Position numbers and translations under genes: made by a program. Below the pieces are notes generated by a model. The model was not told the DNA's origin, did no database searches, and saw only the letters and a list, made by a program, of their open reading frames with translations. From Macrostomum lignano (taxonomy: Eukaryota), in assembly GCA_002269645.1 (NCBI GenBank), contig NIVC01003981.1:1-64000 (forward strand): a stretch of 64,000 nucleotides of DNA, given 5' to 3'. Below, piece after piece: positions 1 to 64,000 of this stretch (position 1 is the stretch's first letter; the number at the start of each line of letters is the position of its first letter).

Positions 1-837
1 GGATAACGGGCTCTTTAAAATATTAAATTTTAGCTTGTCAACAAATATATAGATTTTTCAAATGTGTTCCCACCAAAAACTGCCTCACTTAAACTAGCAA
101 TTAATAAATTATATTTTGTCTGATTGAATGCCGCAAATTGATGCTTTATTTCATTCTTCTGATTGAAATTTGTCATCTTTTAAAGCATTATTTATTTAGT
201 CTAAATAAACCTGGGACAGCCTCTGCAGTCCTGCTTCACAATACTGTCTCCGCCATCTCTTTCCCTACTGTTTCAAAGCCATAAAAATGCAAATTAGTGA
301 ACAGCAATCTGATTACTTGGCCTCCTACATCTATTTCGCAACTCTGTACTCAGTCCCAGTCTCACCAAGCCAGCGAAAAAAGCTGTGCAGGAAACACTGG
401 GTGCCAAGCAGCAGGAGAAGAAAGAGAGAAGTGGCGAAAGAAACGCTAAAGAAAGCAGACAGGAAGAGAGGTGAGAGAAGCAGCAGGCGACGAGGGAGTT
501 GGTAATATAATAGAGGAGAGTAGCTGAGCCGATTGCTTATGAGATTGACTCATAAGGGCCTCCGTCACTTTCGAGCTGTCAGTCAGTGACTTGGGGATAA
601 CTGAGTAGACAGACAGACGGACAAACGGACAGACGGACTGTTACAGAGAGACATTATTGGCTAATTTCAACTAATCCGGTTAAACACTTGTGATTTCACC
701 TGGTCAGCCAGTGTCTCAAATTCAATTAGGTTTAAAAAACAGTTAGAGAATTCCAGTTCCCTCTGTGAAGTATTGCATTGCACTTTATCTGTGCTTACTA
801 GTGCATGCAGAGCACTGCTCATTCACGAATCATTCAC

Positions 838-1100
838 ATACAATTCACAAACCATTCACAAACCACTCACAAACCATTCACAAACCACTCACAAACCATT
901 CACAAACCATTCACAAGCCATTCACAAACCACTCACAAACCATTCACAAGCCATTCACAAACCATTCACAAACCATTCACAAACCCTTCACAAACCATTC
1001 ACAAACCATTCACAAACCATTCACAAACAATTCACAAACATTCAAAAACCATTCACAAACCATTCACAAAACATTCACAAACCATTCACAAAAAATTCAC
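838..1100. repeat. 11-bp tandem repeat (CACAAACCATT)n, about 24 units
   Basis: Direct reading. It explains the spurious NHSQTIHKPFT-repeat ORFs at 765-1156. Confidence 0.95.
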
Positions 1101-1665
1101 AAATCGCCTCGAGAGGAACGACCCGGAGCCAGTGTTTAGAGATGGGATTTGAATAAAACAGCTGTTCTGACTCCCAAATCCCAAGTGCTCAAGAAATGTT
1201 TTGCATCCGCTTAGGAGAAGGGGAAGAGGATTCTGTAGGCGAGCAAGATCTTCATCTGCAACTTCCAGGAGACGGAAGCCGCAATGGCTGGCTAAGCAAT
1301 AAAACCCTATTTTTATGGCCAACCGTATTTGGGATGGCTGGGGAAAATGATGGAAGTGGATTGAATTGTGGGATATTTTTTAGCTCATCAAGGGAAATGA
1401 GGGGAAGATCGGCCCGGGAGACAAATGGTAGAGATTCTGTATATTTGAGGAGGGGGTCTTTTACCCAGACCGAAAGGCCTAAAAAGTGGCTTTAGGCTGG
1501 GATGAGTTCAACAAATATAGACGAGAGATTAAGCGTTTCTGAAAAACTGCTCAGTAAGGGTTAGAGATGCGTTTTGCACAGACTTTTTATATTAGTCCAT
1601 TTACGTGCTTGGCTAACAATGCATGGTAGCGATTTAAATAATATACTATTTCAATCTGCTCCTCG

Positions 1666-2247
1666 ATCCCAGAGCACAGACTAGCAATCCAATTTTCCCC
1701 AATCCCAGAGCACAGACTAGCAATCCACTTTTCCCCATCCCAGAGCACAGACTAGCAATCCAATTTTCCCCAATCCCAGAGCACAGACTAGCAATCCAAT
1801 TTTCCCCAATCCCAGAGCACAGACTAGCAATCCAATTTTCCCCAATCCCAGAGCACATACTAGCAATCCAATTTTCCCCAATCCCAGAGCACATACTAGC
1901 AATCCAATTTTCCCCAATCCCAGAGCACATACTAGCAATCCACTTTTCCCCAATCCTAGAGCACATACTAGCAATCCAATTTTCCCCCATCCCAGAGCAC
2001 ATACTAGCAATCCACTTTTCTCCAATCCCAGAGCACATACTAGCAATCCAATTTTCCCCCATCCCAGAGCACATACTAGCAATCCACTTTTCTCCAATCC
2101 CAGAGCACAGACTAGCAATCCACTTTTCTCCAATCCCAGAGCACAGACTAGCAATCCACTTTTCCCCAATCCCAGAGCACAGACTAGCAATCCACTTTTC
2201 CCCAATCCCAGAGCATAGACTAGCAATCCACTTTTCCCCAATCCCAG
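1666..2247. repeat. 36-bp minisatellite (AGCACAGACTAGCAATCCAATTTTCCCCAATCCCAG)n, 16 units, intronic in the GPCR gene
   Basis: Direct reading; one unit is 35 bp. The last unit ends exactly at the AG (2246-2247) preceding the GPCR exon. Confidence 0.95.
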
Positions 2248-2787
2248 GACTCCAAGGCCAGCTCGGACAAGCGCCGCGAGAACAAGCGCCGTCAGCGCAC
2301 CAAAGTGACGAAGATGGTGATGGTGGTGACGTCACTATACGGCATCTGCTGGTTCCCCACCGAGCTGATCAATTTCTGGTACCACGTGCTCCGGCACACT
2401 TTCCCATTCAGCAACGCCATGCTGGTGGTGAAGATCTGCGCCACCGCTCTGCACTATGCCTCCTGCTGCGTGAACCCCATCGTGTACTCCATGCTGAGCG
2501 GCTCGTTCAGGGCCGCCATAGCCAAGCAGTTCCCGACTTTCTGCCAGCAGCGCGGAGCCAAAGCTGGCGGCCGCAGGCAGCAGCAGCCGCAGCAGCAGCC
2601 CGGACGCTCCGATGAGGCCGAGATGGAGCGAGCCGCTACGGCCGTGTCAGCCGTGGGCGGCGGCGCCAGTCGCAAGCGGAACTCGGACTCGGACTCGGAC
2701 GTGTCCGGACGGGCGGCGCAGCGTCTGCTGTTGGACAACTGTGACATCAGCGGACAGGGCCCGGCCTGCCAGATCACCGCGCTGTGA
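2248..2787 (+). CDS. Terminal exon (ICL3, TM6, TM7, C-tail) of a class A rhodopsin-family GPCR, neuropeptide-receptor-like (galanin/allatostatin-A type)
   Basis: Acceptor ttttccccaatcccAG|GAC is in frame with ORF 2305-2787. It reads DSKASSDKRRENKRRQRTKVTKMVMVVTSLYGICWFP (basic ICL3 end plus the TM6 CWxP motif), then HYASCCVNPIVYSMLSGSFR (TM7 NPxxY plus helix 8). The subfamily call is resemblance only, and upstream exons were not found in the window. Confidence 0.88.
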   Translation, partial: DSKASSDKRRENKRRQRTKVTKMVMVVTSLYGICWFPTELINFWYHVLRHTFPFSNAMLVVKICATALHYASCCVNPIVYSMLSGSFRAAIAKQFPTFCQQRGAKAGGRRQQQPQQQPGRSDEAEMERAATAVSAVGGGASRKRNSDSDSDVSGRAAQRLLLDNCDISGQGPACQITAL

Positions 2788-2999
2788 CTCCGGGCGGTTC
2801 CAGGTGGCCGCTTCTGGAAGGCAATTTGAAAAATATTTGTGAGGAAAGATTCCCAGTCTGAGTATGGGGAACCCAGGTATGATAATTGATATTTTTTCTG
2901 CTAGCCAGCGATGGTTAATTATTGGATTTCTGTCCCCACTCAAAGTATTCGCGTCACATCTACCTGTAGCCCTCCAAATTCAAATAGCTCTAATGCCCT

Positions 3000-4947
3000 C
3001 AGCTCCCTTGTCACTCGCTTTTATCTGTGCCCCCTTATCTCTGGTCACTCGCTTTTATCTGTGCCCCCTTATCTCTTGTCAATCGCTTTTATCTGTGCCC
3101 CCTTATCTCTTGTCAATCGCTTTTATCTGTGCCCCCTTATCTCTTGTCAATCGCTTTTATCTGTGCCCCCTTATCTCTTGTCAATCGCTTTTATCTGTGC
3201 CCCTTATCTCTTGTCAATCGCTTTTATCTGTGCCCCTTATCTCTTGTCAATCGCTTTTATCTGTGCCCCCTTATCTCTGGTCACCCACTTTTATCTGTGC
3301 CCCCTTATCTCTGGTCAGCCGCTTTTATCTGTGCCCCTTATCTCTTGTCAATCGGTTTTATCTGTGCCCCCCTTATCTCTTGTCAATCGCTTTTATCTGT
3401 GCCCCTTATCTCTGGTCAGCCGCTTTTATCTGTGCCCCTTTATCTCTGGTCAGCCGCTTTTATCTGTGCCCCCTTATCTCTTGTCAATCGGTTTTATCTG
3501 TGCCCCCTTATCTCTGGTCAGCCGCTTTTATCTGTGCCCCCTTATCTCTGGTCAGCCGCTTTTATCTGTGTCCCCTTATCTCTTGTCAATCGGTTTTATC
3601 TGTGCCCCCTTATCTCTGGTCAGCCGCTTTTATCTGTGCCCCCTTATCTCTGGTCAGCCGCTTTTATCTGTGCCCCCTTATCTCTGGTCAGCCGCTTTTA
3701 TCTGTGCCCCCTTATCTCTTGTCAATCGGTTTTATCTGTGCCCCCTTATCTCTGGTCAGCCACTTTTATCTGTGCCCCTTATCTCTTGTCAATCGGTTTT
3801 ATCTGTGCCCCCTTATCTCTTGTCAATCGGTTTTATCTGTGCCCCCTTATCTCTGGTCAGCCGCTTTTATCTGTGCCCCCTTATCTCTTGTCAATCGGTT
3901 TTATCTGTGCCCCCTTATCTCTGGTCAGCCACTTTTATCTGTGCCCCCTTATCTCTTGTCAATCGGTTTTATCTGTGCCCCCTTATCTCTGGTCAGCCAC
4001 TTTTATCTGTGCCCCCTTATCTCTGGTCAGCCGCTTTTATCTGTGTCCCCTTATCTCTTGTCAATCGGTTTTATCTGTGCCCCCTTATCTCTGGTCAGCC
4101 GCTTTTATCTGTGCCCCCTTATCTCTGGTCAGCCGCTTTTATCTGTGCCCCTTTATCTCTGGTCAGCCGCTTTTATCTGTGCCCCCTTATCTCTTGTCAA
4201 TCGGTTTTATCTGTGCCCCCTTATCTCTGGTCAGCCACTTTTATCTGTGCCCCCTTATCTCTGGTCACTCGCTTTTATCTGTGCCCCCTTATCTCTGGTC
4301 ACCCACTTTTATCTGTGCCCCCTTATCTCTGGTCACCCACTTTTATCTGTGCCCCCTTATCTCTGGTCACCCACTTTTATCTGTGCCCCCTTATCTCTTG
4401 TCAATCGGTTTTATCTGTGCCCCCTTATCTCTGGTCACCCACTTTTATCTGTGCCCCCTTATCTCTGTTCACCCACTTTTATCTGTGCCCCCTTATCTCT
4501 GGTCAGCCACTTTTATCTGTGCCCCCTTATCTCTTGTCAGCCGCTTTTATCTGTGCCCCTTATCTCTTGTCAATCGGTTTTATCTGTGCCCCCTTATCTC
4601 TTGTCAATCGGTTTTATCTGTGCCCCCTTATCTCTTGTCAATCGGTTTTATCTGTGCCCCCTTATCTCTGGTCACCCACTTTTATCTGTGCCCCCTTATC
4701 TCTGTTCACCCACTTTTATCTGTGCCCCCTTATCTCTGGTCACCCACTTTTATCTGTGCCCCCTTATCTCTTGTCAATCGGTTTTATCTGTGCCCCCTTA
4801 TCTCTGGTCACCCACTTTTATCTGTGCCCCCTTATCTCTGTTCACCCACTTTTATCTGTGCCCCCTTATCTCTGGTCACCCACTTTTATCTGTGCCCCCC
4901 TTATCTCTTGTCAATCGGTTTTATCTGTGCCATCAGCTCCCTTGTCA
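3000..4947. repeat. About 34-bp minisatellite (GCTTTTATCTGTGCCCCCTTATCTCTTGTCAATC and variants), about 56 units
   Basis: Direct reading. Flanked by the direct repeat CAGCTCCCTTGTCA at 3000-3013 and 4934-4947. It explains the three 650-695 aa pseudo-ORFs. Confidence 0.95.
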
Positions 4948-5983
4948 TTAGCCACGCCAGAAATCACCGTAAATTATTCATTTAATTTCCCTCCCTAAAG
5001 TAACTGACTGTTGTTCCAAGTTGAAAAGTGAAAAAAGTCAAAACTGGATTGTACAAGCTATTTTTTAAGTCGTAAACATGCAAGATTTTATTGTTCTCTA
5101 GATAGCTATTTTTTATGAAATGTTATTGACTCGAACGAAGGTTTTGTCATGCTAGTGGATCACTGTTTATAGTCTGTTTTGTGCTCGCTTTTATTGAGGA
5201 ACAAATGGATTTCTGAACTCATTTTTTATTGTCCGTACAGAATCTCTGAATAAAAAATCATACATCAGTTTTAGAGCCGCTGTAATCAAAAAAGCTAATT
5301 TTGTCCAACCGTCAACTTTCGATGTAGTTTCGTCGTATAAATCAATGATTGTCTAAAAAACGAAAAAATACAATCGTGCGTTGTATGTAAAAGTTAAAAA
5401 ACTCTAGCTATTTGCTCAGTGACAATCGTAAATCCTTTTCTGCATCAGAGAGGCTGGGATGCATCGCTTAGCTCAGCCAATGAAGCTCAGTGAGACTCGG
5501 CTTTTTCCAAGACTCCCATTTAGGCGGATACTGAAATTGAAGTATCATAAAGTTGTAGTGGATGGAGGGGAGGCAGCAGATGGAGGGATGCAGGGGAAAA
5601 TCCTCATAGGTTGGCAGAGCGAATGTCAGACGATTTTTCAGACAATATGCCCTTGTGCAAATTTCAGACAATACATGTGTATAATTAGTCTGAAATTTGC
5701 TCAGCCAGTTTTTGAAAAAATTGAGAATGAAAGGAACATAAAAATAAAGCAATCAAAGCACTGATCGCCGCCAGAAATCCGTCTGAAGTTCCGACGTTCT
5801 GCATCGGATGGCAACAGAGAATCGAGTCGGGTAGACAAAGGTTCGAGCCAGTACAGAGTTAAAGCAGCTGGTTCCATGAGAGAGTGGAATTGTGTAAATG
5901 ATGATCCAAATAGATATTAAAGTACCCTTTTTGAAGGAGAGATCATTGTCGCGATCTTTTGGAGGGTCTTCCAAGAATTCGCG

Positions 5984-6683
5984 ACACACACAAACTGACG
6001 ACTCCAACTCAAGTCAGCCTTGAGCTTCAATTCCAACACACAAACTGACGACTCCAACTCAAGTCAGCCTTGAGCTTCAATTCCAACACACAAACTGACG
6101 ACTCCAACTCAAGTCAGCCTTGAGCTTCAATTCCAACACACAAACTGACGACTCCAACTCAAGTCAGCCTTGAGCTTCAATTCCAACACACAAACTGACG
6201 ACTCCAACTCAAGTCAGCCTTGAGCTTCAATTCCAACACACAAACTGACGACTCCAACTCAAGTCAGCCTTGAGCTTCAATTCCAACACACAAACTGACG
6301 ACTCCAACTCAAGTCAGCCTTGAGCTTCAATTCCAACACACAAACTGACGACTCCAACTCAAGTCAGCCTTGAGCTTCAATTCCAACACACAAACTGACG
6401 ACTCCAACTCAAGTCAGCCTTGAGCTTCAATTCCAACACACAAACTGACGACTCCAACTCAAGTGAGCCTTGAGCTTCAATTCCAACACACAAACTGACG
6501 ACTCCAACTCAAGTCAGCCTTGAGCTTCAATTCCAACACACAAACTGACGACTCCAACTCAAGTCAGCCTTGAGCTTCAATTCCAACACACAAACTGACG
6601 ACTCCAACTCAAGTCAGCCTTGAGCTTCAATTCCAACACACAAACTGACGACTCCAACTCAAGTCAGCCTTGAGCTTCAACTC
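5984..6683. repeat. 50-bp near-perfect tandem repeat (ACTCCAACTCAAGTCAGCCTTGAGCTTCAATTCCAACACACAAACTGACG)x14
   Basis: Period is exactly 50 (6001, 6051 ... 6651). I saw only one internal substitution (6465). Each unit holds a CTCAAG-5nt-CTTGAG hairpin. Confidence 0.97.
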
Positions 6684-7197
6684 CAAGACCAGGGAAGTCG
6701 CCCAGAGCAGTCGCTCGGCTTTCCAAGAAGATGAAGCGCTCCCAACAGGAAGGGAAGCTGAGGAGAAATGACTCTACAGGCTCCGGTTTTGATTGATTGG
6801 CGGTGGTCCCAGATTCGCCCCATCCCCCCCGAGGCATCCTGTTTGTCCGGAGCTCAGCGGTGAGCAGACTTCTGAAATTCTGACGCATAGAACCTTTTCC
6901 AAGATTCACCGGTAGCCCGCATCGCTCTGTGGATGTCTCTCATAGTTTTTCCAGGGCAAACATCAGTGCGGCTGGAGCGGCTGCATCAGCGCTGAAACTG
7001 ATGCTGAGCCTGCATGGCAACAGGAGGCTGCCAGAGATGTGTGCCGATAGATGAAAATTTCTGCGTTGGCAGGATTTTTCTGTGTGTGACTAGACTGTCT
7101 AGCTCGAGCTGAAATTTTATCCTGCTAAATTCAATAGAAGTCGGGGTAGCTTGAGCATATTAAATAACTTTTGGATAGTTGCCAAGCAGTGGGTAAA

Positions 7198-7680
7198 TTG
7201 GTTGCTAGACAGCCAGTAGCTTGGTTGCTAGACAGCCAGTAGCTTGGTTGCTAGGAAGAGATCGAGTAGCGTGGTTGCTAGGCAGCGAGTAGCTTGGTTG
7301 CTAGGCAGAGATCGAATAGCTTGGTTGCTAGGCAGGCAGTACATGTAGCTTGGTTGCTAGACAGCCAGTAGCTTGGTTGCTAGGCAGGCAGTACATGTAG
7401 CTTGGTTGCTAGACAGCCAGTAGCTTGGTTGCTAGGCAGGCAGTACATGTAGCTTGGTTGCTAGACAGCCAGTAGCTTGGTTGCTAGGAGGGCAGTACAT
7501 GTAGCTTGGTTGCTAGACAGCCAGTAGCTTGGTTGCTAGGCAGGCAGTACATGTAGCTTGGTTGCTAGACAGCCAGTAGCTTGGTTGCTAGACAGCCAGT
7601 AGCTTGGTTGCTAGGCAGAGAGTAGCTTGGTTGCTAGGCAGCGAGTGGTTTGGTGGCTGAGCAGCGAATAGTTTGATTGC
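7198..7680. repeat. Minisatellite with core GTAGCTTGGTTGCTAG; 23-bp and 29-bp units alternate as 52-bp dimers in the middle
   Basis: Direct reading. Confidence 0.9.
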
Positions 7681-8379
7681 TAGATCTAGGATCAATAAAA
7701 ATGCTCCTAATGATCAAATGCCACTATTGTTATTGTTTAAAAGTGCACAAAGTAAGCCTGAACTGAATGAAAGCTGTGCTAAACAGAAGTTGCTAAGATT
7801 TATCGGCGCCATCAAATGCCTGATTAACGGAGACCAGTGACGCTGGTGGAGGCTTTGAATTGACTCTTCAGCTCACTCACTGCAGACGACAATAGGACAA
7901 GATGAGAGCGACTGAAGCATCATGGCGTCAGTGGGCAGCGATAGTCGACAGGGCGGGATGCGAGACTTGAAGGCGCCGTGTGACCCCTGAGGGGGGGGGG
8001 CTTAGAATTCAAGCTTAAGACCCCAGCTTAATGGAATGATAAACTGATACCTGAATACCCAATCGCGTCACTTCATCAAACTTCAGTGCCAATTTCATTA
8101 TCGTTATTTTTCCCAATTATCCCTCTCAGGCACACAGAGGGATTAAATCAGTCAATTTCCTGTATAAATCAGAGTCCTAAAATCTCTTCCATTTCCCCTC
8201 TGCGCTCAATGCTTTCTCAGGCTGTTTCTAGCTGCCGTCAGAGAAGTTGAGGTCCCAGACTCTGGTTACGCCTTGACAACCATGACAGAGTTGTGCTAAA
8301 GTACACTTTGCTTTAAAAAATTGAAACTTCTAAGCAAAAGTAAGACAGCTGGTTTCTCGAAATACTGTAGTGAGCTCAT

Positions 8380-11300
8380 CCGAAGCGAGCCGACCAGGAC
8401 ACAAACCCAGCCGAAGCGAACAGATCAGGACACAAACCTAGCAGGATCAGACCAAGGACACAAACCTAGCAGGAGCGAACAGATCAGGACACAAACCTAG
8501 CCGAAGCCAGCAGACCAGAACACAAACCTAGCCAAAGCCAGCAGACCAGGACACAAACCTAGCCGAAGCCAGCAGACCAGGACACAAACCTAGCCGAAGC
8601 CAGCAGACCAAGGACACAAACCTAGCAGGAGCGAGCAGACCAAGGACACAAACCCAGCAGGAGCGAGCAGACCAGGACACAAACCCAGCAGAAGCGAGCA
8701 GACCAAGGACACAAACCCAGCAGAAGCGAGCAGACCAAGGACACAAACCCAGCAGAAGCGAGCAGACCAGGACACAAACCTAGCAGGAGCGAGCAGACCA
8801 GGACACAAACCTAACCGAAGCCAGCAGACCAAGGACACAAACCTAGCCGAAGCGAGCAGACCAGGACACAAACCTAGCCGAAGCGAGCAGACCAGGACAC
8901 AAACCTAGCCGAAGCCAGCAGACCAGGACACAAACCTAGCCGAAGCCAGCAGACAAGGACACAAACCTAGCCGAAGCCAGCAGACCAGGACACAAACCTA
9001 GCAGGAGCGAGCAGACCAAGGACACAAACCCAGCAGGAGCGAGCAGACCAGGACACAAACCTAGCAGAAGCGAGCAGACCAAGGACACAAACCCAGCAGA
9101 AGCGAGCAGACCAGGACACAAACCTAGCAGGAGCGAGCAGACCAGGACACAAACCTAGCCGAAGCCAGCAGACCAAGGACACAAACCTAGCCGAAGCCAG
9201 CAGACCAGGACACAAACCTAGCCGAAGCCAGCAGACCAGGACACAAACCTAGCCGAAGCCAGCAGACCAGGACACGAACCTAGCCGAAGCCAGCAGACCA
9301 GGACACAAACCCAGCAGAAGCGAGCAGACCAGAACACAAACCTAGCCGAAGCCAGCAGACCAGAACACAAACCTAGCCGAAGCCAGCAGACCAGGACACA
9401 AACCTAGCCGAAACCAGCAAACCAGGACACAAACCTAGCCGAAGCCAGCAGACCACGACACAAACCTAGCCGAAGCGAGCAGACCAGGACACAAACCTAG
9501 CCGAAGCCAGCAGACCACGACACAAACCTAGCCGAAGCCAGCAGACCAAGGACACAAACCTAGCAGGAGCGAGCAGACCAAGGACACAAACCTAGCAGGA
9601 GCGAGCAGACCAAGGACACAAACCCAGCAGGAGCGAGCAGACCAGGACACAAACCCAGCAGAAGCGAGCAGACCAAGGACACAAACCCAGCAGAAGCGAG
9701 CAGACCAAGGACACAAACCCAGCAGAAGCGAGCAGACCAGGACACAAACCTAGCAGGAGCGAGCAGACCAGGACACAAACCTAACCGAAGCCAGCAGACC
9801 AAGGACACAAACCTAGCCGAAGCGAGCAGACCAGGACACAAACCTAGCCGAAGCGAGCAGACCAGGACACAAACCTAGCCGAAGCCAGCAGACCAGGACA
9901 CAAACCTAGCCGAAGCCAGCAGACAAGGACACAAACCTAGCCGAAGCCAGCAGACCAGGACACAAACCTAGCAGGAGCGAGCAGACCAAGGACACAAACC
10001 CAGCAGGAGCGAGCAGACCAGGACACAAACCTAGCAGAAGCGAGCAGACCAAGGACACAAACCCAGCAGAAGCGAGCAGACCAGGACACAAACCTAGCAG
10101 GAGCGAGCAGACCAGGACACAAACCTAGCCGAAGCCAGCAGACCAAGGACACAAACCTAGCCGAAGCCAGCAGACCAGGACACAAACCTTGCCGAAGCCA
10201 GCAGACCAGGACACAAACCTAGCAGAAGCCAGCAGACCAGGACACAGACCCAGCAGAAGCGAGCAGACCAGAACACAAACCTAGCCGAAGCCAGCAGACC
10301 AGAACACAAACCTAGCCGAAGCCAGCAGACCAGGACACAAACCTAGCCGAAGCCAGCAGACCAGGACACAAACCTAGCCGAAGCCAGCAGACCAGGACAC
10401 AAACCTAGCCGAAGCCAGCAGACCAGGACACAAACCTAGCCGAAGCGAGCAGACCAGGACACAAACCTAGCCGAAGCCAGCAGACCAGGACACAAACCTA
10501 GCCGAAGCCAGCAGACAAGGACACAAACCTAGCCGAAGCCAGCAGACCAGGACACAAACCTAGCAGGAGCGAGCAGACCAAGGACACAAACCCAGCAGGA
10601 GCGAGCAGACCAGGACACAAACCTAGCAGAAGCGAGCAGACCAAGGACACAAACCCAGCAGAAGCGAGCAGACCAGGACACAAACCTAGCAGGAGCGAGC
10701 AGACCAGGACACAAACCTAGCCGAAGCCAGCAGACCAAGGACACAAACCTAGCCGAAGCCAGCAGACCAGGACACAAACCTAGCCGAAGCCAGCAGACCA
10801 GGACACAAACCTAGCCGAAGCCAGCAGACCAGGACACGAACCTAGCCGAAGCCAGCAGACCAGGACACAAACCCAGCAGAAGCGAGCAGACCAGAACACA
10901 AACCTAGCCGAAGCCAGCAGACCAGAACACAAACCTAGCCGAAGCGAGCAGACCAGGACACAAACCTAGCCGAAGCCAGCAGACCAGGACACAAACCTAG
11001 CCGAAGCCAGCAGACAAGGACACAAACCTAGCCGAAGCCAGCAGACCAGGACACAAACCTAGCAGGAGCGAGCAGACCAAGGACACAAACCCAGCAGGAG
11101 CGAGCAGACCAGGACACAAACCTAGCAGAAGCGAGCAGACCAAGGACACAAACCCAGCAGAAGCGAGCAGACCAGGACACAAACCTAGCAGGAGCGAGCA
11201 GACCAGGACACAAACCTAGCCGAAGCCAGCAGACCAAGGACACAAACCTAGCCGAAGCCAGCAGACCAGGACACAAACCTTGCCGAAGCCAGCAGACCAG

Positions 11301-13238
11301 GACACAAACCTAGCAGAAGCCAGCAGACCAGGACACAGACCCAGCAGAAGCGAGCAGACCAGAACACAAACCTAGCCGAAGCCAGCAGACCAGAACACAA
11401 ACCTAGCCGAAGCCAGCAGACCAGGACACAAACCTAGCCGAAGCCAGCAGACCAGGACACAAACCTAGCCGAAGCCAGCAGACCAGGACACAAACCTAGC
11501 CGAAGCCAGCAGACCAGGACACAAACCTAACCGAAGCCAGCAGACCAGGACACAAACCTAGCCGAAGCGAGCAGACCAGGACACAAACCTAGCCGAAGCC
11601 AGCAGACCAGGACACAGACCTAGCCGAAGCCAGCAGACCAGGACACAAACCTAGCCGAAGCGAGCAGACCAGGACACAAACCTAGCAGGAGCGAGCAGAC
11701 CAAGGACACAAACCCAGCAGAAGCGAGCAGACCAAGGACACAAACCCAGCAGAAGCGAGCAGACCAGGACACAAACCTAGCCGAAGCCAGCAGACCAGGA
11801 CACAAACCTAGCCGAAGCCAGCAGACCAAGGACACAAACCTAGCCGAAGCCAGCAGACCAGGACACAAACCTAGCCGAAGCGAGCAGACCAGGACACAAA
11901 CCTAGCCGAAGCCAGCAGACCAGGACACAAACCTAGCCGAAGCCAGCAGACCAGGACACAAACCTTGCCGAAGCCAGCAGACCAGGACACGAACCTAGCA
12001 GAAGCCAGCAGACCAGGACACAGACCCAGCAGAAGCGAGCAGACTAGAACACAAACCTAGCCGAAGCCAGCAGACCAGAACACAAACCTAGCCGAAGCCA
12101 GCAGACCAGGACACAAACCTAGCCGAAGCCAGCAGACCAGGACACAAACCTAGCCGAAGCCAGCAGACCAGGACACGAACCTAGCCGAAGCCAGCAGACC
12201 AGGACACAAACCTAGCCGAAGCCAGCAGACCAGGACACAAACCTAGCCGAAGCGAGCAGACCAGGACACAAACCTAGCCGAAGCCAGCAGACCAGGACAC
12301 AGACCTAGCCGAAGCCAGCAGACCAGGACACAAACCTAGCCGAAGCCAGCAGACCAAGGACACAAACCCAGCCGAAGCGAGCAGACCAGGACACAAACCT
12401 AGCCGAAGCCAGCAGACCAAGGACACAAACCCAGCAGAAGCGAGCAGACCAAGGACACAAACCCAGCAGAAGCGAGCAGACCAGGACACAAACCTAGCAG
12501 GAGCGAGCAGACCAGGACACAAACCTAGCCGAAGCCAGCAGACCAGGACACAAACCTAGCCGAAGCCAGCAGACCAGGACACGAACCTAGCCGAAGCCAG
12601 CAGACCAGGACACGAACCCAGCAGAAGCCAGCAGACCAGGACACAAACCCAGCAGAAGCGAGCTGACCAGAACACAAACCTAGCCGAAGCCAGCAGACCA
12701 GAACACAAACCTAGCCGAAGCCAGCAGACCAGGACACAAACCTAGCCGAAGCGAGCAGACCAGGACACAAACCTAGCCGAAGCCAGCCGACCAGGACACA
12801 AACCTAGCCGAAGCGAGCAGACCAGGACACAAACCTAGCCGAAGCCAGCAGACCAGGACACAACCTAGCCGAAGCGAGCAGACCAGGACACAAACCTAGC
12901 CGAAGCCAGCAGACCAGGACACAAACCTAGCCGAAGCCAGCAGACCAGGACACAAACTCAGCAGAAGCCAGCAGACCAGGACACAGACCCAGCAGAAGCG
13001 AGCAGACCAGAACACAAACCTAGCAGGAGCGAGCAGACCAAGGACACAAACCCAGCAGAAGCGAGCAGACCAGGACACGAACCTAGCAGGAGCGAGCAGA
13101 CCAAGGACATAAACCCAGCAGAAGCGAGCAGACCAGGACACAAACCTAGCAGGAGCGAGCAGACCAGGACACAAACCTAGCCGAAGCCAGCAGACCAAGG
13201 ACACAAACCTAGCCGAAGCCAGCAGACCAGGACACAAA
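8380..13238. repeat. 31/32-bp minisatellite (GCAGACCAGGACACAAACCTAGCCGAAGCCA)n, about 155 units, with higher-order blocks
   Basis: Direct reading. Identical variant blocks recur (identical ORF translations at 8936, 9906, 10498 and 10997). Confidence 0.97.
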
Positions 13239-14711
13239 CTAGGTCAAGCGGTCGGGCTTAGACTAAGGCAGTGAATTTTAGGCTTCACTGTAACTTTTAA
13301 ACTCGTTCATAATAATCTTGGAAAATAAATCTCCGGGGTCTGATTTCGAGGAAAAATGCCAATATCCGGGGCCTCACTGATCTGTCACGGCACGTCATCA
13401 AAGGATAAAAAAATATTTTTCTTAAGACTGAAGTCGCGCACTTCGATTGCATGCAAGCTGAAGTGAGTGTGTGGATTGTGAGACAACATGTGAATAAATA
13501 TATATGAGCCGCAGTGTATTAAGCAGTTAGTATTATTCATAGCCGCTGACGTGATTGATTTCTTAATGCCTTTGGCTTTCTTTTCCATCCCGGACTGCTC
13601 ATTTTTCAGCCGAAGGGAATCTGCCATGCTTCGCGCAGTTTCTGAGACTTCGGATTCGCAATAAATCAAACGGGGAGACCGCGGAGAACCGAACCTGCAC
13701 TGCTCTCATTTGCATGCGCTCTCTGCATGGACTCGTCTCAAAAGCAGAGAGGGAGAGAGACAAGATCGAAGTCAGGAACTCATTCGGGAGTATATGATCG
13801 GTGTCTGTCTCGGATTTCGAGTTCGGAGACCACTGCCAAACTTCTTGATCACTTGTAACAGGAAATGCAGAAAATGCTTTGAAGTTTTGAGGTAACGACT
13901 GCCACATCTAAACGATCGGCGCCCCCTATGATCGACCCCTGTTGATCCTCCTGGAGAGAGAATCTCTTGGAAAAAATGCACCGCGGAGATTGGAAAAAAT
14001 CATTTATCAATAATCAATGCATTTGATCTGGGGCAGTAAAGATTACCAAATTATTTTAACTTAGCATTCACAACGTGTTACTCTATTACATATTATATAT
14101 TTGTGTAGTTAAAGCTTCATTTTCTTTTTGTTTTCTTTTTGTTTCATAAGCCGAAGCCAAAGTTGTAGATGCTCGCGAGTGAAGTTTATTTTTTGTTCCT
14201 TCTTGAATCAAGTGCAAGTATATTTGTAGAAACGTTGCATACAAGTTCACTTAAGCCATTATTGTACCGGTAGGTATAGTTAAATGTAAATTGCATATTA
14301 CGCTCGTAGTAAGCTATTCCCAGACCCGTCTAAATAATTAAATGTAGAAATGTTTGCGATTATTATTTTTCATATTGTTGTTGACTTTGTCTTTAAAATG
14401 CAATCAATTTTTAAGCCAAGGCCCGGCTTAACGGTCGGTAAGGCGACGGATGTCCCGAATACGGGGCAAGCAGCCACTTCTGCTGCAGCCGAAAACTTAA
14501 AACCGAGTTCTATGGTAAGCACACCATAGAAACGGAAACCCCTGTGTTTGGGTACTCCATAAATATTTATTTAAATTTTATTAGAGGGGATGGAAGCCTA
14601 GGGGTGGGGACAAAAGGGGGAGCAGGTTAGGAGTGGAGAGAACAAAGTCACGCAGGGGTGTGAGAGAAAAAAACAAGAACACCAGAAGGCCTGCAGTAAC
14701 AGTCAGTGTGG

Positions 14712-16208
14712 TTACCTGTGCCAGTTTCTGAAGCACTGGCCTATGCAAAGTGCTGGCATTCCCGGACAATCAGGGCATATGTACACTGTCTTCTTCGCCA
14801 TTCGGTTCTCGCGGCCGAACATTGGCAGCGTTCAATGGAGCTTTGGTCGGCGAATGCTGTACTGCAGGGCCATCACCTGACGGTCCGACTGCTGCAGGAC
14901 AGCCTGCCCTGACACCTAAATGGCGCCTGTCTCTGCCAGTCTCCTCCACCTGGATGCTGACCGCTTTGCGCAGAAACGCCTCAAAGATCTTGGTACTCCG
15001 TGCTGGCGGTAGACGATCCACGAGTTCCAAACCAGAAGCAGCAGCAGGTAAAACGCGAGTTTCTGAAACCAGCGCAGCGTCTTCCGACTGGGCAGGTAGG
15101 GGTTCTCTGCCGAGTCCATACGGCCCACGCCGCCCATGCTCTTCGAGTAGGTGATCACTGTCACTGGCTTCGTTCACACAGGCAGCCTGCCCAACAGTGT
15201 CAAGGAGATCTACACGGTCTTTGTTCCGCTGCTCTTCCTGTCCACAAACTTACATTACAAGCGAGCGCCTCGCCGTTCCTCGTGAAAGCTGCCGCAGTCG
15301 GTCGCAGTTGCAGCTGCTGCAGCAGCTGCAGGAAGCCTCGATTGCTGCGCACGGTGCCGGTGAGCCGAGCTCCATTTGCCAGCAGCCAAAAGGACAGCCG
15401 ATGCGACGTGAACCAGCTGTCCATGAGCACGTCATTCATGTGCAGGAGTTCACGGCACAGCTCGGCCAAAATTCGTTCACTAATAGAGGCCGCCGCACTC
15501 GAGTCCCAGTCTGAATTGTGCATTCGCGTGCTCCGTGGATTGAACTGCGAAATTCCGCAAGTAGCCAGTCTCCGACTCGCACGGACGGTACAGCTTGACA
15601 CCGTACCTGCTCCTCTTAGTGGGGATGTACTGCTTTAACAGCAGGCTCCAGCATGCAGTTGTTTCTTTACACCTGCTGCAGCTGGTGCAGAAACGGCTGG
15701 ATTTGGCCAAGGACACCTCCTCGACATCTGTGCAGTCGTAGAAACGAAGACAGGAAAGCAGCTGCTTGAATCTATCTCTCGAGAGGGCGTTGGGCATGGA
15801 CAGAAAGCAGCAATGGGAAAGAGGGTCCTTGCTCCAGTAGCTGCTGATCTCCGGCTTTTTGTCCAGGCCCATCAACAGAAAAATCCCGAACAGCTTCCTC
15901 ACCTCATCATTTGCGCAATCTCTCCAGTTCTTCACCAGCTCTTCACCAGACTCAGAATCTCCTCTTCGTTTCCATCAGCTGAAGCTGGAGGCCTCTAATC
16001 CGGGCGAACCCCTGGTGTTCCCAGAAGCTTGATCGGCTTCATTCGGCACAGCATCCATTCCAGCCTGAACCAACTGGCACTCTGGTACATCACTAACTAC
16101 CTCTGTCTCCCTGCCTTCTTCCCCCATAAAGTCGTTCTCGATTCCATCTAGCGACCTCAGCGAGTAGTCATCAGTCAAAATGTCTGCGTTTTCGTTCTCA
16201 GATTCCAT
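14712..16208 (-). pseudogene. Decayed piggyBac-family (PGBD4-like) transposase
   Basis: Frameshifted segments in the correct order: acidic N-terminus; EVRKLFGIFLLMGLDKKPEISSYWSKDP...LSRDRFKQLLSCLRFYD; YIPTKRSRYGVKLY..CESETGYL; DSWFTS..L..LL..G...TGTVRSNR; MGGVGRMD....YLPSRKTLRWFQKLAFYLL; Cys-rich tail TVYICPDCPGMPALCIGQCFRNWHR-stop (14712). TIRs and TTAA boundaries were not identified. Confidence 0.92.
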
Positions 16209-16854
16209 GGGAAAAAAACCACGCAAGAAAGGGCAGCAGCTATATATATAGATAGAGTAGATATATAGTTAGAGTGAAAGTGCAGAGAAAAAGAGAGGCT
16301 ATTAGAACAGCAAGTGTGGCACAGGGCCCTAAAAAGAATATTTTGGCTAAAAACTAGGGCTGGGCTATTGGGCTAAACAAGACATTACTCGTAAACAAGG
16401 GGGGTGAAGGGGGGGGTGAAATTCAGGTTGAAAAAAAGAGGCGAGGTTGAAAAGCCAATCAGAAGGCAGCGAGGGAAAGAGAAAAATAACAAGACTGAAC
16501 TAGACCAAGAGGGAGAAAACAGAGTACGAAACAGAGACAAGTGCAGATGAACTGAAGAAATGACTAAGAAAGTCGCGACAGGGAGGAAACCGGCGGGAGA
16601 GGGGGTGCTGCTAAGCTAAGAGTGCCTCAGACATGCAACTTTTTTATTACAAATATACTGGATTCAAAAAGGAGCAAAACAGGTATTTCCCTTGTGATTA
16701 TTTACAACTTTGTATTGGGTTTTTAAAATAAAAAGAAAACAATTACAAAAATGAAACTTTCACTACACAATTTTCACTACACAGTATGTTTAATATGCCA
16801 AATTAAAAGAATGGCAATCTATTCTTTTAATCCAAATTAAAAAACTTGCTTAAA

Positions 16855-18105
16855 AAAAGGCGAGTCTGTGAGCTTTCAAAAGTCGTACAGCAACGACGGT
16901 CTCGATCACCACCGCCCCTCTGGCGGTCAGGTACAGGGCCGAGGTCGGCACGACCAGCCCTCAAAGAATGAAAAGAAGCCCAGACAAGACCGCAACTAGG
17001 GGTCCCAAATCCCGGACATTTTACAATCCCGGGATCCCGGACAAAAAATTGACCCAATCCCGGGCCAATCCCGGGATTGAACAAACAAATTTACGAGAAG
17101 CTTTCCGATTGTCCACAAAACAATTTCTCAACCAATTTGAGCATCATTTAGGTTTCTACTTTCTATTTCTAGCTTATACGAGTAGAACTGCATTGATAAA
17201 ATAGTTGAAGTTACATGTAGTTGTTAGTTGTACATACATACTAAACCACACCCTCTCCCCTCGGATTAGGACCGTATACGCTGCGCTGGTGCCTCTCTCT
17301 GCCCCCAACACAGACCACCTCACACACACACAGAGACTCAGACTCACAACCCAGTCCGCACCCCACCCCCATTTTCCCCTTTCCCTTCCTTAGCTGCGCC
17401 TGCGCACTGCGGCGGGGCCCGGGCCAGTGGGCCCAGTGTCCAGGCCATCGCCACTTAGACAGTTAGAGTCTAGACTAGAGTCAGACCCCTTAGTCTCGTG
17501 ACTAGTAGTGCTTGACACAGTTGAATGAGTTGAATGATAGTCCTACTGTCCTTCATTCTATAACTTCATTCTCAGGATGCAAAAATTCTCCCAAAACTGT
17601 TAAGTGCTAACTGCAAGACGAAAAATATTCACTTCTGCAGAGTGTAAATTCCAATCCCGTGTTTACCGGGATCCCAGACCCCTAATCCCGGGATCCCGAA
17701 CACTAACAAAAAGCCGGGATCCCGGGAATCTCGGGATCCCGGTATTGGGACCCCTAACCGCAACGACCCCTGCGGACGTTGGTAACCAGACCGTTGGAGG
17801 TAGACGAACTGGTGACATCGCGGAAGTTCCCTCGCTTGTCCGCTAGCGCCTTGGCACAAAATCGCAGCTTCCGATGTCATCCGGCACGCAGTACCCGACG
17901 GTCATCTGCATGTTAGCCACAACAGTAGCGAGGTTGTCCTCAACAGTTGAGGACAGCACGGCGAGATCGTCAGTGAGCCAAGAACCGCTGAGCCGCTTCT
18001 CCTACGCGTGTTGACCCTGCACTCGACGCCGCAGCAGAAAGCCATCATCGTCGTTAGTCGAAGGATCTGTCTGCAGCACGCAACAGTTAAGTACGAGTAC
18101 CTGAG
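16855..18105 (-). mobile_element. Degenerate non-LTR retrotransposon (LINE) reverse-transcriptase remnant, split by a hAT MITE
   Basis: Minus-strand pieces read DPSTNDDDGFLLRRRV..EKRLSGSWLTDDLAVLSSTVE (degenerate YADD motif). After removing the MITE they continue GLVWASFHSLRA...VIETV, typical of the post-RT region of RTE-like LINEs. Confidence 0.7.
16997..17756. mobile_element. Non-autonomous hAT-type element (760 bp)
   Basis: Perfect 12-bp TIR TAGGGGTCCCAA / TTGGGACCCCTA; perfect 8-bp TSD ACCGCAAC (16989-16996 and 17757-17764); subterminal CCCGGGAT repeats at both ends. Confidence 0.93.
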
Positions 18106-19079
18106 CAAAAAAAAGGCTCGTCAAAATTTTCAACTCTGTCGAATGTTGCAGATTAGTAAACTTGAGAATTGACGTTTTTAATCTTGAAACTTAGATCATG
18201 ATGCCAATTCCCATGGGTAATGGGGCTTCCAGTCAGAAAAAAAGCAACCAAAATTTAAAAAACCCAAAGCCAAGACACAAACAACCGCGACAGTATAGTA
18301 TAGTAGTCGCTCTAGCTATGCAAGGTGTGCCCAAGAGAGCACTTCTTACCACGAAGCTTCCCTCATTCCCTGCAGTGGCTGCACAACAAATCCAAATGTA
18401 GATTGCGTGCAGTGATTAAGAAACTGTTCACAATGGCAATGTCGCAATACGTCCGAGAGACTATAGCCGAGTACAGTGACGCACAAGCAGCGTGGGACAA
18501 TTGGCACGATCACCTTTATCAGCATGCTAATTATTAGAATGTCAATGCGTGCTCATCAGGGAACTGGTCGGAGTTGTTGTGCAATTCACAGAGGATGCGA
18601 ACTTTTGAGTCAAAAAGTCAAAATGGAGCCCGAAACATTTCTCTACGCCAATCCCTTCATTTGGAGTTTCAAATGCTTAAATGACGAGATGACCATGATA
18701 ACGCTCTTTTTTATGTTTGTAAGGAAGAGTAGGAGCGATAGTAATGTTATGTTATGCCACCATTATGTTATCTCTTAATTAATAATGTTTATGCTATCCT
18801 AAACGTGCATACCTTGAATCATTCTTATGTAACTAACGTCAAGTTTTAGTACAATGTTCCATAAATGGTTGTATACCAGAGGGTTCTGAAAAAACAATGA
18901 AAGCAGAAAGATTTCCGATCAATGTTAAATTGATCTTGTCATTATTTTAAACGTTTTTTCAAGTGACAGACCAATTTAATATGAAAAATCGATTAATGCG
19001 TCGTTAGAGCAGCATGTGAGGCACAAAATAGTGGGATTAGGACTTTCTCTGACACTGTTATGAGACCTAATCACTGTTT

Positions 19080-19374
19080 TAGTGTTGAAAATCGTGAAAT
19101 TTCCTATCTCCATAGTGTATTTTCCGGTGAAACCTGCCTTTATAAAACTATTTCTGAACGAAAAGCTTTATGAATATCGATAGATCAATGCAATAAGAAA
19201 GGCACAACATATCAAAAGATGAACACTGGATCTGCCTCCTATCAAAAGCAATAACAATTTTTGTGCTGAAAAAATTAAAACCTCCTATCTCTATAGCGTA
19301 TTTTTCGGCGAAAAGTTGCCTTCAAAACATTTACCATAGTTTTCGAGTGTTGCATCCTACTTAAGTTGTCCTTG
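19080..19374. mobile_element. Partial, diverged copy of the long-TIR element family seen intact at 48537-49229
   Basis: 19170-19330 matches 49020-49180 directly and ends in CTACTTAAGTTGTCCTTG, like the right terminus at 49212-49229. A more diverged relative lies near 19800-19960. Confidence 0.75.
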
Positions 19375-20869
19375 CTCCAAACATGTACAGTTACCCGATC
19401 GAGCATGTCATGGGACTTCGTAAAGCGAAGTGTTCATCAGGGTTGCCCCGCAGAATGCTGAACAGTTGAGACTGGCGGCTCTAATGCCTGGCAACAGATG
19501 CTCCAAAAGCGTTCATCAACCGGCTGGTGATCAAGAATGCCACGAGTGACGTCACTTTTGCCTTTTAAAGAAATACGTTTAACTATTATATGAAATCAAA
19601 ACTTTTTGCAGAATTGAAACAAAATGAGCGTGTTTATAGTATGTACACTGGCCTTGACCACCGATAAATTCTGATGATCGCGATAAAATCTGATAGACAA
19701 ACCAACCACAAAACGGACACTTCAACGTATACACACTTGTACACTCATACTCGTTACTGATTAAGAACTCTGCATGTTACAGGAGAATGGAGATTTTCAT
19801 TTTTTCCTCACAAAGCATTTCGATCTTTTGATCGCAGCTGCAGACCCAATGTTAATGTTTTGACATGAATTGATTTCTTATACTCTGATACTTGTAGAGC
19901 TTCCCGTTTAGAAAAATAAGGATTTATGTTAATTTTATATCTTACGTAGATGTTCTTGGAAAACTTTCCTAGAAACTTATAGTTTCCCGTCCTTAGAAGC
20001 AATGCAGGCTTGTAAAGGTTAACTTGCAATGTTCTCAAGTACAGAAGTTATAGCTCGTAAAATTATACAGTTGGTGTCGTTTGGCCCTGCTTCCGAGTTA
20101 CGATCTGAGGACATGGCTAACAACGATGCCCGGCACCAGGTGTTTCAAGCTATGCAAGAGAGCGCTACTAATTAAGGACATTGTCAAAAATGTTATAGGT
20201 TCTTTTCATTCTATAAATAAAGGGCCAGTTGGCATATCAATGCGTCATGAGGATGTAGAATTTTGTCCGATAGGCTATTTAAGGATTCGATAAGTATTTA
20301 TTTTCCAGGAATCCCTTTAGTCTTAACCGCTTTTAGACTGAAAGCGAGCCGGGAGAGAGCACAGAATTAACACCGACAGGTACTGAATTTGCTGCTTTGT
20401 AATAATAAAAGAGTTCTTACCTTCTTTAGAGACATCCTAATCTAAAAGACCGAATAATACAAGTCATTAGATTGCAGGAGTTTACTTTATTAGCTGCTAA
20501 ACACACTAAACTTCAAACACCTTTTCGACTCGATTCCATTCCAGATAACTCAGTGGTCCATGCATTTCTCTCAAAGGCCAACAGAAAGCTAGTGGCATTA
20601 AAAAAGTGAATACACGTATAGAACGGGGTGCTGATTTTTTTGTCTAAATCCAATTAGCATTCACTTTCACCAACCCTATCTTCATAAACCGTACCTCAAT
20701 ATCCTAAATCATTAAGGAAAAGATTTACATGTAGGCTTTGTGAAGTTTTGGTTTTGTAACCATGCACAGTGAATTTGTATTCCAGGTTTGAATTTGGTCA
20801 TTGTTTTAACTTTCTCATTGGCAAACTGCAATTTTTTAATTGGAAATAACTCCGTTGGTAGGAAAACTA

Positions 20870-21633
20870 CTCAGTTGTTGCAATTTCCATTGGAATCACT
20901 CAGTTGTTGCAATTTCCATTGGAATCACTCAGTTGTTGCAATTTCCATTGGAATCACCCAGTTGTTGCAGGGTCCATGGGAATCACCCAGTTGTTGCAGG
21001 GTCCTTGGGAATCACTTAGTTGTGGCAGGGTCCATGGGAATCACTTAGTTGTGGCAGGGTCCATGGGAATCACCCAGTTGTTGCAGGGTCCTTGGGAATC
21101 ACTTAGTTGTGGCAGGGTCCATGGGAATCACTCAGTTGTTACAGGGTCCATGGGAATCACTTAGTTGTGGCAGGGTCCATGGGAATCACTTAGTTGTGGC
21201 AGGGTCCATGGGAATCACTCAGTTGTTACAGGGTCCATGGGAATCACTTAGTTGTTACAGGGTCCATGGGAATCACTCAGTTGTTACAGGGTCCATGGGA
21301 ATCACTTAGTTGTGGCAGGGTCCATGGGAATCACTTAGTTGTGGCAGGGTCCATGGGAATCACTCAGTTGTTACAGGGTCCATGGGAATCACTTAGTTGT
21401 TACAGGGTCCATGGGAATCACTTAGTTGTGGCAGGGTCTATGGGAAATCAATAAGTTGTTGCAAGGTCCATGGGAATCACTCAGTTGTTGCAAGGTCCAT
21501 GGGAATCACTCAGTTGTTGCAAGGTCCATGGGAATCACTCAGTTGTTGCAGGGTCCATGGGAATCACTCAGTTGTTGCAAGGTCCATGGGAATCACTCAG
21601 TTGTTGCAAGGTCCATGGGAATCACTCAGTTGA
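20870..21633. repeat. 29-bp minisatellite (GGGTCCATGGGAATCACTCAGTTGTTGCA)n, about 26 units
   Basis: Direct reading. Confidence 0.95.
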
Positions 21634-22269
21634 TCTAGGGTTGATTACACAGTCAACTTTGCCTTCAGCTATACTCGTACTTCTAAAGCATTGGTTTGTC
21701 GTGGAACCAAAAACATATTACAATATCTCGTAGATATACTTAAAAATATAAGTATGGAATGAAATGGGGCGTAACTTAACTTATGCTACTAAGAGTAACT
21801 AAAGCAGCGAACAACGCCTAACAAATGTCCAACTCAGATCCACAAGACTACACAGGGCAGCACGAAAATAAATCCGCATGTGCAAACACTATATTTTGTT
21901 AATCGGAATACATTCAAATTCGCATTATTATTAATTAAAATGACACCGATGTTATAACACACTTTCAACTTTCATAATGTCATAACGCTTTCAAAGTTCT
22001 GTTAGGGCTACGAAGATAATCGAAATAGGTTGGACCAAGCAGAATTTATAACACATAGAATGAAAAGATGCATTCGAGAGTAGTTAATTTGAGACAGCGC
22101 AGCCCAGTAAGTAAAGCAAACAAAATAGCTAATTTGATCCAACATGCACGACGCATAAATTAAATGGACAAATTAAACTTCCTTCAACTGAATCGGACTG
22201 GTACGGTCTTGTATATCAGATGAAAAATAGCAACAGCAAGCTAGAAAGCCAACCAATAACACCAACACA

Positions 22270-22552
22270 CGAAGCCACAAATCTCACAGCTGATGATCGA
22301 AGCCACAAATCTTACAACTGAGGATCGAAGCCACAAATCTCACAGCTGATTATCGAAGCCACAAATCTTACAACTGAGGATCGAAGCCACAAATCTCACA
22401 GCTGATGATCGAAGACGCAAATCTCACAACTGAGGATCAAAGCCACAAATCTCACAGCTGAGGATCGAAGCCACAAATCTCACAACTGAGGATCAAAGCC
22501 ACAAATCTCACAGCTGAGGATCGAAGTCACAAATCTCACAGCTGGAGATCGC
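22270..22552. repeat. 28-bp minisatellite (GATCGAAGCCACAAATCTCACAGCTGAG)n, about 10 units, downstream of eIF2-beta A
   Basis: Reverse complement of the array at 54232-57052. Confidence 0.93.
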
Positions 22553-22898
22553 ACCCAGGTCTTAAGACTCCAAAGCCGGACAATTTCGATAAAAGCAACA
22601 ACCAATTAAACAGCAAGTTTATTGCAGTTTGACAGCAAATATGCACTGAATAGATAACTTGTACCCATCCACTTAACAGCTTCACTTCTGACAATGACTT
22701 CTCAGCTTATATTTGCAATCCAGACACTTAATCATTCAACTGATGACGATGTACATATTTGAGCCCAACATTGCCACATAAAGTTCACCCGCCAGCAGTC
22801 AAGTTCATGCAGCACAAGACATGGACAATCAATCAGTCAGCAACCATCTTCATACACAGAGCAATGCCCTCATTATCCAGCTCTTCTCCCTAACAGTG

Positions 22899-23597
22899 TC
22901 ACGTGGCCTTGGCCCTCTGCGCAGCTCTCCTGCCCACCTGGGCCTGAAATCCAGACTTGATGCTGGCAACTGAGCACCGACTGCCGCAGGTGCTGCACTG
23001 CAGGAAGAACAGCCGAGTCTCCTTAACGAGCTCAGTGTCGTGAGACCGGCACGTGTGGCACATCACGTACTCCTTGATGTACGAGCGCAGCACCGATTCA
23101 ATGTTCTTAGTCTGGAATCTGCCCTTAATAATGAGCTGGTTGTTCCCATCAACCGACCCGGTGGTGCCCAGCTCAGTTAGAAGGTAAGCCAACAGGTGGT
23201 CCGGCTTCCTTCGAATCTGCTTGCTGATCTCCGTGAAGTTGGCAAAGGCGGTCTTCTTGGTTCCAACTCGCATCAGAGACGGAGGCTTCATCACCACCTT
23301 CTTCTTCTCCGACAGCATATCCGGGTTCCGCTCCATCATGGCGCGGAAGGCCCGGCTGAGCAGCTCGCTGTAGCTGTAATCCTTGTCCTCGCTTCCATCT
23401 CCCTCCACAGCTGACGCCGCGCCTTGGCCTCCGTCCTCCTCAGGCTGCTCAGCCGTCGCCGCGGGTCGCTCCTTCGGCGGCTTCTTCTTCTTCTTTGTTT
23501 CGAGGTTAAAGTCTGCTTCAAGCTCCTCATCCACTGCTGGGGTCTCCTCGGCCAGCTCCTTCTTCTTATTCTTCTTTTTTATGCTCGGGTCGAACAT
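22899..23597 (-). CDS. EIF2S2: Translation initiation factor eIF2 beta subunit, copy A, coding exon 2
   Basis: FDPS plus two poly-Lys boxes; [11 protein letters not shown]; [18 protein letters not shown]; [10 protein letters not shown]; [27 protein letters not shown]...CSTCGS zinc ribbon. Acceptor tttgactcgcgcAG|ATG. Confidence 0.97.
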
Positions 23598-25609
23598 CTG
23601 CGCGAGTCAAACAGGGGAGCGAAAGGCATGGCAAACAATCATAAATCATAATTATTAGTCGCTTAAAAGTGACACGGGCAATGCTTTTGAGTATTACAGT
23701 GCTAACTAAGACCACTCAGCTACATTCTAATTAAGTAATTGACAAAATTTGATAAGAATACAACTTCACATTTTTGTATCCATAAAAGCTTGGGTATAGT
23801 ATTTAAAATATATACTTGTACCAACAATGTGTTTTCACAGAGTATTTTTCTGCAATTTTATAACATCTTTTGAGATACAAAGGTAGTGTTCCGCCATAAG
23901 GAGGGTCTATGTGCCATAGCCATAAACAAAACTATGGCTTATTCCAATTCTCTGTATTCCATAGCCATGGGGACCCCAAGATTCCCATATTCCCATAGAG
24001 CCATAGCTGTAGTTTTAACAAAAAATCTAGGAAACCAAATATTTTTAACCTGGAAGATAACCTGGTGCTTAAAAAACTGCAAATTAAGGTAGAAAATAAA
24101 ACAAACACTCGATTGCCTTTGTAGGATTATATTTAATCTTTTACAAAGACTAACAATACTTAATCACTACTGAAAGTACTACTGCTAACTTTTTCACATT
24201 AATAAAAGTTAGAGTTTGCTAATGTTTTATTGTACTTTATATATTTGACAAGAAGTTATATTATAATTAAATCTACCTATATGCCTAAATAATTTTTTGT
24301 TTATGAGGATGACCATGCAATATTAACAAATCTTCTTACTTATTGCTTTCATTATTAAAATATAAAGTAATTCTTGCCTATATCTACATATAAGCATTTA
24401 TACTTGATTTATTTCTATACTATATATATAATGTATATTAGCAATCTTTTATAACTTTCTATTGTGCCTGACAGTGCAATTGAAACAACCTTCTTTTTTA
24501 TATTTTAATAATTAATTAGCTTTCAATTTTCAAATTTCTTGGAAGAAGAAACTTCTTACTTTTTCTGCTTTTCGTAGTCTTTTATATATAAGCTTGCTTT
24601 TTTTATTTGTTACTCAATAAATTTTAAATCACTTGGATAAACTAGCATTTATGTTTAGGCTACTATGCTTCAAACAATTTCAGTTAGGCCCTAATGGTAA
24701 AGTGATATTACCATATTACCAATCAGAGTGTTGCTAAGCATAACATGCACAACTGCTGGCCAACCTGGCCGATCTGGCCACAATAAATTGTGGTGGACCA
24801 GGGGTAAGTTACAATAATGCCCAGCTTAAAAAAGACATAGTACTAATTAGATGATGAGACATTTAGCCCTTATAAGACAGTCATAGTTACTCCAGCCGTT
24901 TACCCAAAATTGCATTTACAGGTAATTTGCATTTTTGGTCAAAAAGTAAGTCGCATGGCCAGTGTAAATCAGGGGGGTTGCGCATATATGTTGCTAAGCA
25001 ATATTGAAACAATGTATCTTAAAAAGATTTTTACTTTATTTAATATAAATAAATCAAAGCTTATTTGATGTTAAACAATTGCACAAATATTTGCTAAAAA
25101 TAATTGAAGCAGGTCAACTTTGTTAAAAGTTACAGACAATTGTTTTTAATGTTTATCAAAATATTTATTGGAAATTAGAAAACCCTCAAAGACAAATAAA
25201 TTAATAGTTTATAAAAAGAAAGATATTTTGTTTTAAATTTTTTTATACTAAAAGACCTATAAAATTTTTGTATATAGCAACTTTATTCTTGACCTCTGGG
25301 GTATTTTTTATATTGGAATAATATCAAAAAAAACAATAATTTTCATTACTAGGTAGGCCCCTAGGCCCTAGGCTATATCTACGGGTCCTAGTCATTTCGT
25401 CAACTGGCGTTTCGTCAATTGGCCATTTCGTCAACTCAGTTTTTGCATTGGTCGTTTCGTCAACTAGCCAATGAAGCGGTCTCAAACCTCGGTCACTTCG
25501 TCAACTGACCAACGGGGAGTTCCCCAACATAGGTCACTTCGTCAACTGCCAATAAACTACCCCCTCCCGCGGCCGCAAAAAAACTAAAACTGAACCCTGA
25601 GATGACTAG

Positions 25610-25869
25610 GGGCCTTTTCATATTGCTTGTTCTGGTTCCAGAACCAGAACCAATTTGTGAAGTATAACTTTTTGTCTCCATAACTAGAGGGAGATACGTG
25701 CTATAAAGTTTTTATTATTGAATGACAATCGCCAAGAAGAAAGTGAAAAATTGTGCTAAGTTAGGTTGTTAAGGCAGTCGAATATTAACAGAGTTTAATA
25801 GTTATACTGCTGTTTTTCTTGGAATTCCGAACCGATTCTGGTTCTGGAATTAGTAATATGAAAAGGCCC
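25610..25869. mobile_element. PIF/Harbinger-type MITE (260 bp) nested in the 25383-27410 element
   Basis: TIR GGGCCTTTTCATATT / AATATGAAAAGGCCC with 3-bp TSD TAG (25607-25609 and 25870-25872). Confidence 0.8.
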
Positions 25870-26409
25870 TAGGTCGACAGGCTATTTAATATATAGATAC
25901 CCTTCTGTGCAACATCTGCCGGCTTTGATCGATGCGTCTCTGACTATACATTAACAAACAATAATTCACTCAGGTGTTTGAAACGTGTGCAGTATGACGC
26001 AGTTGATATCCCATGTTACACATTTGCATGACAAATTTTTGGATGTACACGTAGAAATTGATTAAAGAGTAGTTGATGAGTACTGGACCAAAGATAATAA
26101 CGCTTGAAATGGTCCATGTACTCTACATGGTTTATTTTAAAAATCTAGCGTATATATATAAAGCATTCCAAATTAACCATAACATTTATGGTCATGTCGA
26201 TGTCAATCACGCATTAAAATTTATATAATAATATATATTTTATGCACACACTATACTTAAAACCTATATTAAGTATTTAAACACAATCGTACTGCTATCG
26301 TAGTGCGATTTTGTACCATTGTACACTGTACAATAGTACATGTAGTTCTGTATGGTAAGTGGTAATACAGTACTAAATGCAGACAAAAGAAAAAAATATT
26401 ATTTTAAGA

Positions 26410-26553
26410 AAATTGCAATACTTCTTGGACTTGATTCATTCCACAAGTACGATGCTGCCAGCGCTCGATGCATTTATCACACTGCAGAGCCTGTTGTCGC
26501 GGTCGAACACGTTCGCTGCAGAGAATGCAGCTATCAGCTGTAGCCTGCTACAT
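26410..26553 (-). pseudogene. PHD-finger-like coding remnant inside the transposon
   Basis: ATG-TAG-QATADS-CILCSERVRPRQQALQCDKCIERWQHRTCG has C-x2-C-x12-C-x2-C-x5-H-x2-C spacing. Codon 2 is a stop and the final Cys pair is missing. Not in the ORF track. Confidence 0.7.
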
Positions 26554-27434
26554 GATTGGTAAAGTATATATGTAATATTTAGGAAACAAACTGATTTAAT
26601 TGTGACTTTGACGGGACTTCCATTTATATAGCAGTTTGGATCGTTAGGGTGGGGTGACTTTGGAACTGGTGGGTTAAAGGACTTAACACTGGCTTAGCAC
26701 TTTAGTGTTAAGCATGACAGGGAGTAAAATGGCTTACAATATGGCATGATGTGCGTGAATCGTGCATGATATGCTTCATTCAAGAGCATTACCGGATATC
26801 AAGATTCGCTGCGGGGATCAGCTTCAGTTGACTGCGCACAGCGGGGTGGAGGGGTGGGAAGGCGCACGCTGCAGTCCACCAATTTTCACAACTCCACAGG
26901 GGACTATTAGCAGTCCTCTCCATGTGTTTTGATAATATGAATGCCCACCATGTACGTGGACACATGTACTGTATGCATGCAGATTGCATAAAACACAGAT
27001 GCTCAAGATTCATTGACACCCAGATGCATATGGGTATGAGTGTTCATAGGTGACACACTTGCATCTAGAATATTCGCATCGGAACATTTAACCCATCGAA
27101 TACATGTATAATGGGCATGCAATTAACATATATACTGTACACTGTAACGAAATTGCAAAGTTTGATCGTTTAAAATAAAATTAGGTACTTATTAAAACAA
27201 ACTCATTGATATAACAACTATTGTAAGCTACACAGCTGTATGAACTGCATATCATTCATATAATGACAATTTTGGTCACTTCGTCAACAAGCAAATGGGG
27301 AGGACATAGGCATTGGTCACTTTGTCAACCACCAGTAAAGTCGCCTTAACACTTTGGTCACTTCGTCAACCAAGTTGACGAAACGCCAATTGACGAAATG
27401 ACCATCACCCATATCTACTTGCCCTGATCTAGAG

Positions 27435-28315
27435 GGGTCGCCATTATAAGCTCGAAAAATCACATTGTCAATAACAAGGCTCTATCACAAGCTTGAAAAG
27501 TCACAAGCTTAAAAAATAACATTGTCAAAAAGTTTAGCAAACATCATCATAAGCTCAAAAAGGCACAAGCTCTAACCCTAACCCCAAGGCACTAACCCTA
27601 ACTCTAAGGCACCAGTACCCTGCCTAACCCTGAACTATAACCCTAATCCCAACCCTAACCTAAACCTAAACCCTAACTTAAAGGCACTAGTTCTAAATTC
27701 AACCCTAACCCTAAACCCTAACCTTAAGGCATAAGCTCTAACCCTAACCCTATTCAAGCTTGTGATAGTGGTTACTAAACTTTTTGACGATGTGACTTTT
27801 CGAGTTTGTGAATTTTTGAGCTTATGATGGTGGTTGCTAGACTTTTTGATGATATGATTTTTTGAGCTTATAACTTATTGAGCTTGTGATGATGGTTGCT
27901 AAAACTTTTTGATGATGTGATTTTTTGAGCTTATGACTTTTTGAGCTTGTGATGGTGGCTGCTAAATCAATTTTTCAACAATGTGATTTTTTGAGCTTAT
28001 GACTTTTTGAGCTTGTGATGGTGGCTGCTAAATCAATTTTTCAACAATGTGATTTTTTGAGCTTATGACTTTTCAAGCTTGTGATAGTGGTTGCTAAACT
28101 TTTTGACAATATGATTTTTTTAGCTTAAGGTTGAGCTTGTGGGTTGCTAAATCAGTTTTTGACGATGTTATTTTTCGAGCTTATGACTTTTTGAGCTTGT
28201 GATGGTATTGGCTAGATTTTTTGATGATATGATTTTTCAAGCTTATGACTTTTCAAGCTTGTGATAGTGGATGCTTTTTGACAATGTGATTTTTTGAGCT
28301 TATGATGGGCCTCCC
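27435..28315. mobile_element. MITE with about 45-bp TIRs, modular subrepeats and a telomere-like (CCCTAA)n-rich core
   Basis: GGGTCGCCATTATAAGCTCGAAAAATCACATTGTCAA at the left matches the reverse complement of 28279-28315. Flanks ATCTAGAG / ATCTAGAC (8 bp, 1 mismatch). CCCTAA variants occupy about 27570-27750. Confidence 0.8.
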
Positions 28316-28681
28316 ATCTAGACTATGGTCCTGAATAAATATGTGTATCACGGACACAAAGTGCATGCTATATTAATATACCAAAATTCAGGCATATATG
28401 TTAGCTATCATAAATATAGGCCTAGCTAGGGCAAGGTAGAAATTACAAATAAGATGTTAGAAATAGGCCTATCTAGCATACCTGGTATAATTAGACCTAG
28501 GCCTAGGCTGCCTAGGCCTAGCCTATGGCTATAATTTTCTAAATGTGGAATAGGCCTAGATATTGCCATTGCCAAACATCAAATAACTAGAAATTATTTA
28601 ACATAATTTCTTTTTACCCTATTTATCTTAAGCTCAACGCTCAAGCAAGCTAGGCTTGGCTTAAAAAATAGCAATGCTTAC

Positions 28682-28708
28682 AGGCTCGGCAGGCTCCTCC
28701 ATCTCCAT
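28682..28708 (-). CDS. EIF2S2: eIF2-beta copy A, coding exon 1 (MEMEEPAEP)
   Basis: ATG in gacatcATGG context, 27 nt, phase-0 donor cct|GTAAGC. It joins in frame to MFDPS. Homologous to the 27-nt exon at 49881-49907. Confidence 0.8.
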
Positions 28709-30344
28709 GATGTCTTGATGTCCATGATGTCTTGTTGAATTATGATGGCAGTGCTGTGTCTAAAATCTCGCAGTTTGGTTCAAATATGGCTATGGTAGGC
28801 TTCAAAGTCTATATAAGCCTATTATTACAATCTTACTCGATGTATGTCACCATGTGATCGGGTTGGTTGGTTGGCGATAAGAGTCACCGTGGACAAATTC
28901 GACGACAATCTAGTCAAAATTAACGAAAAAAAGGGAAAAAAAATATTATTATTATTAATTTTTCCAGTACAATGGTATTAGTCAATGTACATTACAGTTT
29001 ACTTTTTTATTAAGTTTGTTTTCTCTATTGTTTGTCCTCAAAAATTTTAAAATGAGCTTTCCAAGAAACGTTTCGCTTCTCTTCGTTCAAAAATACCTGT
29101 GCGTTACGCGTATATCTGTATATCATTATTTTTCTAATCGCAAACACTTAATGCCTATCTAAAACTTTGTTTTAAGCGCTCTATTTTTGGTTATTTACTT
29201 CTTCTCTATAAAAATATCACTCATCTTTATTACCTTATAATTGCCTGCAATCCTTACATTTGATATTTTTTTAATTGTCTGAATAATACCTATATACTTA
29301 TTTTTGTTACCTACGGGATCAATTGAATTGCTATACATCGAGTTCATACAATACTTGTTTTTTAATTCCTTACTTAAATACTTTTTGCTTCGTTAGTCAT
29401 TAAAGATTGTTTGAAGTTTCGTAGAAAAAAATTGGTAATGGCTAGAGTTCCGGCACCGGAACCCATTTTCTAACAGCTAGGGATCCGGCAGTGCCGTATA
29501 GAAGCATATAAAGCACCCGACGACAACCGGCTAGCCGGGCCAAAAGCTTACAAAATCATCGGGCTAACCGGCAGGAAAGCGCGCTCTCGAGCTCTCGCTT
29601 CTTCCGGCTAGACGGGCCCAAAGCGCGCTCCCATACAATCAAATGGGAGTGTATCAATTGAAAGCTTTTAACGGGTGTTTAATAACAATTTGCAGTAGAA
29701 AAATCGACGTTTGTTAATATTAATTCGCTTGCATGTAATTTGAAAACAAACTTTACAGGAATGAGCTATGGTTCCTATGTTCAACGTTCAACAAAAGCTT
29801 TTAAGGCATATTTGTTGTGCTACTGTGCATTGCTGTGCTGGCCTATGCACTAGACTAAACAAGTGAAGGCTTCGTGTACAAGATAAATGAAAGGAGCTTT
29901 TCTTAAATTTCTTGTGCATTATTATGTGATTGCTTAAGTAATTTTGTTCTATAGTTTAAAGCCTGTCACATGTCAGTTAATTAATAATACGCAGGCATTT
30001 GAAATATATATGTAGGTCTAATATTTTGAGAAGTAACTTATAAGCTGCTTTTATTCAATTATAAAAAAGCTTGAATTTAATTAAATTCTATTTGTTTAGC
30101 TATAGCCCTATGTATTAGGACTATGTATGTAGGAAAGCCTATTGAGCACTAAGCCTAGGCCTAGCTTATTGACTTGGTCTTAATGAATAGATTTAGCTAA
30201 CTTACTAGATAAGAGCCTTAAAATTTTTGTTTTTTCTATCTATCTACTTTATGTATACCAATAGGCCTAGACTAAATAACAAACTATAAAACTAAGCCTA
30301 CAATATTTTATATCAAATACCTGATGTTTGACTTATTTTCCTTT

Positions 30345-32680
30345 CCTTAGATCCCCTCTCCCCTAACCTTGGATTTCCTCCCTCTAACCCTAGCTTCTCT
30401 CCCCCTGACCCCTGGCTTCTCTCCATCCTAATCCTTGGCTTCACTCTTAACCCTTGGCTTCCCTCCCTTGACCTTGGCTTCCCTCCCCCTGACCCTGGCT
30501 TCTCTCCTTACTGACCCCTGGCTTCTCTCCTCCCTGACCCTGGCTTCCCTCTTCTGACCCTGGCTTCTCTTCCCTTGACCCTGGCTTCTCTCCTCCACTG
30601 ACCCTGGCTTCTCTCCTCCCCTGACCCAGGCTTCTCTCCTCTCCTGACCCTGGCTTCCTTCCCCTAACCCTGGCTTCTCTCCCCTTGACCCCTGGCTTCC
30701 CTCCATCCTAATCCTTGGCTTCACTCCTAACCCTTGGCTTCCCTCCCTTGACCTTGGCTTCCCTCCCCCTGACCCTGGCTTCTCTCCTTACTGACCCCTG
30801 GCTTCTCTCCTCCCTGACCCTGGCTTTGCCCCCCTGACCCTGGCTTTTCTTCCCTTGACCCTAGCTTCTCTCCTCCCCTGACCCTGGCTTCTCTCCTCCC
30901 CTGACCTGGCTTCTCTCCTCCCCTGACCCTGGCTTCCTTCCTAACCCTGGCTTCTCTCCCCTTGACCCTGGCTTCTCTCCCCTTGACCCTGGCTTCTGTC
31001 CCCCTGATCCTGGCTTCCCTCCCTTGACCCTGGCTTCTCTCCTCCCCTGACCCTGGCTTTTCTCCTTACTGACCCCTGGCTTCTCTCCCGCTGACCCTGG
31101 CTTCCCTGCCCTGACCCTGGCTTCCTTCCCCTGACCATGGCTTCTCTCCCCCTGACCCTGGCTTCCCTCCCCTGACCCTGGCTTCCCTCCCCTGACCCTG
31201 GCTTCCCTCCCCTGACCGTGGCTTCTCTCCCCCTAACCCTGGCTTCCTTCCCCTGACCCTGGCTTCTCTCCCCCTGACCCTGGCTTCTCTCTCCCTTACC
31301 CTGGCTTCCCTCCCCTGACCCTGGCTTCTCTCCCGCTGGCCTTGGCTTCCCTCACTTGATCCTGGCTTCCCTCCCCTGACCCTGGCTTCTCTCCCGCTGG
31401 CCTTGGCTTCCCTCACTTGACCCTGGCTTCTCTCCCCTGACCCTCGCTTCCTTCCCCTGACCCTGGCTTCTCTCCCCTGGACCCTGGCTTCTCTCCACTT
31501 GGCCCTGGCTTCTCTCCTCTTGACCCTGGCTTCCCTCCCCTGACCCTGGCTTCTCTCCCCTGGCCCTGGCTTTTCTCCTTACTGACCCCTGGCTTCCCTC
31601 CCTCCTGACCCTGGCTTCCCTCCCCTGACCCTGGCTTCTCTCCCCTGACCCTGGCTTCTCTCTGCCTGGCCCTGGCTTTTCGCCTTACTGACCCCTGGCT
31701 TCTCTCCCCTGACCCTCGCTTCCTTCCCCTGACCCTGGCTTCCTTCCCCTGACCCTGGCTTCCTTCCATCCTAATCCTTGGCTTCACTCTTAACCCTTGG
31801 CTTCCCTCCCTTGACCTTGGCTTCCCTGACCCTGGCTTCTCTCCTTACTGACCCTGGCTTCTCTCCTTACTGACCCTGGCTTCTCTCCTCCTGACCCTGG
31901 CTTCTCTCCTCCCTGACCCTGGCTTCTCTCTCTCCCTGACCCTGGCTTCTCTCCCCCTGACCCTGGCTTCTCTCCCTGACCCTGGCTTCTCTCCTCCCCT
32001 GACCCTGGCTTCTCTCCTCCCCTGACCCTGGCTTCTCTCCTCCCCTGACCCTGGCTTCTCTTCCCCTACCCTGGCTTCCTCCCTTGACCCTGGCTTCTCT
32101 CCCTGACCTGGCTTCCCTCTTGACCCTGGCTTCTCTCCCCTGCCTTGGCTTCCCTCACTTGACCCTGGCTTCTCTCCCCTGACCCTCGCTTCCTTCCCCT
32201 GACCCTGGCTTCCTTCCCCTGACCCTGGCTTCTCTCCCCTGGACCCTGGCTTCTCTCCACTTGGCCCTGGCTTCTCTCCTCCTGACCCTGGCTTCCCTCC
32301 CCTGACCCTGGCTTCTCTCCCCTGGCCCTGGCTTTTCTCCTTACTGACCCCTGGCTTCCCTCCCTCCTGACCCTGGCTTCTCTCCCCCTGACCTTGGCTT
32401 CCCTCCCTTGACCCTGGCTTCTCTCCACTTGGCCCTGGCTTCTGTCCCCCTGACCCTGGCTTCCCTCCCCTGATCCTGGCTTCCCTCCCTGACCCTGGCT
32501 TCCCTCCCTTGACCCTAGCTTCTCTCCTCCCCTTGACTCTGGCTTCTCTCCCCTGACCCTGGCTTCCCTCCCCTGACCCTGGCTTCCCTCCCTCCTGACC
32601 CCTGGATTCCCTCCCTCCTGACCCCTGTTTCCTTCCCTCTTGACCCATGGCTCCCTATCTCCTGACCCCTCTTGACCCGT
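30345..32680. repeat. 20-22-bp C-rich minisatellite (CCCCTGACCCTGGCTTCTCT)n, left arm of the giant element
   Basis: Direct reading; reverse complement of 38610-42250. Confidence 0.95.
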
Positions 32681-33227
32681 AACTTCTGCCCTGCTCTGCC
32701 CTCTTCCTCTGACGTCTGCTGTCTGCTTTACCTTGCTCCTTTGCCCCCTGCTTTTCTGTCCTCTGGTTTTCTGCCCCCTGCTCTGCCCCCGCTGCTTTGC
32801 TCCCTGCTGTCTGCTTTACCCTGCTTCTCCGCCCTCTGCTAAAGTAGTCTCGTGTTAGTACCAAGCAGCACAGCTTATTGAAAGCACATTCTTCCTTCAG
32901 AAAAAGCTACCGGTGAAGCCCAGCTGCTGTACCATTGGCACCTTTGCTTTTGCCTCTGGTGCGATTGGCCTAGCAACAAACAAGCAGCTGTTTGTTCACA
33001 AGCAGCTGTTCACCCGCAAAAGCTATCCAAGCGCGAGCTTTCTAACTATTTGTACACACTGAGCTGAAATTAGTTTGTATGTGCCGCCACTATGAGTTCT
33101 GATACGCTGACATCTGGTGCAACCGTTACGGCTGGGTCTGCCGCTGGTTCCACTTAAGCAGCTGCCTCAAACATCGCTGCTGCAGCCGAAACTGAAGCTG
33201 GCTCCGCCAAAGCTATTTTTTAATTCT

Positions 33228-33470
33228 TTAATACATGTCGACAATCCCTTTAACATTGAGATCACCGAATTCTGTTAATACATGTTCAGATCTTGTAAAG
33301 CTCAACAAAAGCACCCATTTGTCATCGCCCTTTTCCAATATTGCTACTCGCATTACTCCCTGTGCAAATGGAGCCACACTCGACGTTTTTGGTGTCGTTT
33401 TTTTAGGTTGTTTATGGGTGGATTTTCCATTTGTAAAAGCATTTTTCGAATCAATGCAGTTTGTAACATC
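33228..33470 (-). pseudogene. Possible alpha-kinase (eEF2K/MHCK-type) N-lobe fragment, truncated; end of a degenerate coding-like tract (about 35050 to 33230)
   Basis: Minus frame ...SSVAPFAQGVMRVAILEKGDDKWVLLLSF resembles the alpha-kinase PF(A/G)xG(A)(M/F)RxA...V.K motif. Single-motif evidence only. Confidence 0.3.
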
Positions 33471-35289
33471 GGAGCTTCATATATTTTTGCTGTGATTTCT
33501 GGGAGACATTTTTTCGAGACGATACTGCTCTGTGACAGGGTATGGTGTTCAACGTGTGCCATTTTAATTCAATCCTTGATCACAAAGCTCGGAGCAAGTG
33601 CCACTAGACTTCAGTGTCAGGCTTTCAGTTTAAGCAAATAATCCAAAATAATTTCGACTGTACCATTGTGGACCAACAATGACCAACCCCTTATACTGTC
33701 AAAATCCTGTTGTTTTTACAGGTTCTTATATTTCTACAAGGAACTGACAGGTGTTTTTTGTTGTTACCGCCAGTTAATTTTTTAAACATTACTGCTCTTC
33801 ATGAAGACGCGTGCAAAAAATACAGATATAAACTTTCATGTTACATACAGTTATGACCAGGAGCTTTCCGATTTTAGTTGGTCATATAATTTTGTCGAAA
33901 ACTTGGTTTTGTGTTTCTGGAGTATTTCTTAAATAGCATGCGCTCCGCAAAATTTTGTTGATTTAGCTTTACACTCCAGAAGTAAAATTTTCTCAGTGAA
34001 CTCACATTTTATTTCGCTCTTAGTGGTGCAGCTTAAGCATGTTTCGAATGCTCCCAGCAAGCTGCCGAGAGTTCCTACACTGGCAAGAAAGGACGCTGCC
34101 TTGGTGTAGGGCGCTGAAGTGAACAAAAGTGCGCTCGATCGTCAGCGGTGCACATTTGCTGCATGGGCATTCAGTTTTGTGCTGAGCGGTGACGTACGCT
34201 TTTTTGAGGGGTCTGCAGTCCAGGCGGCGTCATGAAGGAGGGAGTGGGTGCTCCTGCTTCTGAGAAGCCCTCAGAGTACTCTGGAGTGAGATTTCTGCTT
34301 CTCACATTCGATGTAGTTGAATATTTCCCGCATGCTAGAATATGCACTGTGCCCTTTGACAACCATTGTTATATAAGGTCTTGGTTGCAAGCTTGGTGCT
34401 CCTGAATATAGACCATGAAATGTCTGTTAATGGTGTCTTGGTAAAAGTGCTCAAGAGAGAAATCTTCATGCGATTCTGATGAGCGCTCACCCTGGTGGGC
34501 CATGGGTATTCCGGCTATAGTGGTTGCATGGAGCAAACCTGAGGCAGGGGTCTAGCAAGGAAGACTCACTTATTGTGTATTAAAAATTTACGCATATTCA
34601 TACATGTAGGGTCGAATTGGGCTTCAGCAACGCAGGGGAAGCGGCAAAATAAGGGCGGGGGCTCGCAGCAGTCTACTGATTCAGTCGGACTGCTAGTCTG
34701 GGGAGCTGTCAAAACAGCCGATGCGCGGTGCACCAGCTGCCGATGCTGCTTCAGTCGCCTACCAACCTGTTCGCGCTGCCAGGAGCGAACTACAAATTAA
34801 GTTTTTCTGCTCGATCCAAGTCATGTGACGAAACCCGGGGGCTGCCTGAGAATATCTGTGTAAACCTCTGGGCTCTAGCGCTGAAAATTACCAGCCGCCG
34901 TGCATGCCTCACATGGACTTTTCCACCTCTGAATGCTGTTTTGTAGCTGACGTTGCGGTCAAGTTTCAATTATCTCGACAGCGCGGGCCCGGGTTGTTTG
35001 TTTGCCGAAGGGCGTGGCCGCCTCTGCAGTCACCTGTGCAGGAGTACACCCGAAAAACTCGACACTACTAGAAATGGCACGTAAATGTACATGTAACACT
35101 CTAATGGACTCTATGCGAGGAGGCATACAAGGGACGGTTTACTTGTAATCAGTGCTGGAAATGAGGAATGTAAAGACTTTTGCATAAGGGGGATCTTTAG
35201 TTGGTGGGCGACTCTATAGGAAATGAAGGGGTTCCCGGCGGGGACCGGTGGTTCGGCTTCGCGGGAAAACAAACAATAATAAAACAAAT

Positions 35290-35570
35290 TTGTATCACCG
35301 CGCCGGCCTGGTGCGTCCAAGCGACCTGTTGCGCCGTCAGCGACTCCAGCTGGCAGGCCACATCATCCGCGCCGAATCGTACTGGCCAAAGCCGGTGCAG
35401 GAGGTGCTGCTGCTGACGCTGCAGGCACCGGCCCTACCGGCGGGGACAGGCGCGCACTCGGCGTTTCGACTCGACTAGCTGCCTGCTGGCTGATGCTGGC
35501 GCCCCGGAGCCGGCGGCGTGGCGTTCATTCACGACCTGTGACGCTGACTGCGTATTCTGTTGTTGTTGTT
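35290..35570 (+). mobile_element. 5'-truncated LINE 3' end with (TTG)n tail, inserted in the giant element's spacer
   Basis: YHRAGLVRPSDLLRRQRLQLAGHIIRAESY..PVQEVLLLTLQAP (RLQLAGHIIR is a typical RTE-like ORF2 C-terminal motif), followed by TGTTGTTGTTGTT. Confidence 0.8.
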
Positions 35571-36870
35571 CTGGTACGTGGCGGCTATGCCTTTTGGCGT
35601 GTACCTATAAAAAACCCGGATCAGCCGCTAGTTTTGTTCAGGGGAGCTTGACCACTAATCAAGCATACACTATCAACTAAATTGATAGAGAGTGTTCAAC
35701 TAAATTACAGCAGGATGCATACTATAGAGAGCGAGTTCTAGGGAGTCTTCACTGGAATCAATGTGTAATCGCTTGTACTTCTTCGTACGTACGTATGGTC
35801 AAGTCACTTGGCTATTATTCTGTTACATGTAATTTCTAGCTCATGTAACTGTATATATGATGTATGGGATGTACGTATATGATACATGTGTAGATCACAG
35901 TTTGTGAGTTCCACAAGTCATAAATAATGTTACCAATATGGCATGATAAACATGGCCATGTACATGTATGCGCCTTATTGTAGGTAGAAACTGTGTTCAG
36001 GTATATTCTATTGTATGTCAATACATTTTGCACTTACATGTATAGTCGTAGAGTTCACGTCCTGGAAAGCAATTACTCGTAGCACATGTGCATGAAGCTG
36101 TGTGATTCTTATTTTAAAGAAGATTCTTGACCAAATTTCTTAACAGTCTAGAGGTGCACGCACTAAATTCAGGGAACGGCAGGAGTCGCATGCGGACGGC
36201 CGTTCTGTCTTCCGTACATGTACTTCTACATGTACGTATTAATATAAGAAATTCCATTGAAGCCATTCAGAATCGCTTCCGTATTTATTGGTGCTCTCCC
36301 AAGTGCTAATGACCCCTCCTCGCTACGCCCCAACATTGGCACCTACACAGAACACACTAACACCTAACCTCATCTTTTAATGAGTTGCATAGCGCTATGC
36401 GTGATGAAGTACTGTACGAGTAACGCAAGTTACTATCGATAATAATATCAAAATTCTATCCCTTTTCTAACAGCCCGAAATACATGAACTCGATCCTATA
36501 TAGTTACAGTGTATAGTGCATGTATATCGATTTATACCACTTTCTAGAATGTATCCTATTGTACACCACACCACTTCACTCAACACCCACCACACCACCT
36601 TACTCAATGCAGGTACATTATATCGCAGAAGTCACATAAACGCTGGAAGAAATATTTATTAAACTGTTAGAAATCGACAGTAACTCGTACATGTACAAGG
36701 GTACATACGTAATTGTATGTGGCGCTTTCATCAATAAGGCTTTTTAGCATGTCCAAGTTTTTTAAACAAACGAACTAAAACAAGTTTATTAGAGCATACT
36801 TAAGGTCTTAAAAATAGGTTACACAGCTATATTCCCCTAGTACAGGAAGTTCCCAAAGCACTTCTCTGGC

Positions 36871-37450
36871 TAGAGTTGGCGCCAGAGGAACTCGCTAAGA
36901 TGGGACTCAAAAAAGGTCGTCACTAGTGCCATGCTGGCTGCAAAACTTCGCCTTCACGAGTGCCCAGGTGCCTTCGATGTTGTTTGTGGGCACAGTTGGA
37001 TCGTTCGGATCAACGAAATGCAGACGGTGATTGACAAACACCTGGGGAAGCGCACTATATACCTGCCAGCCGTCAGTTAAAATGCGTGTCCCAGGCAACA
37101 CACTGCTGAATAATCTGACTCAGCAGACCGGTTGGGTACTTGTACCATCATGCATTTGCGTGTACCTTGCTTGACCATCCCAAGCACCCAGTGGCCCTCG
37201 CGGTAAGCTCCCTGATAATATTTGCGATGAAAAAATTGAACTCATCCACTTCAACTTCTCTTCCTTTTATTGGCTTTTTTATTGCAAACAAAAAAGAACA
37301 ATTATTTCTCAGTTTTCGTACAACATATCCTTTATTTTTCTCTCGCTCATCGCACATTCCATTGTCAGCTACTAGTATTTTCTCTTTGTCGTTTGTCAAA
37401 AAATGGCACAATTCAGGTACACTAAATGGCACACTATAATAAAAAACGAG
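36871..37450 (-). pseudogene. Decayed Merlin (IS1016/ISXO2-like DDE) transposase
   Basis: Across frameshifts: GREVEVDE..F; KYYQGAYREGHWVLGMV..GTRKCMMVQVPNRSAE; PGTRILTDGWQVYSAL; VNHRLHFVDP..PTVPTNNIEGTWALVK; DLFESHLSEFLWRQ. These match ISXO2/Merlin motifs (EIDE, SDxWxAY, VNH..FV, TNxIExxW, EFxWR). Confidence 0.9.
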
Positions 37451-37639
37451 AAAATAACACGGACAATTCGATTTAACAATTCCACAAGACTTAGCAACAG
37501 CCGCAAAAACGAACGTACCACGACGTGAACACCTACAAGTCAACTTATGATTTTTTGACCAAAATATAAAATATGCAGAAGGTACAAGTGGTCAGTTCAG
37601 CCACACTGTCAGAGCGCGACGACAGTCCTTTGGTCAAAC

Positions 37640-38035
37640 CTCTCAGCTCTCAACTTCCGCCACCTTCCCGCTCTCAGCTCCCGCCACCTTCCCGCTCTCA
37701 GCTCCCGCCACCTTCCTGCTCTCAGCTCCCGCCACCTTCCCGCTCTCAGCTCCCGCCACCTTCCCGCTCTCAGCTCCCGCCACCTTCCCGCTCTGAGCTC
37801 CCGCCACCTTCCCGCTCTCAGCTCCCGCCACCTTCCCGCTCTCAGCTCCCGCCACCTTCCCGCTCTCAGCTCCCGCCACCTTCCCGCTCTCAGCTCCCGC
37901 CACCTTCCCGCTCTCAGCTCCCGCCACCTTCCCGCTCTCAGCTCCCGCCACCTTCCCGCTCTCAGCTCCCGCCACCTTACCGCTCTCAGCTCCCGCCACC
38001 TTCCCGCTCTCAGCTCCCGCCACCTTACCGCTCTC
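37640..38035. repeat. 24-bp near-perfect minisatellite (CTCAGCTCCCGCCACCTTCCCGCT)n, about 16 units
   Basis: Direct reading; lies just upstream of the Merlin ORF. Confidence 0.95.
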
Positions 38036-38609
38036 CTCGCCTCTGCCAAAATTAGATATGGCTTGTCAATGCATGGCTTTTGTGTTATGGCTATTGGTGA
38101 CTTGTGAAACCTCACTAACGGTGATCGGAAGTACTAATGCATGTATATGTGCATGCATAGAGTACATGAGCAAGAAACTAACAAGTTATGGATAAAAGTA
38201 GAGCAAGGGTAAAAGGTACGGATAAACAAAGTTAAAAAAATTGACTATAAATAAAGCTAACATGAACTGTCAATGATACGAATTTCCATTTGCTGACAGC
38301 TCAAGACAAAATGCTTTCAACGACCGTTCCATTCTGAGCTAACTTTGATACGATCACCGCATTGCTGAAGGTTATAGTACGCTTTGCACCGACTGTAGCG
38401 TTCGAGGCGGCTGTTCGAGCAGAACCAGCGGCAGTCCCGGCCGCAGCAGCGTTGTTCGAGACGGTGACCAAAGCAAAGGTGCCAATGGTACAGCAGCTGG
38501 GCTTCACCGGTAGCTTTTTCTGAAGGAAGAATGTGCTTTCAATAAGCTGTGCTGCTTGGTACTAATACGAGACTACTTTAGCAGAGGGCGGAGAAGCAGG
38601 GTAGAGCAG

Positions 38610-41600
38610 ATAGCAGAGGGCAGGGTCAGGGGAAGGAAGCGAGGGTCAGGGGAGAGAAGCCAGGGTCAGGGGGGAGAGAAGCCAGGGTCAGGGGAAGGAA
38701 GCCAGGGTCAGGGGGAGAGAAGCCAGGGGTCAGGGGAGGGAAGCCAGGGTCAGGGGAGGGAAGCCAGGGTCAGGGGAGGGAAGCCAGGGTCAGGGGAGGG
38801 AAGCCAGGGTCAGGGGGAGAGAAGCCAGGGTCAGGGGGAGAGAAGCCAGGGGTCAGGGGAGGGAAGCCAGGGTCAGGGGAGGGAAGCCAGGGTCAGGGGG
38901 AGAGAAGCCAAGGTCAGGGGGAGAGAAGCCAGGGTCAGGGGAGGGAAGCCAGGGTCATTGAGAGAGAAGCCAGGGTCATTGAGAGAGAAGCCAGGGTCAT
39001 TGAGAGAGAAGCCAGGGGTCAGTAAGGCGAAAAGCCAGGGCCAGGCAGAGAGAAGCCAGGGTCAGGGGAGAGAAGCCAGGGTCAGGGGAGGGAAGCCAGG
39101 GTCAGGGAGAAGAGAAGCCAGGGGTCAGTAAGGAGAAAAGCCAGGGCCAGGGGAGAGAAGCCAGGGTCAGGGGGGAGAGAAGCCAGGGTCAGGGGAAGGA
39201 AGCCAGGGTCAGGGGGAGAGAAGCCAGGGGTCAGGGGAGGGAAGCCAGGGTCAGGGGAGGGAAGCCAGGGTCAGGGGAGGGAAGCCAGGGTCAGGGGGAG
39301 AGAAGCCAAGGTCAGGGGGAGAGAAGCCAGGGTCAGGGGAGGGAAGCCAGGGTCATTGAGAGAGAAGCCAGGGTCATTGAGAGAGAAGCCAGGGGTCAGT
39401 AAGGCGAAAAGCCAGGGCCAGGCAGAGAGAAGCCAGGGCCAGGGGAGAGAAGCCAGGGTCAGGGGAGGGAAGCCAGGGTCAGGGAGAAGAGAAGCCAGGG
39501 GTCAGTAAGGAGAAAGCCAGGGCCAGGGGAGAGAAGCCAGGGTCAGGGGGGAGAGAAGCCAGGGTCAGGGGAAGGAAGCCAGGGTCAGGGGAAGGAAGCG
39601 ACGGTCAGGGGAGAGAAGCCAGGGTCAAGTGAGGGAAGCCAAGGCCAGCGGGAGAGAAGCCAGGGTCAAGGGAGGGAAGCCAAGGTCAGGGGGAGAGAAG
39701 CCAGGGTCAGGGGAGGGAAGCCAGGGTCATTGAGAGAGAAGCCAGGGTCATTGAGAGAGAAGCCAGGGGTCAGTAAGGCGAAAAGCCAGGGCCAGGCAGA
39801 GAGAAGCCAGGGTCAGGGGAGAGAAGCCAGGGTCAGGGGAGGGAAGCCAGGGTCAGGGAGAAGAGAAGCCAGGGGTCAGTAAGGAGAAAGCCAGGGCCAG
39901 GGGAGAGAAGCCAGGGTCAGGGGAGGGAAGCCAGGGTCAGGAGGGAGGGAAGCCAGGGGTCAGTAAGGAGAAAAGCCAGGGCCAGGGGAGAGAAGCCAGG
40001 GTCCAGGGGAGAGAAGCCAGGGTCAGGGGAAGGAAGCCAGGGTCAGGGGAAGGAAGCGAGGGTCAGGGGAGAGAAGCCAGGGTCAAGTGAGGGAAGCCAA
40101 GGCCAGCGGGAGAGAAGCCAGGGTCAAGGGAGGGAAGCCAAGGTCAGGGGGAGAGAAGCCAGGGTCAGGGGAGGGAAGCCAGGGTCATTGAGAGAGAAGC
40201 CAGGGTCATTGAGAGAGAAGCCAGGGGTCAGTAAGGCGAAAAGCCAGGGCCAGGCAGAGAGAAGCCAGGGTCAGGGGAGAGAAGCCAGGGTCAGGGGAGG
40301 GAAGCCAGGGTCAGGGAGGAGAGAAGCCAGGGGTCAGTAAGGAGAAAGCCAGGGCCAGGGGAGAGAAGCCAGGGTCAGGGGAGGGAAGCCAGGGTCAGGA
40401 GGGAGGGAAGCCAGGGGTCAGTAAGGAGAAAAGCCAGGGCCAGGGGAGAGAAGCCAGGGTCAGGGGGGAGAGAAGCCAGGGTCAGGGGAGAGAAGCCAGG
40501 GTCAGGGGAAGGAAGCCAGGGTCAGGGGAAGGAAGCGAGGGTCAGGGGAGAGAAGCCAGGGTCAAGTGAGGGAAGCCAAGGCCAGCGGGAGAGAAGCCAG
40601 GGTCAAGGGAGGGAAGCCAGGGTCAAGGGGAGAGAAGCCAGGGTTAGGGGAAGGAAGCCAGGGTCAGGAGAGGAGAGAAGCCTGGGTCAGGGGAGGAGAG
40701 AAGCCAGGGTCAGGGGAGGAGAGAAGCCAGGGTCAAGGGAAGAGAAGCCAGGGTCAGGGGAGGGAAGCCAGGGTCAGGGAGGAGAGAAGCCAGGGTCAGG
40801 AGAGAAGAGAAGCCTGGGTCAGGGGAGGAGAGAAGCCAGGGGTCAGTAAGGAGAGAAGCCAGGGTCAGGGGGAGGGAAGCCAAGGTCAAGGGAGGGAAGC
40901 CAAGGGTTAAGAGTGAAGCCAAGGATTAGGATGGAAGGAAGCCAGGGTCAGGGGAAGGAAGCCAGGGTCAGGGGAAGGAAGCGAGGGTCAGGGGAGAGAA
41001 GCCAGGGGTCAGTAAGGCGAAAAGCCAGGGCCAGGCAGAGAGAAGCCAGGGTCAGGGGAGAGAAGCCAGGGTCAGGGGAGGGAAGCCAAGGTCAGGGGGA
41101 GAGAAGCCAGGGTCAGGGGAGGGAAGCCAGGGTCATTGAGAGAGAAGCCAGGGGTCAGTAAGGCGAAAAGCCAGGGCCAGGCAGAGAGAAGCCAGGGTCA
41201 GGGGAGAGAAGCCAGGGTCAGGGGAGGGAAGCCAGGGTCAGGAGGGAGGGAAGCCAGGGGTCAGTAAGGAGAAAAGCCAGGGCCAGGGGAGAGAAGCCAG
41301 GGTCAGGGGAGGGAAGCCAGGGTCAGGAGGAGAGAAGCCAGGGCCAAGTGGAGAGAAGCCAGGGTCCAGGGGAGAGAAGCCAGGGTCAGGGGAAGGAAGC
41401 GAGGGTCAGGGGAGAGAAGCCAGGGTCAAGTGAGGGAAGCCAAGGCCAGCGGGAGAGAAGCCAGGGTCAGGGGAGGGAAGCCAGGATCAAGTGAGGGAAG
41501 CCAAGGCCAGCGGGAAAGAAGCCAGGGTCAGGGGAGGGAAGCCAGGGTCAGGGAGAGAGAAGCCAGGGTCAGGGGGAGAGAAGCCAGGGTTAGGGGGAGA

Positions 41601-42250
41601 GAAGCCACGGTCAGGGGAGGGAAGCCAGGGTCAGGGGAGGGAAGCCAGGGTCAGGGGAGGGAAGCCAGGGTCAGGGGGAGAGAAGCCATGGTCAGGGGAA
41701 GGAAGCCAGGGTCAGGGCAGGGAAGCCAGGGTCAGCGGGAGAGAAGCCAGGGGTCAGTAAGGAGAAAAGCCAGGGTCAGGGGAGGAGAGAAGCCAGGGTC
41801 AAGGGAGGGAAGCCAGGATCAGGCGGACAGAAGCCAGGGTCAAGGGGAGAGAAGCCAGGGTCAAGGGGAGAGAAGCCAGGGTTAGGGAAGGAAGCCAGGG
41901 TCAGGGGAGGAGAGAAGCCAGGTCAGGGGAGGAGAGAAGCCAGGGTCAGGGGAGGAGAGAAGCCAGGTCAGGGGAGGAGAGAAGCCAGGGTCAGGGGAGG
42001 AGAGAAGCTAGGGTCAAGGGAAGAAAAGCCAGGGTCAGGGGGGCAAAGCCAGGGTCAGGGAGGAGAGAAGCCAGGGGTCAGTAAGGAGAGAAGCCAGGGT
42101 CAGGGGGAGGGAAGCCAAGGTCAAGCCGTCAAGGGAGGGAAGCCAAGGGTTAGGAGTGAAGCCAAGGATTAGGATGGAGGGAAGCCAGGGGTCAGGGGGA
42201 GAGAAGCTAGGGTTAGAGGGAGGAAATCCAAGGTTAGGGGAGAGGGGATC
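38610..42250. repeat. 20-22-bp G-rich minisatellite (AGAGAAGCCAGGGTCAGGGG)n, right arm of the giant element
   Basis: Direct reading; about 1.3 kb longer than its left-arm mirror. Confidence 0.95.
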
Positions 42251-44219
42251 TAAGGAAAGGAAAATAAGTCAAACATCAGGTATTTGATATAAAATATTGT
42301 AGGCTTAGTTTTATAGTTTGTTATTTAGTCTAGGCCTATTGTTGGTATACATAAAGTAGATAGATAGAAAAAACAAAAATTTTAAGGCTCTTATCTAGTA
42401 AGTTAGCTAAATCTATTCATTAAGACCAAGTCAATAAGCTAGGCCTAGGCTTAGTGCTCAATAGGCTTTCCTACATACATAGTCCTAATACATAGGGCTA
42501 TAGCTAAACAAATAGAATTTAATTAAATTCAAGCTTTTTTATAATTGAATAAAAGCAGCTTATAAGTTACTTCTCAAAATATTAGACCTACATATATATT
42601 TCAAATGCCTGCGTATTATTAATTAACTGACACGTGACAGGCTTTAAACTATAGAACAAAATTACTTAAGCAATCACATAATAATGCACAAGAAATTTAA
42701 GAAAAGCTCCTTTCATTTATCTTGTACACGAAGCCTTCACTTGTTTAGTCTAGTGCATAGGCCAGCACAGCAATGCACAGTAGCACAACAAATATGCCTT
42801 AAAAGCTTTTGTTGAACGTTGAACATAGGAACCATAGCTCATTCCTGTAAAGTTTGTTTTCAAATTACATGCAAGCGAATTAATATTAACAAACGTCGAT
42901 TTTTCTACTGCAAATTGTTATTAAACACCCGTTAAAAGCTTTCAATTGATACACTCCCATTTGATTGTATGGGAGCGCGCTTTGGGCCCGTCTAGCCGGA
43001 AGAAGCGAGAGCTCGAGAGCGCGCTTTCCTGCCGGTTAGCCCGATGATTTTGTAAGCTTTTGGCCCGGCTAGCCGGTTCTCGTCGGGTGTATAAGGACTG
43101 CTAAGAACATATCTAAGAAGTCTGAATATTAAAAGCATCTCGTCCCGGACTCCCGAATCTTATCATATCGTCTTAAATTTTAATCTAGAACAAAATCTCA
43201 ATATCAGCCACCTGTAGAAAGAAAAATATAATGTTCCATCTATATTATAATGGCTCTGCTGTATCCATAGCCATTAGAAAATGGGTTCCGGTGCTGGAAC
43301 TCTAGCCATTGCCAAAAAAATTAGGCATTCTTTTAAATAATATATTATTACAAAACTTGAAATTTCGTACAAGTACTTATGCATAAATATCTCCTTCTAT
43401 AAGTTCTACTCTTGAATTATTATTAAATATAAGAAAATTGACATAATACTGGCCAAAGAGGCTTCTTGCCTGAGCCAACTTATTACTTACTACTACTTAC
43501 TTACTTAGGCCTACTACTTGTTTCTTCATTCTTGAGTTGAAGAGGCACAATATGATGTTGTATTTGGATCAAACATTGTTTTGTCAAAGGTCATGAGCTT
43601 TAGTTTAAAATCACTTCACTTCCTTCACTTCAAAAAAACATATGCAATGTGATATTTTTTTTAGCTCCTTACTCTAAGTAGGCCGAGTGTTCCCCCTTTT
43701 AGAAATCTAATATGATATTGATATTATAATGATATAATGTGAAATATAATGTAAAAAGCTAGGAAGTGAAATTCAATTGAATAGATTTGTAAGCCTCTAT
43801 TACTATAGTAGACAGTGAATATATATTTATAGTTATACTTTAATGATTTAAATCAAGAAGTTTAAAAATGCTAATTGTTCCTTAAGTTTTAAACTTCAGA
43901 GGAGAAGCTTATATTGCTAGATAGATCTTGCAATGCTAAGTTTAAGGATACAAGTTGTTTGCTTCAAATATAAAAAAGCATAGCATTAAAAACAGTTTTA
44001 ATATGCTTAATAGAGTATAATTTTAATTTAATAAAGTCCTAATTAACTGCAATTAGATAGGGCCTAGAGATAATATTGATTGAATCAAATTAGATTAGGC
44101 CTAAATTAAATTATATATGTTTCTTGGAGAGGATGTAAGTAAGAAATAATAGAAAATAAAAAAAGAAAGATCAAAGGATATAATATAAAATTGATCATGG
44201 TTATATGCTATATCAGTAC

Positions 44220-45055
44220 ATGGTTAGATATTCTTTATTTATATTTTGGCTTAAATAAAGCTTAAAATAATTTACAAAAGTGTAGATATAAGAACACAGA
44301 AGAACACAGAGAGAAAGAGAAAAAAATAAATAGTAGAGAAAAAAGAATAGAAATAAGTATAGGCATGGGGTAGTTGCAAGAAAAGAGAAGACAGATAAGA
44401 GAGGAAAGAAAAAAGAATAGAAAAAAGTATAGGCATGAGGTAGTTGCAAGAAAAGAGAAGACAGATAAGAGAGGAGAGAAAAAAGAATAGAAAAAACTAT
44501 AGGCATGAGGTAGTTGCAAGAAAAGAGAAGACAGATAAGAGAGGAGAGAAAAAAGATAAGAGAGACATAAGGAAAGAGAAAAGATGAAAAATGAGAGCAG
44601 AGAGGAAAAGAAAAAGAAAAGAGAAAAGAAAGAGGGATAGATAGAGAAAAGACAAAAAATGAGAGAATAGAGATGAGAAAGGAGAGAAAAGAGAGTAGAG
44701 AAAGAAGTGAGAGGAGAAAGGAGAAAGGAAAAAAATGACAAGAGAAATAAAAGTAGAGATGAGAGCAGAGAGGTAAGAGAAAAGAGAGAACAAGTAGAGG
44801 AGAGACAATAGATAAGAGGAGAAAGAAAGTAGAGATAGAAGCAAGAGGAAAAGGGAGACAGATAACAAGAGAAATGGGAGAACAATGAGAGAGATAAGAG
44901 AGTAGAGAGGAGAGAGGAAAGTAGAAATGAGAGCACAGAGAGGAGAGATGAGAGAGCACAGAGAGGAGAGATGAGAGAGAAAAGAGAGGAGAGATAAGAG
45001 CAAAGAGGAAGATGAGAGAATAAAGAGAAAAGAGGAGATAGGAAAAAGTCAGTCT
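44220..45055. repeat. Purine (A/G)-rich low-complexity tract including a 70-bp unit x3 (44345-44555)
   Basis: GAATAGAAA starts at 44345, 44415 and 44485. It explains the Leu/Ser/Phe-rich minus-strand pseudo-ORFs. Confidence 0.85.
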
Positions 45056-45585
45056 GGACAATGGCAATCATTTTTTGCAAACAGGGAAAACAAGATATGT
45101 TATTTAGGAGGTTTTAAAGAAGATTTAGAAGATTGGATTAGGGTCATAGGATTCAGCTAATAGATTTTAGGGAATGTAATTTTGGCAATGGGAATTCTAT
45201 TCCCTTTCTCCTCCAATGGAGTTGGCATTTTTAAAAAAAACTAATTTTCTATTGGATTATCTAAGATCCATTTTCTTGACAATGCCATTTTTGTAAATAA
45301 ATATTTGTATGCAATAGGGTCTAGGGAACTTTGTAGTTGTACCATGTGCATTGGTATACAAAAATGTATACTTCTATATGCAATAGTTAAACTCTGGTAT
45401 GCAGTCTGCAGGCCAAAATATTTGTATGCATAGTCTATATTTTGGAGGCTATTGTGTAGGATTATATTTATATTAGTATATTGATAAATCAATGATGTGT
45501 ATTTGTCTAGTCTCCCAATTTTTTCCTACTATAATCCTAATATAGCTTTAAATATCATTTAGCCCTTTTTGCATCCATTTTTCAG

Positions 45586-45753
45586 GACTGCGTTGCTGTT
45601 CGACTTAAGCCTGGGGAGCTGCTGCGCGAGTCCCTGATGCAACTGGTGAAAGAGCAGGGCCTGAGCTCTGCTTTTGTTATCAGCTGTGTTGGTAGCCTCA
45701 CCCAAGCTAGACTGCGCTATGCCACCTCATCTGATGGTTCTGGCACCAACCCA
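45586..45753 (+). CDS. PPC/DUF296-domain protein, internal or first coding exon
   Basis: Acceptor tttttcAG|GAC, 168 nt, donor cca|GTAAGT. DCVAVRLKPGELLRESL..LVKEQGLSSAFVISCVGSLTQARLRYA matches the PPC pattern RLxPG...CVGSL..A.LR.A. Absent from the ORF track. Confidence 0.88.
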
Positions 45754-45942
45754 GTAAGTATTCTGATTTTTCTAAAAAAACTCAAGCACTTGTGATATTA
45801 TATTAGTCTCAGCAATACATAGAAATGAATTGTTGTCTAGATTTTATCTTTGTGTCATAGAATGTGATATAGAAGATCAAATTTAATTTTGACACGCTGA
45901 ATTTAAACCCCAGATGCCATATTGACATTGGCATCATTTTCC

Positions 45943-46352
45943 GGGTCGCCATCATAAACCCGAAAAATCACAACTCCGAAAGCACTTCCCATCATAAACC
46001 CAAAAAATCACAAACCCGAAAATTCACAACTCCGAAATTAATAGCAACGCCCATCATAAACCCGAAATATCATAAACCCGAAAAATCACAACTCCGAAAA
46101 CCAAAAATGGCAAAATAGCATTGCCCATCGTAAACCCGAAATATCATAACTCCGAAAGTGTTAGCAACGCCCATCATAAACCCGAAATATCATAACTTCG
46201 AAAACCAAAATAGTGTTGGACATTGCTAGCACTTTCGGAGTTAGGATATTTCGGGTTTGTGATTTTTCGGGTTTATGATGTGCGTTGCTATTTTGTTTTT
46301 CGGAGTTGTGATTTTTCGGGTTAATGATATTTCGGGATGTGATGCCCCCCCC
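45943..46352. mobile_element. MITE related to 27435-28315, in the DUF296 intron
   Basis: Left end GGGTCGCCATCATAAACCCGAAAAATCACAAC; inverted subrepeats TTTCGGAGTTGTGATTTTTCGGG at the right. TSD is degenerate. Confidence 0.75.
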
Positions 46353-46954
46353 ATATTTTCCTACCTATATGCCATTTAAATGAAGCTCCATATTTGTCAC
46401 ATTTCATTTAAAGCATAAAGAGATAAATAACCTAGCTAATGGTCACTAGTCGGGGGAGAGATAGAGAAGAAGAGGGAATAGAGAAGAGAAGAGCGGAAAG
46501 TCGGAGAGAGGAGATGAGATATGGGACGAAAGAAGAGAAAAGGGAGAAGATAAAAAAAATAGATAAGGATAAGAGACGGCAGAAGAGAAGGCGAAAGCAG
46601 AGGAGAGAAGAGGGGCGAGAGGAGAGGAGAAAGAAGATAGAAGAGAGGGGAGATCAGATACGGGCCAGATTGCTATTGTGAAGTTTCGAGGCTTCGTGGG
46701 TCGGAGGTTGTCGACCTTTGGTTTAGAGTATCACTAATTTTAAAATTATTGGGATTCTTGAAATTTCATTAGTACTCTTTCAAATTTCAAATTTGAGTAA
46801 TTATTCAGTCTGGTAACTTCTGTAGGTCAGAGGGACTCAGCAGTATAAATGGTAGGGTTAAAATGTGAGGTCAATTTATTTGATTTTCTAATTTTCAACT
46901 AACGCCAGTTGGCATCCGTTGTATTATATCCGATGGGATAATCTTTTATTGCAG

Positions 46955-47221
46955 TCCGAGGTGCTGCAACGCCACATGGAAATTGTTTCACTGGTTGGCA
47001 CCATCAGCCAGGGCGGCCAATCGTGCCATCTGCATATTTGCCTGTCAGACGAGCACGGCCGTGCGATTGGTGGCCACCTCCTTGGCGACGATATTGTGTA
47101 CACAACTGCCGAGGTTGTCCTTGGCTGTCACGCTGGTCTGGTCTTTACCAGGGAGCCGGACCCGGCGACGGCTTTTGACGAATTAGTTGTGACTGCGGCG
47201 CCGGCTTTGAAGCCTAAATGA
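46955..47221 (+). CDS. PPC/DUF296-domain protein, last coding exon
   Basis: Acceptor ttttattgcAG|TCC, phase 0. MEIVSLVGTIS....CHLHICLSDEHGRAIGGHL.....VYTTAEVVLG....LVFTREPDPATAFDELVV contains the hallmark EIVSLxGT, HLH and GGHL motifs. Confidence 0.92.
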   Translation, partial: SEVLQRHMEIVSLVGTISQGGQSCHLHICLSDEHGRAIGGHLLGDDIVYTTAEVVLGCHAGLVFTREPDPATAFDELVVTAAPALKPK

Positions 47222-47548
47222 ATATTTTTTGGTGTAAACCAAAATAAATGACGGTTTGTTATTGTGCCAATATTTCGCTGTTTTAAAGGTCTCGTACAGT
47301 GCAATCAGGTCAGAATTAAATGTATAACTAAGCGTTATCACGACACTTCTATCTAGATTTTATACTGCGTTACTAACTTGTATGTACACAAGAAAGCAAA
47401 TTCCAATATTTCAAATGCCAGAAACGATGCAACTGCAATAAAGATAATTACCTATCTAATTTATGCTTACTTACTATTTTATTAAGCAAGCCTTTTATTT
47501 TATTAAGGTGTATTTTTACTACTTTATTCTCTGCTTTAGACTAAAAGT

Positions 47549-47878
47549 GGGTTGTAGCCTAGTGGTCAGAGCGTCGGACTCACGACTTGAAGGTCGGGGG
47601 TTCGATTCCCGATCCTACTGAAACAATTTGTATCCTTGAGCAAGAAATTAAACTCTGCATTGCTTCAGTTCACCCAGCTGTAAAATGGGTGCCAGCATTA
47701 GCTGGGGTAATTGAGGGTGTGTGGCGACCCCCCCCCCCCCCAGTCCTTGGACTGAACAGCCGTACGCAGCCTTCAGATGCGCCGGGCAATAGCTGCGGCT
47801 GAGCTGTCCGTTGCACACATCTGCTCATTAAGGCCCATTAAGACAGGTGTAATCAATTATTATTATTATTATTATTAT
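47549..47878 (+). mobile_element. tRNA-derived SINE with (ATT)n tail
   Basis: A box TAGCCTAGTGG, B box GGTTCGATTCC, body CCTTGAGCAAG...TTGCTTCAGTTCACCCAGCTGTAAAATGGG and ATT tail. A second copy lies at 58555-58830. Confidence 0.85.
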
Positions 47879-48536
47879 ATTATTTAGACTAACCAATTGA
47901 AATTTCGGATACTCTGAATCTAAAGCGACTTTTGTCATTTAAAATTTTTAATCTTACATGTAGTAGATTGGCGTTAATCAATAACTACCCCTGCCCGTAG
48001 GTCTACTTAATTTCAGCTAATTAAATGTTAAATCTACATAAAATTTGAACAAGGATTGTTCGAGTGACAGAATTACTACGTTTAATTTTTGGAAATGTTT
48101 AGAAAGGCAGGTTTTACCGAAAAAATACGTCTATCTATGCATGCTCAGCTATATATAAGTTATAACTTTATAATCTGCAATCTATAATTAATAGCCTTCA
48201 TTAAACCAGAGAATAAAAGGCTTCAATTTTTAGGCTAAGTACTCTCCTACATGTATAGGCCATATTTATGAAAAAGCTTAATTTTTTTAGTAAGTCTAGT
48301 CAATTTAATTAACTTCGAATCCTTATCTTTTGAGCAAAAAAACTCTATGAACATCAATTAGAGCTAGCTATAAGAAAGGCAAGTCATATATCAGAAGATG
48401 TACGCTAGGATCTGTCTCCTGTGAAAAGCAACGACAAATTTTGAAACGTAGTTTTCCATCCTGCTTCAGTAGTCCCCGAGTTGAAGCTTTCTATTTTAAG
48501 CTTTTTACGTTCGCTTTCGAAGATTAATATTGGAGC

Positions 48537-49229
48537 CAAGGACGACTTAAGTAGGACGGGAAACCTCGTTTCTTAGAAAAGTTTTGAAGGCACTTTTTCC
48601 CGAAAAAATACACTACGGGGATAGGAAGTTTTCATTTTTCAGCACAAAAATTGTTATTGCGTTTGATAGGAGGCAGATCCAGTGTTCATCTCTTGATATG
48701 TTGTGCTTTTTTTATTTCTCTATCGATATTTATAAAGCTTTTCGTTTAGAAAACTAGGATTCTATGTTAATTTTTGATTCTACGTATATTTCCTGTATCT
48801 AAAAATCACAAAAATGCATGACACAGCTCCAATATTTGGTTTTATGAACCTATTTTATCATCTCTGTTACAAATATTTGTTACACAGTCGGGTAAGAATG
48901 ACAAAATAGACTCATAAAACCAAAGAGCCGAGCCGTGGCATTCTAATGTATTTCAAGCACAAGACACGCGAAAATATACGTAGAATAAAAAATTAACATA
49001 GAATCCTAGTTTTCTAAACGAAAAGCTTTATAAATATCGATAGAGCAATAAAAAAGGCACAACATATCAAAATATGAACACTGGATCTGCCTCCTATCAA
49101 ACGCAATAACAATTTTTGTGCTGAAAAATGAAAACTTCCTATCTCCGTAGTGTATTTTTTCGGGAAAAAGTGCCTTCAAAACTTTTCTAAGAAACGAGGT
49201 TTCCCGTCCTTCTACTTAAGTCGTCCTTG
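48537..49229. mobile_element. Foldback-like hAT-type MITE (693 bp) with about 260-bp TIRs
   Basis: Termini CAAGGACGACTTAAGTAG / CTACTTAAGTCGTCCTTG; perfect 8-bp TSD ATTGGAGC (48529-48536 and 49230-49237). Confidence 0.92.
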
Positions 49230-49880
49230 ATTGGAGCAATGTCTGCAGTTTCGCGAATAACCGCTCGACACGCGCCTAAGCTAGTAGGCCGGCGGTGCAG
49301 AGTGCAGCGAGAAAAAGACGACCATCGACCTCCCACTCCCCTAGCCTCTGGCGTTCACTGACTTAAAGTTATCTGTTACTACTGTAAATTTTGCTGAAGG
49401 ACAGCCTTTTCGCTACGGGGTACGTGTTTGCGTAGTACCTCATGTATATTTCACGGCTTAAAGTATATAACAAACTTATTTAGTAAAACACATCTTAGAT
49501 TTAAAAAATAAAAACTAATGTATAACAGTTGCTATATTTATTTTCGAAACGAAAATTAAACTGAAGCATTTATTCAACAAATCATATTTATGATTGCGAT
49601 GAAATAAAATTTCGTCATTTTCTTGACCTGGCCTGCCTCTTCTAGATCATCAAATAAATACGTTAAGATTACATACATAGATAAAGTATCTTGTTAATAA
49701 ACTTCAATCCAATCGACCGACCTATTGTAATATAACGATTTATTAATTAATTTGAGCAAATTAGTGATATCTAATAAGTTTTAGTTCAAATAAGTCAAGT
49801 AAAGTATCACTTTTTGGATAAAAAAGCAAGCTTGATTTTTTTGATTTCGTGTGACAGACAGACAGGCTTTGGAATTAACT

Positions 49881-49907
49881 ATGGACATGGAGGAATCATC
49901 TGAACCA
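49881..49907 (+). CDS. EIF2S2: eIF2-beta copy B, coding exon 1 (MDMEESSEP)
   Basis: 27 nt, phase-0 donor cca|GTAAGT, in frame with 53177. Homologous to MEMEEPAEP of copy A. Confidence 0.8.
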
Positions 49908-49968
49908 GTAAGTGTATACTAGCAGCCTACCAATTCATTTATTAAGGTATAAGCAGTGGTGTTGGAGC

Positions 49969-50140
49969 CAGTAGTGGATCCAGAAAATTTTGAATTGGGG
50001 GCACAGACTACTAACTTTAAGCCAGGTACATATATATGCATATCATGTACAAGTATTATATACATGATAATGTGTATTTTACATATAAAAAACTCGATGG
50101 GGGAGGCGCACCTTGTGCACCCCCTCTAAATCTGCTATTG
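49969..50140. mobile_element. Short hAT-type MITE (172 bp) in eIF2-beta B intron 1
   Basis: CAGTAGTGGATCCAGA ... TAAATCTGCTATTG imperfect TIR; flanks GTTGGAGC / GTTAGAGC (8 bp, 1 mismatch). Confidence 0.7.
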
Positions 50141-51054
50141 GTTAGAGCATATTTCAAATTGGGAGGGGCCATTGTTGTATTGATGTGAGGGCACATTGCA
50201 TGGCTCTGGCTGAAGTCATCATATTTGAGATTGTCATATTTGGTTACAAGAAAAACAACTAAATTATATAATCATGATTGTCTTAGCATTAGGCAATACT
50301 GCATTCACTAAATCATTATATTATATTTCATTGGCTACGCAAGGATATGGGCTCTCATAGTAGCAATATGTTCTTATTTGCCAACAAAATGATTTTCAAC
50401 TGTAATTGTAAATTACATTCATACCATTCGCTTAAAAGATAGGCCTATAAAAGCGTTGTACTAATTCCTATATTAAAGTTAATAGTCTAACTGAATATTT
50501 AAGTTTTAATTAAGAATGATAGAAAGATTGCCTTGAAATGGTTTGATAGGCTAGGGCCTAACTCTATAATTAGAAGCAGATGTATTTTTTAAACTTGAGT
50601 TATAAACTTGAGTTATATTATTTTTTAGCTATTATAAAAATTTGCTTCAACTTATTCTAGGGTCCTATATTTTTTGTTTCATTTGGTTTCATTTTCAAGA
50701 AACTTAATGAATTCGTGATATTCAAATGTTAACATCTTATGGATTGCCCCAACCAAGTTTTCATCTTTATATGATAATTTAGAATATAACAATTTTGACC
50801 ATACCCCATTGTACATGTCAATGTGCTCAAGCAAGTTAATGTGCCTTTAGATTAGCCTAAAAATGTATATCTTTAATTTACAAAATGGCATTCTTTCATT
50901 TTATGATCACTTAGCACTGTCCCTATGGGAGTTGGGACTTTTGTTATACAATCCCCCCACAGAGGACAGAAAATTGCTCTTAAAATCAAACTTCAAAATG
51001 GGACCACTTCTGTGTCATTTTAATATAAAATATTGTGTCTTATAGAAGTTAGAA

Positions 51055-51720
51055 GCCTATCCTTATATTTACTTTTGTTATGCGATCATTTAAATGGTGA
51101 ATTTATATGCAGATGATTGCAAGACGAAACCAAAAGAGCTTGTAGATTTCGACTTACAATCACACCAATAGTAAAATTGTATTGGAAAGATCGTATGACA
51201 AAATGGTAGGAAATTGTCACTATAATAGACGTTTCAACCAAACAATCAATTGCAGCCTCTAATATGTCTACAAACTGAAAGCCACCTGGCTCTTTTTACA
51301 TGGCTCTTTTTGTATGCCTTTTTGGGCACCGCTGCCGCCCTATGCCCCCCTTCATTTTCGTCATACATTCACCCCTCAGTATAACACATAGGTCCAATGA
51401 ACTGGGGGGATTTTATGACAAAAGTGAGGGGGTGGCGCTTATGAATCTTATAATGAATACAATTTTATTCTTGAACCCTGTAGATCAATGATGGAGATCA
51501 ATGTAGCAGTTCATATCTTAAGTTGCCGTGAACTAGTGCAACTTCACCAGGGATGTAATGTGTAATCCATTTACTTTCGTCATACAATCCCTTTAATATA
51601 ATTCTATCAATGCGGTGATCGTAATTCAAAACCTACAAGCTCTTTCAGTTTTGTCTTGTGATCATCTACATATAAGTTCACCATTTAAATGATCATATGA
51701 CGAAAGTGAATATAAGCTAT
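51055..51720. mobile_element. Diverged MITE with about 130-bp inverted ends, with a smaller inverted-repeat element inside (about 51330-51440)
   Basis: GATCATTTAAATGGTGAATTTATATGCAGATGAT..AGAGCTTGTAG (51086-51145) is inverted at 51625-51695. TSD not resolved. Confidence 0.65.
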
Positions 51721-53176
51721 GTGCTTTCATAACTAATGCTATGCCCACAATCCTCAAGTTGATTGAAAAGTGAGTTGCAGTGATGAATTAGGTTGACTGG
51801 AAAGTGAGTTGCAATGATTTTGTTCTTGGAAAATAAATGTGAAACATACTTTTTGATAAACTAAAGTGTCTTTTTTGACTCTTTTTAATGGGGATCGTAA
51901 GACAAAACTTGACCTTATCAGGGATTGTAAAACAAAAGAATGCCTACAAAATTAATGATTTTTCAATTACAAAAGCCAATTTTTACTAAAAATTACTTTT
52001 AATTTTGATATTAAAATTATTGTCTCTAGTATTTGGTTTAATGATAAATACTAAATAACAGCAATATATTCAATGAAAATATTGATACATTTTAAAACAA
52101 TAGACAATCAATTACTAATTAGTAAAACTGATGAATAGACAGTCCTATATATATATATATAAAAGCTGCAGTAATGAAGGCATAGTAGGCATATCTATCT
52201 TCTTTGACTAACCACTCACTAAGTCTACCCATTTGTCTAATAGTCTAACTTTGTACCAAAGACATCTTTTAAGCCATGTCATTTTATGCTTATTTACAAA
52301 AATAATTTTGAAGTTTGCATTTTTAGATATAGGCAAAATGACATTAGTATCAAAAAGCATTGAACTGGCATTTAAATTAGCTAATAAGTGAACCAATTAT
52401 TGAATCAATATTTACTATATTTATACTGCTTCTTGCTAGAATGTTGCATGCTTGTTTTTGGGCCATAGACAAAATTCATAGAAAAAGCTATAGATAGAAG
52501 CCATAGACTCTAAGTATTTTTTACTCTTCAAATTTACACATAGCATGAACAAATCCAATCTAGTTTAGTTCATCTTCTAGAATATTATGATATTATTATT
52601 AGCTTACCCTTCAACCATTTATTTGGTTCTATTGCTAGTTGCAATATAATCATATTGCAAAGCTATTGTTAAGTGCTCACATTACAAATAGCATGTCTTA
52701 CATTAGAAAGATAGCAAAAACACATGCATTTTGAGCCTCACTGCTAGTTGTCTATAGTAAAGAGTATGTCAAACCCGCAGGCAATTAATTCCTTGGAGAA
52801 ATCATTTAAGCACTATCTTGCTTGGCCTTTTCATTTATTTCATGCATGCCTCCAACCAAACCAACCAGGAAGCTCCATATGAAAAAGTTACAATATAGAA
52901 CAAGGTTCAGCAAGAAAAAGTTCACTTAACAAAACCTGCATATAAAGAAGCACATGACAAAAAGTTTTTTGTATGTTTAGACTTCATTAAGTTACATAAT
53001 CACCTCCCCAGCGATACAGCCTGTGCGAATTCTTGCCTGTGTGCTAAGTTGGCAATGCTTCTATTGTTATCGCCTCTGTCAATAGTGTCGATTATCAATC
53101 TATGCTTTTCGTCGCTAATCTTCGTTCGTTGCTCTTTGTTTGCAATGCCTTTCACTCCCCTGTTTGACTCGCGCAG

Positions 53177-53878
53177 ATGTTCGACCCGAGCATAAAAAAG
53201 AAGAAGAATAAGAAGAAGGAGCTGGCCGAGGAGACCCCAGCAGTGGATGAGGAGCTTGAAGCAGACTTTAACCTCGAAACAAAGAAGAAGAAGAAGCCGC
53301 CGAAGGAGCGACCCGCGGCGACGGCTGAGCAGCCTGAGGAGGACGGAGGCCAAGGCGCGGCGTCAGCTGTGGAGGGAGATGGAAGCGAGGACAAGGATTA
53401 CAGCTACAGCGAGCTGCTCAGCCGGGCCTTCCGCGCCATGATGGAGCGGAACCCGGATATGCTGTCGGAGAAGAAGAAGGTGGTGATGAAGCCTCCGTCT
53501 CTGATGCGAGTTGGAACCAAGAAGACCGCCTTTGCCAACTTCACGGAGATCAGCAAGCAGATTCGAAGGAAGCCGGACCACCTGTTGGCTTACCTTCTAA
53601 CTGAGCTGGGCACCACCGGGTCGGTTGATGGGAACAACCAGCTCATTATTAAGGGCAGATTCCAGACTAAGAACATTGAATCGGTGCTGCGCTCGTACAT
53701 CAAGGAGTACGTGATGTGCCACACGTGCCGGTCTCACGACACTGAGCTCGTTAAGGAGACTCGGCTGTTCTTCCTGCAGTGCAGCACCTGCGGCAGTCGG
53801 TGCTCAGTTGCCAGCATCAAGTCTGGATTTCAGGCCCAGGTGGGCAGGAGAGCTGCGCAGAGGGCCAAGGCCACGTGA
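53177..53878 (+). CDS. EIF2S2: Translation initiation factor eIF2 beta subunit, copy B, coding exon 2
   Basis: Same sequence as copy A plus one extra Lys codon in K-box 1. AATAAA near 54150. Confidence 0.97.
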
Positions 53879-54231
53879 CACTGTGTTAGGGAGAATAGCT
53901 GGATAATGAGGGCATTGCTCTGTGTATGAAGGTGGTTGCTGACTGATTGATTGTCCATGTCTTGTGCTGCATGAACTTGACTGCTGGCGGGTGAACTTTA
54001 TGTGGCAATGTTGGGCTCAAATATGTACACCAGTTGAATGCTTAAGTGTCTGAATGGCAAATATAAGCTGAGAAGTCATTGTCAGAAGTGAAGCTGTTAA
54101 GTGGATGGGTATAAGTTATCTATTCAGTGCATATTTGCTGTCAAACTGCAATAAACTTGCTGTTTAATTGGTTGTTGCTTTTATCTAAATTGACCGGCTT
54201 CGGAGTCTTAAGACCTGGGTGCGATCCCCAA

Positions 54232-57052
54232 CTGTGAGATTTGTGGCTTTGATCCTCAGCTGTGAGATTTGTGGCTTCGATCCTCAGCTGTGAGATTTGT
54301 GGCTTCGATCCTCAGCTGTGAGATTTGTGACTTCGATCCTCAGCTGTGAGATTTGTGGCTTCGATCCTCAGCTGTGAGATTTGTGGCTTTGATCCTCAGC
54401 TGTGAGATTTGTGGCTTCGATCCTCAGCTGTGAGATTTGTGGCTTCGATCCTCAGCTGTGAGATTTGTGGCTTCGATCCTCAGCTGTGAGATTTGTGGCT
54501 TCGATCCTCAGCTGTGAGATTTGTGGCTTCGATCCTCAGCTGTGAGATTTGTGGCTTTTATGTTTAACTGTGAGATTTGTGGCTTCGATCCTCAGCTGTG
54601 AGATTTGTGGCTTTTATGTTTAACTGTGAGATTTGTGGCTTCGATCCTCAGCTGTGAGATTTGTGGCTTTTATGTTTAACTGTGAGATTTGTGGCTTCGA
54701 TCCTCAGCTGTGAGATTTGTGGCTTTTATGTTTAACTGTGAGATTTGTGGCTTCGATCCTCAGCTGTGAGATTTGTGGCTTTTATGTTTAACTGTGAGAT
54801 TTGTGGCTTCGATCCTCAGCTGTGAGATTTGTGGCTTCGATCCTCAGCTGTGAGATTTGTGACTTTCATCTCCAGCTGTGAGATTTGTGGCTTTTATGTT
54901 TAACTGTGAGATTTGTGGCTTCGATCCTCAACTGTGAGATTTGTGGCTTCGATCCTCAGCTGTGAGATTTGTGACTTTCATCTCCAGCTGTGAGATTTGT
55001 GGCTTTTATGTTTAACTGTGAGATTTGTGGCTTCGATCCTCAGCTGTGAGATTTGTGGCTTTTATGTTTAACTGTGAGATTTGTGGCTTCGATCCTCAGC
55101 TGTGAGATTTGTGGCTTCGATCCTCAGCTGTGAGATTTGTGACTTTCATCTCCAGCTGTGAGATTTGTGGCTTTTATGTTTAACTGTGAGATTTGTGGCT
55201 TCGATCCTCAGCTGTGAGATTTGTGGCTTCGATCCTCAGCTGTGAGATTTGTGACTTTCATCTCCAGCTGTGAGATTTGTGGCTTCGATCCTCAGCTGTG
55301 AGATTGTGGCTTCGATCCTCAGCTGTGAGATTTGTGGCTTCGATCCTCAGCTGTGAGATTGTGGCTTCGATCCTCAGCTGTGAGATTTGTGGCTTTTATG
55401 TTTAACTGTGAGATTTGTGGCTTCGATCCTCAGCTGTGAGATTTGTGGCTTTTATGTTTAACTGTGAGATTTGTGGCTTCGATCCTCAGCTGTGAGATTG
55501 TGGCTTCGATCCTCAGCTGTGAGATTTGTGACTTCGATCCTCAGCTGTGAGATTTGTGGCTTCGATCCTCAGCTGTGAGATTGTGGCTTCGATCCTCAGC
55601 TGTGAGATTTGTGGCTTCGATCCTCAGCTGTGAGATTTGTGGCTTTTATGTTTAACTGTGAGATTTGTGACTTCGATCCTCAGCTGTGAGATTTGTGGCT
55701 TCGATCCTCAGCTGTGAGATTTGTGGCTTCGATCCTCAGCTGTGAGATTTGTGGCTTCGATCCTCAGCTGTGAGATTGTGGCTTCGATCCTCAGCTGTGA
55801 GATTTGTGGCTTCGATCCTCAGCTGTGAGATTTGTGGCTTTTATGTTTAACTGTGAGATTTGTGGCTTCGATCCTCAGCTGTGAGATTTGTGGCTTTTAT
55901 GTTTAACTGTGAGATTTGTGGCTTCGATCCTCAGCTGTGAGATTGTGGCTTCGATCCTCAGCTGTGAGATTTGTGGCTTCGATCCTCAGCTGTGAGATTT
56001 GTGGCTTCGATCCTCAGCTGTGAGATTGTGGCTTCGATCCTCAGCTGTGAGATTTGTGGCTTCGATCCTCAGCTGTGAGATTTGTGGCTTCGATCCTCAG
56101 CTGTGAGATTTGTGGCTTTTATGTTTAACTGTGAGATTTGTGGCTTCGATCCTCAGCTGTGAGATTTGTGACTTCGATCCTCAGCTGTGAGATTTGTGGC
56201 TTCGATCCTCAGCTGTGAGATTGTGGCTTCGATCCTCAGCTGTGAGATTTGTGGCTTTTATGTTTAACTGTGAGATTTGTGACTTCGATCCTCAGCTGTG
56301 AGATTGTGGCTTCGATCCTCAGCTGTGAGATTTGTGGCTTCGATCCTCAGCTGTGAGATTGTGGCTTCGATCCTCAGCTGTGAGATTTGTGGCTTCGATC
56401 CTCAGCTGTGAGATTTGTGGCTTTTATGTTTAACTGTGAGATTTGTGGCTTCGATCCTCAGCTGTGAGATTTGTGGCTTTTATGTTTAACTGTGAGATTT
56501 GTGGCTTCGATCCTCAGCTGTGAGATTGTGGCTTCGATCCTCAGCTGTGAGATTTGTGGCTTCGATCCTCAGCTGTGAGATTGTGGCTTCGATCCTCAGC
56601 TGTGAGATTTGTGGCTTCGATCCTCAGCTGTGAGATTTGTGGCTTCGATCCTCAGCTGTGAGATTTGTGGCTTTTATGTTTAACTGTGAGATTTGTGGCT
56701 TCGATCCTCAGCTGTGAGATTTGTGACTTCGATCCTCAGCTGTGAGATTTGTGGCTTCGATCCTCAGCTGTGAGATTTGTGGCTTCGATCCTCAGCTGTG
56801 AGATTTGTGGCTTCGATCCTCAGCTGTGAGATTTGTGGCTTCGATCCTCAGCTGTGAGATTTGTGGCTTTTATGTTTAACTGTGAGATTTGTGGCTTCGA
56901 TCCTCAGCTGTGAGATTTGTGGCTTTTATGTTTAGCTGTGAGATTTGTGGCTTTCATCTCCAGCTGTGAGATTTGTGGCTTTCATCTCCAGCTGTGAGAT
57001 TTGTGGCTTCGATCCTCAGCTGTGAGATTTGTGGCTTTTATGTTCAACTGTG
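54232..57052. repeat. 28-bp minisatellite (TTGTGGCTTCGATCCTCAGCTGTGAGAT)n, about 100 units, with interspersed TTTATGTTTAAC variant units
   Basis: Direct reading; orthologous to the 10-unit array at 22270-22552. Confidence 0.97.
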
Positions 57053-57704
57053 AGGTTTTTTGGATGTTGATGCGAGTCGGTTAGAAGCAGTTAGCAGTTT
57101 ACAATATTTTCGGGCACTCTGGCAGTTATTGTACCTTTAAATCGGCTAGTGAGCCTTTGCTGCGGTGTTACTGTATCCAGTTTCGGTCTTAAATATTACT
57201 CCAATACTCCATCTCATCGATTTCGAAGCCTTGTCTTATTTGCTCTTTATTCAGTGCTGGTGAAAACGTTTTGAGTTCAATTTCGAATAGTTAACAAATA
57301 TAAATTGTCCGGAATGTTGATATAATGTGCACGGGAAAATCAGATATTATATTATAACTTTTGTTTTTGTTAGTTAAAACAATTGCAGTGACTTTTTTGT
57401 TTGTCAAATCTGATTGTTGCTGACACAGAATATTGAAATACATATATTTTTTATTCGGCTAGCTTAAGTGTAAAGTTTGGGGGTATCAGCATCAACAAAT
57501 CGTAAAACAAAGAGTAATAATATATTTATAGGCAATATTTTATTCCAATAGAGTAACATTTTAATTCAAGCAACATCACGGAGGGTTTGAACCAACAGGC
57601 TATCTACTCACTGCTTGCTAATATTTGAGGTGGAAGTCATTGGTAGTTGAAATTATTTGGAACTCATTGTCAATAACTTCATTTTTCTCCAGACGAGTTC
57701 GATT

Positions 57705-57965
57705 TGCGGCTTTGGTCTGTAAGGGGTGAGATTTGTGGCTCGGATCTGTAAGGGGTGAGATTTGTGGTTTGGATCTGTAGGTGGTGGGATTTGTGGCTCG
57801 GATCTGTAAGGGGTGAGATTTGTGGCTTGGATCTGTAAGGGGTGAGATTGTGGCTTGGATCTGTAAGGGGTGAGATTTTTGGTTTGGATCTGTAAGGGGT
57901 GAGATTTGTGGCTTCGATCTCTTAAAGGGTGAGATTTTTGGATTCGATCTGTCAGTTGGTGATAT
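57705..57965. repeat. About 29-bp diverged sister array (GAGATTTGTGGCTCGGATCTGTAAGGGGT)n, about 8 units
   Basis: Shares the GAGATTTGTGGCT(T)CG(G)ATC core with the 28-mer array. Confidence 0.8.
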
Positions 57966-58146
57966 TTTTAGCCAGGATTTTTAGTATATGGATTTTTACA
58001 GGGGGTGAGAAATTTTTCTTGCATCTACGAAGGGCTATTGTTAGTCGACTCTTGATGTCCAGGACAGATTACCGACTGCATGGTCTTTAAGCTGTTCTCC
58101 TAGAAGCTCCAATTAGCTTAATCAGTCAATTGGGTACTACTTTAAG

Positions 58147-58411
58147 CTACACCGGCGGTCTCCATAGAAACGAAGGCAGCGGGTCGTTGCCAGAGTCCGG
58201 TATGAATGGCATCCCCATTAGCGGTCCGGGCGCATTGAACACGGCGGGCTGGTCTTGCTGCTGCCCAGGGGCTTCGCCTCCTTGATCGCCAGCGTTGGCA
58301 AATTCTGGCGGCGGAGTCGTTGGTCTCTGCGGATCCGGGTCCGCCGCCTCCCCCGGCTTCTTGTTGATCGACGGGCTGACCGATGCTGAAGTGGCTGCTC
58401 GGATCTTCGGG
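58147..58411 (-). CDS. EGF-containing single-pass membrane protein, last exon (Pro-rich cytoplasmic tail)
   Basis: Acceptor tcattctgcAG|C, phase 2. 265 nt = 1 + 88 codons, reading PKIRAATSAS...FLWRPPV-stop. Joins in frame to the TM exon. Confidence 0.75.
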
Positions 58412-58554
58412 CTGCAGAATGAGGATTGGGCGATCATCTAATGTTCGTACTCAAAAAATTAGAAAACTGTGATGATCGCGACTGTGAAGCGACCGATAGC
58501 AGGTAATTGGCCTCATTCGACGGCGGTTGCAGCACCAATTGTCTTCGAGTTTGT

Positions 58555-58830
58555 TATTACACTGTACACCTGCCCCAATGAGTAGATGTGTATATACAGT
58601 CGCAGCTATTGCGCGGCGCGCATCCGCGTACGGCTGTTTAGTCCAAGGACGGGGGTTCGCCACATCGCCCTCGATTACCTCAGCTAAGCTGGTACCTATT
58701 TCACAGCTTGGGTGAACTGAAGCAATGCAGAGTTAAGTGTCTTGCTCAAAGACCAATTATTCTGAGAATCGAACCCCCGACCTTTTCATTGTGAGTCCGC
58801 GACGCTTTATAACTACTAGGCTACAAACCC
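58555..58830 (-). mobile_element. tRNA-derived SINE, same family as 47549-47878
   Basis: Reverse complement GGGTTTGTAGCCTAGTAGTT...GGGGGTTCGATTC...TTGAGCAAGACACTTAACTCTGCATTGCTTCAGTTCACCCAAGCTG. Confidence 0.85.
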
Positions 58831-59019
58831 TCTACTCGTGACGAGTAAACAATGTTCTACCGGTATATAGATTAAGATACGCGTTAAACCCGGCCGGTTG
58901 ATCGATCGATCGATCCACTCAGATTTAGAAATAATATATTTAATAAATACATCATACATATGTAGATATCTCGCGCTTACCTAGGTTTACGCAAACCTGC
59001 ATAACAATTAAAGACCTTA

Positions 59020-59383
59020 TTTTTGTATTATTAGAGGCAGGGGGGTTGTGTGCACCCTGGCGCACTTTAAGCGACATAGGCACACAACCGGCGAGAGGCA
59101 TTACTGCCCATTCCGCCGACTCCCCTGAGCAGGCATACAAGCGCGCGGATACGTACGCAGGCACACACTCACACAGGAGTGTACAGCGGCCCTAACTTTA
59201 TATTATCGTTAGGCATGTACACTTCACTGCGCCTTGGGGGTTGGCTCTCAAGGCCGTTAATTGCACGAGCAGAGCCAAGCCGAGATTCCAATTCAGCCCC
59301 AAATTAATGTGACTGCACTTGGAATCGAGCCTGGGTCGCTGGCACACCAGAGCAGCTGCGCTACCGCTGGGCTACGGCCCCCC
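59020..59383 (-). mobile_element. Second tRNA-headed SINE family (probable)
   Basis: Head GGGGCCGTAGCCCAGCGGTAGCGCAGCT...GGCTCGATTCC has A/B-box-like motifs but no clean cloverleaf. A GC-rich body follows, ending in an A-rich stretch. Confidence 0.6.
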
Positions 59384-59905
59384 TAATTTAAGTCCTTGGC
59401 TGTGGATTGCCTTGTAGTCTATGGGCCATAGACTACAAAAGCCAAGCAAAGTGATAAAAAGCTACCTACACTGAGAATCGACCAGCTGGTACTTTTCCAG
59501 CTCTCTCCAGCTGACTGTTTGGTCAGTGCATTGAGGGACGGCCATTTTAGTTCCAATGTACGCCAACGTATAAACCGATTGATTCTCAGTGTAGGTGGCT
59601 TCTTATCAATTCGCTTGGCTTTTTGCAATCTGTGGCCCATAAGTCATAGACTAAGGCAAGACACAGCCGAAGGCCCTTCTATATGCATGCAGGCAGCGCA
59701 GGCAAATTTGAAGCTGATCAAGTAACGAGTTCGAATCTCACTTTTGGACACGCCTCGTACAAGATGATCAGGACAGATTCTGCGTCTTTTAGTGGAAAGA
59801 AATTCTGTGGTTCGCATGTGCACTACATGTACATGTACCTGTAAATACATGTACATGAACCATGCACACATCATACACAAGACCAAAGGCTCCAATTTCT
59901 CTTAC

Positions 59906-60257
59906 ACAATAACCAGCGCAACGACCAGTCCCAAAACGGTCAGAAGCGCTGCCGAGCTGACTATCCCGCCACCGATGGCGGCCTCCAGGACAACTTTGGT
60001 TAGCTGGCCACTTCCGGTGCCGCTGCTGCTTTCGGAGCCTGAGCTGCCGCTGCTTGATCCACCACCCCCACCGCCGCCGCCGCCGCCGCCGCCCAGGCAG
60101 TAGGTTGGCCACTGCACCGTGGCATTTCTTGCCGATGTAATCACGGTGGCATAATAGCCGCAGCAGCCAATTGGGTCGGACCCGTTCCCAGCTAAACTGG
60201 CGTTGCCTAGCCGTAGAATTGACTCGAATGAGGACAGGTTCAGGTACTGACCGGAGC
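59906..60257 (-). CDS. EGF-containing membrane protein, exon with poly-Gly/Ser linker and transmembrane helix
   Basis: Acceptor ttgcactgcAG, donor GT|GTAAGA, 352 nt (phase 1 to 2). ...PTYCL-G12-SSSGSSGSESSSGTGSGQLTKVVLE-AAIGGGIVSSAALLTVLGLVVALVIV. Confidence 0.8.
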
Positions 60258-60467
60258 CTGCAGTGCAAGGTTTTGGTTTTACTAAACATGAACAACAACT
60301 ACAGGAAATGTCATTTCATTTCATCTTTTTGTGTACCTTTTAGACGATTTTTCCCAACTGAGTTTGTCTGTCTATATCGTAATTGTTCCCTATTTAAACT
60401 ACGGAGAAAAGAAAAAATCTGTACAAAATCCGTTTGGAGACACGCGAACTCTAAGTTCATGGAGAAC

Positions 60468-60752
60468 TCAAAGTACATAAAGAACTCAAAATACACGGAG
60501 AACTCAAAGTACATACAGAACTCAAAGTACACGGAGAATTCAAAGTACACGGTGAACTCAAAGTACACGGAGAACTCAAAGTACATAGAGATCTCAAAGT
60601 ACACGGAGACCTCAAAGTACACGGAGAATTCAAAGTACACGGAGAACTCAAAGTACACGGAGAACTCAAAGTACATAGAGAACTCAAAGTACACGGAGAA
60701 CTCAAAGTACAAGGAGAACTCAAAGTACACGGAGAACTCAAAGTACATGGAT
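60468..60752. repeat. 18-bp intronic minisatellite (GGAGAACTCAAAGTACAC)n, about 16 units
   Basis: Direct reading. Confidence 0.93.
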
Positions 60753-60778
60753 AATGGAGAACTGAGAGTATTCCTCAC

Positions 60779-61076
60779 CGGAAGCAGTCACCCGCTTGCA
60801 GAACGCGTCAGTGGATCTCCGCCTTGCGTACAGCACCACCTTGGTCTCGCCTGTCACCTCCTGCAGCGGATAATAGCCGCTGTCGGCTGCCACCACGCCA
60901 AAGTCGCTGGCATTGATGAACAGCTGGCTGTTGCCTGCCGTGGCGCCGGTGTCCGGGCAGCACAGCGCCGCGATTGCCGCGGCCGTCAGATTCGATCCCA
61001 GGTCGTCACCGGAGCAGAATTTGTTGAGAATATCCGCGATTGAGGCGAGCACGGGTAACTGGAGGGAGCTCTGCCA
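60779..61076 (-). CDS. EGF-containing membrane protein, extracellular exon
   Basis: Acceptor ctccgtccacAG, donor G|GTGAGG, 298 nt (phase 0 to 1). WQSSLQLPVLASIADILNKFCSGDD...FCKRVTASG. Confidence 0.72.
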
Positions 61077-61134
61077 CTGTGGACGGAGGAGAGGCTGGTG
61101 GTTGGATATCTGACATGCCTTTACCCTACCCTAC

Positions 61135-61440
61135 GCATTGACTTGTCACCCCCTCCCGTTCCTTTGAGGCATTGACTTGTCACTCCCTCCCATTCCTTTG
61201 AGGCATTGACTTGTCACTCCCTCCCATTCCTTTGAGGCATTGACTTGTCACTCCCTCCCGTTCCTTTGAGGCATTGACTTGTCACTCTCTCCCATTCCTT
61301 TGAGGCTTTGACTTGTCACTCCCTCCCATTCCTCTCAGGCACTGACTTGTCACTCCCTCCCATTCCTTTGAGATATTGACTTGTCACTCCCTCCCATTCC
61401 TCTGAGGCACTGACTTGTCACTTGACTTGGCTTATCACTT
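61135..61440. repeat. 34-bp intronic minisatellite (CATTGACTTGTCACTCCCTCCCATTCCTTTGAGG)n, about 9 units
   Basis: Direct reading. Confidence 0.92.
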
Positions 61441-61591
61441 GTCACTCCCTCTCTTCCCCTAGGGCCATTCATTGACTTGTCACTGATCCCTTCTCTATTA
61501 GTAACTGGTTAACTAGTTAATCAGCGTGTTCAATCAATGCTACTTTAAGTAGGCCCATAAGGCAGCTAAAATTTATATTTTTATCTCTCAC

Positions 61592-61740
61592 CAAATACGT
61601 GGGTGTCGGATAGTAACTGCAGGACCGCACTCCGCCAGCAAAGCGCAGCTGAATGCCATTGTCCAGCTGACTTGTATCGACTAGAATAGATCCACGCGAA
61701 AGAGCTTGCTGTCTAAGAAATTCACCATTCGCTCTGGCTC
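61592..61740 (-). CDS. EGF-containing membrane protein, probable extracellular exon (5' boundary uncertain)
   Basis: Open frame ANGEFLRQQALSRGSILVDTSQLDNGIQLRFAGGVRSCSYYPTPTYL with phase-0 donor TTG|GTGAGA. The required phase-1 acceptor is not unambiguous. Confidence 0.5.
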
Positions 61741-61779
61741 TTAATAGACTACCTTTCAGTTTAATTAAAAAGCTGTGAG

Positions 61780-61915
61780 CAAAGAGTCAGTTTCTAAGAA
61801 TCCACTCTAATGACTGTAACAAAGAGTCAGTTTCTAAGAATCCTTTCTAATGGCTGTAAAAAGTGGAGTCATTTTCTAAGAATCGACACTAATGACTGTA
61901 CCAATTGGAGTCAAT
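61780..61915. repeat. About 40-bp intronic repeat x3 (AAAGAGTCAGTTTCTAAGAATCCACTCTAATGACTGTAAC)
   Basis: Direct reading; diverged units. Confidence 0.75.
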
Positions 61916-62040
61916 TTCTTAGAAAATGCAATAGAAACCAAAAAAAGTAGTTTACAAGCCTTTCATCTTTCCAATGTAGCGCAGCTGCCTCATTAAAAGT
62001 TTTGCTAAGCTAGCAGACGCAACAAAGACGCAAAACTCAC

Positions 62041-62163
62041 ACTGGCACTGCGGCCCTGAGTAGCCGCTTGCGCAGGTGCAAACGCAGGCCCCACCGCTGC
62101 TGGACGTGTCGCTGCCATGAACGCACGGCGTGCCCGCAGCGCTGCACACCGAAGCAGTGCAGG
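62041..62163 (-). CDS. EGF-like domain exon
   Basis: Symmetric phase 1-1 exon of 123 nt (acceptor ttggtacAG, donor T|GTGAGT). CTASVCSAAGTPCVHGSDTSSSGGACVCTCASGYSGPQCQ has the CxCxxGYxGxxC EGF signature. Confidence 0.85.
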
Positions 62164-62839
62164 CTGTACCAAGTGGTAGGAAGTTTCAATTACAGTGACG
62201 GTTTATAGTTGAACTTATATAGGGATTGAATATTGGCGGAGCAAGAGGAAGTACTTTGTACGAGTATAGCTTGTAGTAAAAGTTTCATGGGGGCTTGGTA
62301 CAAAGACTGGCTGTCGAATGCCGTGGGCCTTAGTTCGATACTCTCTGTGTGTCAAGGGGTTCCACACACAGCAATGTACCATATTCAACCAATGCTTCAT
62401 CGATCGTCTGTGGCCAAAACCGTGTACTGTAATTCAGACTTCAAACTCAGAACCATTGGCATTAGACCGAGAATTGTTTGATTTGCGACATGCTCACAGC
62501 GAACAAGTGAAACCATAGCAACTGTGACTAAACTGTCAGACAACATGTGTACAAAATCAGATATCTTCACGCTCGGGGCCTGAAGCGCAGTGCGGGAGCA
62601 AACTGGACTTCACTCGCATGGCAACCGTGAGGACATCCATGGATGGAACACCAATCCTATCGATTGAATGGGTCCGGCTGACTCCCCAACTTCATTTATA
62701 CAACAGGAGCCTCATGACTTGTCTGAATCTGACCATTCGTTTTGACCATAGACAAAATTAGAAATACTGGTTGAATTTGATTGGTAGTGTCTTTAAAAGT
62801 AGGACTAACTAAAAAGTCACCAATATGGAGCACACTTAC

Positions 62840-62917
62840 AGGCGTTGTTGGTGCACTGGCACATGACATTCTCCAAGTAGGTCACGTGCTGACAGTCGTT
62901 GCAATCGGGTCTGCAGG
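62840..62917 (-). CDS. Small Cys-rich exon of the same gene
   Basis: Symmetric phase 1-1 exon of 78 nt (acceptor ctaatcgacAG, donor T|GTAAGT). CRPDCNDCQHVTYLENVMCQCTNNA. Confidence 0.7.
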
Positions 62918-63394
62918 CTGTCGATTAGCAGGGATAAAACCGTGTGATTAAAAGCTCATGCTAATGCCGTGTAATTAGTGAAGCATCGGATGCGCGGGCT
63001 TATTATCTGAGCTGCACTATTTTATTAAAGGCTTCTTTGAAACAGCGCGGGCTCTGAGGTGACTGCAGCTGGGGTCACGTGTGGAATTGATGAGGAGCTG
63101 GGGAATAATGATGGGGAACGGCGCCATGCATTTGCCCGCACCTGCCGGCTGAAACATGCCCTGGTGCCCCCCCCCGCCCCTATACAGTGTATGTGCGATT
63201 CCCGCTTGCACGCCAGCTCAAAGCTTTCCAAATCATTTGCTAAAGAAACACATTAGTCAAGCATATTCACTTTCAACCGCTGTTTTGCTCTGTCTAAGTC
63301 TGTCGTGACCCCTGAGACTGATCCAAACTGCATCCACCCCGCTCTCCAGACTCGTGTGTGAGGTACATGTAACAAAGCAGAAAGGTTAGCCGCA

Positions 63395-64000
63395 TTCAAA
63401 CACAAAATGGCAGTCCACATAAAAAAATGACAGTCCCATTCAAACACAAAATGGCAGTCCAATTCAAACCAAAATGACAGTCCAATTCAAACCCAAAATG
63501 GCAATCCAATTCAAACCCAAAATGGCAATCTAATTCAAACACAAAATGGCAATCCAATTCAAACACAAAATGACAATCCAATTCAAACACAAAATGGCAG
63601 TCCAATTCAAACACAAAATGACAGTCCAATTCAAACCCAAAATGGCAATCCAATTCAAACCCAAAATGGCAATCTAATTCAAACACAAAATGGCAATCCA
63701 ATTCAAACACAAAATGACAATCCAATTCAAACACAAAATGACAGTCCAATTCAAACACAAAATGGCAATCCAATTCAAACACAAAATGGCAATCCAATTC
63801 AAACACAAAATGGCAGTCCACTTCAAACACAAAATGACAGTCCAATTCAAAACCAAAATGGCAATCCAATTCAAACCCAAAATGGCAATCCAATTCAAAC
63901 ACAAAATGGCAGTCCACTTCAAACACAAAATGGCAGTCCAATTCAAACACAAAATGACAGTCCAATTCAAAACCAAAATGGCAATCCAATTCAAACCCAA
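63395..64000. repeat. 24-bp minisatellite (ATTCAAACACAAAATGGCAATCCA)n running off the window end
   Basis: Direct reading; explains the FELDCHFV-repeat ORFs. Confidence 0.95.

What the first reader, a model, noticed from the sequence alone, without database searches (positions are those of the whole stretch)
29434..43313. Giant 13.9-kb foldback transposon with 3.5/4.8-kb inverted arms, 9-bp TSD and a Merlin transposase remnant
Seen: matching termini GG(T/C)AATGGCTAGAGTTCC(G/A)GCACCGGAACCCATTTTCTAA; exact 9-bp flanking direct repeat AAAAAAATT; arms of about 0.85 kb unique AT-rich DNA plus kb-scale minisatellite plus about 125 bp unique DNA; a 5.5-kb spacer with a decayed Merlin transposase, a LINE fragment and gene-like cargo. 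Known: Merlin/IS1016 elements have 5'-GG termini and 8-9-bp TSDs but TIRs of tens to a few hundred bp. Drosophila FB and Mutator-like foldbacks have about 9-bp TSDs and long, internally repetitive arms. Inference: either a Merlin-derived element with TIRs roughly ten times longer than I know of, or a Mutator/FB-like giant that captured a Merlin. It lies 726 bp upstream of the eIF2-beta A start codon and between the two eIF2-beta genes.
Basis: partly seen in the sequence, partly recalled or inferred. Interest (0 to 1): 0.85.

Follow-up and report, generated by a model that had tools for sequence, protein, structure and literature searches.

The report
Foldback transposon nested in a MITE
The "13.9-kb transposon" is two nested mobile elements in the flatworm Macrostomum lignano: an old 297-bp miniature element that owns the reported ends and 9-bp duplication, and a young 13.6-kb non-coding foldback transposon with its own ends and a 7-bp duplication inserted inside it.

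Summary
The window is contig NIVC01003981.1 of the Macrostomum lignano Mlig_3_7 assembly.

The reported ends are not the ends of the foldback. Two paralogous copies of the locus (NIVC01000799.1 and NIVC01000302.1) are collinear with the window on both sides. At this site they carry only an intact ~297-bp MITE with those same ends and the same 9-bp duplication.

In the window that MITE is split at 29513|29514 and 43089|43090 by a 13,576-bp insertion. The insertion has these features:
- Ends that are an exact inverted repeat, CACCCGACGA(C/G)AACCGGCTAGCCGGGCC.
- Three ~21-nt subterminal repeats.
- A 7-bp duplication (TATAAAG/TATAAGG) of a sequence that is single-copy in the paralogues.
- Outer arm domains that are 99.8% identical, against 86–95% for the window versus paralogue flanks.

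It is therefore a young, non-autonomous foldback-type DNA transposon. It is neither Merlin-ended nor a 9-bp FB/Mutator type, and the Merlin remnant is a passenger. A 7-bp duplication with 3.4/4.6-kb repeat-filled arms most resembles two-TIR Galileo copies (P superfamily), but no transposase or second copy could be found. This is an ordinary kind of element and a new family.

The parts
29425..29433 (.). Left copy of the 9-bp target-site duplication (AAAAAAATT) of the old MITE
   Evidence: The paralogues L006/L007 have the same duplication at 8/9.
29434..29513 (+). Left 80 bp of the 297-bp MITE. Its TIR starts GGTAATGGCTAGAGTTCCGGCACCGGAACCC.
   Evidence: Collinear with L006 8954-9037 and L007 5868-5946. 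31/32 identical to a terminus in metagenome contig L004.
29507..29513 (.). Left copy of the foldback's 7-bp target-site duplication (TATAAAG)
   Evidence: This sequence is single-copy in L006 and L007 (GAAGCATATAAAGACTGC).
29514..43089 (.). The foldback-type transposon proper, 13,576 bp, absent from both paralogous loci
   Evidence: The whole segment has no blastn hit in L006/L007/L008.
29514..29541 (+). Left terminal inverted repeat CACCCGACGACAACCGGCTAGCCGGGCC. Its partner lies at 43062-43089 on the minus strand with one mismatch.
   Evidence: only two matches in the window, 0 expected by chance. Also.
29527..29624 (+). Three subterminal direct repeats of about 21 nt (CCGGCTAGCCGGGCCAAAAGC) at 29527, 29560 and 29604, mirrored in the right arm. 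Candidate transposase-binding sites (inferred).
29514..30355 (+). Outer unique domain of the left arm (842 bp, AT-rich apart from the first ~120 bp)
   Evidence: Compared with 42248-43089: 837 matches, 2 mismatches, 6 gap columns, 99.76%. Also.
30356..32668 (+). Left-arm minisatellite, about 2.3 kb, unit CTCTCCCCCTGACCCTGGCTT with a 41-bp higher-order period
32669..32950 (+). Inner domain of the left arm. The last 153 bp pair with 38470-38622.
   Evidence: 96.7% over 153 bp
32951..38469 (.). Middle domain, 5,519 bp, with no intact gene
35227..35677 (+). Possible LINE 3'-end fragment, based on an RRLRWxGH-like motif in two frames. Not verified.
   Evidence: Reading of the translations. No Pfam hit.
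36830..37591 (-). Dead Merlin/IS1595-type transposase remnant. It is spread over three reading frames, has in-frame stops, and has no recognisable TIRs of its own.
   Evidence: and for the absence of TIRs
37646..38035 (+). 24-bp tandem array (16 copies, 97% matches) just upstream of the 5' end of the Merlin remnant
38470..38620 (-). Inner domain of the right arm
38621..42247 (-). Right-arm minisatellite, about 3.6 kb, the same unit on the opposite strand
42248..43089 (-). Outer unique domain of the right arm, ending in the terminal repeat …GTCGGGTG
43090..43096 (.). Right copy of the foldback's 7-bp duplication (TATAAGG, one substitution)
43090..43313 (-). Right 224 bp of the MITE. Read inward on the minus strand from 43313, its TIR starts GGCAATGGCTAGAGTTCCAGCACCGGAACCC.
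   Evidence: Collinear with L006 8738-8960 and L007 5652-5874
43314..43322 (.). Right copy of the MITE's 9-bp duplication (AAAAAAATT)

Best explanation
Two nested class II elements are present.

(1) An old 297-bp MITE occupies 29434-29513 plus 43097-43313. It has GG termini, imperfect TIRs of about 62 bp and a 9-bp duplication, AAAAAAATT. It inserted upstream of the eIF2-beta gene before the three M. lignano copies of this locus diverged.

(2) Later, in the window's copy only, a 13,576-bp non-autonomous foldback-type transposon (29514-43089) inserted into the MITE body. This duplicated 7 bp (TATAAAG).

Anatomy of the foldback:
- A 28-bp terminal inverted repeat, CACCCGACGA(C/G)AACCGGCTAGCCGGGCC.
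- Three subterminal 21-nt repeats, which I infer to be transposase-binding sites.
- Arms built as outer unique domain (842 bp), minisatellite (2.3 or 3.6 kb) and inner domain.
- A 5.5-kb middle domain of junk: a dead Merlin gene, a 24-bp array and a possible LINE tail.

Inferred mechanism: cut-and-paste mobilisation in trans by a transposase encoded elsewhere that makes 7-bp staggered target cuts. The best guess is a P-superfamily (Galileo/1360-like) enzyme, at about 30% confidence. The arms are kept nearly identical by youth and/or intra-element gene conversion, while the minisatellites change length independently by slippage or unequal exchange.

Shown: the nesting, the ends, both duplications, the empty site, and the lack of coding capacity. 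Inferred: trans-mobilisation and the transposase family.
For: - Identity of the window: L005 is 100% identical to window 12899-38702.
- Collinear paralogues L006 and L007 run from the window's right flank (44429-43090) straight into 29513-29070.
- The three-way alignment shows an intact MITE in L006. The reconstructed 297-bp MITE aligns at 90% over 295 bp to L006 and L007.
- Junctions: gaagcaTATAAAG|CACCCGACGAC… and …GTCGGGTG|TATAAGGactgc in the window, against GAAGCATATAAAGACTGC in both paralogues.
- The inserted segment starts and ends exactly at its own inverted repeat and has subterminal repeats.
- No part of the 13.6 kb is found in 65 kb of paralogous sequence.
- The outer arms are 99.76% identical, against 86-95% for the window versus paralogue flanks.
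- The only transposase trace is a degenerate IS1595/Merlin domain.
- The MITE terminus recurs at 31/32 in an unrelated metagenome contig, with a different flank and a different interior.
- Literature: 7-bp TSDs for Galileo and 1360 (PMC3698922). Galileo two-TIR copies with 4.2/4.7-kb repeat-rich TIRs and no transposase (PMC4168063). The outer domain / tandem repeat / inner domain / non-coding middle architecture of the foldback element Tetris (PMC4079207). Three subgenomes (S, L1, L2) in M. lignano DV1 (PMC10733133).
Against: - Only one copy of the foldback could be examined. No second copy, no copy with a transposase and no read-level confirmation was obtainable with these tools.
- The 7-bp duplication is 6/7, not perfect.
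- The target (TATAAAG) does not match Galileo's palindromic GTANTAC.
- No THAP or P-type domain was detected, so the superfamily assignment rests on TSD length, CA ends and architecture alone.
- The paralogues could in principle have lost the insert. However, a loss that leaves exactly one TSD copy and no footprint is not the usual outcome of excision.
Confidence: 0.82

Rival explanations
1. One reading: one 13.9-kb element (29434-43313) bounded by the GG…AATGGCTAGAG termini and the 9-bp AAAAAAATT duplication. It would be either a Merlin with giant TIRs or a Mutator/FB-type giant.
For: The termini match 38/40 and are flanked by an exact 9-bp direct repeat. GG ends and 8-9-bp TSDs are Merlin features (PMC8101967). 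A Merlin remnant lies inside.
Against: The same termini and TSD bound an intact 297-bp element at the same site in two paralogous loci. The near-identical arms start 80 bp and 224 bp inside these termini, exactly at a separate inverted repeat with its own 7-bp duplication. The Merlin gene is dead and has no link to either pair of ends.
Confidence: 0.03
2. The giant element is ancestral, and the 297-bp element in the paralogues is an in-situ internal-deletion derivative of it. This is the usual way MITEs arise from larger elements.
For: MITEs commonly derive from larger elements by internal deletion, often at short direct repeats. The deleted segment is flanked by a 7-bp direct repeat.
Against: The 'deleted' segment begins and ends precisely at a perfect 28-bp inverted repeat with subterminal repeats. 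That coincidence is expected of an insertion, not of a deletion. Its arms are 99.8% identical while the surrounding MITE and flanks are 5-14% diverged between copies. L006 and L007 both show the same clean site.
Confidence: 0.05
3. Assembly artefact: a chimeric or fold-back PacBio read, or a minisatellite mis-join, created the inverted structure in the Canu assembly.
For: Mlig_3_7 is an error-prone-PacBio Canu assembly of a very repeat-rich polyploid genome, and 36% of its scaffold length is reported to be chimeric (PMC5730564, PMC10733133).
Against: The arms differ in length by 1.2 kb, and a unique 5.5-kb middle domain separates them. Both junctions are clean and carry a target duplication of a sequence that is single-copy in the paralogues. 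Missed-adapter palindromes have no spacer and no TSD.
Confidence: 0.04
4. Not transposition: a pre-formed palindromic DNA fragment was captured at a staggered double-strand break during repair.
For: Only one copy is known, and no transposase is linked to it.
Against: Terminal inverted repeats, subterminal repeats and a fixed-length flanking duplication are the signature of transposase-mediated integration.
Confidence: 0.05

Closest known systems
Galileo (P superfamily, Drosophila), especially transposase-less 'two-TIR' copies
   Same: Both have a 7-bp target duplication and very long, internally repetitive TIRs whose two sides vary independently. A described copy has TIRs of 4,246 and 4,680 bp and no transposase (PMC4168063, PMC3573991), compared with 3,437 and 4,620 bp here. 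In both, other TEs lie inside.
   Different: No THAP or P-type transposase trace was found here. The target TATAAAG differs from the GTANTAC palindrome. The host is a flatworm, not a fly. The tandem unit is 20/41 bp rather than about 210 bp. No sequence similarity was tested, because no Galileo sequence was available in these tools.
Tetris (Drosophila virilis foldback element) and its MITE partner DAIBAM
   Same: The arm plan is the same: outer domain, tandem repeats, inner domain, then a variable non-coding middle domain. All known copies are non-autonomous, and the arms are a potential source of satellite-like arrays (PMC4079207).
   Different: Tetris has 8-10-bp TSDs and is assigned to Mutator. 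Here the TSD is 7 bp. The MITE found here is the insertion target, not a relative that shares the foldback's ends.
Drosophila FB (Foldback) / Phantom-Mutator group, and Rehavkus
   Same: Long inverted arms made of short tandem repeats, and elements that carry minisatellites (PMC6446971; FB from my own knowledge).
   Different: These have 9-bp (8-10) TSDs, and no MULE, Phantom or PHD transposase trace was found here. The 9-bp duplication in the window belongs to the MITE.
Merlin / IS1016 superfamily
   Same: The interior contains a real PF12762 DDE remnant. The host MITE has the Merlin hallmarks of a 5'-GG end and a 9-bp TSD (PMC8101967).
   Different: The foldback's ends are CA…TG with a 7-bp TSD. 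The Merlin gene is degenerate, lacks its own TIRs, and lies in the middle domain as a passenger. A related Merlin (L003, 56% identity) has unrelated 45-bp TIRs, GGCATGCGTGAGCG….

Membership tests
Merlin superfamily (claimed for the whole 13.9-kb unit) | Encodes, or derives from an element encoding, a DDE_Tnp_IS1595 transposase | tested here: inconclusive
   A remnant is present (41.8 bits after frame correction; E=3e-54 to homologues). It is broken over three frames, contains stops, and has no demonstrable link to either pair of ends.
Merlin superfamily (claimed for the whole 13.9-kb unit) | Termini begin 5'-GG and the TSD is 8-9 bp (PMC8101967) | tested here: not met
   The mobile 13,576-bp unit ends in CACCCGACGA… and has a 7-bp TSD. 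The GG ends and 9-bp TSD belong to the 297-bp MITE, which is also present without the insert.
Merlin-type MITE (the 297-bp host element) | Short, non-coding, with TIRs starting GG and an 8-9-bp TSD | tested here: met
   297 bp; TIRs about 62 bp at 87%; GG(T/C)AATGG ends; AAAAAAATT at 9/9 in the window and 8/9 in L006/L007.
Merlin-type MITE (the 297-bp host element) | Shares its termini with an autonomous Merlin of the same genome and is multi-copy | not testable with these tools
   No M. lignano genome search is available. The only other hit is one 31/32 terminus in JGI metagenome contig Ga0210059_1053888. Related Merlins L002 and L003 have different TIRs. A MULE-type MITE (9-bp TSD) is not excluded.
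Foldback-type elements (a structural class, not a clade) | Long terminal inverted arms containing tandem repeats, a short or non-coding middle, and flanking TSDs | tested here: met
   Arms of 3,437 and 4,620 bp with a 20/41-bp minisatellite; a middle domain without an intact ORF; a 7-bp TSD with an empty site in the paralogues.
P superfamily (Galileo/1360-like) | 7-8-bp TSD | tested here: met
   TATAAAG/TATAAGG, 7 bp, single-copy in L006 and L007. TSD lengths from PMC3698922.
P superfamily (Galileo/1360-like) | THAP-domain P-type transposase in autonomous copies | tested here: not met
   The Pfam scan found no THAP or Tnp_P_element hit at E<=1. It covered all three minus frames of the middle domain, the plus frames of about 33.9-35.8 kb, and ten further ORFs, eight in the middle domain and two in the outer arm. 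Autonomous copies elsewhere in the genome could not be searched.
P superfamily (Galileo/1360-like) | Palindromic target motif GTANTAC (Galileo) | tested here: not met
   The target is TATAAAG. This is a single insertion, so it is weak evidence.
Mutator / FB / Phantom / Rehavkus | TSD of about 9 bp (8-10/11) | tested here: not met
   The foldback's TSD is 7 bp. No MULE, SWIM or PHD domain was found.

The most novel reading that the evidence does not exclude
The 13.6-kb element is the first member of a Galileo-like (P-superfamily) foldback family outside Diptera. It would have been active in Macrostomum lignano after its recent polyploidisation. Its minisatellite-filled arms would be one of the sources of the unusually large tandem-repeat fraction (about 15%) that makes this genome hard to assemble.
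Probability: 0.2. Interest if true: 0.55.

Novelty: new member of a known kind. Interest (0 to 1): 0.35.

Why it matters
This corrects a tempting mis-annotation. It is not a Merlin with ten-fold oversized TIRs but a nested pair of elements. The case shows how a host MITE's ends and TSD can be mistaken for those of the element inserted into it.

The foldback is present in one of three subgenome copies, and its arms are about 99.8% identical. A foldback family has therefore probably moved in M. lignano since polyploidisation.

Long hairpin-forming inverted repeats are recombinogenic. Galileo, BuT5 and DAIBAM generate inversions in flies. This one sits about 0.8 kb upstream of the start codon of an essential gene, eIF2-beta.

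If the family is multi-copy, it gives a concrete, testable link between transposon arms and the minisatellite load of this model flatworm's genome.

Tried and rejected
- Exact look-ups of the two intronless eIF2-beta ORFs failed, because the annotated product has a 7-aa upstream exon. A homology search then identified the organism and its paralogues.
- The MITE terminus was searched in metagenome, bacterial/archaeal genome and viral collections. This gave one metagenome hit and nothing else.
- The foldback terminus was searched in the genome and viral collections, with no hits.
- I tried to reach other genomic copies through proteins. The minisatellite ORF (267 aa) gave no hit at E<=1e-5. The Merlin search returned no M. 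lignano protein, with a best identity of 63%.
- I looked for the Merlin remnant's own TIRs and for a link to the MITE TIR. There are none. A 16-bp match at 36460-36474 (E=3.7) is chance, since no GGTAATGGCTAGAG lies upstream of it.
- TIRs of related Merlins were compared. L003 has GGCATGCGTGAGCG… and L002 is different again. Neither resembles either pair of ends here.
- I tested whether the structure is part of a larger palindrome that includes the two inverted eIF2-beta genes. It is not: there is no inverted homology between 23638-29434 and 43313-53136.
- I tested whether each arm is a complete element in itself, as in a composite transposon. The terminal 28-mer occurs only twice, and the inner arm ends do not mirror the outer ends.
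- The termini are not an RNA gene: there are no Rfam or tRNA hits.
- Inverted-repeat continuation into the spacer is weak, with only 42-44-bp matches at about 79-80% complementarity.

Full report
**What is in the sequence**

The inverted structure is real. Arms at 29434-32950 and 38470-43313 pair with each other. Each arm contains a minisatellite with a 20/41-bp unit, CTCTCCCCCTGACCCTGGCTT. It covers 30356-32668 (about 2.3 kb) on the left and 38621-42244 (about 3.6 kb) on the right, on opposite strands (the strand skew flips). The spacer 32951-38469 is 5,519 bp.

The terminal 40 bp match 38/40. The 37-mer occurs only at these two places in the window, with 0 expected by chance. AAAAAAATT lies immediately outside both ends as a direct repeat.

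One detail did not fit a single element. After the about 75 bp of imperfect terminal similarity, the left side has 80 bp and the right side 224 bp before the arms suddenly become essentially identical: 748 nt with one mismatch.

**Interior**

Pfam scans covered all three minus frames of the spacer, the plus frames of about 33.9-35.8 kb, and ten further ORFs, eight in the spacer and two in the outer arm. They found only DDE_Tnp_IS1595 (Merlin) on the minus strand. The remnant, about 37591-36830, is spread over three frames and contains stops. Once frame-corrected, it scores 41.8 bits against a gathering cut-off of 27. It also hits ~315-aa IS1595-domain proteins at E=3e-54 with 53-63% identity.

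The remnant has no TIRs of its own. A 97%-homogeneous 24-bp array (37646-38035) lies just upstream of its 5' end. The 'LINE fragment' is only a motif-level resemblance (LRRQRLQLAGHIIR…/RRGQARTRR) at about 35.2-35.7 kb with no Pfam support. I could not substantiate the 'gene-like cargo' at all.

**Where the window comes from**

The 232-aa intronless ORF at 22899-23597 (-) is 100% identical to Macrostomum lignano BOX15_Mlig014777g2. Its locus, L005, is 100% identical to window 12899-38702. The window is therefore GCA_002269645.1 contig NIVC01003981.1, in contig coordinates.

The annotated gene has a 7-codon first exon (MEEPAEP) starting at 28702.

**The decisive comparison**

Cluster mates of that protein led to two paralogous copies of the locus: L006 (NIVC01000799.1) and L007 (NIVC01000302.1). 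M. lignano DV1 carries three subgenomes, S, L1 and L2 (PMC10733133), so three copies are expected.

Both paralogues are collinear with the window on both sides. In both, the sequence homologous to the window's right flank and right terminus (44429-43090) runs directly into the sequence homologous to 29513-29070. The three-way alignment shows an intact short element in L006 with the same GGCAATGGCTAGAG… and …CTCTAGCC…ATTACC ends, flanked by AATTTTTTT/AATTTTTTC. A 297-bp element rebuilt from window 29434-29513 plus 43097-43313 aligns at 90% over 295 bp to both paralogues.

L006 and L007 are 99.6% identical to each other here, and 86-95% identical to the window.

**The real foldback**

In the window the MITE is interrupted by 29514-43089, which is 13,576 bp. 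The junctions read as follows:
- Window, left: gaagcaTATAAAG|CACCCGACGAC…
- Window, right: …GTCGGGTG|TATAAGGactgctaag
- Both paralogues: GAAGCATATAAAGACTGCTAAG

The insert thus starts and ends exactly at its own inverted repeat, CACCCGACGA(C/G)AACCGGCTAGCCGGGCC (two matches in the window, 0 expected). It is flanked by a 7-bp duplication (6/7) of a sequence that is single-copy at the empty sites.

The first about 110 bp carry three direct copies of a ~21-nt motif, CCGGCTAGCCGGGCCAAAAGC. This is the usual look of subterminal transposase-binding sites, which is an inference. No part of the 13.6 kb occurs in 65 kb of paralogous sequence.

The outer arm domains (842 bp) differ by 2 substitutions and 6 gap columns, 99.76% identity. 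The inner 153 bp are 96.7% identical. The insertion is therefore much younger than the split of the locus copies, or its arms are being homogenised.

**How it most likely works**

This is a non-autonomous foldback-type class II transposon. Its plan is outer domain, tandem repeats, inner domain, then a non-coding middle. That is the plan described for Tetris (PMC4079207), and it resembles FB and Galileo.

TSD length is set by the transposase. Seven bp is characteristic of Galileo and 1360 in the P superfamily (PMC3698922), not of Merlin (8-9 bp, GG ends; PMC8101967) nor of FB/Mutator/Rehavkus (about 9 bp; PMC6446971, PMC4079207). Galileo also supplies a precedent for the arm size: a copy with TIRs of 4,246 and 4,680 bp and no transposase (PMC4168063). 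It further shows independent tandem-repeat expansion in the two TIRs (PMC3573991).

I therefore propose trans-mobilisation by a transposase that makes 7-bp staggered cuts, most plausibly P-like. This is a guess at roughly 30%. No THAP or P-type domain is present, the target is not GTANTAC, and I have only one insertion. The Merlin remnant is a passenger in the middle domain.

**What the MITE is**

GG ends plus a 9-bp TSD fit Merlin, but MULE-type MITEs are not excluded. Its terminal 32 bp recur at 31/32 in JGI metagenome contig Ga0210059_1053888 (L004). There the flank is different (TTTCGAAAT), and the interior is unrelated and has its own 22- and 39-bp subterminal tandem repeats. This supports a real TIR family shared by otherwise unrelated elements.

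**Rivals**

- A single 13.9-kb Merlin or Mutator element is contradicted by the paralogues.
- In-situ deletion in the paralogues would require the deletion endpoints to coincide exactly with a perfect inverted repeat. It would also require the arms to have stayed 99.8% identical while the flanks diverged.
- An assembly artefact is unlikely, given unequal arms, a unique 5.5-kb middle and clean TSD-bearing junctions. Reads were not available to me, and Mlig_3_7 is known to contain chimeric scaffolds (PMC10733133).

**Limits**

I could not search the M. lignano genome by nucleotide. The searches for more copies were:
- The MITE terminus in the metagenome, prokaryote-genome and viral collections, which gave only the one L004 hit.
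- The foldback terminus in the prokaryote-genome and viral collections, with no hit.
- The minisatellite ORF against the protein database, with no hit.

**Verdict**

This is a real and cleanly resolved nested insertion. The headline claim of Merlin- or FB-type termini with a 9-bp TSD on a 13.9-kb element is wrong. What remains is a new family of a known kind of element. It is of moderate interest because it appears recently active in a model flatworm and carries kb-scale minisatellite arms.

Noticed in passing
window 22270-23638 (-) and 53136-54503 (+): The two eIF2-beta coding exons, each with an adjoining minisatellite, form a 1.37-kb inverted duplication at 97% identity. The satellite is about 0.3 kb at 22270-22557 but about 2.8 kb at 54222-56981. 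The divergent gene pair is also present in NIVC01000302.1 (L007/L008), so it predates the subgenome split.
   Followed up: partly
L006 2986-7228 (and the equivalent in L007), site = window ~45065: The paralogues carry a ~4.2-kb insertion that the window lacks. It has ~285-bp direct terminal repeats (92%), TG…CA ends and a 5-bp GATTG duplication, so it looks like an LTR-retrotransposon. The three locus copies therefore differ by several lineage-specific TE insertions.
   Followed up: partly
L004 (JGI metagenome contig Ga0210059_1053888) 487-518, minus strand: A 31/32 match to the MITE terminus in an otherwise unrelated, apparently non-coding eukaryote-like contig. It is followed by 22-bp and 39-bp subterminal tandem repeats, and the contig ends 487 bp inside the element. 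The source organism is unknown.
   Followed up: partly
window 765-1156, 1646-2335, 2864-4998, 8380-13242, 44213-45080, 60311-60778, 63396-63989: The window is packed with unrelated minisatellite arrays, up to 4.9 kb at 8380-13242. This agrees with the reported ~15% tandem-repeat content of the genome. None of these arrays lies in an inverted-repeat pair within the window.
   Followed up: partly
window 15203-15935 (-): A broken piggyBac-type transposase remnant (PF13843 DDE_Tnp_1_7, E=1.7e-18 for 15483-15935, with a second fragment in another frame).
   Followed up: partly
window 2305-2784 (+): The last exon of a rhodopsin-family GPCR (7tm_1, 29.7 bits, just under the 30.5 cut-off, with an NPxxY-type C-terminus). 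A minisatellite follows immediately.
   Followed up: no
window 45586-47221 (+): An annotated gene with a PCC domain (PF03479) is the neighbour on the other side of the insertion. It is conserved next to eIF2-beta in the paralogues. The foldback therefore sits in a divergent intergenic region.
   Followed up: no
window 38621-42247 (+ strand) and 30356-32668 (- strand): The G-rich strand of the arm minisatellite (CAGGGTCAGGGGGAGAGAAGC…) has closely spaced G3-G5 runs and could form G-quadruplexes. This is a reading of the sequence only.
   Followed up: no
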